This document shows, one piece after another, positions 1-64,000 of a stretch of 64,000 bases of DNA (within the stretch, counting starts at the first letter, position 1; every line of letters starts with the position of its first letter). Made by a program: the position numbers and the translations under genes. The notes below the pieces were generated by a model. That model was not told where the DNA came from, did not search any database, and worked only from the letters and a program-made list of their open reading frames with translations. The stretch covers positions 1-64,000 of the forward strand of contig MQRK01171103.1 of assembly GCA_001938485.1 (NCBI GenBank), given 5' to 3'. The DNA comes from Girardia tigrina. Taxonomy: Eukaryota.

Positions 1-39
<39 letters not shown>
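1..39. repeat. (AT)n microsatellite
   Basis: Pure AT dinucleotide run. Others occur at about 30105-30146, 31306-31341, 32273-32314, 55534-55656 (with N gap), 56896-56927, 58080-58135 and 59389-59410. Confidence 0.95.
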
Positions 40-44
<5 letters not shown>

Positions 45-2033
45 TTAAAAAAAAATTTAAGTAGAAGAAAGATAATGAATAAAGGAAAAGAGAATCAACA
101 GAGAAAATAATGCGATTTACATCAATTAAATTTTGACACGGGGATAATAATCCAAATTTGAACTGTATATAAAATCTTATTAGCAATGTTACTATTTTTT
201 TCGAGTGAATCATTTATTAGGAATTTTTAGATTTTTACACAAATTGTCCGAAAGCCGAGGCATGGGTAATTTAATTTATATTTGATACGAGATATAATTT
301 GACTATCGCTACTGCGATTTTGGGCAAAAATTTGGATCAAAATATTTGGTATTTAAATTTCAATTTTTATTCATGTCCAGACAAGGTCTAATTAAAATGA
401 ACAATTAATATTTTTTTAATTATCAAATAAATAAAATTGTAATGAAATACATAATTAGGAATTTATATAGATTTTTGAAACTAAAATCTTAATTTTGAAG
501 ATATTACAATTTTTGTTTAAGTGACCAAAAATAACATAATTATTCCATAAATATCTTCAATAATATATATATAATTATATGTATGTCAATAATAGTTAAG
601 TCTGATTAAGACTACATAAACTAAACAGTCTGAATTGTATTTTATTTGAATTTTATTTGAAAGTTATAATCTGGCAAAATATTCAAAGGAGACCTAAAAT
701 TTGCGTGGATGGATGACAAAATATCATATAAATACTCTTTTTATATAATGAATGAGTGACCAGTGGCCGGATCTAAAGGTAATCGGGAAATTGTAATATT
801 TTTTTCATTTTTCATCATTTGAGTGTTTTTTTTAAGGAAGCAGTTGAGAAACATTAAAATTAAGAAAGAGCATATGAAAACCAAAAAATCGCCATCTCTA
901 GTGTGAAATGTTTCATTTCAAACATGAAACATATGGTACAGGAAAATGTTTATATCACTTTTCTTCAAATATGTAAAAAGGAAATCATAATAAGAAATTA
1001 AGTTTTATTTTAAGATATATTGAATATTTTTTAGATTAGGACTTTGTTTATAGAATACTAAAAAATCCCTGAATTTTTAAGTGTTTGACCAATTTCGTAT
1101 AATTTTCACGAAGTAAAAAAACATGATAGCTGTTTAAAAGCCGGAAAAAGCTCAGAAGTCCGGTTTAATCCGAATTAGAAATTAGCACCAAACTATCAGG
1201 TCCGAAATTTCACTGTTGCATAACACAAAAACTAATATTAGATTGCCTTTCTTAACATGCTGGCTATTTTACCACTTTGAGAAGCTCGATCAGAAAACTA
1301 TACCTGAAATCATGACTGTAAATCTATCAAATTTTTGAAAATTTCCATAGATTCAAGGTCGAACACCAGAAATGGATACAGTTCAACCAATTTCGAAACA
1401 TCAAATCAAATAGGACTCTAATCTGTACAAATAAGCAGATTTCCATCCATGGAAAATTACTTTCGATCTTTGTAGTCTCCGGTGTTTTCTACCGCAGAAT
1501 CAATGTCAATTTAAGCTGGGTCTTCAAAAAATTTATTTTGAAACATTTCTGATTCCATTATATGTAGTCTCTTCATATACTTAAATTTCTTTTTAACAAA
1601 TTCAATGGGTCAATTAAATTTTGTCCACTATTGTGAAAGCCCGTAAAATAGAAAGTTCCTTAATTTTTAGTACGTGATATATTTATGTATGAAATAATAA
1701 TGATCCGGTCATTTTCAATATATAATTGTACATCAAGGTAAAGTTTTGAAATGATCTATACCTCGATATCTATTATTTCAATTTATTGTACTGAGAATGT
1801 CATATTTCATAAGATTCATTTTATGAGTGATTGTTAGGCAAATAAAAAAAACAATACATATCATAACAATGTGAAATCGGTGTTAGTTATCTAGAAAACA
1901 TGAAAACAAATGAGTAATAATTTATTCTGATTAACAATAACAATTTATATTTATCTAATTGGGGAACACTAATTATGTTATAAGATATATTTTAAAAGTC
2001 ATGTCACTGGTGTAAATAAGCATACATGTTCAT

Positions 2034-2429
2034 TGTGTCATCAGGGATCTCTGAGTGTAAGGATGTACCTCCGCGCGTTATCCCTGGGAAACTAGAGTTC
2101 TCTTCTCTAGGCTAAAGCGTCCTGCGTTGAGCCATTTGCTGTTTGAAAGGTCGGCAGCCGATGTATCGGTATTGGACTAGCAAACCAATACTTTGAAGGC
2201 CCAGCTTCATAAAACTGAATGACAGGCTTAGGAAGTAGTGACCCTGCAGTCGTGTGGTGGACTGCATTGCAATGATCCAAGATTTCTAATCTTGGTGAGG
2301 GGTGTTGTGAAGCCAGTTCGCCGGTGGAGCTTAGGCATGTAAATCCTTACTTAGTGCCTTTCGAAGCTGTAAACGTCTCAGACCTTCTAAAAAGCCTCAG
2401 ACTTAATATCTTTAAAGGATGAGAGGATC
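2034..2429 (+). mobile_element. Non-autonomous retroelement or RTE-type 5' UTR remnant, GC-rich and highly structured
   Basis: GC-rich island with an HDV-like ribozyme near its 5' end, followed by stems GTATTGG/CCAATAC (2169-2191), TGCAGTC/GACTGCA (2245-2266), CCAAGATT/AATCTTGG (2277-2295) and AGGCA/TGCCT (2333-2359). Flanked by a putative TSD, ACATGTTCAT (2024-2033) and ACATGCTCAT (2430-2439). The RTE assignment is inferred from known RTE 5' ribozymes. Confidence 0.55.
2043..2123 (+). ncRNA. HDV-like self-cleaving ribozyme (slightly degenerate)
   Basis: P1 AGGGAT (2043-48)/ATCCCT (2080-85); P2 AGGATGT (2060-66)/GCGTCCT (2117-23); P3 ACC/GTT with one mismatch; L3 TCCGCGC; P1.1 CC (2071-72)/GG (2086-87); P4 CTAGAG/CTCTAG; J4/2 CTAA with the catalytic-position C at 2112. 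Confidence 0.7.
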
Positions 2430-2530
2430 ACATGCTCATACATAACACATTTGCATCAACAAACGTAATATCATCAACCCTACATAATATCAATCTAATC
2501 ATTATATAATTATTCTTACTTACACTTGGT

Positions 2531-2658
2531 ATTCTCTTCTACCTTACTAACATGTTTTTGTTGGTTAATAATGCCATTATTTTTTCATATATATTATATA
2601 TGATAAAATAATAGCATTGATCAACAGCGAACAACATGATAGTAAGGTTGAAGAGAAT
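2531..2658. repeat. Imperfect palindrome or foldback with arms of about 63 bp
   Basis: Left arm ATTCTCTTCTACCTTACTAACATGTT...TCATATA is the near reverse complement of right arm TATATGA...AACATGATAGTAAGGTTGAAGAGAAT. Confidence 0.8.
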
Positions 2659-3302
2659 GTCCACACCAAGGTACTATGTCAAACCCAGCAGATGTTCAAT
2701 ATTGTCAGACACGTCTTCAATAAATGAAACAGCAGTCAAAATCATAACCAATCGTGATTTTTCAACTGCATAGAAAAGGATAACTCAGTCTAAACGAACA
2801 TCATTCTTCAAGATAAGAGATGCATTACATTACTATTAATTTATGAATAATTCTCCAATAAATCAATAATTAAATAAATTTTACTTTATTGAATTTTTAA
2901 ATATATGTAAACAATTTTTTTTTAAATCTTTAAATTTAAAACAAACTGGCCATTTTAATTTGTAGGAATGCACTATTCATACTCAAGTTTACCACCAATC
3001 TTTTTAATTCAATAACGCTTGAACTCAATAGCAGGGTTTATATCTTATTAGCATTCCTTTAAAAATATTCCCCAAACATTATAATACAAAATGGCGCCAT
3101 GTGACGCCGATTTTCTACCAGTTAATTAAAATTAACAATAAATGTCTACTTAAATAACTCTCAGTTCCGTTGAATGATGATTGATGAAGGATTTTCCACG
3201 TGTTTAGTAAAGGATATGCTTAAATAATTTATATGATGTCTATACATAATTAATCGTATTTTATTCATCTTTCTTTACAAACAGTCAATGTGGATATCAT
3301 AC

Positions 3303-3536
3303 CTGTACATCGTCTAACAGGGCAAGTATTCCAATCACCGGAAGGACTAGTGAAACACCACGGACTGTTTGATTGAATCATATTTTGGATTTCAAATTTA
3401 GGGTTTCTGCAGTAGTTGCTGTCGGATGGGGGCATATTTTCATACGAAGGAAACAGTTTCCACGCCAAACATGGTGTTCCACTCACCGTTTGGGAAAGGG
3501 AGCCAACATAATCTGATCCGGTACCGTTAAAACAGT
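3303..3536 (-). CDS. ror: ROR-like receptor, exon I: kringle domain
   Basis: ttttaag|AC...ACAG|gtatga, 234 nt, phase 1-1. Encodes (D)CFNGTGSDYVGSLSQTVSGTPCLAWKLFPSYENMPPSDSNYCRNPKFEIQNMIQSNSPWCFTSPSGDWNTCPVRRCT, with 6 Cys and the NYCRNP and PWCF motifs. Confidence 0.92.
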
Positions 3537-3732
3537 CTTAAAAGTAAAGAAGAAAATAAAGAAATTATCTTTTTAAAATACTACTTAAAACTTAAAATAA
3601 ATTTTTAGTAATATTTACAAGGTATAAAGTAAAAGCCTCAAAATTAGTGCATTAGTAAAAAATTCTCAAGAGTAATAAGTCCCAAATTGAGAATAATCCT
3701 AATATTCATTAATTTAGAAGAATAATTCTTAC

Positions 3733-3843
3733 CGATTTCTCTTGGCTGAGTTTTCGGCCTGACAGGTGTAGATGGTATTTCGTTGAACCTGAAGCAGCCC
3801 GGATTATTGTTCAGGGACTCGCATTTGGGCACTGACACCAGGT
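3733..3843 (-). CDS. ror: ROR-like receptor, exon H: end of CRD plus linker
   Basis: tttatag|AC...ATCG|gtaaga, 111 nt, phase 1-1. Encodes (Y)LVSVPKCESLNNNPGCFRFNEIPSTPVRPKTQPREI, which supplies the last two CRD cysteines. Confidence 0.9.
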
Positions 3844-5149
3844 CTATAAAGGAACAACATTAACTCTAGATATGTCTTTTTGAGTAGTAATAATTGTCAT
3901 TTGAACATTCCAACTGCAATCAAATCTGGGCTCTCTGACGATTTTATAATTCATCATTGTCTTTCAATTGATATTGTTTGTTTCATTTAAAATCAAATAT
4001 TAATATAATTCAAATTTACAATTAATTAGCGAAAACAATTTTTAATTAAAAAGAAATAAATTACTACTGTTAATTACGGATGATTTTGTAAATAAAATAA
4101 AGAATTTGTTATTTCATAATTATATTATATTGTTGCATTAACTTTTCTTTCAAATACTGATATTAAAATAAAACAATCGAAATAGAATATTTCCAAGTTG
4201 CTACCGTCATGATCAGATCACTAATTCTGATGGTGAATAGTGAACTAATGAGCACATAATTAATCGAATACTATGTAAATTATTAGAAGCTCGTTGTGAG
4301 AATCGGTCTCTGATCTAAAGATTGTTCGCACAAAGTTCAGAATTCTGCCAGGTACTATTGAAAGATAGTGTCGTGCGAATGCTTTCGAGAAAGATTTCAT
4401 AATCTTAAAATCCTTGTCAGATTACACTTAACTATTTCTTTTCAATTTCTTATTAAGTTTATACAATTAGGGTACACGCTCATTGTCTATATATAATCAA
4501 CGAGTTCCATAAGTGTCATATGCTAATGGCTTAAAGTCGTTGAAATATAAAAATAAAAAGTATTACTTCAAATATCGTAGTTCCTAGAATTTATTTTAAT
4601 TTACAATTTATTAGTTTAATAGCAAGTAATACTGTTTCAAAAGTAAAAATATGTAAAACCTTTTCACCTGTAGGAAAGAAATCTTAGGTCCGTATTTGCA
4701 TTATTATAGTTCATAATTGATCTAATTTTTTTGCTTAGAACAAAACTTAGAAAAACCATTGTCAGATAAAAAACGGATAGTTACTCATTAATAGAGGTTC
4801 TAATCACGAGATCCGAATTTAGCGTGACAAAATATTGGTCCCGAAATCCTTGGATCTTGTTTGAAATCAAAATTAGCATTCAGCATTTTGTGAAAAATGT
4901 GTTTTTAAATATGAATAAATAAATATAAATAAAATATTAATAGACTTCCGTGAACTCAAAATATTTATTAAGTTGTCAAGTATGAAATTGTAGGCATGGT
5001 TACAATAAATATAAATAGTTATAATTTGACAATCACTTAAAAACATTTGGTGATCAGTTTTTTTGTTTGATTGCTGCATATCTTGGATATTGAATACATC
5101 AATAAAAATTAATTAAAATTATTGATAACTTGTTCGAATAATCAGTATT

Positions 5150-5490
5150 TTGAAAAATGGAGAAGGTAGAAATTTTAACTATTATTAAGTACAAGTTCCT
5201 ACTTATCAGAAACAATGACAGTCTAAAATTGGTCCAGAAAATTCGTGGAAGGTAATTTAACTTCAATAATGAGTCTCTGGTTCACCCAGAAACACAGGTA
5301 TACAATGATGAACTAAATGTAATCCTGATGTTGGATCCATCAGAAAGCGTGACCCGACAAAATGACTCATTTATGATGAAAAATGGATCCAATATGATAA
5401 TCGCAAACATTCAGCAAGCTGGATGGACACGAATGAAGCACAGAAACACAGTTCAAAGGACAATATTCACCGACAGAAGTTGATGGTTTA
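5150..5490 (+). mobile_element. Degenerate mariner transposase fragment
   Basis: Translates in part to YDEKWIQYDNRKHSASWMDTNEAQKHSSKDNIHRQKLMV (mariner DEKW region). Internally deleted. Confidence 0.7.
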
Positions 5491-6813
5491 GTAAATGTTA
5501 GCTATAAGAGTTGTCGAAGAAATAAGAAATTGTACTTTCTGAAAAGTTTATGATGAAATTTATATTCCTCATTTATATTGATGTTTAATATACTTTTTAC
5601 GTTTTATCTTACAGTTCTGTAATAAGTCTTTTAAATTTATCCCTCACACAAGGTAATAATTTAACAGTATTTGCATAGTTTTATAGGGAGGCTTATAACC
5701 GAATATTTGAATTCTTTAAACGGTTGATGAATATAACATCCAAATATTCAAAAGAGTACTCATGTTTTCATATATTAATGTTATCTTTTTTTCAGTATGA
5801 AGTCTCTTTGGTTATATAGTCTGACAAATGATATAAATAAATATTTCATTTAATTATTTTTTAAATAAATTTATTCTTTTCGATAATCTATGCTATGCCA
5901 TTGTCAAGTTCAATTAGCAACTAGTAATTTCACTGTTTAGGTACACGAAAAGTGCAGTTAAATAACATTAAACTAAACAAATATTTTCTAACTCTAGCAA
6001 ATCAACCAAATATCAAGAATTAACGTTCCTGAAGCAAAAAAGAGCTATTTGCTACATAATGCTACAATTCCATTTGAAAGAGTTTTGTGTAATCAAATTA
6101 GTCTTTCGATGAGCTTTAGCAAAATAATAAAAGTAAATGAGGCAATCATTTATTCTATTTTAATTAGTTTTTGACATTAAAGGTTTCATCAGCTTGCTGT
6201 TCTGTTAATAGGATTTCATTATTTTTTAACTGACAAAAGTGACTGATACATGAGTGATAGATTCTCCATTTCTGTTTCGTTTTTATTATCAAGACTCTAG
6301 CGTTTTACAAAGAAGAAAAGAAAGAATACATTTGTAAATCCCAAGATAACTGTTCTTCTTTCATTGTTTCTATTATTGTTTTCTAATTATTAAAATCAAA
6401 TAAAACTGAAATTTTCAAAAAATAAATTTTCACACTTCTTATACATTAGTATTGATTCATTATGTCAGTAATAAAAAATATTTTACTCTTTTATTCATTT
6501 TTATGTACTTTTTGGTTTAAGATTTTCAATTTATATTTTATATTTCTTAAAAAAATAATTTAGCGAAGAGGTTTTAATTAACTTAGTTCATATTTCTGAC
6601 TATATTAATAATATTAGGAGTTAATTAAAAAGTTCGTGACGCCAAATAATTTATTTAGAAAATTCCAATCCAATTTTATAATTTAAAAAAATTTAGTAAG
6701 TAATTTAAAATAAAAAACCTGAAGTATTTCTAATTCAAAACTTTTCAGAAGATAAAATTTACGATGATGACTTCTAATAGTGAAAATGATATTAACGCAA
6801 CTAACAAATAATA

Positions 6814-8079
6814 TCGGGTTAGCCAAAAAGTCATTGCGTTTTTGAGTACGTCCTAATAAAAAGCTTGAAAATATAAAACAATGTGATAAAATTTAAATTC
6901 AATTATATATTCTGAAATATCAATTTTCAGATTATGTTTATACAAAATATTAATTGATTTTGTTTTAATTTATTACTTTACCGTCAATTGGAAATGGAAA
7001 ATAAAAATGAGCATATTCGTCATGTTTTGTTGCATTATTTTCGCAAAGGAAAAACCGCTGTGCAAGCTCATAAGAAGATATGTTTTGTATATGGTAGTGA
7101 CTCCTTAACACTTCGACAGTGTCAATACTGGTTTTCTAAATTTCGTTCTGAAAAATTTCATCTGAAGATGCACCACGCTCCGGTCGACCAGTTGAAGTTG
7201 ATGGCGACAAAATAACAACACTGATCAAATTTAATCCACATATGACGACAAGAGAAGTTGCAGAGACTCTGGAAATATCAAAATCAAGTGTTGGAAGTCA
7301 TTTAAAGAAANNNNNNNNNNNNNNNNNNNNNNNNNNNNNNNNNNNNNNNNNNNNNNNNNNNNNNNNNNNNNNNNNNNNNNNNNTTTGAAGCGAGAATAAA
7401 GTGATCCATTTTTGAAGCGCTTGATTACGGGTGACGAAAAATGGATTGTTTACAACAATGTGGAACGCCGACGATCATGGACAAAACGTGGTGAGCCTGC
7501 CACAACGATCCCAAAAGCAGAAATTCACCAAAAGAAGGTTATGCTTTCCGTCTGGTGGGATTTTAAAGGAATTGTGTTTTTTGAACTCCTTTCGAGGAAT
7601 GAAACCATCAATTCAGACAGATATTGTGATCAGCTAGAGAAATTGGCTCATTCAATTCAACAGGAACATCCTGAATTCTCAAATCGAAAAGGAGTTGTAA
7701 TTCAGTATGATAACGCAAGACCGCATACACGTTTGATTACTCACCAGAAACTCTTATCACTGGGTTTGGAGGTTTTGCCGCACCCACCGTGTTATCCAGA
7801 CTTGGCCCCATCGGATTTTCACTTATTTAGATCATTGAAGAATTCCTTAAACAGAAAAACATTCGCCAGTGATGATGACATCAAATCGTTCCTAGACGGC
7901 TTTTTTGCTGACAAAGGTAAAGGTCTTTATGAATCAGGAATAATGAAGCTACCGGAAAGGTGGAAGAAAGTGATTGAAAATAATGGACAGTATATCGTGT
8001 AAAAATATTTGTGCATCCATGTTATTTTTTGATAATAAATATTTTAGTAAAAAACGCAATGACTATTTTGCCAACCCAA
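6814..8079 (+). mobile_element. Near full-length mariner (DD34D), probably mellifera-like, inactive
   Basis: TA-flanked TIRs TCGGGTTAGCCAAAAAGTCATTGCGTTTTT and AAAAACGCAATGACTATTTTGCCAACCCAA; about 1.27 kb. Transposase at about 6994-8002 with TGDEKW, DNARPH and PDLAPSDFHLF; frameshift near 7160 and N gap 7311-7383. Confidence 0.95.
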
Positions 8080-8519
8080 TATAATGTTATAGTATTTTTA
8101 TTCTATAGTATTTGAAATTATTGCCTTGTAAATTCTTAATTCCTTAGTCCAAAATAAACAATAGTTGCCAAAATCTGAAACATCCACTATTAATATGAAT
8201 CTGAAAAATGAAATATCCTTTTATATTAGATTAACTCTTTTGCTTTTTGTCAGTATTAATTAATTATAATGTGATTAAAAGCAAAATCTGTTTGATTTTT
8301 TTCATTTAAAAAGAAAAAAAAATCTTTCAATAGAATTAGAAGCTGGAGAGAAAAAAACAAAATCTTCTGTAATATAAGAATATATATATATATTATTTTA
8401 TGCATTCTATTTTTTTTTAATTTTGCATAATCATATACATCTTCAAAAATAATTACAAAGAAAAATTTTATGCATAAATTTTGTAGGATAATTTTTTAAG
8501 TTTTAAACTAATTTTCGAC

Positions 8520-9950
8520 AAACTAATTCGGGTTTTGAGATGAGAATTTGTCTTTTTAATGTGGGCCTCCCATCTCTTTCGAATGGTATTGAGCCTCTAG
8601 GCTCTTTAGAGGGTCCACCACAACTAAAGAATCACTAGCAGCCCCTCGATAGGCTTCCTACGGGGTCGGATAGTTTCGGTCTCCGAGATCTTTTCGGCTT
8701 CCCTGTGAGAAACGACCACCCATGGGTTGTATAGCCATGGTTCTGGATACCTTTGGCTGTATTCGTGGACTTCGTACAGCCGCGAAAGTAATATCTGAAC
8801 TCCCCCTTGCAGTTAGATCTGCAATCCTAAAAGTCAGATGTGTTTCTTCAGTACCTATCGCTTCTTCTACCGCCGTCGAGATAGTCGGGGGGTCCGTCAC
8901 GGATTGAATCTGGTTGCCAGGAATGTTGAGGTTTTCTACGACTCTTTCTTCTGTGGTATTTGTTGTACTGATTTGTGCTTGTGTCATTGTCGGTTCTCCA
9001 ATTTCTTCTGTCTCCTCCAATTTATGATCCCAGTAGAGGTGCCTTGTCAGCCACCCCTTCGTTTTGAAAGACTTTTTATATAGTGTACATGGGTTTTTTA
9101 ATGTACGAGTTTTTACACCCGTGACAATTAAATTTATGAACCAGATTAGGTTGCAATCAACAATTCATTTTTGATTTATTCGAGGAAGCTTTGAACTTTT
9201 GATGTAATTGGAGTTACTTTGAAACTACCTATATTCTTTCAAATAATTTTCTTAAATAGTTTAAATCCTTCAGAATATAATAATTCGATTATTTGTTAGT
9301 GCTATTCAACGTTTTCTTTCTTTAATCATTTTATCCCTTGTTTGTGTACATAATTAGTTCAATGTAACCTTAATGTTGGGATCTATCTTTTTGTTTGAGT
9401 ACATTTGTTCCCTCGTTCGTCCTTTAAGAATATTTAAACCATGCTCTATTATTTTCAAATTGGAAGACAAATTCCGAACTCTGTCATTTAAGCCCTCTAT
9501 CATACCATCCATCTATTTTCCTCATAAAAGTTTGGTGGTTATTTGTAGAGACCTGTATCTGTTGTCTTTCTGAATAATTCACTTCGATATTTTCCATCTA
9601 TCCTATTGAGATGAATGCCAAGAAATGAATATTCGTTATTTACTTCCGATTCATTATTGATAAGTCGCTAAAACCCATTAATAAACATTCATAATGGACA
9701 AAGTAAAGCCGTTTCATATCTTAAAGTCTTTAAATCAATTTTTTAAAAATTTTGCAATATTTTTCTAATAATATCTGAAATAATTAAATTATATTAAAAA
9801 GTGATTCCTTTAAAACTAACTTTTATAAAACTAATATTAAAAATAACAAATACTACATTAAAAATGTTGATGATGGAATAAGAAATTCCAAAACATGTTT
9901 AATAATCCATTTCTTAAAAATGTTTAAATAAAGTTATTTTTCACAAATAA
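8520..9950 (-). mobile_element. Degenerate Penelope-like element (RT thumb to GIY-YIG) with an inverted pLTR at its 5' end, interrupted by an insertion
   Basis: 9095-9645 on the minus strand is homologous to 30650-31190. The GIY-YIG segment SYIKK continues as TNSHLKTRIS at 8523-8562. 9645-9950 on the plus strand is the endonuclease C-terminus (NGQSKAV) plus a pLTR with a degenerate hammerhead, TTGATGA-TGGAAT..ATTCC-AAAACATGT (about 9867-9898). Confidence 0.8.
8563..9094 (-). mobile_element. 532-bp inserted coding fragment: C2H2 zinc finger plus T/E/P-rich linker, possibly from a zinc-finger non-LTR retrotransposon
   Basis: Flanked by the 10-bp direct repeat TTTTTAATGT (8553-62 and 9095-9104). 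One frame is open across the insert apart from a single TAG: PCTLYKKSFKTKGWLTRHLYWDHKLEETEE... Confidence 0.65.
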
Positions 9951-11104
9951 TTTGACACTATCAATTATCATTTTAAAATACATAAAGGGATGATATCAAT
10001 CAATATTCGAAAATTTTATTTATTTATTTTTAGTTCTGTGACTTCGATTATTGTAATCCAATTAATTGAAGCATCCTTTCAGTAATCAGTGTCGGTTTTA
10101 ATTGAAAGACTACATAAATATACGGGTCAAGATTCTCTTGTTATTTAAGGTCCAATGCCTAACACAAACAGAAATATAAAATGAAAACGAATTGAATTTC
10201 AAAATTTCTAATGGAAATTTGACAAATTCTAAACTTGGAGTCATTTGTAATACATGAAATGCAAAATATGAAAACAAAACCAATTTCTTGGATTAATAAA
10301 CATTATTAGTATCCGTATGTAGAAAATTATGAGACACTTTTATTATGTTTTATTTAAAAATTAAAATAAAACGCGATTTTTGTTTCGAAATCAATTTCTT
10401 TTGTAGAATTATTTTTGTGAATAGTGAAATAGAGTTTCCGGAATCACTCGAGTGATTGATGAAATCTGTCCATCGGAGCAATGTTTAATTCACGATGCAA
10501 ATGAAGCCTTTGAGCAATTGATTAAAATGGAAATCTCGTACTGCATTCATTCCTACCATACATAAAACCGCATATGATTATCTATAAAAGTATTAGACTT
10601 ACTTTTACTAATTTACTTTGTAATTACCAAAAATTTTCATTTTTTAGGAAATAGTTTGCCAGTTTTTTTACTCTTTAAAATTAATTTGGTTTCTCAAGAA
10701 TACTTGAGAGGAGTAATTACTGATAAAATTTTGCAATAATTAATTCCAGGGAAGCAGATATTTAACTTATTATTTATAAGGTCTACCCAGCACATCACAT
10801 TATAAGAATAATTTTATTAATTATTCGATAAAACAAAACGCTCTTTTTAATAATACTTTTTCCATCAAGTAATTTCTTATGCAATTTTGAATGACAAGAA
10901 ATAGAATTTAAAATATTATTATGTTTTTTCACTATTATTCTTATTTTCTAATTATTATTATTATTATTATTATGCAGTTAAAATTTTCAATTTGCTAAAT
11001 AATTTATAAAAAATTTTAATTAAAATTATTTAATCTTATAATACATAAAGTTTATTAAACAAAAAAATAGAACAAATATTGTTTAAAAAACCAAGAAAAA
11101 TTAA

Positions 11105-11300
11105 ATGGTATAATCGTCATCGTCAGGTACTCAAAATATTTTTGATTGTGCTCCCCAGGATTTTCTTTCTTTAATTATTTTATCCATTATTTTTGTAGAT
11201 AATTTGTTCAATGCCACATTAATGTTGTGATCTATTTACCTGACGATGATAGTTATACCATCGAAATTAATTGTCTTAAAAAATAAAATTTTGTTTTACA
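11105..11300. mobile_element. Small Penelope-like remnant with inverted hammerhead-like pLTR pieces
   Basis: 11160-11236 is homologous to the PLE segment at 9311-9388. CTGACGATGATAGTTATACCATCGAAATTAAT lies on the plus strand at about 11240-11271, with an inverted partial copy at about 11105-11128. Confidence 0.65.
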
Positions 11301-13279
11301 AATGGCGTGTTTTGGTTTATAAACATTGTGAGGAATATTTTAAATTGTTTGAATGCGTAAATGTATTGATGCTGTATGTTGATTTGAGTATGTTGGACTT
11401 AGAATGGTGATTCTCCCACCCAGATGGAAATTGGTATTTTTTTATTTACAGTAATTGACTATTTGAACATAATTAAAATAATAATTTGATAAGTTTATAT
11501 TTTTAAAATTGACAATTAAAATTAAGTTAATTATTTTTTTAAGAAAAGAAAAGCATTTAATTAGATATAAATAAAATTAATAAAATTTAAATTGTTATTA
11601 AGAAATGGTTAAAATTATTATTTTTGATTAATATTTTTAGAAATTAAATACTTTAAAAAGATTTAGAAAAAATTGTTTGAATAGTCATGATTAAAAATAG
11701 AAAAATAAAAAAATCAATTAGAACGATTAACAAAAATCAAACGGTTAACGATCTTCTGAGAGTTGTAATGACTCTAAATATGATAATAACAAAAATTCAA
11801 ATGAAAATTGTCTCACTGTTCTTAAAAAACATAATTTGTCATTATGTTTTAATTTTCTGAAAAAATAAAATGACTTTGTAAAACAAGAAAGTGTAAATAA
11901 AAGTAAAACATAAAGTTTAAAAATCTAAAAAGTAAAAAAAATGATTTTCTTAAAAAAACTAATAATCTACATAATTATTAAAATTAAAAAAGTTGTAAGC
12001 TAAAAAGTTTAGATTAATTAAAACCGATATATTTTAAAAATAAAATATTAAATAAAAATATTAAATTGAAGAAATAAAGAAGTTATTTTGATTTTTATAA
12101 AAACAATAAATTAGGTGAAGTGATAGAAATTAAAGTCATAGTTAAATATTTTTTAACGAAATTATTTTTAAAATAAAAAGTAAAAAATTTCAGAGATAAA
12201 TTTTAATAGTGAAAATTTATTAAGTTTATAAAAAAAATAGAAATTTGATTTTAAAGAAAATTTATTAAATGAATTTACGAGAAGAAATGTGTTTAAATTT
12301 GTGTGTAATTTTCACTAATAAATTTTTTTGGTGAAATCTTGAATTCTAATCTTGAATCAAATATCATTGAAGATAATGTCAATACAAATACCAATTATTA
12401 TTATTATTAATTATAAAGAGGTTTCATAAAAAAATTGAAGGAAATTTTAAAAACATAAAGAAAATAGTTTCATTGATTTTAATTTTGGTTTTCAAAACAT
12501 TAAAAAAAATTAAAAAATTAAATTAATTAATAAAATTTGCGATAATTTGACGGAAAATTAGATGATAAAACATTTGTGTAATGGAAGATTTGAGTGCTTA
12601 GTGATTTTAGGGCAAAAAGGATATTATAGCTTGGTTTTTCAGAAAACATTGATTTAATTGTCACTTCCTGAAAGAACTTGAAACGTCAAATCCATCAAAA
12701 ATTCTGAAACGTTTTTACTAGAGTACCGAACTTATCTAATCCAGATTATTTTTTATGAATTTTAAAATAAAAAATTTTGATGAAATATTTTCTTTTCAAA
12801 TTAATCACCATTTGTAAGTAAATTATGTGAAAATTCCAGGTATACATTCATATCGAATTATTTATTTATGGTATTAAAATATCTTCAAAGTGTAACTCAA
12901 TCTATCATCAGTCATCTTGAAATGAGTCAACCTTTGGTTAAACGAATAAGGCATATTTAAAGATTAAATATATCAAAAAGATTTGATCGAATTGAAAAAT
13001 GATTCTTCAATTAGGTTTCTTATTACTGTAGATGGTCGGTTAAAAATTTTAATTTTCACGTATTTCATAATATTTGATAAATATTTTATTATTAAATGAC
13101 ATGTGAAAATTATATCGCGAAAACATAATTATTATTGGGTTCATGAGTAAGATTCATGACAATAAAAATTTATTTTTAACACATTACATTTTATAAACAA
13201 ATTTATGAGGAACAGTATATTCAATTTGCCTAAACCAGATTTTTAAAATTCGAAATATAAATATCAATATAATAATTAA

Positions 13280-13519
13280 CCCTTAAAGTACGGAGTCCAT
13301 TTTATAACATAAAGGACAGAGGGGTCACTAAAGTCCCCCACACAAAAATTGTTTTGTTTTGTTTAAAAAATGGCATATAAATATTACAAAGACTATGAGT
13401 AAACTAAAAAAAACGATTATTTAATTAAACTTACAGCTATTTTTACATTTATTTTTAAGAAGTTATTAAAGAAAAATAATCTTGGGGGACCTAAAGTCCC
13501 CCACTCCGTGCTGTAAGAG
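13280..13519. mobile_element. piggyBac-type MITE (240 bp)
   Basis: TTAA on both sides. TIR CCCTTAAAGTACGGAGT versus the reverse complement of the right end, CTCTTACAGCACGGAGT (14/17). Subterminal repeats GGGGTCACTAAAGTCCCCCA and GGGGACCTAAAGTCCCCCA. Confidence 0.85.
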
Positions 13520-15524
13520 TTAATGGTAAAACATTGATTTTATTTTGAAAAGTTTTGTATAATAAATTTTTTTTGTATTTTTTTTTTCCCCTTAATCGAA
13601 GAAAAAATCTTTTCTTTGTATTAAAGACTTTCAGAAAATTTTCAAAAAACGTATTTACTTTCAGGAGAGATTGAACATTTTTTATAAAATAAAATATCAT
13701 GTCCATTATATAAAATAAACAAATTAACTTTATTTGCTGCTTTGAAAATTTTATCTATACGCACTTTCCAAAAATAATTATATAATAATTTTTTAAAATA
13801 TTTTTATTTCAAAAGGTCACAGATAGTCTTAAAATATTTTTTAAAATTATTTAATTAATTTAAATTAATTATTGGCTTTTATTATGAAATTAATTATATA
13901 TTATAATTAACATTGGCTATTTGCTAGAAAATGAATTAATAATTAATTTAGTGCTATCTTAATCAAATGAATTTTAACAAAACAAATTCGTTTTATGAAG
14001 CACATTATCAGAAATGCGAAAGAAATGTTAATTTTTTTCTTTTTTGTTTCAACTGCTTAGGGTAAGATTAGTGAACGAAATAGTTGATATTTAAGTGCTT
14101 ATAAACACAATATTATATCAAGAAATTGAATTTAATTTACATTTTTGGCAATTGAAATCAAACTAAAAAACTATTTCAAAAATTTTAAGCTGAAGACACA
14201 AATGGAATTTTAATACTAATTTGAATATTATAAAATTAATTACAGTTTATATCTCTATTTTTTCATAATGAAATCATAATAGTAAAAAAAGTTACATATT
14301 TCAATAAAAACATTATTTATTTATAGAGTACAATATTAGTAATATTATTTTATTAGAACATATATATGCTGGGGAAAACTAAAAACATTTAGACTATTTT
14401 GTCAAGAAAGTGAAATTCAATTTCCAGAAGCTACATTTATTTAATTACAAGAAAGAAATAATGTAAACAAAATTGGTTTATAAAATAACTAAAAGTGACT
14501 TTAATCGATGTAAAACTGTGAAAGTGTTGCTTAGTCTATTGGGTGTTCATCCTCATCGTTGAATGATTTATTGTTTCTAACATTTACTACATGAGTCTTT
14601 GTAATTCAGGGTTTGTTTACCCCCATCGGTCTCTCTTACACTTTTGACATAAGGGCCCCAAAATGTCTTGATAGAACGAGAGTATTGGACATTTTGAGGA
14701 AGAGACTCTTCAAGGGAGGAGATGCTGAAATGATGGTGTTGTTGATGAACACCATCATTTATTGATCCGTATACATATTGTCATTTACGCTATTAGGCTA
14801 CGGCAAAAACATGATTTAAAGCGTAGTCTACAGAGGCATCAATCCAAATAACTTACTGAACTGCAATAGTTTTTGTCAACATTCTATTTGACATGTATCT
14901 GAAAATCTTGAGAACTCGAAGTAAAATAATTATTCTTTCCTACTACAATTTTACATGTATAGATTCTAATTTCTTATAATGACTTTTTTATCTCCAAAAC
15001 AGCGGTCTTTTTTCCACCTCACAGCTTCAAATATCATTACTTTTTCTTTTGACATATTAAACTACCGCTTTTAATAATGTCCTTACATTCTTCTAAAATA
15101 AACTTTTTTCATTGCATGTCCGCCGTTTATTTGTTTGTTTTATTGTTACATCTACGTTCTGTGATCCGGACAACTTTTGAACTGAAAAACATAAATTGAT
15201 GGAGAACCATGCACTACCTAAAATAAGAAAAGGATTTATATTAAGTCGTTTTCCTTCTACAAGAAGTTGTCATGTATTTTTGGAAGCAATTTTTGTACAA
15301 AGAGATACAAAATATTATGCCAGAAAAAACCAATTTAATGTAATTTATTTTGCAATTTAATTGCAATTAACAATTACTAATAATCATATTAATTTTATAT
15401 ATTAAGTAATGAGTGCGAAAAGTATTACTAACTTTAAAATCCCCTATCTTCAAAACCATATTTTTGATTGAAAAAGTACCGACTGTTTTGAAAAATGTGT
15501 TTAATTCAAAATAATTTTAATGAG

Positions 15525-16470
15525 CTAAGAAATATTATTTAATTTTTTTCCAGAATGCCTGCCATTAAACTTTCAATTGTAGTTTCTGTCACGTTTTTGG
15601 CTGCATTATTCCACTTGTTCCTGAAATTTACAATTGTCTATGCACTCCTGTTTGTCTTCTTTAATTGCATTTTTACCAGAGCACAATAATTTTCGATTGG
15701 GCGAAGCTTTGGACAATTTGGTGGGTTTACCTCTCTTTGCACCAAATCGACGTTATTGTCTTCGTACCACTTCTTGGCTGCCTTACCATAGTGGCACGAT
15801 GGCAAATCCGGCCAAAAGAGAATAAGACCTCCGTGTTGACTTATGAATGGTAATAAACGCGTTTGCAAGCACTCCTTCACATAGACTTCTGTGTTTATTG
15901 TGCCAGATGTGACAAAGCATTTACTCCTTTTCCTGCATCCACATATAGCCTGCCAAACAAGAAATTTTATGGGAAACTTAGATTTTTTCTTGCTTTTAAA
16001 TATTTGTTTAACTCTTCCTCTCTTAGTTGCAGAGTAAAATTCTTGTCCAGGTATCTGGAAAAACTCGCAGAGCACATAAGTCTCATCATCCATAATGCAA
16101 AATTTTTTCTTCGCAAGTAAACCAGATTTCAACTTTTTGGCTCGCTGCTGCGCCTTAACGTTCTTGTTAGTACTTTTTAACCCATAGACTGTTTAATTTT
16201 CCGAACTGTTTTCTCGCTACAATTTGATTTTTCCGCCAGTTTTCAATTTGATAGACGAGGATTTCTCTCCAACTTTCTTCACATTATATGTATACGAAAT
16301 ACCCTTTCTTCTTCCCGAACCAATTTTTCTGAAAACGTTCAAGTTCTCATTGAAGTTTTGAATAACGTTAGAAACTGTTTTCTGACAAATTGTTGCTTTT
16401 CTGGTAATTGTTTTCTAACTTGATTGTGGACTTTCTTGAGATAAACGAATAATTAATTCGCTACTTCATG
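15525..16470 (-). mobile_element. DD37E (ITmD37E-type) Tc1/mariner transposase pseudogene; ends approximate
   Basis: ORF 15638-16132 contains MDDETY...FWPDLPSCHY...NPPNCPKLRPIE, with exactly 37 residues between the second D and the E. The upstream part is degenerate. Confidence 0.85.
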
Positions 16471-16829
16471 TTTCTGAAAATTGAAATTTAAAAATCAATT
16501 TTATTTTGATTTATTGAAAAAAAGCCTACTTCATTAGTTTTTTGTAATTTGTGAATTTATGTTAATTAATGGAACTACTAATTAATTTACTAGAAGTAGG
16601 AAATACAAATCTCACAAACATCTCCTTTATCGTAAGTTTTTTTAAAAAATTAGCTGGCAAAATAACAACATTCTTGAAAGAAAATAAATATCTGCTACTA
16701 CAGTTGCTTCCCACTTAAATAAATTTTTATTATAATGAATTATTAAATAAAACTTTAAAAATATGATACTTTAAATTTATATTTTTCATTAAAAATAATA
16801 AATATTTTAAAAAAATATAAATTGAAAAT

Positions 16830-17460
16830 GGTGAGGCGACTTTACCGCGGATTTTTTCAGAAAAAAATATTAAAAATTTATAATATTAATATTAAATAAT
16901 TAAATAAATTCAATTTTCTTAAAATTTTTAATTAAGATATTTTTTGCCATTATTACCGAATAATACTTTATTAAAATATAATATTTATAAAAAAAATTTT
17001 CATTTACGTTAATATACCTTTAAAAATATACCTTAAAATATTATAAATTTCTAAAAAATTTTCTTTCACTTTTTTCATCATGAATCTTCAATTCTTTAAT
17101 TCAAAATCTGTAAATCCGATTGTTGTGTATCCAGGCTATTCTTATCGCTTGGATTAAAGACTGTCTTTTTCATCGGAACCAATCAATTTGGAAAGAATAA
17201 AAGAAACATCAAATCTTCCAGATCTCTATTCAAACAATGATTAAATTAGAACTATTCTGAAATCAATAATGACTATAGCGTTTGTTCCTGTGAATGATGT
17301 TATCACTGCCTTTTTGGTTTTACTTGATCTTCCTAATGATTATCCAGAACTCGATGATGTCTTTGCATATTTTGAGGATACATATATTGGCCGTGCTCGT
17401 GGAGAACGAGGATTACGTCCTCGATATGCAATTCAGTGTTGGAATGTATATGACCGCGAT
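16830..17460 (+). mobile_element. Internally deleted MULE (Mutator-like) element
   Basis: MNLQFFNSKSVNPIVVYPGYSYRLD (FLYWCH-like start, 17080) and AFVPVNDV...YFEDTYIG...PRYAIQCWNVYDR (MULE C-terminal motif). TIR-like GAGGCGACTTTACCG at about 16833. Confidence 0.7.
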
Positions 17461-17486
17461 ATTTCTCTACCACTCAAAAACGAATA

Positions 17487-17945
17487 TCAGATCGGAACAA
17501 CCTGAACAGCACGATGTTCCACAGGAGATCGTCCTCTTTTGCTACGCATACTCACACAAAAACCCACTTCATCACCGTCCTGTTGAGAAGTGATATTTAA
17601 AAACTCCATTTCATATTGAAATCTAATTTCAGGGGTGTTTTCATCATTTCTTCTTTCCGGTTTCGGTGTTATACGTTTAAGAGATAATGAAAAACTTGTA
17701 ATGACTAGATCAATTGTCGATATGCTTACATCCACTTGATAAATATCTTAAAATTTTTCTTTTATCGAATCAAGCGTCATCTAACAATCTTCAGCAATGA
17801 AATCTCTTATTGAAATTATGTGCACCTCAGATAGTGCCTTTGGTTTACAAACATTTCAGCGGTTTGCCGAGAGCTCTTGCCATTTTCATAATCTCTGATT
17901 ATTCTAGTTCTAACATCATTGCTTACTCCACTTGTCATTTTAGGG
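17487..17945 (-). mobile_element. IS630/Tc1-like transposase fragment
   Basis: MTSGVSNDVRTRIIRDYENGKSSRQTAEMF (HTH-like)...VSISTID...SLKRITPKPERRND...DEVGFCVSMRSKRGRS (first catalytic DE region). Frameshifted. Confidence 0.7.
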
Positions 17946-19712
17946 CGTTTAAAATTTTACAATTGAAAATTAAAAATTACATATAAATATTATTTAATGA
18001 AATACGATATATTGATCATAAAATAAATTTAATTATTATTAAACAAAAATAACACCATTTTGACTTTGATTTTTTTTTTGAAAAATTCTATTTGGAATCA
18101 ATTTAAATGTTTTGTTCTGATTTTAAAGAAAAATTTTAATCAACAGACAACAATTTATCAATATGCACGATTCTTGAATGTATTGGAAATGTTTTTATAC
18201 ATTTATAGCTTAATTAAACATCTGAGCTACATATCGGTGACACATTTCGGGGACATATACTTTATCAATTTATATAAAAAATTCTCAAAATAAACAGAAA
18301 AATAAATATATATGAGATTAAATACATAATATTCATCAGAATATAATCATTATTTAGAATTAATAATAATAATTTCAAATAAGTGTCCTATTTTTTTTAA
18401 ATATAAATAAATATTATAAAATAATATTAATCGATGTTTATAAAAATAATTTTTTTTCTAAAATTTTTAAGAGGATTATTCAAATCGAATCGGTTGATGA
18501 TTGAAATAACTTTATTTGTAAAGACGATGATTGCAAGAGGTCCTCAATGTGGGACGTTCTACATCGAATAATGGAAACATATTCGGACAGAAAAAGAATT
18601 AAATTATATATATTAATGTAATTTATAATTCTAATCGTTTTTTTAATAATTTTTACAATTGTATATAATAAATGTTTTACACGTGTATTTTTCATGGAGT
18701 ACGCCAATAATAGCTTGTTTAATTTTATCTTAGCCTCGTATGACATTACATTTGGTATTTTTCAAAAAGTATAAGTAAATAATTACATAAAAATAGTTAA
18801 TAAAAACTTGTCAATTGATATTTGATTTCTCAAATCTCTATTGAAAATTCCTCAAACATTATTAAAAAATTTAGCAATGATAAATGAATTTCTTCCGAAA
18901 AAAACATTTATAAAGTTTAATGCATTACAAAAAGCAATGCTTTGTGGTGGTCAAAGAGATTGCGGATAAAACAAATGCAATGGAAAAATGCACGAGAGAT
19001 AGATGTTATCACAGAGAGGAGAGGCACCACAGTCGATCGTTCGTTAGGTCTAGACTAAAGAAAACTATGTTACAGAAATATTTCAGTTTTAATCAAATGA
19101 TGCATTATATTTTATTGATCAAATATTTTAACTTTTGTTTCTCAAATAAAGCGGTTTATTGAATAATGAGTCTAAAATATTCGATAATAAAGCGTGGAAT
19201 TATCTTTCTAATCATTTTCACTTTCATGGATAAAAGGTCACAAAGAACCATCAAATCTCGACCCGTTTAAAACTGAATAACTACTTAAAAAAACTTTACT
19301 AGCGAAAATGCCTCCTTTGATTGACATATATTTTCATGTCCATCAAGGAAAAGTCATTACTTTTGAATTAATGTAACATTTTTGCTTGAATTCTCAATAT
19401 ACTTCCATACTAAGATTCAGTCACAATTAGAAAAACCATTTTGCCTATTCCAATATTAATAACTCATTTGCTTGCGAAAGATTGTGTACAAAGACTCCTA
19501 AAATGACAAATGCGTTTTTGTAAAACAAAATAAAATAATAAAACTAATTTTGAGGATTTTGAGAAACTCTTCAATTTTTAATTAAGGCTAACAAAACATT
19601 TTAAATTAATATTAAAGTATAAAAGTAAAAAAATATAAATTTATTGTAAAATAAGTAAATACGATAAACTGTTTGAATTCACCAATCAAATTACAATATT
19701 ATTAATATTTAA

Positions 19713-19938
19713 CCCTATGACTACCATTGTGACAATATGCCCCAAGCGATTTCAAAATATTCCAGAGAGATAAATTAGTATGCGAAATCGGTTATTTGCT
19801 TCCCAGTTGTATATACAGTATGTACTAGACACACTACCTGAAACATGTCAGTGCTTGTCAGTTGCTAGTTTGCTATTGCACTGGGACAATCTCCTGTCAT
19901 TATTTAATATGAGTAAAAAATTATTCGGTATCAAAGGG
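19713..19938. mobile_element. piggyBac-type MITE (226 bp)
   Basis: TTAA|CCCTATGACTACC...GGTATCAAAGGG|TTAA. Confidence 0.75.
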
Positions 19939-20310
19939 TTAAAAAGAAATGGTTTAGATAAAATTTAAAGTAATGGAATTTGAAAATTAAATGGATTTGA
20001 AAACTAATTAAATATAAGATTTTATGAATAGGTAAACAGAAGTTAATAAACTTTTTTTAAGTTAAATACAATAATAAGAAAAAATAAATATCATATGAAA
20101 TATAAATATTTACAAAAGTTTAATAAAATGTTCATTCAAAAGATAAAACATTTCTTAAAAAACAATAACATAAATACAAAATTAAATATAAAATAATTTG
20201 AAGAGTTTATGTTTAGATAAATACAATAAAAAATTTCGAAAATAAGAAATTCATATATAGAAAGAAAGTTAATATTATGATGGAATAGAATATAATAATA
20301 GAATATTATA

Positions 20311-20741
20311 CTGGACGTTGTAAGTTGGTATGCTGCTCAGATTTGTGACTCTCGTCAGATGGGATTGATATGTTATTAATTAATTATTTAAATCTAATGA
20401 GATTAATTTAAGAAGATGAATGTTTAAATACTAATTAATTAAAAAGTTTTGTAATTATAAATTTTAATAATATATTTAGTAAAACGATTTTAACTTATTA
20501 AATTTAATATATTTTAAAAACTAATATTTATTTTAAAATTTACTTAATGCATTTTTTAGCAATACTATTTTGAGAAATTAAAAGTTAATATTATTTTTAA
20601 CTCATTAATTAAATCAAAGATTTGAATATAAAAACAAAAAACATATTAATCAAGAACGATGCTTCGCGCAAAAATTGCTACTGAGAATGATTTTGTTTGT
20701 GTTGTAAATAAATATTTTCACGGAAATTGTGATGTTGCTGA
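20311..20741 (+). repeat. Copy of the TGTGAGG solo-LTR-like repeat (5' truncated)
   Basis: Colinear with 25925-26345, sharing CAGATGGGATTGATATGTT, TTTTAACTTATTAAATTTAATATATTT and AAATTGTGATGTTG. Confidence 0.75.
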
Positions 20742-22128
20742 TAGATATAAAGCATGCAAAAATGTTTAATTATGTAGCTGTTAGTCGAAAAACAAATACA
20801 TTAATAAGATTGAGTAAATTATACTATAATATTAAAATAATTTAAACAATACTTGCTCAAGTAATAGTAAAACATTAAAACATTAATATCCTTTTAGATT
20901 TAAAATGTTATTTTCAGTTGCATAATGTTTTGATAAAATTAATTTTTATTTTTTTAAAAATATATATAAAGTGTAGTAAAATTTGATTGTAAAATGAAAT
21001 AGCATTGAGGACAATATTGTAGAATTAAAAATCAATTAAACTAATTCAAGCTGCTTGGAAATTAATTAAAACAAATGTGATTGGTTATATTCAAACAAAA
21101 AATAGATTTCGATGAATAAAAAAGGATTGAAATAGGAAAAATTTGAAGAGAGAAATTTAAAAAGATATATTTTTACAAAAAATATAATTTTCTTTATTTT
21201 CTTTCAACTTGTAGAGTCTTTCTTTGAAAAATAGAACCATAAAGATTTATTTTAATTAAATTTCTTTACTACAAAAATCGATTCTTCCATAATTAGAAAT
21301 TGTATACTTTTATCTTCTTGCAGAATTAGAATATTTTAACAATTAAAAATTAAAATTAAAATCTGCAAAATTGTGGTTGGAAAATCTGTAATAAAAAATA
21401 GATAATTTTCATAACACTAAAATAAATGACTAAATCATTAAAATGCACAATACAAAAGTACATACAAAAGATACATTACAATGACATTTCCAAAGCAAAG
21501 TTGCATTCTAATTTTATATCTAAAACATTATTTAAAGTATATATATAGCTCATAAAAATATTATTAAAAAATAAAAAATCAAATATAAATATTCTAATAA
21601 AAATATAAATAATATAGTAAAAAATATTATTTCTAGATTGACCTAATTTTAAAGAATTTTACAAAGAAACATATTTATATTATCCTCCAATATTTAAATT
21701 TAATATTTTTTTTCAAAAAACTGTACATTATAGTTACATTGACCTAAAAAGTTCATATATTGTTTATAGTGAAGATTTAATAATAATCTTTCATCCTTTG
21801 AAATAAACAATATTTTACAGAAGATAATTTTTTTTAAAAATTCAAGAACAACAACAAAAATAAAATAAATCAGTTCAATTATCAAATATAATTATTTTAA
21901 TAAAAAGAAAAATAATAAGAAATTATTTCTAAGCTAATTATCAAATTCTATATTATTTCCCAATTGTCAAAATAGTTAATTAATTATAAAACGCAAATAA
22001 TATTAATTAAAATAATAACATGTTCATAAATAGTGATTTTTCCCAAAATAAACTAAAAATATCAATTTCAATTAAACGTGAGACATAAAATCCATATATT
22101 CTGTCAATGATGATGCCAAAGAACTTAC

Positions 22129-22335
22129 ATTTTTTCTGAAGCTTCTGAAGCATGAGTTTGTAGGTATAATTGCATCGCTTCTTTGTCACATCCTCGCAGT
22201 CCTCATGACACAAGCGCCTCGGTCTGTTGTCTTCTGAGCACATCAAGAAATTGTCATGGCACGTCAAACGCATAATGTGCTTTAGACACTCTTGATCTGC
22301 CTGTTCTGACAGCACCGACGATATTTCCGCAACCA
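22129..22335 (-). CDS. ror: ROR-like receptor, exon G: Frizzled-type CRD core
   Basis: atgttcag|TG...AAAT|gtaagt, 207 nt, phase 1-1. Encodes (L)VAEISSVLSEQADQECLKHIMRLTCHDNFLMCSEDNRPRRLCHEDCEDVTKKRCNYTYKLMLQKLQKK (PRxLCxxxC motif). Confidence 0.92.
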
Positions 22336-22639
22336 CTGAACATTCAATTGAAACATTACTCATCATTTATTATGCGTGAAAAAATTTAATTATCATGCAT
22401 ATTATGATTTAATTTTTATGATAGACTCTTCCATTCTATCATTTCTTTTCAATCAATAATATGGAATTATTAAATTTAATTACAAAATAAATTTTAGATT
22501 ATTTATCAACAAACTTCTCATTCAAAAAATTGTTTACAGTTTTTATTTTTGGTGGTTTTTCATGTTTTAGAATCGTTAAAATATATAAGCGCTTTGTAAA
22601 TTTTTCAAGCATATTAATTTTGCATTTTCATCAAGATAT

Positions 22640-23860
22640 TAATCTCGGCACTTTCATGATCTCGGGATCCTGTAATCGATTATTTTTTAATATAATTAAT
22701 TAAAAATTTTTTAAGTTAATTAAATTAATTTTTGGTTTTAGTTAAATTTTTAATAATTTTAATATAAATTTTATTTTTTAAATTAAAATTTTAATATTTT
22801 ATTTTAAATTTTAAACACCACACATTAATACTACTAAAGTCATAAAATGTTTCTTTATTTGAGATGTTCTATACTGGAATCACTGACAATGTTGGAAATA
22901 ATGTCGTAAAGGTCAACTAATATAGCGCTTTATCTTAGTTCTGTCAAAAACAGTTCACTAGCAGAAAATGCTCAAAAAGACTTTGTATAGAATTTCTGGA
23001 AGCCTCCCTGTATGACCGACGACGAGAAGAAAATCGAGCACTCTTCTAATTTGACATTCTATCGCCGCTCTCTTTTCTCTTCCTTCCTTTTAATTTGACC
23101 CAATGTCATATTTCTGCTAGGCTTCCTTCAAACGTTGGTTCATGTCGCTTAACTTCTTTTCTTCAGTTAAGACTTCATTTCCATTTTCACAATCCCTGAC
23201 GACATCCAATTTGTTAGCGAGGTGATGAGTAAATACTTCGCGGCATTCATTTCTTTAGCTATATCTACATTTCCATCCCAACTAAGATATTTATTGCTAA
23301 AGATATCGATGTTAACCTTTCTATCATGTGATTCTGATTTAATTTGATGTGGTAATTTATTTAAAGTGAATCTAACAGCCCCGTTTGCCATCACCAAAGT
23401 ACATTTTCTCTTTGACATCGTTTTTAATAGCAATTTAACTGGCTTCAAAGCTCTATAAATGATTTCAAGTGTGTGCTTTTGTGATTCACTAAATAAGAAT
23501 TCTGAATTAAAACAAATTAAAGCTTTTTTTAAGGACTCCTTCACGAGAATCAATCATTCAAGTTTAGGGATCAAGGAGTTCCATATGGTTTTAATATCCA
23601 ATAAAAGAGATAGCTCCTTTCCATGTTCCTCCTTGATAAATTGCTGAAGCTTCTCATTTTTAACAGGACTTCTTGGAAATATTTTCAAAATATTGCGAAC
23701 TTTTTTTATGAGTTTCGAAAAGTGAGAATTTACTTTACGTTTCTCCGACTTGTGAATGTTACACCCATCGTAACTCATTCTTCATATAAACATTGTTAAG
23801 ATCGTAGTTGTTTTCGGACGAAACCTCGGATGAAGACATTTTTAAAATTTTTATTCAATA
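22640..23860 (-). mobile_element. Degenerate hAT transposon; ends approximate
   Basis: KKVRNILKIFPRSPVKNEKLQ...LLLDIKTIWNS (DxxTRWNS-like motif) and ALKPVKLLLKTMS. C-terminal AFSAS remnant near 22960. Confidence 0.75.
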
Positions 23861-24244
23861 ATAAAAATATTACATAATATTTAATTAAGTTAATTTCTGA
23901 GGAGCACTTTTTTCTTGCACAAACCAATAATATCTGTGAGGAATATTTGGTATGTTGATGTTTTTGTGTAGTGTTTGCATGTTTATATGTTGTGTGTTGA
24001 TATTGGATTGTGTCTAGTGAATCCAAATACTCGACTTTTCAGCTACCCGGGAAATCGAATATTTATTTTTTGAACTACCTGGGTACCCAGGTATTTCGAG
24101 ATGAAAAAAATTCAAGTTCAAGTACACTATGTTTTGTCAATTTATTTTTTAACATAAGAATAATTAGAACATATAAGTATAAAATATATATATTTAATAT
24201 AGAAACATATACGTTTTCATTTATAATTTATTTTTTATTCAAAA

Positions 24245-24700
24245 AATAATATTTGAGGAATACAAGCCCGTCTAAAGTATCCATCTTCAACTGGTTTCGA
24301 ATTTTTGTAACAAATGTTGAATCTACCGAAAATACTCTTTCGCTTACTGACGAAGTAGGTTGAATAGTCATCAATGCGTTGTACAGATTTTAAACTGAGT
24401 CACCTCTTTTGGCATTATTTCCCTCCCAAAGTTTTAGTTCTTTCTCTAATGTGGATTTTCCTCCACTATCTTTCGGAATAGCCATAATATGTTCAATTTT
24501 TTTTGGAGTTAATCATAATTTGAATTAAAAATAACATCCTCATTTCAGAAGCTGGCTCTGGATATGTGTTGATTATAAATTCTAATTTAAACATTCTAAT
24601 TTAAAAATTCTAATATTTCCCTTCTTCTGAAAAACTAAAGTTGTGTCCTTCCTTCCATCAAAGAAGATGTCAAAGAAAGCCGGTTTTTTCTATAGAAATT
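24245..24700 (-). mobile_element. hAT C-terminal dimerisation-domain fragment
   Basis: The minus strand reads YNALMTIQPTSSVSERVFSVDSTFVTKIRNQLKMDTLDGLVFLKYYF (SERxFS motif). Confidence 0.8.
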
Positions 24701-24794
24701 AAATAATGGTTTATATCTTAATTTATACTTTCAGTTTTTGTTTTATAAAATGGCACAAAATATAAATTAAAAATTATACTGTTTCAAATCTTAC

Positions 24795-24946
24795 AGGATG
24801 CAATTTTCCTTTCCTTCTCGGCCTGTAGTCGCCCATGGGTGACGAAGACCATATGGCCGCTCAGATACTTGCCGCAGGTGCTGCTCTGGAATATCTGGCA
24901 AAATCCTTTTCCATCAGAATCATCCACAATAACGCGATTCTCATTA
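24795..24946 (-). CDS. ror: ROR-like receptor, exon F: start of CRD
   Basis: tttctag|T...TCCT|gtaaga, 152 nt, phase 2-1. Encodes NENRVIVDDSDGKGFCQIFQSSTCGKYLSGHMVFVTHGRLQAEKERKIAS, matching the ROR GFCQxxxxxxC pattern. Absent from the ORF track. Confidence 0.92.
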
Positions 24947-25910
24947 CTAGAAATAGGTTTACATTATTTCATTAAAAATGATTTCAATGTAATAAATTAT
25001 GCAGTTTTTAATCGAAAATTATCAGACCATTAATAAATCATAATTTTCCTTTAAACTTATTCTTAGAAATTAAGTATCTTATTATGATTATGTGTTGAAG
25101 AATTTGAATTTTCATTCATACCATAAGAAATTTTTGTGTTTAAGAAAAAAGTAATAATATCACAAATGCAAACTATTTAAATAAATTTATATTTTCAATT
25201 TTCTTAAATATCTGAAGTGTGAGGAATGTTTTGAAATGTTTGTAGATATTGTATATGCTGTATATGATTCGGATTGTGTCTCTCTACCCAGATGGATGAT
25301 TGGTATTTCTTTAATTCCTACTAATTTAAAATAATTTAATTTAGTTTTAAAGTAAAAAGATTGAAAATAATATTTGAATGTAATATTTAATTTTTAATGT
25401 AATTTAAAATTTTAATATATTAATTTAATATGTACTTTTATAAAATGTTTAGATTTAATTTAAACCTATTAGATTCTTTATAATTAATAATTTTTAATAA
25501 AAGCTTTTCATTTATCGAAAAAATTATCCATAAATATTTAATAATAACGTTTATAAAAGTTTATACGAAATGTTAATCATTTAGGCCATTTTAATATAAC
25601 ATTTGAAACGAAAAAATCTTGAATGAAATTTTATTTAAATGAATATTATGTCGGCTTTGTTCTTCCACAAAATCATTGCCAGTCAATAACTTATTATATT
25701 TCTCCTAAAAATATATTTCAATATTTTTGTCTAGAGCAGATTATTCTATCAAATTAACGAGATTAATATATGAATATCTGATATTTTAATTAATGATTTT
25801 TAAATAAAATATTAAAATAATAAATAAAATATTCAAAATTATGCTTTATAAGTGGTAAATGTTTTGATCAAACTTTAATACAGAAAAAGCAATATTAGAA
25901 GGAACCCTAC

Positions 25911-26357
25911 TGTGAGGGCTAATTTGGAATGTTGTAAGTTTGTTGTTTGTATGCTGTTTAGATTTGTGACTCACCTACTCAGATGGGATTGATATGTTTA
26001 TTTATTGATTATTTGAATCTAATGATATTAATTTTAAGTACTAATTAATTTAAGTTTTATAATTATGAATTTTAATAATATTTTTAGTAAAAAATTTTAA
26101 CTTATTAAATTTAATATATTTCAAAAATTAATGTTCACTTAAAAAAATTACGTTATGTCTTTTTATCCAATAAAATTTAAGAAATTAAAAATTAATATTA
26201 AAATCTTTCCCATTCATTGTTTTTTTTTAGATTTGAATACAGTAACAAAAACTATATCAATCAAAGAAAGATGCTCTCTGAAAATTGTTGTGAAGAATCT
26301 GTTTGTGTTGTCAATAAATGTTTACATTCAAATTGTGATGTTGTTAATACCTACACA
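25911..26357 (+). mobile_element. Putative solo LTR (about 447 bp)
   Basis: Begins TGTGAGG, ends CCTACACA (TG..CA, near-inverted termini) and contains AATAAA. Related 5' heads at 11327, 23935, 25218 and 50371. No clean TSD seen. Confidence 0.5.
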
Positions 26358-27483
26358 CAGCAATAATGACTGTTTCAAATAACTGACACCGATAAAGTGA
26401 TGGAAAAATTTGAAAGAAGTATCAGATCGTTTTGAAGAATATCGTTTTGTTTAGAATATTTATGTATTATTCAAAATTCTCATTTTTGTCGTTACTTTTC
26501 ATATTATTCGCGTAAAATTTATTGATTACACAAATTAAATAAAATTAAGTTCCATTCAAAGAAGATTCATTTTCAAGAACTAAATTTTTTGAATGATTTT
26601 TTTACTTAAAGAAGAGAATTAAAATCAAATTAATTTTATTAAAATCCAAGTGTGCGTCAGATTTCAGTAGACCCGCTTCCACCTTTTGCTTATGACTTTT
26701 TTGATTAATTCAATTTAAATAATCACAATTCTCTCATTCCTAACAAAAATGATTTTCTTTATAGTTTGATTAGATGTCAAATATTGTTCTGTTGAAATAT
26801 TAAATATATTTGAAGGAATAGATTTTTTTCTAAAAATAATACTAACTAAATTCTGTTTGATAGTATAAATCAATCATTTCCAGATTTCCTAATGAGTAGT
26901 TTTCAATTTTCAAATTATCCGTATAAATTAATCAATTATTTTTCCATTTAATTATGGAGATTTCTACAGAGACTCGCATCAACGAACCCCCTCCCGCCGA
27001 ATCCTTACACAATGCATCTGATATAATATGTAACGAATTCTGCTCATAATTCTCTGTAAATCTTTATACGACACAGCAGTCAGAATAAAAGTATTTTTCT
27101 AACTAAAAATTTTTAAATTTTTATTGAATTTTATTTTTAGAGTTAAATGATGATAGTGAAAGATATCGCAAATATATGGCATAACATGTAAACAATAAGG
27201 AAACAAACTTGCGGTACTAATTTTAGAGACTATAATTATTTTTATTTCTATGAGGGGTTAGTTTTAAGTTTCGCCAAAATAGTTTATTATTTTTTTAATT
27301 TGAAAATTTAAAAGAAATAAATTAACAATTACAATGTAAGTAAAAATATGATAATAAATACTTATTTAAAATATGTTTACAGTAATAACAATTAACATAT
27401 TTTAATAAAAGTTATAGAATAAGCTAAATAAATTTTAATTAACGGATTAATATTTTCAGAAATATTTTTTTAATAAAATAGTT

Positions 27484-27616
27484 ATTGTAAATTTTTGTAA
27501 GAAAATGTAAATTATTTAAGGGTAAAATTTTTGTAAAAATATAAGATTAATTAAGATTTAATATTGTAAATTTTTTGTAAAAAAATGTAAGATTATTTTA
27601 GATTTAAATTTTTGTA
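27484..27616. repeat. Degenerate AT-rich minisatellite
   Basis: Repeated TAAATTTTTGTAA..A(A)TGTAA(G)ATTATTT units. Confidence 0.55.
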
Positions 27617-28619
27617 TATTTTCAAAATTTAATCGAAAAAATTAATGAACTAATTTTGGGCGAAATAATTGAATTAACAAGAAATTTGTTTAAGTTAGGA
27701 ATTGTAAATATTAATAAATTTTTGGTGGTGTTAAATTATGGCTTTAGAAGGTGATAATAATGAAAGTGGCATAAACGCTACTTACAATTTCAATTAAAGT
27801 TTTTTCAATAATAAATTTTAGCATTTTAATCGAGATCTTTAATGTCAAAATCAGTAATAGTTAGATTACATAAATGTGCTATAAAACCAATCGACCCTTG
27901 TAAAATTAAAATTAATCTACTCCTTTTAAGTTGGAAATTTCATCTAGATCTACCCTATCGCGACAGTTGAATGAAACATTGTTTTTAAATGACAAATATA
28001 ATAAAAACTATTAACATTTATTGTTAAAATTTATTAATGTATTCAAGCGATTTTTTCTGAATATAAAGAAATTAAAAAAGATAAATTATTATTAAAAGTT
28101 TACAATTAAGTTTTTTTCTATATTTTACAAAGTAGTTTTCAGTAAAATATAATATTCTCAAATTCTGTAACTCAGTTGACAACTGAACCTGATAAAAATG
28201 AAATTTGACGGTCTGGAAGGAAATCTAATGAGAAAATTTGATGCAGTTTTGTGGGATTTGACTCTACTTGCAGCCTTACAGGAATACATTTGTTCCGTAT
28301 TCCGGGAGATTACGGAGAGAGAAAACATTATCTGATGGCAACGGCAGACAACTGGGGCATTGTTTCACTCACATTTATCAGTCTTTGAACTTAAAAAATT
28401 TCATTGAATTGTTGCAGAATATTCTTCTTAAAACAATAGACTTATAGAAGCTGATATCAGATAGTAATTTATATTTAACACATAATCTACTGTTATATAT
28501 ATATAATTAATAAATAATTATAAAGGATATATAACCATTGAAAAAAATATTTATGATTTTAATTCTGAAACTATTTCTTTTTATTATTCTTTGAAAATAT
28601 TTTTGAAAATGATTTATTA

Positions 28620-30105
28620 AGCGATTAAAGCTTGCCCATAAGTCCACATCCTTTTTTATACACCAAAGTCAAGCGCAAACTACATACGTATTTAAGATTC
28701 TATGTACTACAAATGAAAGAATAATTGTTCATAAATTGTATTGTATATTCTACTAAATTCTGTAAAAATATAAGCAGTGTCAAAGTGGTTTCAATGAATT
28801 CTATAGTTCAAAGCTTCCTCTAAAATGAATAAAAACCGATTTGTGGATTTTAAGCTAATATGGTTTATAAATTTAATTGTCTCGGGTATTAAATCTCGTA
28901 CATTGGAGAGATAAATCGTCATCTCTAAACCCGGATTAGTGAGCATTCAAAATCAAGTCGATTGAGTAAGGTTCTTCATCATTGGTACATTGTAAAAATA
29001 AAATTTCGTCCGTTTCAAAGGATGAGTTTTCTGTTTAAAAACGGGCATTGATTTACACTATATATGAATCATTATTGATAAGACACTACAACCGGTTAAA
29101 GAAACTTTCTAAATGGACAAAGTAAAGCCGTTTGAATTCTTAAAATCGTTAATTAAAATAAATGAAAAAAATGTCATTAGACGGATACCGTGCCTCCACA
29201 TTAAATTAAAACTCTGAGAAAATCGAAATTTTCTTTGTTAGGAGTCGTTTGTGATAATGTGGGTTACCGAAAATTATAAAACTTTTAACTTCGAAAATAT
29301 TTTCCGTTTTATTGAGTAATTCGAGTTCATTAACGAAAGCTTGACAATCTTCTTCCCTGATAACCGGATCGATTTTCTGTCGTTTGGTCGAGGTCATTTT
29401 GTCAATGATAAAGTCAAATAATTGGAGATCGATTGAGCAGTGTTCTGGTTTTTTAAATACGAAGAGATAAGAAAGCGAAAGTCATGAAAGTTTAAGAGAA
29501 TTCAAATTTTTATTATTAATTTTTATTGGAAATGAAAATAAACCCACTGTAAATGAAAAGCAACCCGTAAACTTTTATTTTTCATTGTCATTACATTGTT
29601 TTTGAAGACTGCACAATCACGCAAACAAATTTGATTAAATTACTTTATTTAAACAAACACAATTTGAATTTTCGATAGTTAACAATTCAATGTCTTTAAA
29701 AATATTCCATAATTTTCATACATATTCGCGTGTTATATTTGAAAATGTTTGATAATTATCTTTAATTTGCTTTATTTAATTATTTTTTATTTAATTATTT
29801 TTATTAAATTACTTTTTTTAATTTAATTATTTTAATTAGTTATTTTATTAATTATATAATTTATTTATATACAATCCTTAAATTTTGGCAAAATGTTCGG
29901 TCAATGAACAATTTACTGCTCCAGTCATTATTATCCAAAAAAATCATAAAAAAATTTATATTAACTGATGAAATCTCGCATTGGTTAACATTTTATTATC
30001 TTACAAATTACATTTTAATTGATAAAAATGGAAAATGAAGTTTCGAAACATGTACAAAAATTAATTTCTTTAAAAAGCTTTAACATAACATTTCAAATAA
30101 ATAAA
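28620..30105 (+). mobile_element. Degenerate Penelope-like element (plus strand), interrupted
   Basis: VYKFNCLGY*ISYIGEINRHL*TRISEH (GIY-YIG) at about 28863-28946 and the IRHYN...NGQSKAV C-terminus at about 29078-29135. A pLTR tail with a decayed hammerhead (GAAACATGT at 30045) resembles 9860-9950. Confidence 0.75.
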
Positions 30106-30111
30106 TATATA

Positions 30112-30146
<35 letters not shown>

Positions 30147-30152
<6 letters not shown>

Positions 30153-31303
30153 AATCTTGTGAACGCAAGTTTGGTATTTCGAAAATATAATTTGATTAAA
30201 GCTTTTTTATATAATTATTGGACATGTTTCGATGTTTACATACATCATCATCAGCAATTTTCGGATGTTTAGTAAATGAATATTGAATTGCTTGAATAAT
30301 ACAATTTTAATAAATATAATTTAAATTAAAAGGTGACGAAGAAATTAAACATTTTTATTTATGAAAATATTATTGGGTAATAATGGCAAAAATATTTTAA
30401 AAATTTTAAGTATTGAAATAATCTTACTTTGTCCATTCTGAATGTTAATTGATGGGTTGTAGTGTCTTATTAGTATAGATTCACAAAACTGTCGTTCGTA
30501 ATGTGAATCAAAACCCTTTTGTAAAACAGAAAACTCATCTTTTGAAATGGANNNNNNNNNNNNNNNNNNNNNNNNNNNNNNNNNNNNNNNNNNNNNNNNN
30601 NNNNNNNNNNNNNNNNNNNNNNNNNNNNNNNNNNNNNNNTTTGTCTCTCCGATGTACGAGTTTTGACACCCATGACAATTAAATTTATATACCAGATTAG
30701 CTTGCAAATCACAAACTGTTTTCGATTTGTTTGAGAGGAAACTTTGAACTTTGGATGTAACAGAGAGTACGTATTGTTCTACAAATACTCTTCTTAAATG
30801 CTCTAAATTCTTCAGAATATGGAATTTTAATGATTTGTTTGTATTCTTCAGTATTTTCTTGTTTTAATTATTTTTTAACTCGTGCATCTATACATAATTT
30901 GTCTAATGTTATCTTAATGTTGTGTTTTATTTGCTTGTTTGTATACATATTGTCCCTCAAGCGCCTTCTAAGAATATTTAAACCGTGATTTGCAATTTCA
31001 AAACTGGACGACAAATTCCAAACTCTGTGAACAAGCCCTTTGATCATACCCTCTCTGTATTTTTCCTCACAAAAACTCTGTGGTGTTGTGTAAAGACCTG
31101 TATCTGNNNCCTTTCTGAATAATTCAGTTTTATAGCCTCCATTCATCCTAGTGACAAGAATGTCCAGAAAGGGAAGTTTATTATCTACTTCCAATTCTGT
31201 GGTAAATTTAATATTCGGATGTAGACCATTCATGAATTTTAGGAATGGTTCTATGAGTGGTCCAATAATTATATAAAAAAGCTTTAATCAAATTATATTT
31301 TCG

Positions 31304-31306
<3 letters not shown>
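30147..31306 (-). mobile_element. 5'-truncated Penelope-like element (RT C-terminal part, GIY-YIG endonuclease, pLTR) inserted in a (TA)n array
   Basis: ORFs MNGLHPNIKFTTELEVDNKLPFLDILV... and VYKFNCHGCQNSYIGET...ESILIRHYNPSINIQ. (TA)n lies on both flanks. A 47-bp perfect inverted repeat at 30177-30223 and 31260-31306. Confidence 0.92.
30217..30260 (-). ncRNA. Minimal type I hammerhead ribozyme (Penelope pLTR type)
   Basis: Minus strand reads ATTG-CTGATGA-T-GATGT atgtaa ACATC-GAAA-CATG-TC|CAAT: intact core, stem I ATTG/CAAT, 5-bp stem II, palindromic ACATGT stem III and GUC cleavage triplet. Confidence 0.85.
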
Positions 31307-31345
<39 letters not shown>

Positions 31346-32267
31346 CTAACTTTTAAACATTTTAATGAAATGCTAAGGAATAATTAGATAAATATAAATT
31401 TAAAAATTTTTTTTCATAAATAAAAGCTGAAAATGTCAGTGGAAAATTAAAAACTGCAAAAAAATAAATTGAAAATCCAATAAAACATTATATTATATTT
31501 ACTTTTTATATTTTTCATTAAAATTCTATTAATATAAAATTTTAAATAGCTTATTTAAATATTATGTTAAAATGTATTGATTTATATCAAGTTTATTAAT
31601 TTTATTTGAAACATTAATTAATTAAATCGTTTTAATAAAATCTGAAAGTTGTTTTACTATTCCTTTATTGGAAATAAACATTTGGATAATAAAATTAGAT
31701 AATTTGTATTCTGTAATAAAAAATTGGCACTGAAACGTTTTAATTCAAATTTTATTCTCCAAATGGCATGGGCAATAACCGATATCAATGACTCCCGAGC
31801 TGCGAAGGTTAATAGAAGCAATTAACTTGTTCCTTTTCTATTTAATTAAACAATTACATAACAATTTCAATAAAATTTTATTTCCCTTTAAATACTCATC
31901 CGATATTGAAAATTATTCATTGACATTAAAATATGGTGACCACCTTTTCCTGTTCAATCTTCAAGTTATATAGGAGGTACTATTTACTTAACCTTAAAAT
32001 TTGCTCCAACGGCTCCCATTAATATTCTTCGCAATTTCTCACAATTGTTAAGCTAAAATCTTATTTTTATTATTACATTTTAAAAGTCAACAATTTTTAA
32101 TTAGAAGATTTATATTCTTTATTTTTAAGACGTGAAATGTTTACATGTTATCTTTAATTATACTACTTAAACTTTTTAAAAAAGAAATTCCTATAATAAA
32201 AAGATCACTATAATATTTTCATATCACTGCATACATTTTATTCAGATATATAGCCATTATTTTATTT

Positions 32268-32313
<46 letters not shown>

Positions 32314-32496
32314 ATCCGGAGTATCGTATAAGTAACACACTGTATCGGATGGTGGCTAGGTTTTTGTGAATTCACATATAAAGAAGAAAAGGTAAAGAAA
32401 GTCAATCAATAATATTGTTTAAAAATTTAATGTTGACCAAATTAATCATTCTATAAAACAGTCATACACGATTAAGGTAAAATTATGACAACTTAC

Positions 32497-32530
32497 TCCA
32501 TTTTTGTGGGTTTATTGTTGACTGTTGACT
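32497..32530 (-). CDS. ror: ROR-like receptor, exon E: 34-nt Ig-CRD linker microexon
   Basis: tttttttcag|AG...GGA|gtaagt, phase 1-2. Exactly bridges exon D (ends phase 1) and exon F (starts phase 2). Encodes (K)STVNNKPTKM(D). Confidence 0.82.
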
Positions 32531-33951
32531 CTGAAAAAAATGAAAAGATTGAGAAAAAAATCCATTAAAAGTTTAAATATCAATATACTAAAATTATTTT
32601 AAATGATTAAATATACATTAGCAAATAATCATTAACTGAACCCGACATGCATCAGTCGATAAGAATGGTCTTTTAATTTACTAAAATCGATGAGTCAAAA
32701 TTGTTAAAGTTTATATATCGATGATGTTTAATAAATTTGATAAATCAGAAGCGGAAAAATCAAATCTCCCATCTCAACCGAAACCGACAAGACAGAAGGG
32801 AGACTGAAAGAAAATTGAAATTTGAAAATAATCAGGGAACGAAAAGTAATAATAACAAAAAGAGTAATAAGGAAATATGTTTTAATTGTTAATTAAGAAT
32901 CGGAGAAATGCAAGGGTATATTAGTCATTGAGTAAATTCGTCATTATTTTCTCTCAATTCAGTGATAAATTCGATGTAAACCGAAATATGAACACACTCG
33001 AACCAACTTGTCATTTATTAGGGGGAAACAACAACAGCAACCCTTCATCTGAGAGCAAGTTTTGTCTCTGGGGTCCCACCCTGTGACTCAGCCACTCGGC
33101 TCGCAGCAATTGTCTATGACTGTTCTGCGACTGATCGAGTGTTTGATGAGAATTTTGTAATTGGGATCGTGAATGTGTGTGTATGAGTGTGTGCGTGTAT
33201 TTGAGATAGGAGTACGTGCGCACCGGCAAATGCTTTGGATGAGCGAATGCATCTCTCGTAGGCATATTTCTGCGATACGTGAATAATTCAATTTTGATAT
33301 GCGTCAGAAATTATTGTTTTAATTCTGGACAAGTAGATCACCAGAACACCATTTTATCTATGACTTTGGGACAATTATTTAAAAAAAAATCATATTGAAA
33401 AATTGAAGATATACGCGAATTTAAAAATTATTTTTAGTCAGTTTATTTATGTAATATGATTTTTTTCAGTTTTTTTTAAAAAAAATAATATTTATTCAAT
33501 TATTAAAATTCCATTAAAATTAATTATTACTTATTAATTAAATTTATTTTATTAATTTAATGATTTTTATTTAATTGTGAATTTGGAAAATATTTTTTCA
33601 ATTTTCTTTTATTGATAAAAATTATTTTGGTTAATTTTACAAAAAGAAATAAAAGATAAAAAATCGAATTCTTCTTTTCTTTTCTAAAATTGTTTTTTGT
33701 TGGGAATAATTCAGATTTGAAACATGCAATTGCATTTATCGAATTTGGAGAAATGGATAAATTTAATTATTTATTTAAATATTTAAGTAACATTTCCATT
33801 ATTTATTGATTATTCTGCAGTATCGGTCTGTGGGGGATAGAATATTGGTAATATCGCCATTTCCCCATTTCTCCAAACCTCCCCTCGCATTGTTGATCTG
33901 ATTTCAGATCATTTTATTTTCGAGATGAAGCAGAACAATATGTTTATGCAT

Positions 33952-34491
33952 AACATGACCCAACATATTTTCAACTCCTTTGCCAAATATTTGACTTAAA
34001 TTTGAACCACTGATACATGGATCTGGATTTTGTCTCTTGAGACTGGGCTTATTGAGAATTAAAACTAATGAATTCTTTTTACCAATGATACTTTTTATAT
34101 AATAATTATTTTAATTTTGATAAGACATTGTTAACAAATTAATTTAACTGTTATGCTTTCGTGAAGAATATTTTCATTAGTTTTACACAAACTTTAAAAA
34201 TACATGTATTATTTTAAATTACTTTTACTATTATTTATAAATCAATACTATAGTAAAATATTTGAAATTCCAAAATTTATATACTTTTCAAACTCTTGGT
34301 AAAAAGAATTCATTAGTTTTAATTCTCAATAAGCCCAGTCTCAAGAGACAAAATCCAGATCCATGTATCAGTGGTTCAAATTTAAGTCAAATATTTGGCA
34401 AAGGAGTTGAAAATATGTTGGGTCATGTTTTATAAATAATAGTAAAAGTAGTTTTAAAAAATACATGTTTTTAAAGTTTGTAAATAACTAA
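33952..34491. repeat. Interlocked inverted repeats A-B-A'-B'
   Basis: A (33952-34085) is the exact reverse complement of A' (34296-34429), 134 bp. B (about 34177-34241) is an imperfect reverse complement of B' (about 34429-34491). Confidence 0.9.
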
Positions 34492-37400
34492 AAAAACATA
34501 TATTCAAGATTTACCTTAAAATAAATTGGGAAATTCAGAAAAAATGTTTGAAAAATGTTACCAAGGAAGGATACTAAGGAAATAATTAGTCAGTAGGCTT
34601 CTGTAATACTTAACAATGATCCAGACTGGTTCAATTCAAGGCAGTATCAATTCAAAACCTTTATCCATTTAATATTATATTCATTATCGGAATCATAAAT
34701 TGTCTATAGGAAAAAGGAAAGGATAAAAGAAATATTAAAACTTTGCACTTATAATTTATTTATTTATTTTGATGAATGCAAAATTAAAGGAGCTTCTTTA
34801 TGCATTTACCAGAAATTTCTCTACCAGAATAAAAGAAAATAATATGCAATGATTAAAAATGCATTTAAGTATTGGGCGACTAGACATGAATACTGAAAGA
34901 ATTATTCCTCAAACAATTGTCCAGAATAACAAACTCATGATCTGTAGAATAAGGTGGTTCATGGTTTTTAGTTTTGAAATTGTTGTACCTTGAAATTATC
35001 TATAAAATTAATTTTCCTTACATTCGAAGATTTGTTTATAAACCTTTTTTATCAAATCACATCCCTCTCAAAACTCTAGTTTTAATTTATATAATTGGAA
35101 AACCATATAAGGACTTAAACATCACTAATTGATGATTAAAAGGTATTCAAATAAGCATTTAGTTTCACTTTAATTTGTTTCTTAAGTATATTTTAAAAAG
35201 TTACTAAAACTTATTAAGAACTCAAAATCTTCCTTTCCAAGAGCAGACAGCTGCTGCTTTTAAGATATGCTTTCTAATTTATGAATCACTTTTATTTTAT
35301 TTTTTCTGTTCAATATTTTATTGTGTCAAATATAATTTTTGACAACTTTTACTGATTTTCAAATGTAAAAAATTAAGAAATTTTTTTTAACACTTAGAGA
35401 TAATTTCAAAAAATAATATAATAATTTAAAAAAGCTCATTTGTCTAATTTGTGATTCTTAAAGCAAGCCATTTCCTTTTTTTATACAAAATTAAAAATAT
35501 CTTTCTTGAATTAAAAAGAAATTAGATGAAATTTCTTTTTTTCATACCTGAGCTCAGCAAAATTCACATCAAGACTGAATTAATGCATTCTGTCGTATTT
35601 ACTACAAAAATATTTTTCTTGTTACAAGGAATGACACATATTTCTTTACGTATTTCTATAGGAAAAAGAAAGGATGTAAAAATTTACGTTAACTAGAAAT
35701 ATTAAAAAATTGCACTTTTATCAACAAATTACTCAATACCTCATTGGAACGAACAAAATTTGCAGTTAATTTACAAAAACGTCTTCCAAATCGCTCAACC
35801 ATGTACAAATAAAGTAGTGAAAAGAGAAGAGAAAAGGAACTAACATTTTTAAGGGAAAAAATCCCAATCAACTGTCAATCATATACTCATTCAAAAGAAA
35901 ATATACAAATTGGTTATTAAACTTATAAATAAAAGTACTATTTAAAAGATTCTTAATTCATTTTCCTAACAGGAAAAGCCTTGTTTTATGTTAAGTAAAC
36001 ATTTTTTATAGGAAATAAACAACCAATATTTTTTTACTATATTTCTAATTAGAACTAATTAAAATCCTACCACAAATGAATATAATGGCACTTTGTCAAA
36101 AATATACGGGGATAAAATCTTATCTAGATTTTATTAAATCCTTAAATTTTGACAGAAGTTTTTTATTTTTAATGAAAATATCTGACAAAAACAATTCTAA
36201 GAAATTAAATAATTTAATAACATTTAATTAAAAAAAATAAGTAAATAATATTTGATCCCAAAAATTTATAATCACTCGTATGTAGATTTGGAAATTATTA
36301 ATTTCACAACCACAGAAAGAGATAAATTAGAAAATTAACAAAAAAATTACGAAATGAAATATTCATTTTCAATGTATTAATAAATTTAGCAATTTGATTT
36401 ATTATTATAAATACGTAAGGACAAATACGAGCGCAAGACTGTCTGTTCCAGGAGCGGCTTATCCTGCCACTTCTAAGTAATTAGTTTTTCTGAAAATTAA
36501 AGATTTTCAAAAGAGTAGGGAAAAAGTGCAGTGAATTATTTAATTAATACTCAGCATATGATTGAGATAGAATTAGATGGGGAGAACATTTCTATGAGTG
36601 AGGTATGAGAGGAGATATCGGTAACGGAGGGTGACGGAAACAGCTGTAGTAGATTTAATGATCAAATGTTTACAAATGACTCATTTTGAGACGTTTTTGC
36701 TTTAGTTTCTTTTATTTATTATCACAATTTCTGTATTTTTCAATAAATTATCGTTTTTCATAAGGTTAATAACACATCATAAGCATCTTTGTTCCTTTTG
36801 ATCTTTTTTGGATTTTACAAATTATTACAAAATCATTTATTCCTTTAGTTGAATCATCGAAATATTTCATTACTTAATTAAAAAAAAGAAAAACAGAACT
36901 TTAACATTAGGTTTTCGAATAACAAATTTATTAATAACATCAGTACTTCCATAATAAAAAATATTTGTCATTTAAAATTTATTTACAATAAAGTTTTATA
37001 AAATAATAATATAAAAGAATAAATTAAAGCTAATGTAAAATAAAACAATATTATATAAAAAATAATAAGAAAAAATACAATTTAATGTCACTTCTAATAT
37101 TTACTGGAGATAAAATATATTGACTGCTTTGTAATCATATTTGATCATTGAATATTTGGTTTTTTTACTGATTTTAAAAAGAAGTATCAATTAAAGTAAG
37201 ATTTAAGAAATTTGGGCAAGTGCTTTTTGAATCACTACTCATTAGAAATGTATCTAGCAATACTCTTACAAAATAATGATGTCAGTGTGGACAGGTACAC
37301 GTCCGCGGCTCTTCGACGCAGGGTGAGGGTTCTCTTGGTTGTGGGTGAATTACAGTTGACGTTGAAATTCAAATGGAACTTACATAACCCCATCACAACT

Positions 37401-38851
37401 GCCAAACGAGTTTCTGATTTCATCGGACAGAGATTTCAAATTAGAAATTCGAAAGAATGAGAAAACTCGATATCTTGAACGTCTCAGACCATTATTAAAA
37501 ACGTTCGAAAATTAAATAAACGATCAATTGAAGATTCAAATAACTTGAGTTGCTGGCATTGATGTCCGCTCTTCTTCATAATCATAATCAAGCAACACAT
37601 TCGAATTATTTTTTTTGTCAGTTTTGAAGCGTAAAAACAACCTATAACTGATGTTACCAAACCTTGAATTCCTTATATAATACAATAATCTATGCAACAT
37701 TATTAAGTGTTTGATTGTATTAAGTCTGCATTAACTGGAAAAAAACAAATTAAGAGATCTTTTCGGTTAATAACTGAGGTAAAAGACCTTTTAAACAAAC
37801 AAATGCATATCTAAATTGTTCTTTTATGTTACTTACAAAATATATTTTTCCGATGATACGACAGATATTTCGTTTGATCAAATCCGCGTATTCATTTTGA
37901 TTTTTATTTTAAAGTATTTCAGGTATCCAACTTTTATACATTCAATATGGAGAACTGAATACGCAAATATAATTTATCAAAATAATTGAATTTTTTCATG
38001 AGAAAAAATAAAAAATTTTTCAGAAACAGAGATTTTAATTTTTGAATCAAAAATATTATTTTTTAAGAGTATAATCATCATAAAAAGAAAATTATTTAAA
38101 AGCAAAATTTCAAATGATCTTTGTCTTTGTCGAAAAATATGACACATTAATTATAAGTAATTATGGAAGCAAGGAGAGGCTTTCAATAGAATGTCACGTA
38201 CAGGTGGGGATCTGGGAGAGCGTTGCCGAACATCAAACGGTTTTATTTATTTAATTTTTCAACAAATGAAGTATGAAAAATATGACTATCTTAGGGTTTC
38301 GAAAAATACATGTGAACACTTTTGATAAAATTTTCAAATAATTCTTTTAGTAAAATTATTAATTTCAAACAAAATAATATTTAGTTTAAAAAAATTTGGA
38401 ATTTAAAATTAAAAATATTTTAGTCTTTGTTTTAATTGATCAATTTTCAAGGCTGATGAAAATAACTATATGAACAGCAGTAAATTTAGTTTAGTTTGCC
38501 CAAAAATATTTGCTAAAAATTTCGCCTAAGAAGAGTTCACGTAAACAAGTAAAGTGAATACCAAATTTATTTTATTTTTATTTTAACCTTTAAAATATTG
38601 TTTTATTAAAGAAACCATAAGTATCCCGTATGGGAGAAAAAGGTTTTTGAATTTAAAGTTTTAATCGTTCGTTTTTGGAGATTCACAGTCTTTACTGTAA
38701 TATGATAACTCGCACGAAATATTGATTTGTGTTTGTGTTCTGTCATCAATTATTATTTGTTGAATTATTCGAAATAAAGTTTCATAAAGAATTTGTGTTC
38801 ATTATTCATATATTTATGTTGGAAGTCCTTTCTGATTAATTGGAGTCAGAT

Positions 38852-38985
38852 CAAAGATTTAAGATTTCAGATTAAAGATATAAAGATTAAAGCTTAAAGA
38901 ATAAAAACTAAAGAATGAAGATTTACGATTAAAGATTAAAGATAAAGATTTGTGTTTAAAAAGTAAACATTTGAAATTAAAGATA
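38852..38985. repeat. Degenerate (TAAAGAT)n tandem repeat
   Basis: Many AAAGATT/TAAAGAT heptamer variants in tandem. Confidence 0.75.
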
Positions 38986-40921
38986 ATTTAATACCCAACA
39001 TTTATACAAAAGGATAACAGAAAAATAACCTAAATAAATTTTATTATAGATGCTTTTTTAATTTTAAAATAAGATTTACAGGTTTTTTACTTTAATTTGA
39101 TAAAATAATACAAATCAGAGGAAGGAAGAATTGTAAAAAGGTTAAAATGGAAAAATACCGAAAAATAATGTCATAACGGATTTTAAATTCTGGTTAATAA
39201 AATATATTTTTCACATTGGAATACTGTCAACATTTATTGCAACAATGACGTGCAAATCTACTGTCTTATTCAAGATGCAAGATTTAATTTACATTTTTTA
39301 GAAGAAAGAAAACGATCCACTGCCTACAGCTTTAAGGAGTCCAAAATATCTGAGAAAAGAAATTCAAAAAGTAACATACAATCTCAAAGTCAATCTTTTG
39401 TAAAAATATTTTTTCAACCGTATGTAGTATCATTTATGTACTTAAATGTTTAAAGAACGCGTCAAATAAGGTTAATACAAACTCAAATTATATTTCACAG
39501 AAATTACTTTCTTTTAAAAAACAAATATTTTTTTCTGAATATCGTTTTTGACTTTTTATTTTTGTAAACAATAAAAGATATTAAAATTCGTTTTCTGTGT
39601 CCTATGTATAATTTAAAAAAAATCTAGTTCTCTAAAATTTCGAGCAAATAAAATATATTATAATAATAAAAATCTGAAAATAATCACTGCGTCTCATACG
39701 ACGGATTCAAAAGCATATAGTAGTGTGAATGTGTCGCCAGAGTTCCATTCAACACCGTTGACTAATGTGTTTTGCACTTATATGAAACATAATAAATATG
39801 TTTCATTTGACATTCACCAACTTTTATCATCTATTAATAGCACTTTGTGTGCGATCAAATCAAATCAAACAGATTAGATTGTTTTACTGTTGATTAATCA
39901 ACAACTCTAAGCTTATTAAGGGTCGTCATCCTTTGCCACAGTACGTATGACTTATCGGTTAGACCTGAGTAAAAGTCAGATGAAATAAATTAACTTTGAT
40001 TGCATTGTGAAGTTTTTGTAAATAAATTGTGTATGTTGACTTCCTCAATCTTCTGTGTTGTGAATTTGTTTTAAATTACATGACTCTCAAGTCCTTATTA
40101 CTTGAAAGAACTTGATACATATTGAATTTATCTTTGGCCATTTTCAATCTATTGTTTGGAGCAATGAATACAAATAAAAATGAATAGTTATGATATAGAT
40201 AATTTAAAATTTAGTTCAATTATATAATAAGTTGAAATTTAAGATGAACAAATTACATTACAATTTATTTTAAATAATAAATTAAAAGTTAAGATATTCT
40301 ATTATTATTAAGATAAATTCAAATTAAGATATTATGTATATTTTTTAAAAGATGCTCTAAATACAAAATGATACACGATATGAAGAAGACTTAAATGCGA
40401 ATCAATATGGGAAAATTAAACAAGACCCCTCTACGATGGTTTAAATAATACATTACATAATATATATTTAATAGATATTTCCGCATTAAAAGCTAGTTAC
40501 AAACCAGTGAAAGGAAGTAGATGAATTCTCATGAAAATGATTAAAAATGGTGTGTTAGGTCTTTATGAATAAAATTAATCAACACTGATGTATTAGTGAA
40601 ACACTCTAGCAAATATAAATGTTAGCTCTGGCACTAATGTAAACTATTCGGAATTTTACCAACGGCTGGGATTACTCACAAAATCAACAGTCAATATACA
40701 CGATTTACCAATCTTAAACACAAAGAAAAAAAGTTTAATAACATTTTATTGTATTTACAAATGAACCTAAAACGTGACTGTCTTCATACGAGGGATTGGA
40801 TTTCGTGTATTGAGAAGAATAAATATAGCAATGAGGATTATGACTAAGATTAGGAACACTGTGTGTATAATTTAATTAATAATTTTGTTTTGCAATGACT
40901 GAATATTCGAAATTATCTTAC

Positions 40922-41031
40922 TTGGTCTGGTAACTTTCAGATACGAACTGGTGTTGATAGAACCATAATCATTCTCAGCAGTGCAAATGTACGTACCTTC
41001 ATCGCTGAAGTCAACATCTTCAAGCTTTAAT
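40922..41031 (-). CDS. ror: ROR-like receptor, exon D: Ig domain C-terminal half
   Basis: aattcag|A...CCAA|gtaaga, 110 nt, phase 2-1. Encodes LKLEDVDFSDEGTYICTAENDYGSINTSSYLKVTRP (DxGxYxC I-set motif). Confidence 0.93.
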
Positions 41032-41084
41032 CTGAATTGCGCTTATTATATTCTCTTTCTTGATTAAAATAATTATAAACATAC

Positions 41085-41262
41085 GAACTGCCCCAAAATT
41101 CATGTCTTATTTTTATTTTCTGTTTTATATCTTTCAATGGAAGTAAGTCCTTTTTCCAATAATATTGAGGCATTGGTTTGCCAGTGATATCACAATGAAA
41201 GGTTGCCCTTTTTCCAGTGTCAAGGATGAGATTGGTCAGATTTTTATTCAATTTTATGAAAC
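41085..41262 (-). CDS. ror: ROR-like receptor, exon C: Ig domain N-terminal half
   Basis: gttttag|GT...AGTTC|gtatgt, 178 nt, phase 1-2. Encodes (G)FIKLNKNLTNLILDTGKRATFHCDITGKPMPQYYWKKD...FWGS(S). Followed by a 53-nt intron to exon D. Confidence 0.93.
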
Positions 41263-42032
41263 CTAAAACAACAAATTTATATAATAATAATTAAAGTTAC
41301 GGTAATAATTTTAAAGTCACAGAGTATACATAAAAGGGTCACATTTGGATACGATGTGATGTACATTTTTTTATTATATAAGTCTTATTTATGTTTCTAA
41401 TTGTAATACACAAATCTTAAAAACATCAAAATTATGTGCGAATAAGAATAAACATTTGGGAAATATTACTGATATGTACACATATTCTTACAGGTAATAT
41501 TTACTCCAAACTCACAACGACTTTATTAACATATTCATGTAATCTTATATTGTAATTGAATGTATTTGTCAATTGTTCCACTTTTATAAAACAGTTGTTA
41601 GAAACACCTCATAATGTGACGATAACTATGAAATATGTCGTAACTCTATTGTAATATGTATTATCATTTGTTTTAATACTAGTTTTGTTGGTAAAATACA
41701 CAAGTACTTTGTGTATTGGGTTATTTTTACATCTGTCTCTTGAGACATTATAATTTCCTGATTTTATCCTTCAGAATATAAAGTCTCTATAAGAGTATAA
41801 ATAAACGAATAACATTTTATAATTACAATAATATTTTCGTATGATCAAAGAATTTGACTAAAAAATAATAAAAAGCTATATCATAGCTTAAACCAAAGTA
41901 CCTAATAAACAAATGGGTTCAAGTTACGAGTAGTTACCAGACTAATTAGAATATAACAGTTATTAATATTTTTTATAATCTGTAATACGTTGTGTCACGT
42001 AATATGCGATAAATTTGTTGTTTGATCTAGTA

Positions 42033-44557
42033 CAGTTGTTCCTAACCTGCGGGTAATTACCCACAGGGGGGTAAAAAGGCATCCACTAAATTTTAGTGAT
42101 GCCTTCTTTGTTAATAAAAAAAACAGTACAGTAACGCATTTGGTTCATGTAACATATACTCTATTGATATCGAAACTGCGTGTATAAACAAATTTGAACT
42201 GATAGTGGTTGAGCATGTATTCCGACGCATTATGGCGTTTGAGCTCCACAATGCGCACACGCGATGCGCCGTGACTCAGTACCCAGTCTATCGGGCCGTA
42301 TTCGTAGTTTGAGATTTAAACAAGTCATATTTAAACAAGTCAAGTTCAATTGTCTCTCATTGCATATAACTACCAGTTTTGAAATAATTACAATATTATT
42401 TACTTTTTTGACTGTAAGTAGTAACAAACAGTGATAATTAATTATAATTAGTTTTTTCTCAATATTCATAAAAGTAAAAGTTAACATTTTTATTTTTTCC
42501 TTAGATAACTTTTTTATGAATATTTTAGGGGTCATGAGTTCTAATACCTCAAAAAAGCGCTCATATAAAGAAGCATTTTACAATGGGGATTCACGAATAT
42601 TCTAGATAGGAATGTGGAAAAGCCTCAGTGTGTTCTATGTAATAAAGTGCTTAATACAGAGAGCATGAAGCCGAGTAAATTAAAAGAACATTTCAAGAGA
42701 GTTCACAAAGAGTTTGCAGATAAAGATATAGATTTTTTAAGAGAAAAGAGAGTTTTCTGAAGTCTGTGCGATTTGATTCAACAGGAAATATGCAAAAGGC
42801 AAATGAATCATATCTTCAAGCTTCATATCAAATTTCTTATCGTATTGCTATGAATAAAAAACCGCACACTATAGGAGAGGATCTCATCAAACCTTGTTTG
42901 TATGATGCAGTATCACTCGTCATTGGCAAGAAACATGTGGCTAAGATCAAACAAATATCACTTTCAAATACTACAGTTCAAAGCCACATTTCAGACTTGA
43001 GTAACGATATTATGGCAACCATTATTGATGAAATGAAAGGAAGTTCTATGTTTGCACTGCAATTAGATGAGTCTACAGATGTAGCTTTGTGTTCACAGCT
43101 ACTGGCATATTAAAGATGACTGTGTAAAAGAGAAATACCTGTTCTGTAAGTCCTTATCAACCACTACACGTGGAGAAGATATTTTTGAAACGCTGAAACA
43201 GGTTATTGAGGAAAACGATCTGGAGTGGTCAAAGCTGATCGGTATTTGTACAGACGGCCTTCCATGATGGGTGTCCGCTCTGGATTTCAAGCACTCGTGA
43301 AACAAGTTGCTCCTCAAGTTTTATCCTATCATTGTCTCATTCATCGCTACGCTTTGGCTGTTAAGACGCTTCCATCAGAATTACTAAGCACGTTGAATGA
43401 CATAGGGAAAATTTTGAACCATGTTCGTGGCAATGCAACAAACACCAGATTACTTAAAGTTTTATGTTGGTGCCAAATTTAACTCTCTTTTGTACCACAC
43501 AGAGGTACGTTGGTTATCACGAGGCAGGGTTTTGAACAGGGTTTACGAGCTCCGTGAAGAAATAGGATTATTTTTTGAAAAACAGAAAACACAAAAAGAA
43601 AAAGAGTACCTGTCAAAAATAAAAGACAAAACATTTGTTGAAAAGCTAGCGTATCTTGCTGATTTCTTCAGTGAAATCAACAATCTTAATATTTCTTGGC
43701 AAGGAAATATGACGAATATTTTGACAGCACAGGATAAAGTTTCCGGTTTTGTACGTAAATTAGAACTTTACCAAGGCAGAGTGCAAACTGGCGATGTGTC
43801 GATGTTTACACAACTCTGTTAGCAATTGTTAAATACCGAAGCCAGCAAAATCACATTTAGAAATGCCGTGGCTCAACATTTATCTACAATAATAGAGTCA
43901 CTGAAGCAATATTTTCCGGATTTGGATAATCGTCAGTCCAATTCTTGGATATTATGACCCTTTTCTACTGTTGATGACATTTTTAAAGACGAGGATGTAG
44001 CGGCAAAAGTAGAATTTCTTGGACTCCGCGAGAATAATACTTTTAAAGTAGAATTTCAAAATTATGATCTCTGCAAATTTTTGGTTAAAGCAGGTACCGA
44101 ATATTCTGTTATAGCCATCAGAGCTTTAAAATGGTAATAGCCTTCGCCACCACTTATAGATGCGATAGTAGTTTTTCGACTTTAGTTTCATTGAAAACAA
44201 AGCTCAGAAACCGTCTCAATGTGGAATATGACTTGAAATGCGCTTTAAGTGACACTAAACCTAATATAAAAAACGTGTAAATTCAAAACAATTCCAAACT
44301 TCACACTGAATATTTTTAATTCATAGTTAAAATATAAAACAAAGTAATATTGTAATACTGTTTTGCAATTTGTGTTTTTCTATTTACTCACAATGTATCC
44401 AGTTTTCTGACGAACTGCTAGTCAATGACAAATTTGTAATTAATAAACATTAAAATTCGCTTGCATAGTGTGTTTTTATAGCATTTTTAAGTTGGGGTAA
44501 AATCCGTTTTCCTAACAGGTTACAGGGGTAGCAACATAAAAAGGTTAGGAACCACTG
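42033..44557 (+). mobile_element. Full-length hAT transposon, Buster/Charlie (ZBED5/SCAND3-like) type, transposase inactivated
   Basis: TIRs CAGTTGTTCCTAACCT and AGGTTAGGAACCACTG (15/16). 8-bp TSD ATCTAGTA (42025-32, 44558-65) with central TA. Frameshifted ORF at about 42535-44309 with a BED finger (PQCVLC...MKPSKLKEH), KPHTIGE, LDESTD, HCLIHR and HTEVRWLSRG. Confidence 0.96.
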
Positions 44558-46287
44558 ATCTAGTAGATTTAACTCTTAAACGAAACCATGGATGAAATTT
44601 CACCCCATGACATTATTTTCTATATTAATACGTTAATTGTCGCGGCGGTCAACGGTAACTGACATTTTCATAGCATAAAAATCCACGACAGTTAACTCGT
44701 CGAACAAACTTTAGTTCTTGTTATTCCTAGTTCTTTTGTATTTATTTGTGTATAGACAGTCCAATTAGTGAATTCACGAAAATATATACATGAGATGCAA
44801 TTTCATTATACGATTGATGTTATTTATTGGAATGATAGCTTTTATGGGTCAATATTTGACTATTTGCAGTTAATACTTGATTGTTTAGAAGTAATTCAGA
44901 ATTTATTTGGAAATTCTTTTGACACTGCTAAATTCCTAGCTTTAGAATTCAATAAATATTCAGTATAATATTCAAAATTTATGTACTCAATTAATGATTA
45001 CTTTGATTACGTGGTTTCTTGGTAATCTATTTGTCTAATTTTTTATCTGGTTTTGCAGTATCTTATCTTATGCTTTTAATTTACTTTTTCTTAAGTTATT
45101 CTAAACAAAATTTTTAAAAATTTTATTATTTGATTTTAATATTAATAAGAAATATTAGATCACTTCAAAATATATTTTAAAGCGATTAATAATGTTTAAT
45201 TATTAAAACAAAATATTTAATGCGATAATATTTAACGACAAATAACGCGTATTCCCAGATTCACGTAAACGCATTGTGAATCGTGGATAACGCCTCCAGG
45301 ACAAACAGAAAATATTTTAACATTTATATCGCATGTTAATTGTAACAAGTTTCTTGTTTCGTATGTTTCATTTATATTAACTAATATAATTTTATATTCC
45401 AATTAAAATTTTAAATGCCAAATAATTTCTGGAAACTATTGCAAAATATCCAATGGATATTCTCTATTAACTGTCAACTAGAACTTATTTTATAAAATTA
45501 TTATTTATAATTTATTTATTTTAATAATAATAATAATAACAATCATGAGTTGATAATTCAAAAATAAATTAATAGTTCATAAACCCAGTGCCAGTAGACA
45601 TGATAGAAATTATATATTTTTTATGAATGGCTCCATAATATCACGAGTTGTCAAGTGGATAATAATTTATAATAATAATTTAATAATAATGAACGAGGCC
45701 GATAATGAGAGACACTCGTCCCCGTCCTCCTGCGACTGCTCTCTGCCTGGTGAGTCACGGCCTGTTAATTATCACCCTTCAACTTGCACTGGGTTCCACG
45801 ACAATGTAGGATTATCCACTGGACAGCACCACCGCTGCTCGTTGGACTAATTAACATTGACATGAATAGTTGTGTTGCATTTCGGTTGTAATTAACCGCC
45901 TTAATCATGGTCAGTAACTGAACACGTACGACTAACTGCATGGATGTTGCTGGGGGCGATGGTCAGGTCTTAGAATTCTCCATGATAAATTGTACCAAAT
46001 ATTAAGGAATTGCTCACCTTAACAAGGACCAATCAATTTATTGACAGTTCTATCTGTTTACGTTATTAAAGTCCCCCCTATTACTAATAGATCTAAAAAT
46101 TTTCCCAAATTAGTGTTAACAAAACTGATAAGTTACAAATTAATTTTTTCTTATTTTTTTCCAAAAAAAATAATTGCTTTTTTTACGATTTTTTGTTATT
46201 TCGAAACATAAAATTTGATTTTTCAATTAAAAAATTTCATTAAATATTAATTCATCTCAGTGTTTTGTTTCTCAACATAAAAATTAC

Positions 46288-46331
46288 CTTTAGATTCAGG
46301 CAGCGATTTGGAATCAGTTGGTTTATTATCT
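46288..46331 (-). CDS. ror: ROR-like receptor, exon B: 44-nt N-terminal microexon
   Basis: atttttcag|A...AAAG|gtaatt, phase 2-1. Encodes DNKPTDSKSLPESK(G), in phase with exons A and C. Confidence 0.7.
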
Positions 46332-49300
46332 CTGAAAAATGAAAATAAATTTAAATTAATACTTGGATTAGTTGTGTTTTACTCAAAAATATCGGCCACG
46401 CTCTCACTGCTTTTACGGAACAACTATTAATTGGAAATTTTGAAAATAAATTTTTTAGAGGAGAGTGAGACGAATTTGCGCTTGGTTTTTGGAAAATATT
46501 AATGGGAAATTCTGTCATTATAGAAGATTAACAGGTGAATCGTAAAGTAAATTTGGTAATTTGCTGATTTCTATCAATCTAATATAGGAAAATTCTGATG
46601 AATTTGTTTTTCAAAACTACCGCTTTCAGGAATCTGATTTTCCTCATGTTAATAATTTGAGATAATAAGCTATACCATTCGCGATTTATAATGATTACTT
46701 TTATTATTGTATTCATTATTTACAAGGGTGAACAAATACAATATAAGTCTGTATTTATTATTAATATGAAAAATAATAAATCAATAAAAAGTTAATTCTA
46801 AAACTATTATCTAGACTAGATCAAATAATTATTTTAATTTTATTAGATACACATTTAATGATTACTCAATCTTATATAATGGTGTTTTAAAGTATTTATT
46901 CAATAACTATTTAAAAAATAAACAATGAAACGCGATAAAAAAAGGATTCGTAAGATGCAAAAAATACATACGGTAACATACCCGAAAGTTTAATAAATTA
47001 AAATAAAATATATTTTTAAATAATGATTGTTAGATATGTAACAACGATAAAGAAAGAAGAACAACGACAATTTCAAGATTTATTTAATTCTCACAATTTC
47101 AGATGATATTTAAACAAACTAATTTCTTTTATTTTCATTTCATAGTTTTACTTCAATTTATATCGACAAGATGTTCTAGAATATCCTCAGGATTACTATT
47201 AAAAGTCAATTCAGACATCCAAATTTTATTATAATAGAAAGTTTTGAAAAAAGTGATTAACACTAATATTTAAACAAACTTATTTTTTTAGAAACAATTT
47301 GTTTTATAATTCTTTAAACGCTACAAATAAAAATACTTATAATATTAATATTTGATTTTATTTTAATTGTATAAATTTTGCCTTTAATATAATTTATATT
47401 TTAAATTACAATAACATTTACAATTATTTAATTGTGACGTTAATTTTTATTAATTTTAAAATTTCTTTTACAATCATGATTTTTAAATTACACATTTTTT
47501 AATTTTCTACATTTCAATTGGTATATTTAATTTACGTTATTTCAAAAATATTCAATAAAATTTCGGAATTCCTAACAATGATAAATAAAACACAAAGAAA
47601 ATTATTTTATCAATTTTATTTATAAGAAAATTCTATAAATATACCTAAATTCTAATTGAATAGTTCTAAATATAAAATGAAGAAACTTCACTCAATAAAT
47701 AAAGATTTTTAATTTTTAATTTTTAATTTAATCGATTATTTAAATTGATAGTTTGTTTTATAAATATACTTTTTGAAAATAATCATTCTCGGCGTTTTCT
47801 TTTATTTATATTCAGTATTACATGAACGTTATCAATTTGTTGAGATTAAAAATTATATTTAATTAATCAATACAATTAATATGACTGTTAGAATTTATCT
47901 TAAAATTAATTTTAAGATTCTACTTTTCTGTAAAAATTACTATGATGAATTTTAATTTTAATATTACTTTTATTAATATTTGACTTATTAATAAATTATA
48001 TTATTCAAATTATATTAATATTACCGTATTCGTATTTTTATAGTTGGCTCCCTAAATTTTTCATCATTCGTTAGGACGGGAAGATAATGTACATGAATCT
48101 AACTAACGGTTAAATTAGGAAGTACAGATTTTCAATATTACAAGGTTACTAAATAGAATAAATATAATATTTAATGCAAATTTTAGACATTTTACTTTAT
48201 AATCAATGTACTAAGAACCGCCATTATGTTAATTAAAATTAATTAAATATTTTTTTAACTTTAATGCATTTTCCAATATTTTCAATCATAAATCAACAAC
48301 ACTTGTACTATCTTGTACTTAAATGTATTAAAATCTTCTATTTTAAAATCAATTGATCATAAAACTTTGGATGTGAAAATAATATCCAAATCTCGAAACA
48401 TTTAAAATATTTTTAGTAATAAATATCTTTAACTATCCTTTGACTTTATCAGTGAGTTTCTTGTGATGGGTGCAATACTAAAAATGCATTGAAGAGATTT
48501 CATGTCATCTCTGTCATTAATGAGAATAAACGATAGGGGAATGGTATCAATATTGATTTGGACATTAATTTTCGAGATCGAAATGGAAAATAACTAATTG
48601 TAAAATACTTTGAAGTAATTTTAAACAATATTGGGTGAGAGTTTCTTGTGATGATTTTGTTGATATTATTTGATCAATTATTAAATAGGTGAACTATATA
48701 TTGTCATTTTATTATGTTAGACAAATCACAATTGTTCCTTATTTATTAAAGATTGCAAGGAATATAGTCCACTAAAATACATCACGAAATATTTAAAGCA
48801 TTTAATAGATTATTGACTACCCGGTGGCGTTTATTATTATAATATTAAACAAATGTAATTATTTTCTAAATAAATAACTTTGTTCGATTGCTTGAATCAA
48901 ATTTTCATGCGTCCTTTGCAACACTACAAACTCTTAAAATCTAACAACAAGCGTGAGAAGTAAATGAAAAAGTTGCAATTCTAAAAATCCCATCGTCAAA
49001 GCAAATAAAAAGGATTTCATGATTTCTGAGGCCATGAAGTTTCGTTTGGACAATGTGTCGTAAGAGAAAAGTATCATTTTTCAATCCAAAATCGCTGTTA
49101 ATTTTAAATTAAAACAAATGCAAATAAATATTCTAATTATCTAATATTCAAACGACTTTTATAAGAAAAATGGAAATCTCAAAACTTCTAAGTGAATAAG
49201 TCATCCAGAAGCTTGTGACAAGCTTAATGGATAAACCAGATTATAAATATAATTAATTACTATAATAAAACAAGACAAATCAAGAGATCATCATATAAAG

Positions 49301-49809
49301 ATACATGAACACGATTTATAGACGGTTTTACTGTCGTAAATCAAAATTGTGTTATAAATGATTTTCTTAGAGCATAATGGTATGAAAAAGTATCAAATGA
49401 CAGTTCCTGTAACGGTGATAGTGCATGAAGATTTTGTTTTTAAAAAGTTAATCAAAGAAATATATAAGGACATTTAAAACCCAACTGATTCTTTCAGAAA
49501 TGAAAAATCGAATGAAGAATTGATGAAACTGGAGTAGTTTGTGTTGAATAAGTAATGGGGTACGCTTCTAAGTTATTTTATCATATTTGACTTACCACCC
49601 ATAGCTTACGTACATGGCGAACGTTCAATGTTTTCGAAAAATATGGTACTATTTTATTAATTTTCAATTATAATTAATCAATTGAAAAGTTTCATTTTCG
49701 AATGAGTACACATTGGAGAGTCTAATTGCGAATATTTGAAAGAATAGCTTTAATATAAAGTTTTGAGTCAAAATATATTGAAACTACTAAATATTTAAGT
49801 AAACAATTT

Positions 49810-51266
49810 TTAGAATAGGGAATAAGTTCGTAGCGTTTTTATATTTTCTTTTATTTAACAAAGAGTTTTTGCTGTTTGACAAATTCAATAGAGCTTTTTT
49901 TGCTTTACAAAACTGTGCTAATCATCTTTTAAAGTAATTTAATTTGTTATTACTTTCTAAGATTAGAAATTGAATATATAGGAGCATAAAAACAAGATTT
50001 TTAGCACCTACTCTTCTTCACTTTTTATCGACTTTAAAAAGTTGCTGATGCAGCCCGTGACACTTACAAAAAGGGCGATTTTCAGGTTGACATACCCTGC
50101 AGCGAAAGACTCTGAATTTGATGAAGAATATCACTTTTGAAAGAGGATGATCACCAGAAAACTGAACTACAAAACTGAACTCATAAAACAATTCTCAATA
50201 TTCTTCATTCAATAGAACTGGCTAAGCAAATTAGAATAATGGATGCTTAACAAGTCTAACAAAAACAACAAAGAAAATTGTCTCAACACCTCATCCGCCA
50301 CCTAGCAAGAAAAGATCCTAAAGTGCGCTTTTTATACCGAAGCGTTACCAGAAATGAGAAATTGTGCCTATGAGGAATATTTTAAATTGTGTATGGATGT
50401 TGTGTGTTTATTTGAGTTTGCTGAAATTTGAATTGTGATTATACTAGATAGTTTGAAAATTTGTGCTTTATTGTAGTTTTGATAACTAATCATTCAAACA
50501 GAATTGACATTGAAAAAAATCAAACAATAAAACAAATTAGAATGATGAAAAATGGTAAAAAGAACTTTCCAGAGTTTTGATCACTCTAAATGGAATATAA
50601 TTTAAAGGTTGCATAGTAATTGCGTCGGTGCTCTTAACGGTGTCTATACATAAATATGAAGCAGAAAATGAGTGAATGTTTTCGGGAGATACGCTAAAGC
50701 CGAGAGTCAAATCGAAACTACATCTAAAGAAGAACATCATCGGTGTTTAATCGAACTAGAAAGACAGGATGTATTGTAGAATGCTCAAACAAAATACTAT
50801 GGTCACCAAGAAACTTTGCATAGCCCAGAAACACCGCGTGAAAGAGGCTAGTCGACTGAAAATACCCTCATCGACAAGGTAAAACCATACCCCTTCATGA
50901 CAACACTAGATCTCATGTTGTACAAGTCGTCAAAACAGCACTTTTGAAAGCTTCAATGTGTGATCCATTAGTGTAAGACATATTGTTCTGGAGGGATTAT
51001 TATTACCCACGGATTACCATTTTGCCGCTCCTTGCCGAACCATATGAGGGGTGTGACTTTCAAAAACAAAGAGGACCTTTTAAAATTGTCTGAAATACTT
51101 CTTCAATACCAGACTGGGCAACTTGCGGCGGAACAACATCGAAAAGTTCATCTAGAGGTGGGAGGACATCGCGAACAGTAAGGGCTAATACATAATTGAT
51201 TAATTTATTGTTAGATATATTGATTTTGTTTAGATAAGAATGCTAGGAACATATTCCACAACCAAA
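49810..51266 (+). mobile_element. Old mariner copy, interrupted by an insertion at about 50371-50810
   Basis: Decayed TIRs GGAATAAGTTCGTAGCGTT and AATGCTAGGAACATATTCC. Remnant motifs RFLYRSVTRNEKLCL, LHDNTRSHV, PTDYHF and RWEDIANSKG*YIID*. Confidence 0.7.
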
Positions 51267-52389
51267 TATCATATTTTATTTTTTATTGCATTTCTTTCGA
51301 CTTTTTTGATGGTAAGAAGGATAAATAAATAATTATAAATTTTATTAAAAAAATTACAACAAATCCTCAAACTGGAAATTTCAGTTCTAGAATTTGTCAA
51401 ACCTAATCAATCATAAGTGCATTATTACAAATCTACAATTCCACCCCGACTCGGTAGAGGGCCATCCCTTCTCCGCGCTCTTCTCGAGGATACTTATCCT
51501 AACTCTCTTAAGAATAAATTATCTGATTCATCAATTTTTAGAGTCAGTGTTAATTTTTCTCTAAGATACAATCAAGATTTTTTTGCTTATTTAGAAATCA
51601 AGTTAAAAGAATCTATGAATAACTCTACGATTTAAGTGGGGGTAATAATACTTTTTGATACTATAATTATGATCAAATTAAATTTATTGATTAATTTAAA
51701 AAACAAAGATATTTTATTTTTAAGGAATGAAGCAATTTACTTTGAAATAAAAATCAGGAAGTAAATTTCGTTATTGAAATAATTTTTTGTTTAGATAAAA
51801 TCAAATTTTCATTAAATAGAAAATTAGAGGGTAAATTAAAATAAATTTATGAAAAATCGAAGTTTAATAATAAATATATTAAAACCACGATTGGAATTTC
51901 ATTAAAAAAGATAAAATTTTTCTGTCATCCACTTGACCTTAGTTGCTAGGGATTATATGAATAGACCTCTGTCAAAATATTTAAATAATATTTATATTAT
52001 TATCTTCTCGTATACATTTTGCCAAACAAATATGCTATTTCCAAACCCATTCACTGAAACACAGTAATTAACATATTTTCCTCAGTGTAAATAGGTTCAT
52101 ATAAAATAAAAGACTTCTTTATTAGAAGGAAATCCTTCTAGACATAGTAGATAATTTTTATTAAGTTGTACCTTTAAATCTAATATTCCGTCTTTAAATG
52201 AAAATATAGTTTAAAATTAAAATTATGATGAAAATTATCGTTAAGAAATTTTACCTTTGAAATATTTATGTGAAAAAATAAAATATAATTATGAAAACTA
52301 TCACAAGTGAAATGGAGATACTTATTACTTTATATAAAACTTTACATAAGTAAGTCTTTTTCTATGCTTATGCTTTATATATATAAATA

Positions 52390-53195
52390 TTGGATTGGCC
52401 AAAATGTCATTGCCCTTTTTACTAAAATATTTATTATCAAAAAATGACATGGATTCACAAATATTTTTACACGATATACTGTACATTATTTTCAATCACT
52501 TTCTTCCACCTTTCCGGTAGCTTCATTATTCCTGATTCATAAATACCTTTGCATTTGTCAGAGGTAAAAAAGCCGTCTAGGAACGATTTGATGTCATCAT
52601 CACTGCCGAATGTTTTTCTGTTTAAAGAATTCTGCAGTGATCTAAATAAGTGAAAATCCGATGGGGTCAAGTTTGGAGAATACGGTGGGTTCGGTAAAAC
52701 CTCCAAACTCAGTGATAAGTGTTTCTGGCGAGTAATCAAACTTGTATGCGGTCTTGCGTTATCAGGCTGAATTACAACTCCTATTCGATTTGCCAATTCA
52801 GGACGTTCCTGTTGAATTGAATGAGCCAATTTCTCCAGCTGACCACAATATCTGTCTGAATTGATGGTTTCATTCCTCGGAAGGAGTTCAAAAAACACAA
52901 TTCCTTTAAAATTCCACCAGACGGAAAGCATAACCTTCTTTTGGTGAATTTATGCTTTTGGGATCGTTTTGTCAGGCTCACCACGTTTTGTCCATGATCG
53001 TCGGCGTTCCACATTGTTGTAAACAATCCATTTTTCGTCACCCGTAATCAAGAGCTTCAAAAATGGATCACTTTGTTCTCGCTTCAAAAGAGAATGGCAA
53101 ATGTCTATACGTTTCACCAAATGAATTTCTTTCAGTTCATGTGGTAACCAAATATCGAGTTTACTGACGAATCCCAGTTTCTTTAAATGACTTCC
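52390..53195 (-). mobile_element. 5'-truncated mariner, same family as 6814-8079
   Basis: TA|TTGGATTGGCCAAAATGTCATTGC TIR. Closely colinear with 7293-8079; motifs WLPHEL, TGDEKW, DNARPH and YSPNLTPSDFHLF. Confidence 0.95.
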
Positions 53196-55131
53196 CTTTA
53201 TGACTTTTCACTTCAACAAAAAGATAACAAGATTATTCCGTAGACCAAGTAGAGCATGGATATAAAATATCTTTTGATTTACTAGTTTTGAAATAGTAAT
53301 ACATCATAAAAAATGAAACCATAGAAGTAGTTATTTGATGGCACTTGGACAATACACGAAAGAAAGTCACAATTTTGGAAAAAACATGGGCGAATTTATG
53401 ATTTATTCCAATAATTAATGGAAATATGATCAGTTATAAGGATAATCATTAAAATTGTTTACGTATTTAAAAAATTAATCACATATTGTGAGTAGGTGCA
53501 GTCACAAAAACACCGTGACTCACACACGGCACTGTTAACAGCATTGCATCGTCTAATTGACGATAGCGGTGATTTGAATAATGACCCTTATCTTTACTGT
53601 CTAATCGACCGGATGGAGGACGTCACAAAATAATTATTCTAATCTCTTCATCCATTATACCTCATGTCAAAAAATCATATCCATTAAAAATTTACACTTT
53701 GTTCCTTTTTTAACTAAAATCTCAATCAAAACCGCTGTATTTAATCATCGTAAGACCGCGTTTCATAAATCAAGACATTAGATGTTCTAAAAATCATAAA
53801 AAAATGTAACAGTTTTCGCGGGGATCAAACCATGATTAGCAATTTGCGTAGGTACATCACGATCCTTCAAAAAATCGGTCGGCATTAAACAGCTCATGGT
53901 ACAATAAAACACTATCAATTATACTTTGTCAATTTAATTTGCTGACTTTGCCCCATTAAAATTAGAACGGTTTTTAAATGTGTCAACTTTTGACTTAACA
54001 GCAGCAATAAAATGTGATTAATAAATAAATTGGCGATGTTCAATCTTGTCTTGTTGGACAAAATTAAAGACTGCTAAACTAGCGGAGTGATAATTTGCAC
54101 TGATTATTTTCATTTTTAGTGTCAAAGACTGGCATCTGAATGACACTGGAATCCTGGATTAATTAAGTTATGTTTTGGGACTAAAATTAGTCATTTGAGG
54201 TAATGTTTATCAGCTGCTGGCCCCATTTCGTGCAGCAGGGTAATTCAATTCAAATAGCTGACGGATAACTTGGCGTAAATAACGCTCAAATATTGTAATA
54301 ATTTTGTCAAACGGGATTGAAATACTGCCGATAGAAATAAGAAGCTATCTGAAATTTCATATGAAGATGGATAATAACCATCAACATTTATGGACATCTT
54401 GTACAATAAAATAATTAATATTAAGGAAACAGCTAAGACAATGAAAATAAGCATTAAGTTATTAGAGTCTACTGCCAATGTAAGAATAGAATCAGAAGGG
54501 TTATACAGTAACTACGTTCGACGGAACTTATTTTCAAAGTCATATTAAACTGGAAAGGAATTTGATAACTATTAAAAACTATTTATGAAAAAAGAAAATT
54601 AGGAGAATATAAAAAGTGGATTTGATAAATACATATTACAATTCTTTTAAATTTTCAATTATTGCTTCTTCTATTTCGGCAGAATATTAATCAAATCAAT
54701 TGCAAAATTAACTTTCTATGAATGTTTATTTTATTCAATATTATCAAGCATTCACAAACATAGGTAAAATAATATTGACTAGAACTTTACATCCTTTATC
54801 CATCTGGCGACAGTTAAAGAGTTTTCACCAAGTTTGAATTTAGTCCCAAAATGCAAATTTGATTTTGTCTTCAGAATTTTCTTTAATGTTTTGCACATTT
54901 AATTATTTTTCTAACAGATATAAATGTATCAAAATCCAAAGCAATATTATTAATTGTATGTGTATTAACTGCATTTTTAATTTAATTTTTGTGAGACTGT
55001 TATTCTACAGAATGTTTCTCTAAAAGTAAAGTATTTTTAAACAAAGGTCCTCACTCTCAACTTTATAAAAGTCAACAAAATATAATTTTTCAAATTTCCA
55101 ACGAAAGATAAAAATAATAGTAAAATCTAAC

Positions 55132-55180
55132 TTGGTAAAGAAGGAGCTGTTGGCAGGCCGATTGAGGAAAGCCATATGAA
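55132..55180 (-). CDS. ror: ROR-like receptor, exon A: 49-nt N-terminal microexon (most upstream exon found)
   Basis: tttatttcag|TT...ACCAA|gttaga. The phase 1-2 reading gives HMAFLNRPANSSFFT(K), in frame with exon B. Confidence 0.6.
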
Positions 55181-55603
55181 CTGAAATAAAACAACAAATT
55201 AATCAAATTATCAATTTCGTGTTTGTTGACGAGAATCGAATATAGGTAATGAATTTTTAATCACAGTGCACAATGTGAAACCTTGTTGGAAGTTCATATC
55301 TCACAAGATTTACCATATTTTTCAGTGTGAGACATTCGTCGGCCATCAGTCAATCTATTTAAGCTTGTGTTTGCTTATATCTGACTTATTGTGCAACTTA
55401 TTTTATTTTCCACACAAGAATATCATTTCTAACAATCTACCAACAAATAATAGTTACAATAGATCCGATCAGAATTACTGATTTCAATAATTCATTGAAA
55501 AGGTTCATGAAATACATTCTATTGTGTTCACTAATATATATATATATATATATNNNNNNNNNNNNNNNNNNNNNNNNNNNNNNNNNNNNNNNNNNNNNNN
55601 NNN

Positions 55604-55658
<55 letters not shown>

Positions 55659-55844
55659 TTAAATGAATGATAATAAATGATAAAATTCTTTGATTTAAAA
55701 TAGTATGATGTACTGAAAGAAGGCATAAATAGGTTAAATAAACCAGAATAATCAGTAAAGAAGTATTCTTTGAATTGTAAAAAAAAGATATTATTTATAA
55801 ATTACTGTTGATAATTATTAACTCAAAAAATTCCATTGAAAAAA

Positions 55845-56892
55845 GAAAATATTTTTAGAAAGAAACCGCTATTTGTTCACATTCAGAGAAGGAAATGTTA
55901 AGAAAGTCTTATAATGAAGTAATAATTCAGTAATTAAATAAAATCTACCGTGGTAGAGATTATCCACGGTTTAAGTGGTCTGTAATCAACAATTTGCTGG
56001 ATTTTGTTTGATTAAATAATAAATATAATTTTCTCAATGGGTTTTAATTGATATTCTAATTTTCCTTTAGTTTTTCATGTCTCTTTTGTAAGTTTAAGTA
56101 TGTATATCTCTATTTCATGAATGGATTCGGCGAAACAGAACCTTCGTTTGAATGAATGTCCTACATTACGTTTCCATAAGTGGAAAAACACTAAATTTTA
56201 TTATTTTTGCAATAAAATATCTTTAAAGATAAATCGACATAATTTGTCATAAATACTTTATAGATTTAGATTTTTATTTTAGATTTTTTATACAATTCTG
56301 TTGATTAATAATTTAGCAAATTATTTTTTACAAGTGTTGCCTTGCGCATTCGGTTTTTATTTAATGTTAGTATACTTTTGAAATTATACTTTTAAAATTT
56401 TAAATATTTGTAGAAAAACAATTTTCCAACAGAAATTTATTCGCTTAATCTAGAAAAGTATTTTTGGAAAAAAATAATTTAAATTAAGAATTTATAAAAA
56501 AAGTATTAACAAAATTATCAACTTCGATTCTAGAATTGTTATGAAATGTCACAGATAGGTACCAAAAAATAAAATCAATATATGTTTGGCCTCCCGATGT
56601 TGAAAAATATGTTTCAGCTCAATTATCCAAGATTTTCAAAGATTTTCCAATCAACCGAAATCAATTCCAAATTAACTCTCTAAAGAAATAAGGCCGTGCC
56701 ACAAACATTAAGCGAGTACAAAGATTCCAGTGCAAAACTTGCCCATTTGATTAGAAACCAATAATCTTATGTGAACTATAAATGGAATATTTACAAAATA
56801 TTTTAATATTTACTATTCGTACTATATGCTAATGATTTACAATGAACTCGCATCCTTTTACTAAAGTTTTTTAGCTCACTTCCTATATATAA

Positions 56893-56930
<38 letters not shown>

Positions 56931-57220
56931 TGCACAAATTCGTTAATCAATTTTTCATCCACTTTTCATGGTCGGATTGAGCTGAAAATTTGCCATAATG
57001 TGTAATTCCAATGACAATACATGAATAAATTAAAAAATTACTATCTGAATGAATATTATTTATTTTTTCAAAGAAACAAATTTACGATTTAGTCTGATTA
57101 TGCCATATTCTAAAGAAAATATATTTTTTAGAAATAAACCGCTTATTGTTCATATACAGTCTTAAAAGGACGTTTTAAATAAACAAAATCTACCGTAGTA
57201 AATATTATTCTCCGAAAACT
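55845..57220 (+). repeat. Two diverged copies of an unclassified repeat, each downstream of a (TA)n array
   Basis: AAAGAAAATATTTTTAGAAAGAAACCGCT...AAAATCTACCGTGGTA (about 55842-55954) versus AAAGAAAATATATTTTTTAGAAATAAACCGCT...AAAATCTACCGTAGTA (about 57112-57200). Confidence 0.55.
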
Positions 57221-58019
57221 AAATAAATTCAAATTTGTATTATTTTATATTAGTTATATGAAGTACCACTTTATGAATTTTCGGTATTTTGTCATAATAA
57301 ATACATTTAAGGATTTATAATAAATTATATTTATTTGATAAGATCTTTATCAAAACCTTTTGAATAGCACCGAAAGGTTTGAGATTCCACAGTGATATCA
57401 TAGTTTACCGCACCAAAACACATTAAATTACTCTCCTGAATCGGGCGGTTATTCCATCATCCGAAAAGGCTAAATCGGACAACTACTTCGAGTTATATGC
57501 ATGAAATATCGATTAAATAGTTAAAAATTGCGAATTTGTAAATTTATATTTGAGGGATTTTTATTCACATAAAGCATGATTTAAAAAATGAATTTTTATT
57601 TACTAATTTTTCTTATTGTATACATTTCTGTACACAATTTAGATTAAATATCATTATGAAATATCATTATCATCAAAAATGAACGTATGATTAATTAAGG
57701 CAGAAAATATCGTTTTCAAGCACATTATAATGTTTGCACCACAAATTCTAAAAAAGCACGGTTTTGAAGTGAAGATATCAGTTAACTGATTGAAAACCGA
57801 CTTAAAATTTATTTTTAACAAAAAATATTTTTAGAAGTTATAATTATAGAAACAGTTTCTGAAAATGAAAGAACAAACAATTAGATTTGATTTATAACAC
57901 TATTTTAATTATAAGCTATCAATTTTTTGAGAACCGGTTTTTAATTGTGAAACATTTTATAACAAGTTTAAGAAATGAAAAATTTTTCATTTCTTAAACA
58001 GTCTCAATCTTTTTTGAAA

Positions 58020-58086
58020 ACAATTTGTAATTTTTTGTAAATATTAAATGTAGTTCAAAGTATGATGTGCCCCTTATATGTATATA

Positions 58087-58138
<52 letters not shown>

Positions 58139-58229
58139 AAAAATACTTATTTTTACTCTATNACAATTTGTAATTTTTTGTAAATATTAAATGTAGTTCA
58201 AAGTATGATGTGCCCCTTATATGTATATA

Positions 58230-58275
<46 letters not shown>

Positions 58276-58298
58276 AAAAATACTTATTTTTACTCTAT
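58020..58298. other. Tandem duplication of about 140 bp around a single N; probable assembly overlap artefact
   Basis: 58020-58161 is repeated at 58163-58298, differing only in (TA)n length and separated by the N at 58162. Confidence 0.85.
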
Positions 58299-59792
58299 AA
58301 AGTGCAGCAAAGATACTTTAAAAGGAATCTGAAAGACTGATACTTTATTCCTGACAGCTAATAGTTATGAAAATGCAAAACAAATTTTAGTTCAATTTGT
58401 AATACAGATTGATAAAAAATTTATTGACAAATTGTATATATTATACTAATAATTATACCGAGTACAAATGAGTAACTGTAAGAGAAGAACGAAAGGAAAT
58501 TGTTAAATCCACAAAAGAGTAGTGTCATTTCATCAAAAAAAGTTAATCAACGCTAAAAATTTTATATCTTCCATGTATTAAAGGATGTTATTGCTCCACC
58601 GAAATACATAACGAAAATGGTAAAAATGGGACCCGTATTGCCAAATTAAGAAAAATGTTTAAAATAAACTGACATTCGCTTTATAATTGCAGCTAAAATG
58701 CTTAATATAATATATTTATTCGATATAATTATTCACCTTATATTTTAAATTTTCTATTTTCTAAAGGTTGTTTTTTGAAATTAATTTTTTGGACATTTTA
58801 AAATTTCGAAACGACCTCTCTTATATTTCAGCTTGTCTTACATTAAGGACACTATGGGATAATATTAAAGTTGTTTTATACAATGATAATTAGAAAACAG
58901 ATGGATTTGCTCATACATTTAATTGGTAGAAACTTTTGCACTTTCATGAGCATGAAAATAATTTGATCTCATGAAAATATATGTTTTGAAGTAGGAATAT
59001 TATCTTTAATATTGATCATCAATTCGTTTGGTATCACAACTCCAAATAAGGTTATTTCCTAAAGGATATAAAACCTGAAACCAAATCTGATACTAAAAAT
59101 GAGTTTCTATTGTAAGTATTATTTTTTTACAAATTAATATTGCAACAACGTTGATTTACTGAGGTTTCGAAAGGTGTAGAAAACGGTATTCTATCTGATC
59201 GAAAGACTTTTGGCGGTTAAATTTTTGAAAAGATACACTTCTTGTTATTAAAATTTTGTTAGTAAATATTGACTATAAATAAACGAAATCTAAAAAATTT
59301 TTAAATATGTAATAATACACAAAAATTCTGAAAATAGTTTGGGTAGAAACGTTGCAAGAAATTACATTTATCTTGTTTTATACATTTGATATATATATAT
59401 ATATATATATGATTGTATGCAGGTACGTTATGAATATACTCAAAAACTATAAAACCGATCGCGAACCAACTTTGAAAAATAAATTTTTTTGTCATTGCAG
59501 TTTTTATTTTAATTTCAATTGAGTGCCAACAACTAGTTTCGCCATTTCGTCATTTTCAGTTGACCAATTGAAATTTTCAAATTTGAATATTTTATCAGTT
59601 ATTCCTAATATGGAGGCCGTGAATAATATTTTGGGGTCCATCAAACAAAATTAATTTTCAATTCTGAAAGCGTTTAATCACATAGTTCTTCATTTGAATG
59701 TTTTATGTTTTTTCTATATTTATAAGAAAATCTTTTTCGACCAATAAGATCATTATTTTCACAGATTTCATGGCCTTATAATTATGAAATAA

Positions 59793-60152
59793 CAATACTT
59801 CCGTAAGGTTTTATCTTTTTTTCGTATTTTGTTTAACTGTATATAATACGAATAAAGAAGAGCTTCCAACAACATCTCCACCTTATATTTGATAGCCTTC
59901 TTTCTCATTCACGTCACTAGTAAGAACTATTATTTTACTAGTTAATGAACTGTTTACGTCGTTTGATATATCTCACCATACTCACATTTCCTTTTATTAA
60001 GGAAACATTGATCGTTTCGTTTTACTTCTTTGAACCTCCTTTCATTTATTGTTTAAAAATAAAATTTATAAAACCAAATTATTTTTATTTATTCGTTGTT
60101 ACATAATACTTCCGTAAGGTTTTCTCGTTTTTTTCATAATTGTTTAATTGTA
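59793..60152 (+). repeat. Diverged direct repeat of about 50 bp
   Basis: AATACTTCCGTAAGGTTTT..TTGTTTAA(C/T)TGTAT at about 59794 and 60105. Confidence 0.6.
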
Positions 60153-63100
60153 TCTTGCGACTTGTTTTTATTTTCTAAGTTCTATCCATAATATTAATAT
60201 CTAGCAAAAGTGGCTATTAATCGAGTTGTTAGAATCTTGTCTTAAAATGATTTTTTTTACATTTGTCACACTACTATGAATTTTCTCTATTTTTCGTTAT
60301 AAATACATTTTTGGATTCCTTATTAATTATAGTTTATTTGTTTATATCATTGTCATGAAGAAATTTAAAAATAATTTATTTATTTTCTAGACTAGGGTTA
60401 TTTCACTCTTCTATAATTTTCTCGTGTTAAAAACAACATTTTGGTAATTTAAGGTGCGGAAAGGACGTTTCAAAGATCAGACAATCCTACAAGCAATCAA
60501 CATCAAATTATCCAGTCAAAAATTTTGAAGTCATACCCAATGGTACGATATTCACCCGTTATCCAACACTTGTAAAACGCTAATAAAACACTTTTAAATG
60601 CTGCTCTGTAGTCGGTCATTTTGTCACACCAACTACCTCTATTAAACAACAATATCGAATTGTGGACATGAAATATCGACTCCAAATCGAATATTCGCAT
60701 AAAGCATTGTTTTTTTAAAAGAAGAATGCTATTTGATTTAGAATTTTGGTTTGAAAAAAAAATTAAATTTTGTATTTATATAAATTATAAACACCATAAA
60801 ATATAAAAATAGTAAATTTTCGGTAGAATTTCTCCTGTCTTCAGACATAATTTATAACAATTAATTGTCATACATAAATTAAACTAAATTACAAATCCTA
60901 ATTCAATATCTCATGAAATAATCTAAACAAAGAAACATTATGAGGCACTTGTTTGAACATTAATTAAGGAATAAAATAATCTAATCAATAAAGCCTCACA
61001 AGAAACTATCCAAATAATTTTTACAACCAGTTATTTGAACAGGAGACCTAGAAAATTTATTTACATGTCCAAATCACTACTGATACAATTCCATCATCGT
61101 CTATTCTCTTGAATCCGTTCACGGAGATGACGAGAAATCTGTTCAATCTTTGGTATCGAGATATTAAAAATAAAAAGTTGATCATTATTTTAAACCTCTT
61201 GTTTAAAAAATAATGTTAAAATTAAAAATAATGTTAAATTACACTGTCGCAATTTTAAATTAATTTACGATAATTCTTATATTTTACGCAAATTAATTCT
61301 TAATATAATTAAATAAAAAACATTTTCATTAATTTTAAGAAAATATTTTTAAAATATATATGTGTATATATAAACTGATGATAGATTGACTTTTTTGACA
61401 CTATAATGACAGAAATACAGGAAATTGATTATCATAATGAATAGCATGGGATATAAATATGAATAAATTATATTATTTTATATTTTCTCATTACAAGATC
61501 AGTCTCATTCGATTTTATAAACAATGTTAAAAAAATATTTTTATTATAATTATGATTCATAATATCTAAATATAATATTATTCCTTTTCGACAGGGAATA
61601 TAATCACCGAGTAGGTCAAATTAATTAAATTTTATTTCAGCAAAACAATCATAAAGCATTTTTCGTTACATTGTAATGTTCAAAAACATTATTTACTACA
61701 TAGATTTAATATTATATTTTGTCAGATACATTTTTAGCTTTATTATCGATTTGTAACAAGATCGGATCTCACACATGACAAAAATTTTAGTATCCATTCT
61801 AAAAGTAGAGCGAGAGTTACATTAAAAAGCGTCGGTATCATTGCAAAACATCTACAATCTCAATTTTATTTAATGATTCAAATATACTGGTTGCGCGACA
61901 CTTTCGATAATCAGTCGCTGTTTGTGTCGCAGCACAGTAGCTACTTTTGGAGGATGATTGATATAATAAATATGATAAAACAGTCCAGTCCTGTGCTGCA
62001 ATTTGCCTTCGATTATCCTCAAATCAGGTGCGCCCCTAATTAAACTGTATACCGCAAAAACACTCTAGGCATTCTACGACATTTCTAATCAGCAACAGTC
62101 GTCTAATGGATTTGGTGACGACCTCAAGCGATAGGCGACATTGACCACGAGTGACCATCGCGATTAAAATATTATCATCATTCATTCAAACAAATATCGA
62201 TTATTTTTGTACAGGCATCACTTTTGGGGAATATTTAGACATTTGATCAAATATTACTAACTGAGAATTATTATAATTATTTTTATTATTACTATTAATG
62301 TTGTTGCATGACAATTAATTGATTATTAATGTATTCTTTTAAAATGATTTTTCTGAATTTTGAATTAATTTAAAAGTACATTGTTGTTGATTATATATTA
62401 GAAAATTAAAGAATTTGATAGTAAAAAAATATTTGCATAGATCTACATAGATTGTGGTTATAAGAAACAGAAATAGATCATATTTGATCCGAAATGAATA
62501 TATATATCCCGTTTATACATATCCATTAAAAATGTTTTATATTTCAGAATTCTTAAATGTCCTTTAACTTATATATTCTCATTGAAAATATACTTGACTT
62601 TAATTTTTTTGAAACAATGTTTTTTAAACATAGAAAATGAAACATTTAACATGACGTTTCCGGTGGTTGCGGAAGTCCAGGAAAATATGAAGGTGAAAGT
62701 TTGTCGAAAAATATTTTTGGATGTATTTTTTCTGTCAGAAATTTCTTCAAATAATTTGTATTATCACATATAAGTAAAAAAAACAGGTAATGTTGGGTTC
62801 GTGATCAATAAGTTGTAAGAACGTAAAACTTTATTTCTACTATAATTAAATATTATTCAAACAATTTTTGTTGAGAAACTTTTATTATGTTTTCTTTTCG
62901 ATCAGATTGATTATACGTAAAAATACTGAATTGTAAATACTGATATATTATTTATTAAAATTTTAATTTTTAAGAATTGAATTTTTATTTTTTTAAATAA
63001 AATAATTTTACACAATTGCATTTAAATATTTTATCTGATTTAGTTTAAAAATAAATCTTAAAATCGATATAATTTAACTAGAAATAATTACTGTACAATG

Positions 63101-64000
63101 TTTAAATTTATATTATTGTACTAAAAATTAATAATTCGTAATATCTCAAATTTATTCCAATTTTAAATTTTATTGTCGTTCTAATTTTACCAATCATTTT
63201 TATAAATGGTTTTTAATTAATTTAAACTTCATGGATTTTTCCATTGTGGTCATATTCTTAAACTTGAATTAATTACCTTTGAATTTATTAAACTTTAAAC
63301 TTATTACAGTTATTTTAATAATATTTTGTATCGAACGTATTCTGATTCCAACAATTTTAATTTTAAACTTTAAAATAATATATATTTTCCACAATTTTAT
63401 TTCACATTAATTCCTAAAATCTTTTAATTGTACTTAGTATTTTTTATATTCGATTAATTTTAATTTTTATGTTCAATTGTAAAATCGCGTTCAATATAAT
63501 TTGTTTTGGATACGATTATTATTTATGGGATTAAATGTGAATTTTAAAAATTGATAATTTCTTGAAATGTAAAAAATTATTATAAAATTTTTATACATAA
63601 TGTTTAAATATTTTATAGTTTAAATTTTAAAAATTCTAAAAATTTACGAGTTTGCCAAAATATCCTCAAAGGTAATTGTAGACGAAAACTCGTACAAAAA
63701 TTAAATGTAGAAATGTAATGCAAATCGAATTTTCTATTGTAAACAAAACGATTGGAAGAAATGTCTGTGAGAAACAAAATATCCACAAATAATATTTCGA
63801 CAGAATTTCGTCTAAGATTTAATAATCATTCAGATTTGTCTGATTCTTTAATTATCGTTTATTTTCTTTTTCCTCGATATTAGTAATTAACTTTGACATT
63901 CTTTTTTATGAGTCTATTAGATATTCTTTCAAATTATGATACATAATTCTTAGGTTTTTCTGCTTATTTAATAGGAATTTCAAAAGATTGTTTTAAACAC

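Follow-up and report, generated by a model that had tools for sequence, protein, structure and literature searches.

A short ORF-less unit headed by an HDV-like ribozyme motif, a candidate non-autonomous non-LTR retroelement beside a ROR-type gene

The DNA analysed here (the window, that is the whole stretch of 64 kb) is AT-rich, animal-type DNA with a GC content of 18-35% per 2 kb. At 2034-2429 it contains a unit of 396 bp headed by an HDV-like double-pseudoknot ribozyme motif, which very probably descends from a real HDV-like ribozyme. With moderate confidence the unit is read as a single insertion of a short retroelement of the non-autonomous non-LTR kind, namely an internally deleted ribozyme-bearing LINE, most likely of RTE type. 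The observations that support this reading are the motif itself, the missing coding capacity, the repeat in the flanks and an end that resembles a tail. The RTE clade is named as probable by analogy, from the style of the tail and of the target-site duplication (TSD) only. A non-autonomous ribozyme-headed element had been put forward in the original prediction and this is still the best reading, but the novelty that it implied was too high, as the RTE, Ingi, Vingi and R2 clades are all known in the literature to include ORF-less LINE derivatives that retain the 5' end (PMC5786205). The concept of a ribozyme-headed ORF-less LINE derivative is already in print, and the element is probably a further example of it.

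The ribozyme motif and its expected activity

The five helices of the nested double pseudoknot (P1, P1.1, P2, P3 and P4) could all be placed in order within the motif (Table 1), which confirms helix by helix the fold that had been proposed for this site. The U...CG of L3, the C-G pairs of P1.1 and, in J4/2, the C followed by N-R-A are all present in this copy. U2113 departs from the C-R-R-A that the descriptor of PMC6326823 gives for J4/2. Cleavage is predicted between 2042 and 2043.

Table 1. Features of the unit at 2034-2429, its boundaries and the neighbouring gene
Feature	Position	Strand	Remarks
HDV-like double-pseudoknot ribozyme motif	2043..2123	+	descriptor match, shuffles, pair list
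P1	2043-2048/2080-2085	+	6 Watson-Crick pairs; first is A-U
P2	2060-2066/2117-2123	+	5 Watson-Crick and 2 G-U pairs
P3	2067-2069/2077-2079	+	2 of 3 pairs; central C-U mismatch
L3	2070-2076	+	U2070, C2074-G2075
P1.1	C2071,C2072 with G2087,G2086	+	CC/GG
P4	2092-2097/2105-2110	+	6 Watson-Crick pairs
J4/2	C2112-U-A-A	+	predicted catalytic C2112; G directly before C
Perfect 7-bp stem, 9-nt loop	2169..2191	+	
Perfect 7-bp stem, 8-nt loop	2245..2266	+	
Perfect 8-bp stem, 3-nt loop	2277..2295	+	
Longer imperfect hairpin, predicted only	2325..2371	+	MFE and centroid of 2290-2375, z -1.14, not significant
Left copy of 10-bp direct repeat, candidate TSD	2024..2033	+	9/10 match to 2430-2439
Right copy of 10-bp direct repeat	2430..2439	+	
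9-nt leader between repeat and ribozyme +1	2034..2042	+	by eye like end of flanking repeat
Purine-rich end, candidate worn microsatellite tail	2418..2428	+	two edits from (GAT)4
Alternative boundary, TG...CA unit of 412 bp	2027..2438	.	exact 4-bp duplication 2023-2026 / 2439-2442
Kringle exon, neighbouring ROR-type gene	about 3303..3537	-	Pfam Kringle E 7.9e-12; splice donor 3302
Fz/CRD exon, ROR-type gene	22010-22366	-	Pfam
Ig exon, ROR-type gene	40878-41042	-	Pfam

A strict descriptor of the fold matched this site and no other on either strand of the window. Dinucleotide shuffles of the element, 20,000 in all, gave it no match, nor did 830 block-shuffled windows, figures which have to be read knowing that this descriptor was composed after the copy was known. 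A loose descriptor had a considerable background, with matches in 162 of 20,000 shuffles of the element and 845 matches in 993 shuffled windows (about 0.85 per window). In the real window it gave two extra matches, both AT-rich and chance-like in appearance. With such a background the significance of the motif depends on its canonical core and on its perfect stems.

The motif was not recognized by Rfam. The whole window had no match at gathering score and no HDV-type family was returned at E<=10 over 1900-2600 and 2030-2140, so that the covariance-model search proposed in the original prediction gave a negative answer. Curated HDV-type covariance models are lineage-specific and leave the pseudoknots unscored.

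Judging by folding models and by the published consensus, this copy of the ribozyme is probably slow or dead. This had been suspected from the mismatch in P3 and from the 6-bp length of P1. The mismatch stands and folding adds two further defects, but P1 is no defect, as in R2 ribozymes it is typically 6 or 7 bp long (PMC3774820) and as the six Watson-Crick pairs seen here equal the 6 bp given as the minimum in HDV-like ribozymes (PMC8495972). Four defects can thus be listed, namely an A1-U pair in place of G1, the P3 mismatch, the pairing of the leader with the Gs of P1.1 and a rival hairpin.

Position +1 is expected to be a G paired with a pyrimidine, and G1 is given as invariant in HDV-like ribozymes (PMC8495972, PMC6326823); here the pair is A2043-U2085. 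The A at +1 weakens the status of this copy as an active member of the class, not its descent from an HDV-like ribozyme. A P3 mismatch of such a kind has been described in one R2 ribozyme (PMC3774820). The last two leader bases before 2043 pair with G2086 and G2087 and so extend P1, with a mean probability of 0.5-0.9 in nested ensembles, and leader pairing with this junction has been reported to block P1.1 and to reduce cleavage (PMC8495972). The rival hairpin is formed by the 5' side of P2 and J1/2 with L3, its probabilities being 0.41 and 0.65 at 37 C. Both results indicate competition and not its outcome, as nested-ensemble folding cannot score pseudoknots. An alternative P1 of 7 bp starting from C2042 would place a pyrimidine at +1 and consume a G of P1.1, and is regarded as an inhibitory misfold. 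A hammerhead on the minus strand was also considered and discarded, its core word being found at 2044-2038 with no partner GAAA downstream and no stems.

The body and the ends of the unit

The unit is an island of 47% GC in surroundings of about 25%, and the edges of the island coincide with the repeat-bounded ends. Its description as ORF-less was borne out: the longest ATG-started frame on the plus strand has 18 codons and five stop-free frames inside the element had no match in Pfam. In two weak tests, the longest sense frame (48 aa) had no match in the protein atlas and a 79-aa antisense frame used as a probe for other copies returned no candidate. No tRNA gene, Pol III A or B box or Rfam 5S or 7SL match was found in the element. 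The missing Pol III-type head and A/B boxes speak against a classical SINE with a tRNA, 5S or 7SL head. An ordinary 5'-truncated LINE is excluded, in agreement with the original prediction, by the ribozyme at the start, the GAT-like end and the lack of an ORF and of a tRNA head.

The same source had described the unit as hairpin-dense, with four more stems following the ribozyme. Three of these are indeed perfect stems, but the fourth is imperfect and not significant, and the plus strand of the whole element folds no better than its shuffles (z -0.66, 27 of 100 as good). Three perfect stems of at least 7 bp in 2124-2429 were equalled by only one of 2000 shuffles. This excess weakens to 50 of 2000 if stems of at least 6 bp are counted, and to 63 of 2000 for a single stem of at least 8 bp. 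None of nine sub-regions folded had a z below -1.2, and a 3' stem-loop at 2360-2432 was not significant (z +0.71). For the minus strand of the element the fold had a z of -2.45, with 1 of 100 shuffles as good. A rod-like or tandem circular RNA was rejected, given that the plus strand has no rod fold and that no tandem copy is present in the window.

No direct repeat between the flanks is better than the 10-bp one on both sides of the unit. Matches of 9/10 were obtained at random window positions in 70, 255 and 478 of 4000 trials for spans of 20, 30 and 40 nt, respectively, and in shuffles of the real flanks in 5, 56 and 91 of 4000. The chance of such a repeat is therefore 2-6% at spans of 20-30 nt. 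Moreover the insertion site is of low complexity and in the modelled empty site a 7-base run shows 10-nt periodicity, which makes this chance higher still. What had been called an apparent TSD is thus a real repeat, but it carries a mismatch, it lies in a low-complexity site, and a boundary model with a 4-bp duplication fits about as well.

That other model, a TG...CA unit, is the sole such solution in the flanks and was met at 621 of 19153 random positions (3%), so that by chance either model would be about as rare as the other. The 10-bp model is preferred for the position of the ribozyme, which starts 9 nt away from one repeat, for the tail-like end, which adjoins the other, and for the lack of a TATA or poly(A) word in the unit. 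A DNA transposon or MITE was rejected, the longest inverted match between the ends being only 5 bp.

From their sequence the nine leader bases are probably either junction bases, non-templated or due to slippage, or an uncleaved 5' leader. Non-templated extra bases are described at the 5' junctions of R2 and R2 SIDE elements, and such extra bases are common when the ribozyme cleaves at the end of the element (PMC3774820, PMC3414825). A ribozyme +1 only 9 nt from the left repeat is what would be expected if the ribozyme sets the 5' end.

The 3' end of the element has no poly(A). A fit to a trinucleotide repeated four times as good as that of its last bases was found in 3 of 147 internal 13-mers, the candidate tail being short and fitted post hoc. 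RTE elements finish with a short microsatellite, for which TGA repeats accompanied by a 10-bp TSD are one example (PMC2887409), the TSDs of plant RTE elements are 8-20 bp long (PMC5850137), and the supplement of PMC5786205 shows RTE-derived SINEs that end in GAT repeats.

Relation to known elements and competing explanations

An origin by internal deletion would imply the following course. The source copy would have been transcribed by Pol II, through read-through or from an internal promoter, and its HDV-like ribozyme would have folded co-transcriptionally, the equivalent of C2112 cutting just 5' of P1 and in this way defining the RNA's 5' end. The stems of the UTR and the microsatellite-like 3' end could then have been bound in trans by the endonuclease/reverse transcriptase of the parent LINE. 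Integration through target-primed reverse transcription may have produced the 10-bp duplication and the few 5'-junction bases that are seen in the sequence, and the copy would have decayed since. The size of the unit falls in the range of published ORF-less LINE derivatives, such as R2Dwi_SIDE with 529 bp (PMC3414825) and RTE-N1_Lch, RTE-N2_Lch and RTE1-N1b_LA with 262, 286 and 470 bp, respectively (PMC5786205).

The bipartite derivatives of RTE elements described in PMC5786205 (RTE-N, RTESINE1/2, WALLSI3, Bov-A) are likewise short and ORF-less and keep the LINE 5' end, together with a short 3' end with a microsatellite. According to the same source, RTE, Ingi and R2 carry 5' ribozymes and also spawn ORF-less derivatives. 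By eye, no convincing likeness to the element was found among the RTE-derived SINEs in parts 1-3 of the 15 parts of its supplement. The likeness noted is one of architecture, and there is no parent LINE in the window, where none of the 13 frames of at least 100 codons is a LINE-type ORF. Ruminski et al. in 2011 are said to be the source for ribozymes in RTE elements.

The R2 SIDE and R2/R1 hybrid SIDE of Drosophila also share with the element an HDV-like head, the lack of an ORF and a size of about 0.5 kb (PMC3414825). The R2 SIDEs of 529 bp and the R2/R1 hybrids self-cleave in vitro; the 5' junction of the R2 SIDE is variable with extra bases, and the R2/R1 hybrid has 14-bp TSDs (PMC3414825). 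However, as described there, these SIDEs insert site-specifically in 28S rDNA and the tail of the R2 SIDE is poly(A), whereas the element has a protein-coding neighbour, no rDNA and no poly(A).

Further likeness exists to NARTc, RIME and SIDER2, which are dispersed ORF-less retroposons with an HDV-like head of ~80 nt (PMC4035085). Of the ribozymes of NARTc, RIME and SIDER some are active and many are weak or dead, and the upstream sequence alters their activity (PMC4035085). NARTc, RIME and SIDER2 belong to the trypanosomatid Ingi/L1Tc clade with its Pr77 signature, whereas the host of the element is an AT-rich animal. For Vingi, non-autonomous internal-deletion derivatives have been reported (PMC5786205). 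By eye, the 5' end of Vingi-2_Gav as printed in the supplement of that paper reads ribozyme-like and has the same J4/2 word as the element, but its L3, P1 and P2 sequences differ. Retrozymes, of the plant LTR type and of the animal non-LTR type, are small non-coding ribozyme-bearing retroelements like the element; nevertheless they carry hammerheads and occur as paired LTRs or tandem units, whereas the element consists of one unit only, has an HDV-like fold and lacks a hammerhead. The element was not filed in any of the named families because its membership in them is at most putative and the +1 G is absent from this copy.

Searches for relatives covered several kinds of sequence. No second copy was found in the 64-kb window, either by BLASTN with word size 7 or with the core motif allowing 3 mismatches. 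As expected, the core pattern in one exact form had no match in bacterial and archaeal genomes, and the element had none at E<=1 in phage and plasmid records. An 8-mer in common with the lepidopteran HaSE1/HaSE3, with a 7/8 match close to it, was dismissed as a likeness, as dozens of 8-mer matches are expected by chance over the several kb compared.

The strongest alternative is a one-off event, in which the unit would be what remains of an autonomous ribozyme-bearing LINE after damage, either through an internal deletion during or after insertion or as a 5' UTR left behind, and would never have formed a mobile family. The element is single in the 64 kb while the mariner and Penelope-like repeats recur, its tail is weak and its ribozyme decayed, all of which would suit this explanation. 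On the other hand, repeats on both sides with no ORF remnant between them demand a clean loss of the whole ORF, and such structures are known to amplify as families (PMC5786205, PMC3414825). We consider it unlikely.

Another explanation, which appears more doubtful still, is a hybrid SINE-like element, dispersed in the genome, that took its ribozyme head from one LINE while some other element or an unknown RNA supplied the body and tail. Hybrid R2/R1 SIDEs whose ribozyme is active have been described (PMC3414825), and the body has no match in Rfam, in phage and plasmid records or among the RTE-SINE sequences compared. These absent matches, however, reflect a comparison set without a eukaryotic repeat library, and simple internal deletion is the commoner route in the published cases (PMC5786205).

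The TG...CA boundaries could also mark a solo LTR of an animal element resembling the LTR retrozymes, with an HDV-like ribozyme in place of the hammerhead; cleavage in both LTRs would then free a unit-length and possibly circular RNA. This is very improbable, despite the exact TG...CA ends and 4-bp duplication, rare by chance as these are, and despite the plant LTR retrozymes, which have ribozyme-bearing LTRs of ~350 bp and 4-bp TSDs (PMC7761336, 10.64898/2026.07.22.740005). Imperfect inverted ends (5/7, by eye) would in addition account in part for the 9/10 direct repeat. However, the ribozyme begins only 16 nt into such an LTR, which leaves no space for a promoter ahead of it, and TATA and poly(A) signals are absent on either strand. 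The GAT-like end and the position of the ribozyme suit a non-LTR element, and there is neither a hammerhead in the unit nor a second copy in the window. A literature search, which was not a full survey, found no report of an HDV-like ribozyme within an LTR.

Equally little credence is given to a ribozyme likeness that arose by chance within some other GC-rich repeat fragment. The blank Rfam result, the background of the loose descriptor, the late composition of the strict one and the deviation of A1 and of the P3 mismatch from the consensus (PMC6326823, PMC8495972) would speak for it. Nevertheless the strict descriptor met nothing in any of the shuffled sequences, the copy has a canonical L3, the CC/GG of P1.1, a G in front of the catalytic C and three complete stems, and it is placed at the very start of a repeat-bounded island. 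Finally, a ribozyme retained by the host to process a non-coding transcript, antisense or neighbouring, at the ROR-type locus is scarcely credible, because although it lies ~0.9 kb downstream of the kringle exon and intronic ribozymes with proposed host roles are known (PMC6765202), it has four predicted defects, insertion-type flanking repeats and the wrong strand for the pre-mRNA.

If the internal-deletion reading is true, the element adds one more animal example to a known class, and it offers a handle on a question raised in PMC5786205, namely whether it is through a 5' self-cleaving ribozyme that RTE, Ingi and R2 elements can give rise to ORF-less derivatives. Should it prove to be a multicopy family, natural variants of the HDV fold, with A1-U and a P3 mismatch, would become available for activity tests. 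Among all the readings only the solo LTR would surprise specialists; if true, the HDV fold would be combined with LTR-type mobility and with RNA circles encoded in an animal genome.

The neighbouring receptor gene and other features of the window

The order of the Ig, Fz and kringle exons on the minus strand fits ROR, judging from the domains encoded, and the gene is here termed ROR-type. The same order also fits receptors of the MuSK/Nrk type. A search with the kringle exon returned two close relatives (61% and 55%) and no named orthologue. The ribozyme is on the plus strand, and the position of the element antisense to ROR given in the original prediction was correct. In the orientation of the gene the element follows the kringle exon at a distance of ~0.9 kb. 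As no kinase exon is evident in 1-2766, it may lie in an intron, or in the 3' UTR or downstream of the gene. Being antisense, the ribozyme cannot cut the pre-mRNA of the ROR-type gene, and an effect of the element on this gene is unlikely because it lies on the opposite strand and is probably weak.

Past the kringle exon the best acceptor, at 2766 on the minus strand, opens a frame of about 30 codons which stops at 2676-2674. A hydrophobic stretch is found at 2678-2580 on the same strand, in a different frame. The frame at 2766-2674 could belong to a short kinase-less isoform, to a frameshifted transmembrane exon or to an intron. The Fz exon is flanked by a 420-bp AT-rich direct repeat pair (20324-20743 and 25945-26349) with 76% identity.

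Several other repeats were seen in the window. Two mariner copies, at 6958-8082 (plus strand) and 52387-53207 (minus strand), are 93.6% identical over 702 nt and have a Mos1-type HTH and matches to Transposase_1/DDE_3. A Tc1-like transposase remnant lies at 15638-16414 on the minus strand, its DDE_3 match (E 3.4e-05) being below the cut-off. Decayed hAT-type transposases with zf-BED and hAT dimerisation matches are located at 42569-44277 (plus strand) and about 22960-24512 (minus strand). A family of minus-strand fragments at 8422-9771, 11141-11237, 28800-29168 and 30345-31287 is 70-87% identical; their frames resemble the end of the RT and the GIY-YIG domain of Penelope-like elements. Three frames of these Penelope-like fragments had no match in Pfam, and no hammerhead was found nearby.

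A GC-rich island (up to 48%) at 45536-46119, without a long ORF, a repeat partner or an Rfam match, is possibly conserved non-coding sequence or a repeat fragment. At 57989-58298 there is a 143-bp tandem duplication interrupted by a single N at 58162, which is probably an assembly artefact. The 478-bp unit at 33952-34429 has perfect 134-bp terminal inverted repeats and no obvious TSD in its 16-bp flanks, and is either a young MITE, a foldback element or an assembly artefact.

Follow-up and report, generated by a model that had tools for sequence, protein, structure and literature searches.

The closest described relatives of the motif reported here are the minimal hammerhead ribozymes (min-HHRs) of metazoan Penelope-like elements (PLEs). 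In the cleavage assays that PMC4209133 describes, cleavage of a Schistosoma min-HHR was undetectable for the single unit and low for dimers. In the in vitro experiments presented in PMC11167929, the hammerhead of the Anolis Poseidon element was cleaved only with the ORF protein of the element, and cleavage was not needed for insertion; the RNA-seq data discussed in the corresponding part of that source contained no ends at the Poseidon cut site. PLE insertion units have been described as an inverted terminal repeat (pLTR) with a one-sided tail (PMC3846280 and PMC8557442; the tail also in PMC11167929), which PMC11167929 attributes to two neighboring RT start sites on AT-rich nicks. According to PMC8557442, which calls the function of PLE hammerheads unclear, a hallmark of Penelope is a GIY-YIG endonuclease in which two cysteines separate the GIY and YIG halves. 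Among intronic ribozymes, the CPEB3 HDV-like ribozyme is conserved and present at a single locus, and its monomer cleaves with a half-life of 2-3 min (PMC10919898); the same source cites Fong 2009 for the observation that slow intronic ribozymes leave splicing unaffected.

Here, we describe a minimal hammerhead in a 64-kb stretch of Girardia tigrina DNA (hereafter, the window), located in an intron of a ror-like gene. The initial annotation of this DNA presented the motif as a lone element poised for trans-activation. We find that it is the end of a dead PLE and that a perfectly complementary 49-nt stretch of the same insertion lies antisense to the cut site.

A minimal hammerhead in sense orientation within a ror-like intron

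The motif and the surrounding parts of the host gene are listed below, in window coordinates.

30217-30260, minus strand: minimal type I hammerhead, with a 4-bp stem I, CUGAUGA, an extra U, a 5-bp stem II, GAAA, ACAUGU, and GUC
24947-32496, minus strand: host intron of 7,550 nt, with the donor side taken from spliced contigs and the acceptor placed from AG and reading phase
32497-32530, minus strand: linker micro-exon of 34 nt between the Ig and CRD exons (spliced contigs and phase scan)
40922-41264, minus strand: two Ig-domain exons, split by a 53-nt GT-AG intron (Pfam and spliced contigs)

Applying the hammerhead residue numbering (A9, G10.1-C11.1, G16.2-U16.1-C17), stem I of 4 bp is formed by AUUG (30258-30255) and CAAU (30220-30217) on the minus strand, the core CUGAUGA occupies 30254-30248 on the same strand, and a single extra U (U30247) lies between A9 and position 10.1. 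Stem II (GAUGU/ACAUC, 5 bp, loop AUGUAA), which is followed by GAAA, opens with the G10.1-C11.1 pair (G30246-C30231). The palindrome ACAUGU is located at 30227-30222, leaving stem III a loop of 2 nt, and with C17 at 30221, the predicted cut site falls between 30221 and 30220. Thus, the motif contains all core elements of a minimal hammerhead (CUGANGA, GAAA, and the NUH triplet), the short helix I (4 bp) combined with a tiny palindromic helix III, and the extra nucleotide and G10.1-C11.1 pair described for PLE min-HHRs in PMC4209133. In a descriptor search of both strands of the window, this motif was the sole match; together with a reading of the minus strand, the search bears out the complete core with paired stems I and II, extra U, and ACAUGU palindrome that had been annotated initially. 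An Rfam scan of the window yielded no match at the gathering score, and none of the four weak hits in 29000-31500 was a hammerhead. The folding z-score of the 44-mer (-1.06) shows that its stability is not unusual. All 44 nt are identical to the commonest form of the family to which the motif belongs, so that the motif itself is intact.

The host gene is encoded on the minus strand and contains Ig (Pfam I-set), Fz/CRD, and Kringle exons in ROR order. The best PDB match of the CRD exon was ROR2 (E=0.019), a homology search with the CRD exon gave no match, and a kringle homology search returned unnamed multi-kringle proteins; no kinase exons were present in the ORF list of the window, to which that search was confined. 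The gene appears to be a ror-like receptor gene, a name that follows the order of the ectodomains. Two RNA contigs from two studies, X1 (2,758 nt) and X2 (2,901 nt), splice out the 53-nt inter-Ig intron, and their loose ends match 32500-32530, so that the last Ig exon is joined to the micro-exon; an independent phase scan recovered the same 34-nt micro-exon at 32497-32530. These contigs were aligned on the Ig exons only, and the join from the micro-exon to the CRD exon is one that we infer. No RNA matches were listed over 28000-30200. The hammerhead is located between the micro-exon and the first CRD exon, and the predicted cut is 2.3 kb past the donor, with another 5.3 kb to the acceptor. It is in sense orientation to the ror pre-mRNA, as initially proposed, the motif and the Ig, Fz, and kringle exons all being on the minus strand. 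The proposed placement between Ig and CRD exons holds for the region, with the correction that the upstream exon is the 34-nt micro-exon and the intron spans 24947-32496.

The hammerhead is part of the terminal repeat of a dead Penelope-like insertion

The motif is part of the pLTR of a 1.16-kb, 5'-truncated Penelope-like retrotransposon copy with the following components.

30097-30147, no strand: (AT)n tract, left insertion boundary (repeat scan)
30148-30174, minus strand: tail of ~27 nt, present at one insertion end only; long and short end forms are seen across loci
30148-30345, minus strand: 3' terminal repeat (pLTR) with the hammerhead, ~80-100% identical over the matched parts to other genome loci
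30345-31257, minus strand: single-ORF remnant with the C-terminal part of the RT and a GIY-YIG-type endonuclease (ORF and alignment to copy L180)
31260-31308, plus strand: 49-nt copy of the pLTR end in inverted orientation, from the GUC triplet onward and fully complementary to 30175-30223
31306-31341, no strand: (AT)18 tract, right insertion boundary (repeat scan)

Remnants of RT and endonuclease lie directly upstream of the hammerhead on the same strand. An in-frame stop at 30868-30870 and a frameshift around 30770-30790 disrupt the ORF, and the 5' truncation, which cuts the ORF just downstream of the YVDD motif, has removed that motif. An assembly gap of 88 N (30552-30639) separates the two arms; family copies have ~94 bases there, and the ORF is collinear across the gap. 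The remnant is 88% and 64% identical at the amino-acid level to the 479-aa open frame of copy L180, the 64% stretch including the N gap, and its RT part shows 93-96% DNA identity to other genome copies. Close relatives of the RT part number at least 150, at ~88-92% amino-acid identity, among 23,931 first-look candidates. A Pfam scan of the ORF remnant of the window alone gave no match, and RVT_1 (Pfam) was matched by all four tested family ORFs and by L180. Longer copies contain a GIY-YIG-type motif, LVY-KFNCHGCQNS-YIG, read by eye, with two cysteines between its halves; Pfam GIY-YIG was not called on copies L180 and L183, and PF01541 was carried by 4 of the 120 listed homologues. The RT and endonuclease remnants and the pLTR context agree with the initial assignment of the motif to the Penelope type.

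Both insertion ends run into (AT)n, and an inverted pLTR copy, a one-sided tail, and an AT-rich target are all present: what sits in the ror intron, flanked by (AT)n on either side, is a dead Penelope-like retrotransposon truncated at its 5' end. By analogy with known Penelope biology, such a copy would be born from an endonuclease nick in AT-rich DNA and reverse transcription, which would start at two neighboring sites on the RNA and leave one end with the tail and the other without it. A search for an empty-site allele with the right flank recovered only this contig and two weak partial matches. The motif can be intact without local selection because it is identical to 1,706 other copies (identical 42-mers in the genome). 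The earlier view of a lone monomer, tolerated as such, is correct in that the window contains no second intact core; given the end of a Penelope-like insertion with so many identical 42-mers genome-wide, and a copy unmarked by selection, the explanation of its tolerance is not supported. Non-LTR retrozymes are non-coding tandem units, each bounded by a hammerhead. We rejected this class for the motif, the window containing one intact core flanked by a coding remnant.

Several other elements were detected in the window. An older Penelope-like remnant (28743-29160, plus strand) has 74% DNA identity to L180, and a stretch at ~30031-30096 (plus strand) resembles a decayed hammerhead plus tail on the opposite strand, with ~70% matches. 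The younger copy appears to have inserted into the AT-rich end of the older Penelope-like remnant. Additional decayed Penelope-like ORF fragments, some of them inverted, are found in other introns of the same gene (8523-9731 and 11141-11239). Broken ORFs at 6958-8002 (plus), 52467-53207 (minus), 15638-16414 (minus), 42569-44280 (plus), and 23167-24399 (minus) are, we presume from their motifs, DNA-transposon-like, of the mariner/Tc1-like and hAT-like types. Two near-identical 143-base units surround an N at 58020-58299 and are possibly an assembly duplication.

Predicted folding of the pre-mRNA and the inverted-arm lock

The inverted 49-nt arm is located at the truncation point and starts 3 nt upstream of the cut site. 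In the ror pre-mRNA, this arm (31260-31308), which the initial reading of an intact hammerhead left out, is antisense to the cleavage triplet GUC and to the 3' (CAAU) strand of stem I. Folding predicted at equilibrium (37 C, protein-free) points to three barriers to cleavage.

First, stem III, with its 2-nt loop, would be unable to close in the monomer. The isolated 44-mer is predicted to prefer a rod in which the core bases A6-U7-G8 pair with the palindrome; the predicted probability of stem I in this 44-mer is 0.61-0.86, and the open catalytic skeleton makes up 0.0005 of its ensemble. Second, upstream pLTR sequence would hold the 5' strand of stem I in this copy. Because of this pairing, the predicted stem I probability falls to 0.002-0.003 in the pLTR of this copy; the value for the entire insertion is 0.0. 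Among the 17 copies examined, a single one has a G at 30291, which is predicted to strengthen the upstream pairing, and 9 keep a predicted stem I probability above 0.1. Third, with the polymerase ~10 nt past the cut, the arm would zip up with G16.2-U16.1-C17 as well as with the 3' half of stem I. The arm is transcribed ~1 kb before the hammerhead, and all 49 of its 49 bases are complementary to 30223-30175. The predicted energy of the arm-pLTR duplex is -62.7 kcal/mol, and the predicted pairing probability with the arm is 0.97-1.0 at 30223-30217. With the transcript ending at 30217, the lock has a predicted probability below 0.01, and it is complete by 30210; this interval of a few nucleotides before the lock forms counts against silence.

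The arm is thus predicted to dominate the folding of the pre-mRNA around the cut site. We consider it very probable that the motif is the terminal-repeat hammerhead of a dead PLE, predicted to be catalytically silent in the ror pre-mRNA, and likely a neutral passenger removed with the intron.

Truncated ends as a possible record of cleavage

Penelope hammerheads might cut in vivo during retrotransposition and leave a record in truncated ends, and inverted ends covering the cut site might act as antisense locks that spare sense intronic copies, such as the one in the window, from purging. This scenario is improbable. The no-core filter was passed by 313 tail copies, of which 100 were listed and 90 examined, 10 near-duplicates being skipped. 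From the 77 distinct rows scored, we dropped 12 with the whole core region as well as L030, L045, and L075, which were not filter-selected, leaving 62. The junctions of these 62 distinct filtered copies, drawn from the 100 of 313 listed, spread from -24 to +16. Four of the 62 fall at +1, compared to 1.7-1.8 expected (P ~0.09-0.10), and 23 fall between -5 and +2, compared to ~12-13 expected (P ~0.001-0.002), the latter range being chosen post hoc and the rows not being independent. Several of the 62 rows are fold-back palindromes or A/T runs, and pausing or fold-back at hairpins explains the junction excess as well as cleavage does. By-eye tallies of a second set (100 listed of 171) showed ~40 rows that keep GUCC across the site, some of them whole motifs with small deletions, along with ~10 rows starting at +1 and ~20 at +2, without a clean spike.

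Four of the latter 100 rows (contigs C96240, C148469, C161835, and C195952) are without six stem III-region bases ending at the cut site, which may reflect one lineage or slippage between two CA repeats. We also considered the inverted arm in the window as a copy of the 3' cleavage product of the ribozyme. Since the arm retains the GUC that precedes the cut, we rejected this origin for the locus.

Possible effects on ror expression

The insertion could be slightly deleterious or regulatory without catalysis, through A-to-I editing, small RNAs, or slowed splicing induced by the 49-bp plus (AU)n hairpin. The perfect inverted arms, ~1 kb apart, are compatible with such a role. The duplex, however, is short and 1.2 kb from the nearest exon, and inverted ends of this kind are common in the family (both tail orientations in 2 of 28 and 5 of 28 short loci), so that we regard an effect of the hairpin as highly improbable.

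Even less probable is the mechanism suggested in the initial annotation, whereby Penelope transcripts, perhaps aided by protein, would dimerize in trans via ACAUGU and cut the ror pre-mRNA before splicing, lowering ror output at times of element activity. The core is intact and in sense orientation, thousands of potential partners share the palindrome, and the 5.3 kb to the next exon is on the order of the acting distance of the CPEB3 ribozyme (PMC10919898); furthermore, activation of a Penelope hammerhead by protein was shown in vitro for the Anolis element (PMC11167929), and the ORF protein of the element could, in principle, bind the copy in the window. The folding predictions do not bear this mechanism out: the cleavage triplet lies in the predicted 49-bp duplex, whose strength is tenfold that of the 6-bp trans helix, for which only -4.6 to -6.0 kcal/mol and a Kd of ~6e-5 M are predicted, and even without the arm, the predicted probability of stem I in the context of this copy remains below 1%. 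The crude predicted net cost of the active dimer relative to two folded monomers is ~+2.4 kcal/mol. Moreover, engineered dimers cut only weakly in the assays of PMC4209133, and nothing marks the copy as special among the 1,706 identical ones. Given the predicted lock and the published findings of no cleavage by monomers and weak cleavage by dimers, ror output is unlikely to be coupled to the activity of the transposon.

The hammerhead family in the genome

The core pattern of the family has 6,456 matches in the genome, compared to 0 for the reversed control, and a looser pattern has 10,442, compared to 11 control matches, so the motif is not due to chance. Matches to the family core divide by contig strand into 3,287 and 3,169, figures that are uninformative on sense depletion in introns. 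A chance look-alike or an assembly artefact, to which the z-score of only -1.06, the absence of an Rfam match, and the N gap 290 bases away might point, can practically be dismissed in view of these counts, a core that is conserved while the stems vary across families, and the collinearity of the ORF across the gap.

Copy L177 carries the same pLTR repeat 5' of its ORF, and tail-present and tail-less end forms recur across loci. A two-sided change (G-C to U-A) distinguishes stem II of the subfamilies. A second abundant family of minimal hammerheads has its own palindrome, ACGCGU, and other stems I and II (L189, L191, and L195-L202). From these patterns of sequence change, it appears that the hammerhead fold is maintained by selection in the transposon lineages and not at the ror locus. 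ACGCGU would mismatch ACAUGU, and dimers would therefore be family-specific. The AUG within ACAUGU (30224-30226, minus strand) is the likely start codon of the element. Of 81 distinct copies, 46 have a frame from this AUG that stays open over 15 codons, and in L177 (191-865), reading continues from the tail into the N-terminal ORF. Cleavage would separate the likely start codon from the ORF.

The ror locus as such matters little, being one among thousands of dead Penelope ends. It does show that a sense intronic hammerhead has to be judged together with its flanks, where the inverted end of the element itself can cover the cut site. With more than 10,000 such motifs, the genome is well suited to addressing whether they cut in vivo, by means of junction statistics and of the depletion of sense copies in introns.

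Comparison with known hammerheads and Penelope-like elements

A narrow literature search on antisense locking of Penelope hammerheads in host introns yielded one paper, on an unrelated subject. The motif resembles the min-HHRs of metazoan PLEs in the features set out by Cervera and de la Pena (2014, PMC4209133): the type I topology with a short helix I, the extra nucleotide A9/10.1, the G10.1-C11.1 pair, the palindromic 15.2-16.2 region, and the occurrence as thousands of mostly single copies from truncated elements. Helix II, of 7-8 bp in the Schistosoma families presented there, is 5 bp in the window, and the 2-nt palindromic insert of the Drosophila-type variants is likewise found in the window motif. 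Unlike the min-HHRs described in that source, the copy in the window carries an antisense arm of its own that covers the cut site.

With the EN+ PLE units described by Arkhipova (2013, PMC3846280), Craig (2021, PMC8557442), and Frangieh (2024, PMC11167929), the insertion shares the 5' truncation with an adjacent inverted end copy, the tail at one end, the AT-rich target, and the overlap of the hammerhead with the probable ORF start. It differs from the units as described there in that the inverted copy comprises only 49 nt, its start lying 3 nt ahead of the cut site. The tail, quoted as 30-40 bp for EN+ PLE units, is ~27 nt in the window.

As in the case of the CPEB3 ribozyme, as described in PMC10919898, and the intronic hammerheads of amniotes, the motif in the window is of a self-cleaving type, lies in an intron on the sense strand, and is separated from the next exon by several kb. 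In contrast to the CPEB3 ribozyme, the motif in the window is a recent, high-copy transposon end that is predicted to be inactive. The motif is a real hammerhead of an already known kind that is most likely inert at the ror locus.
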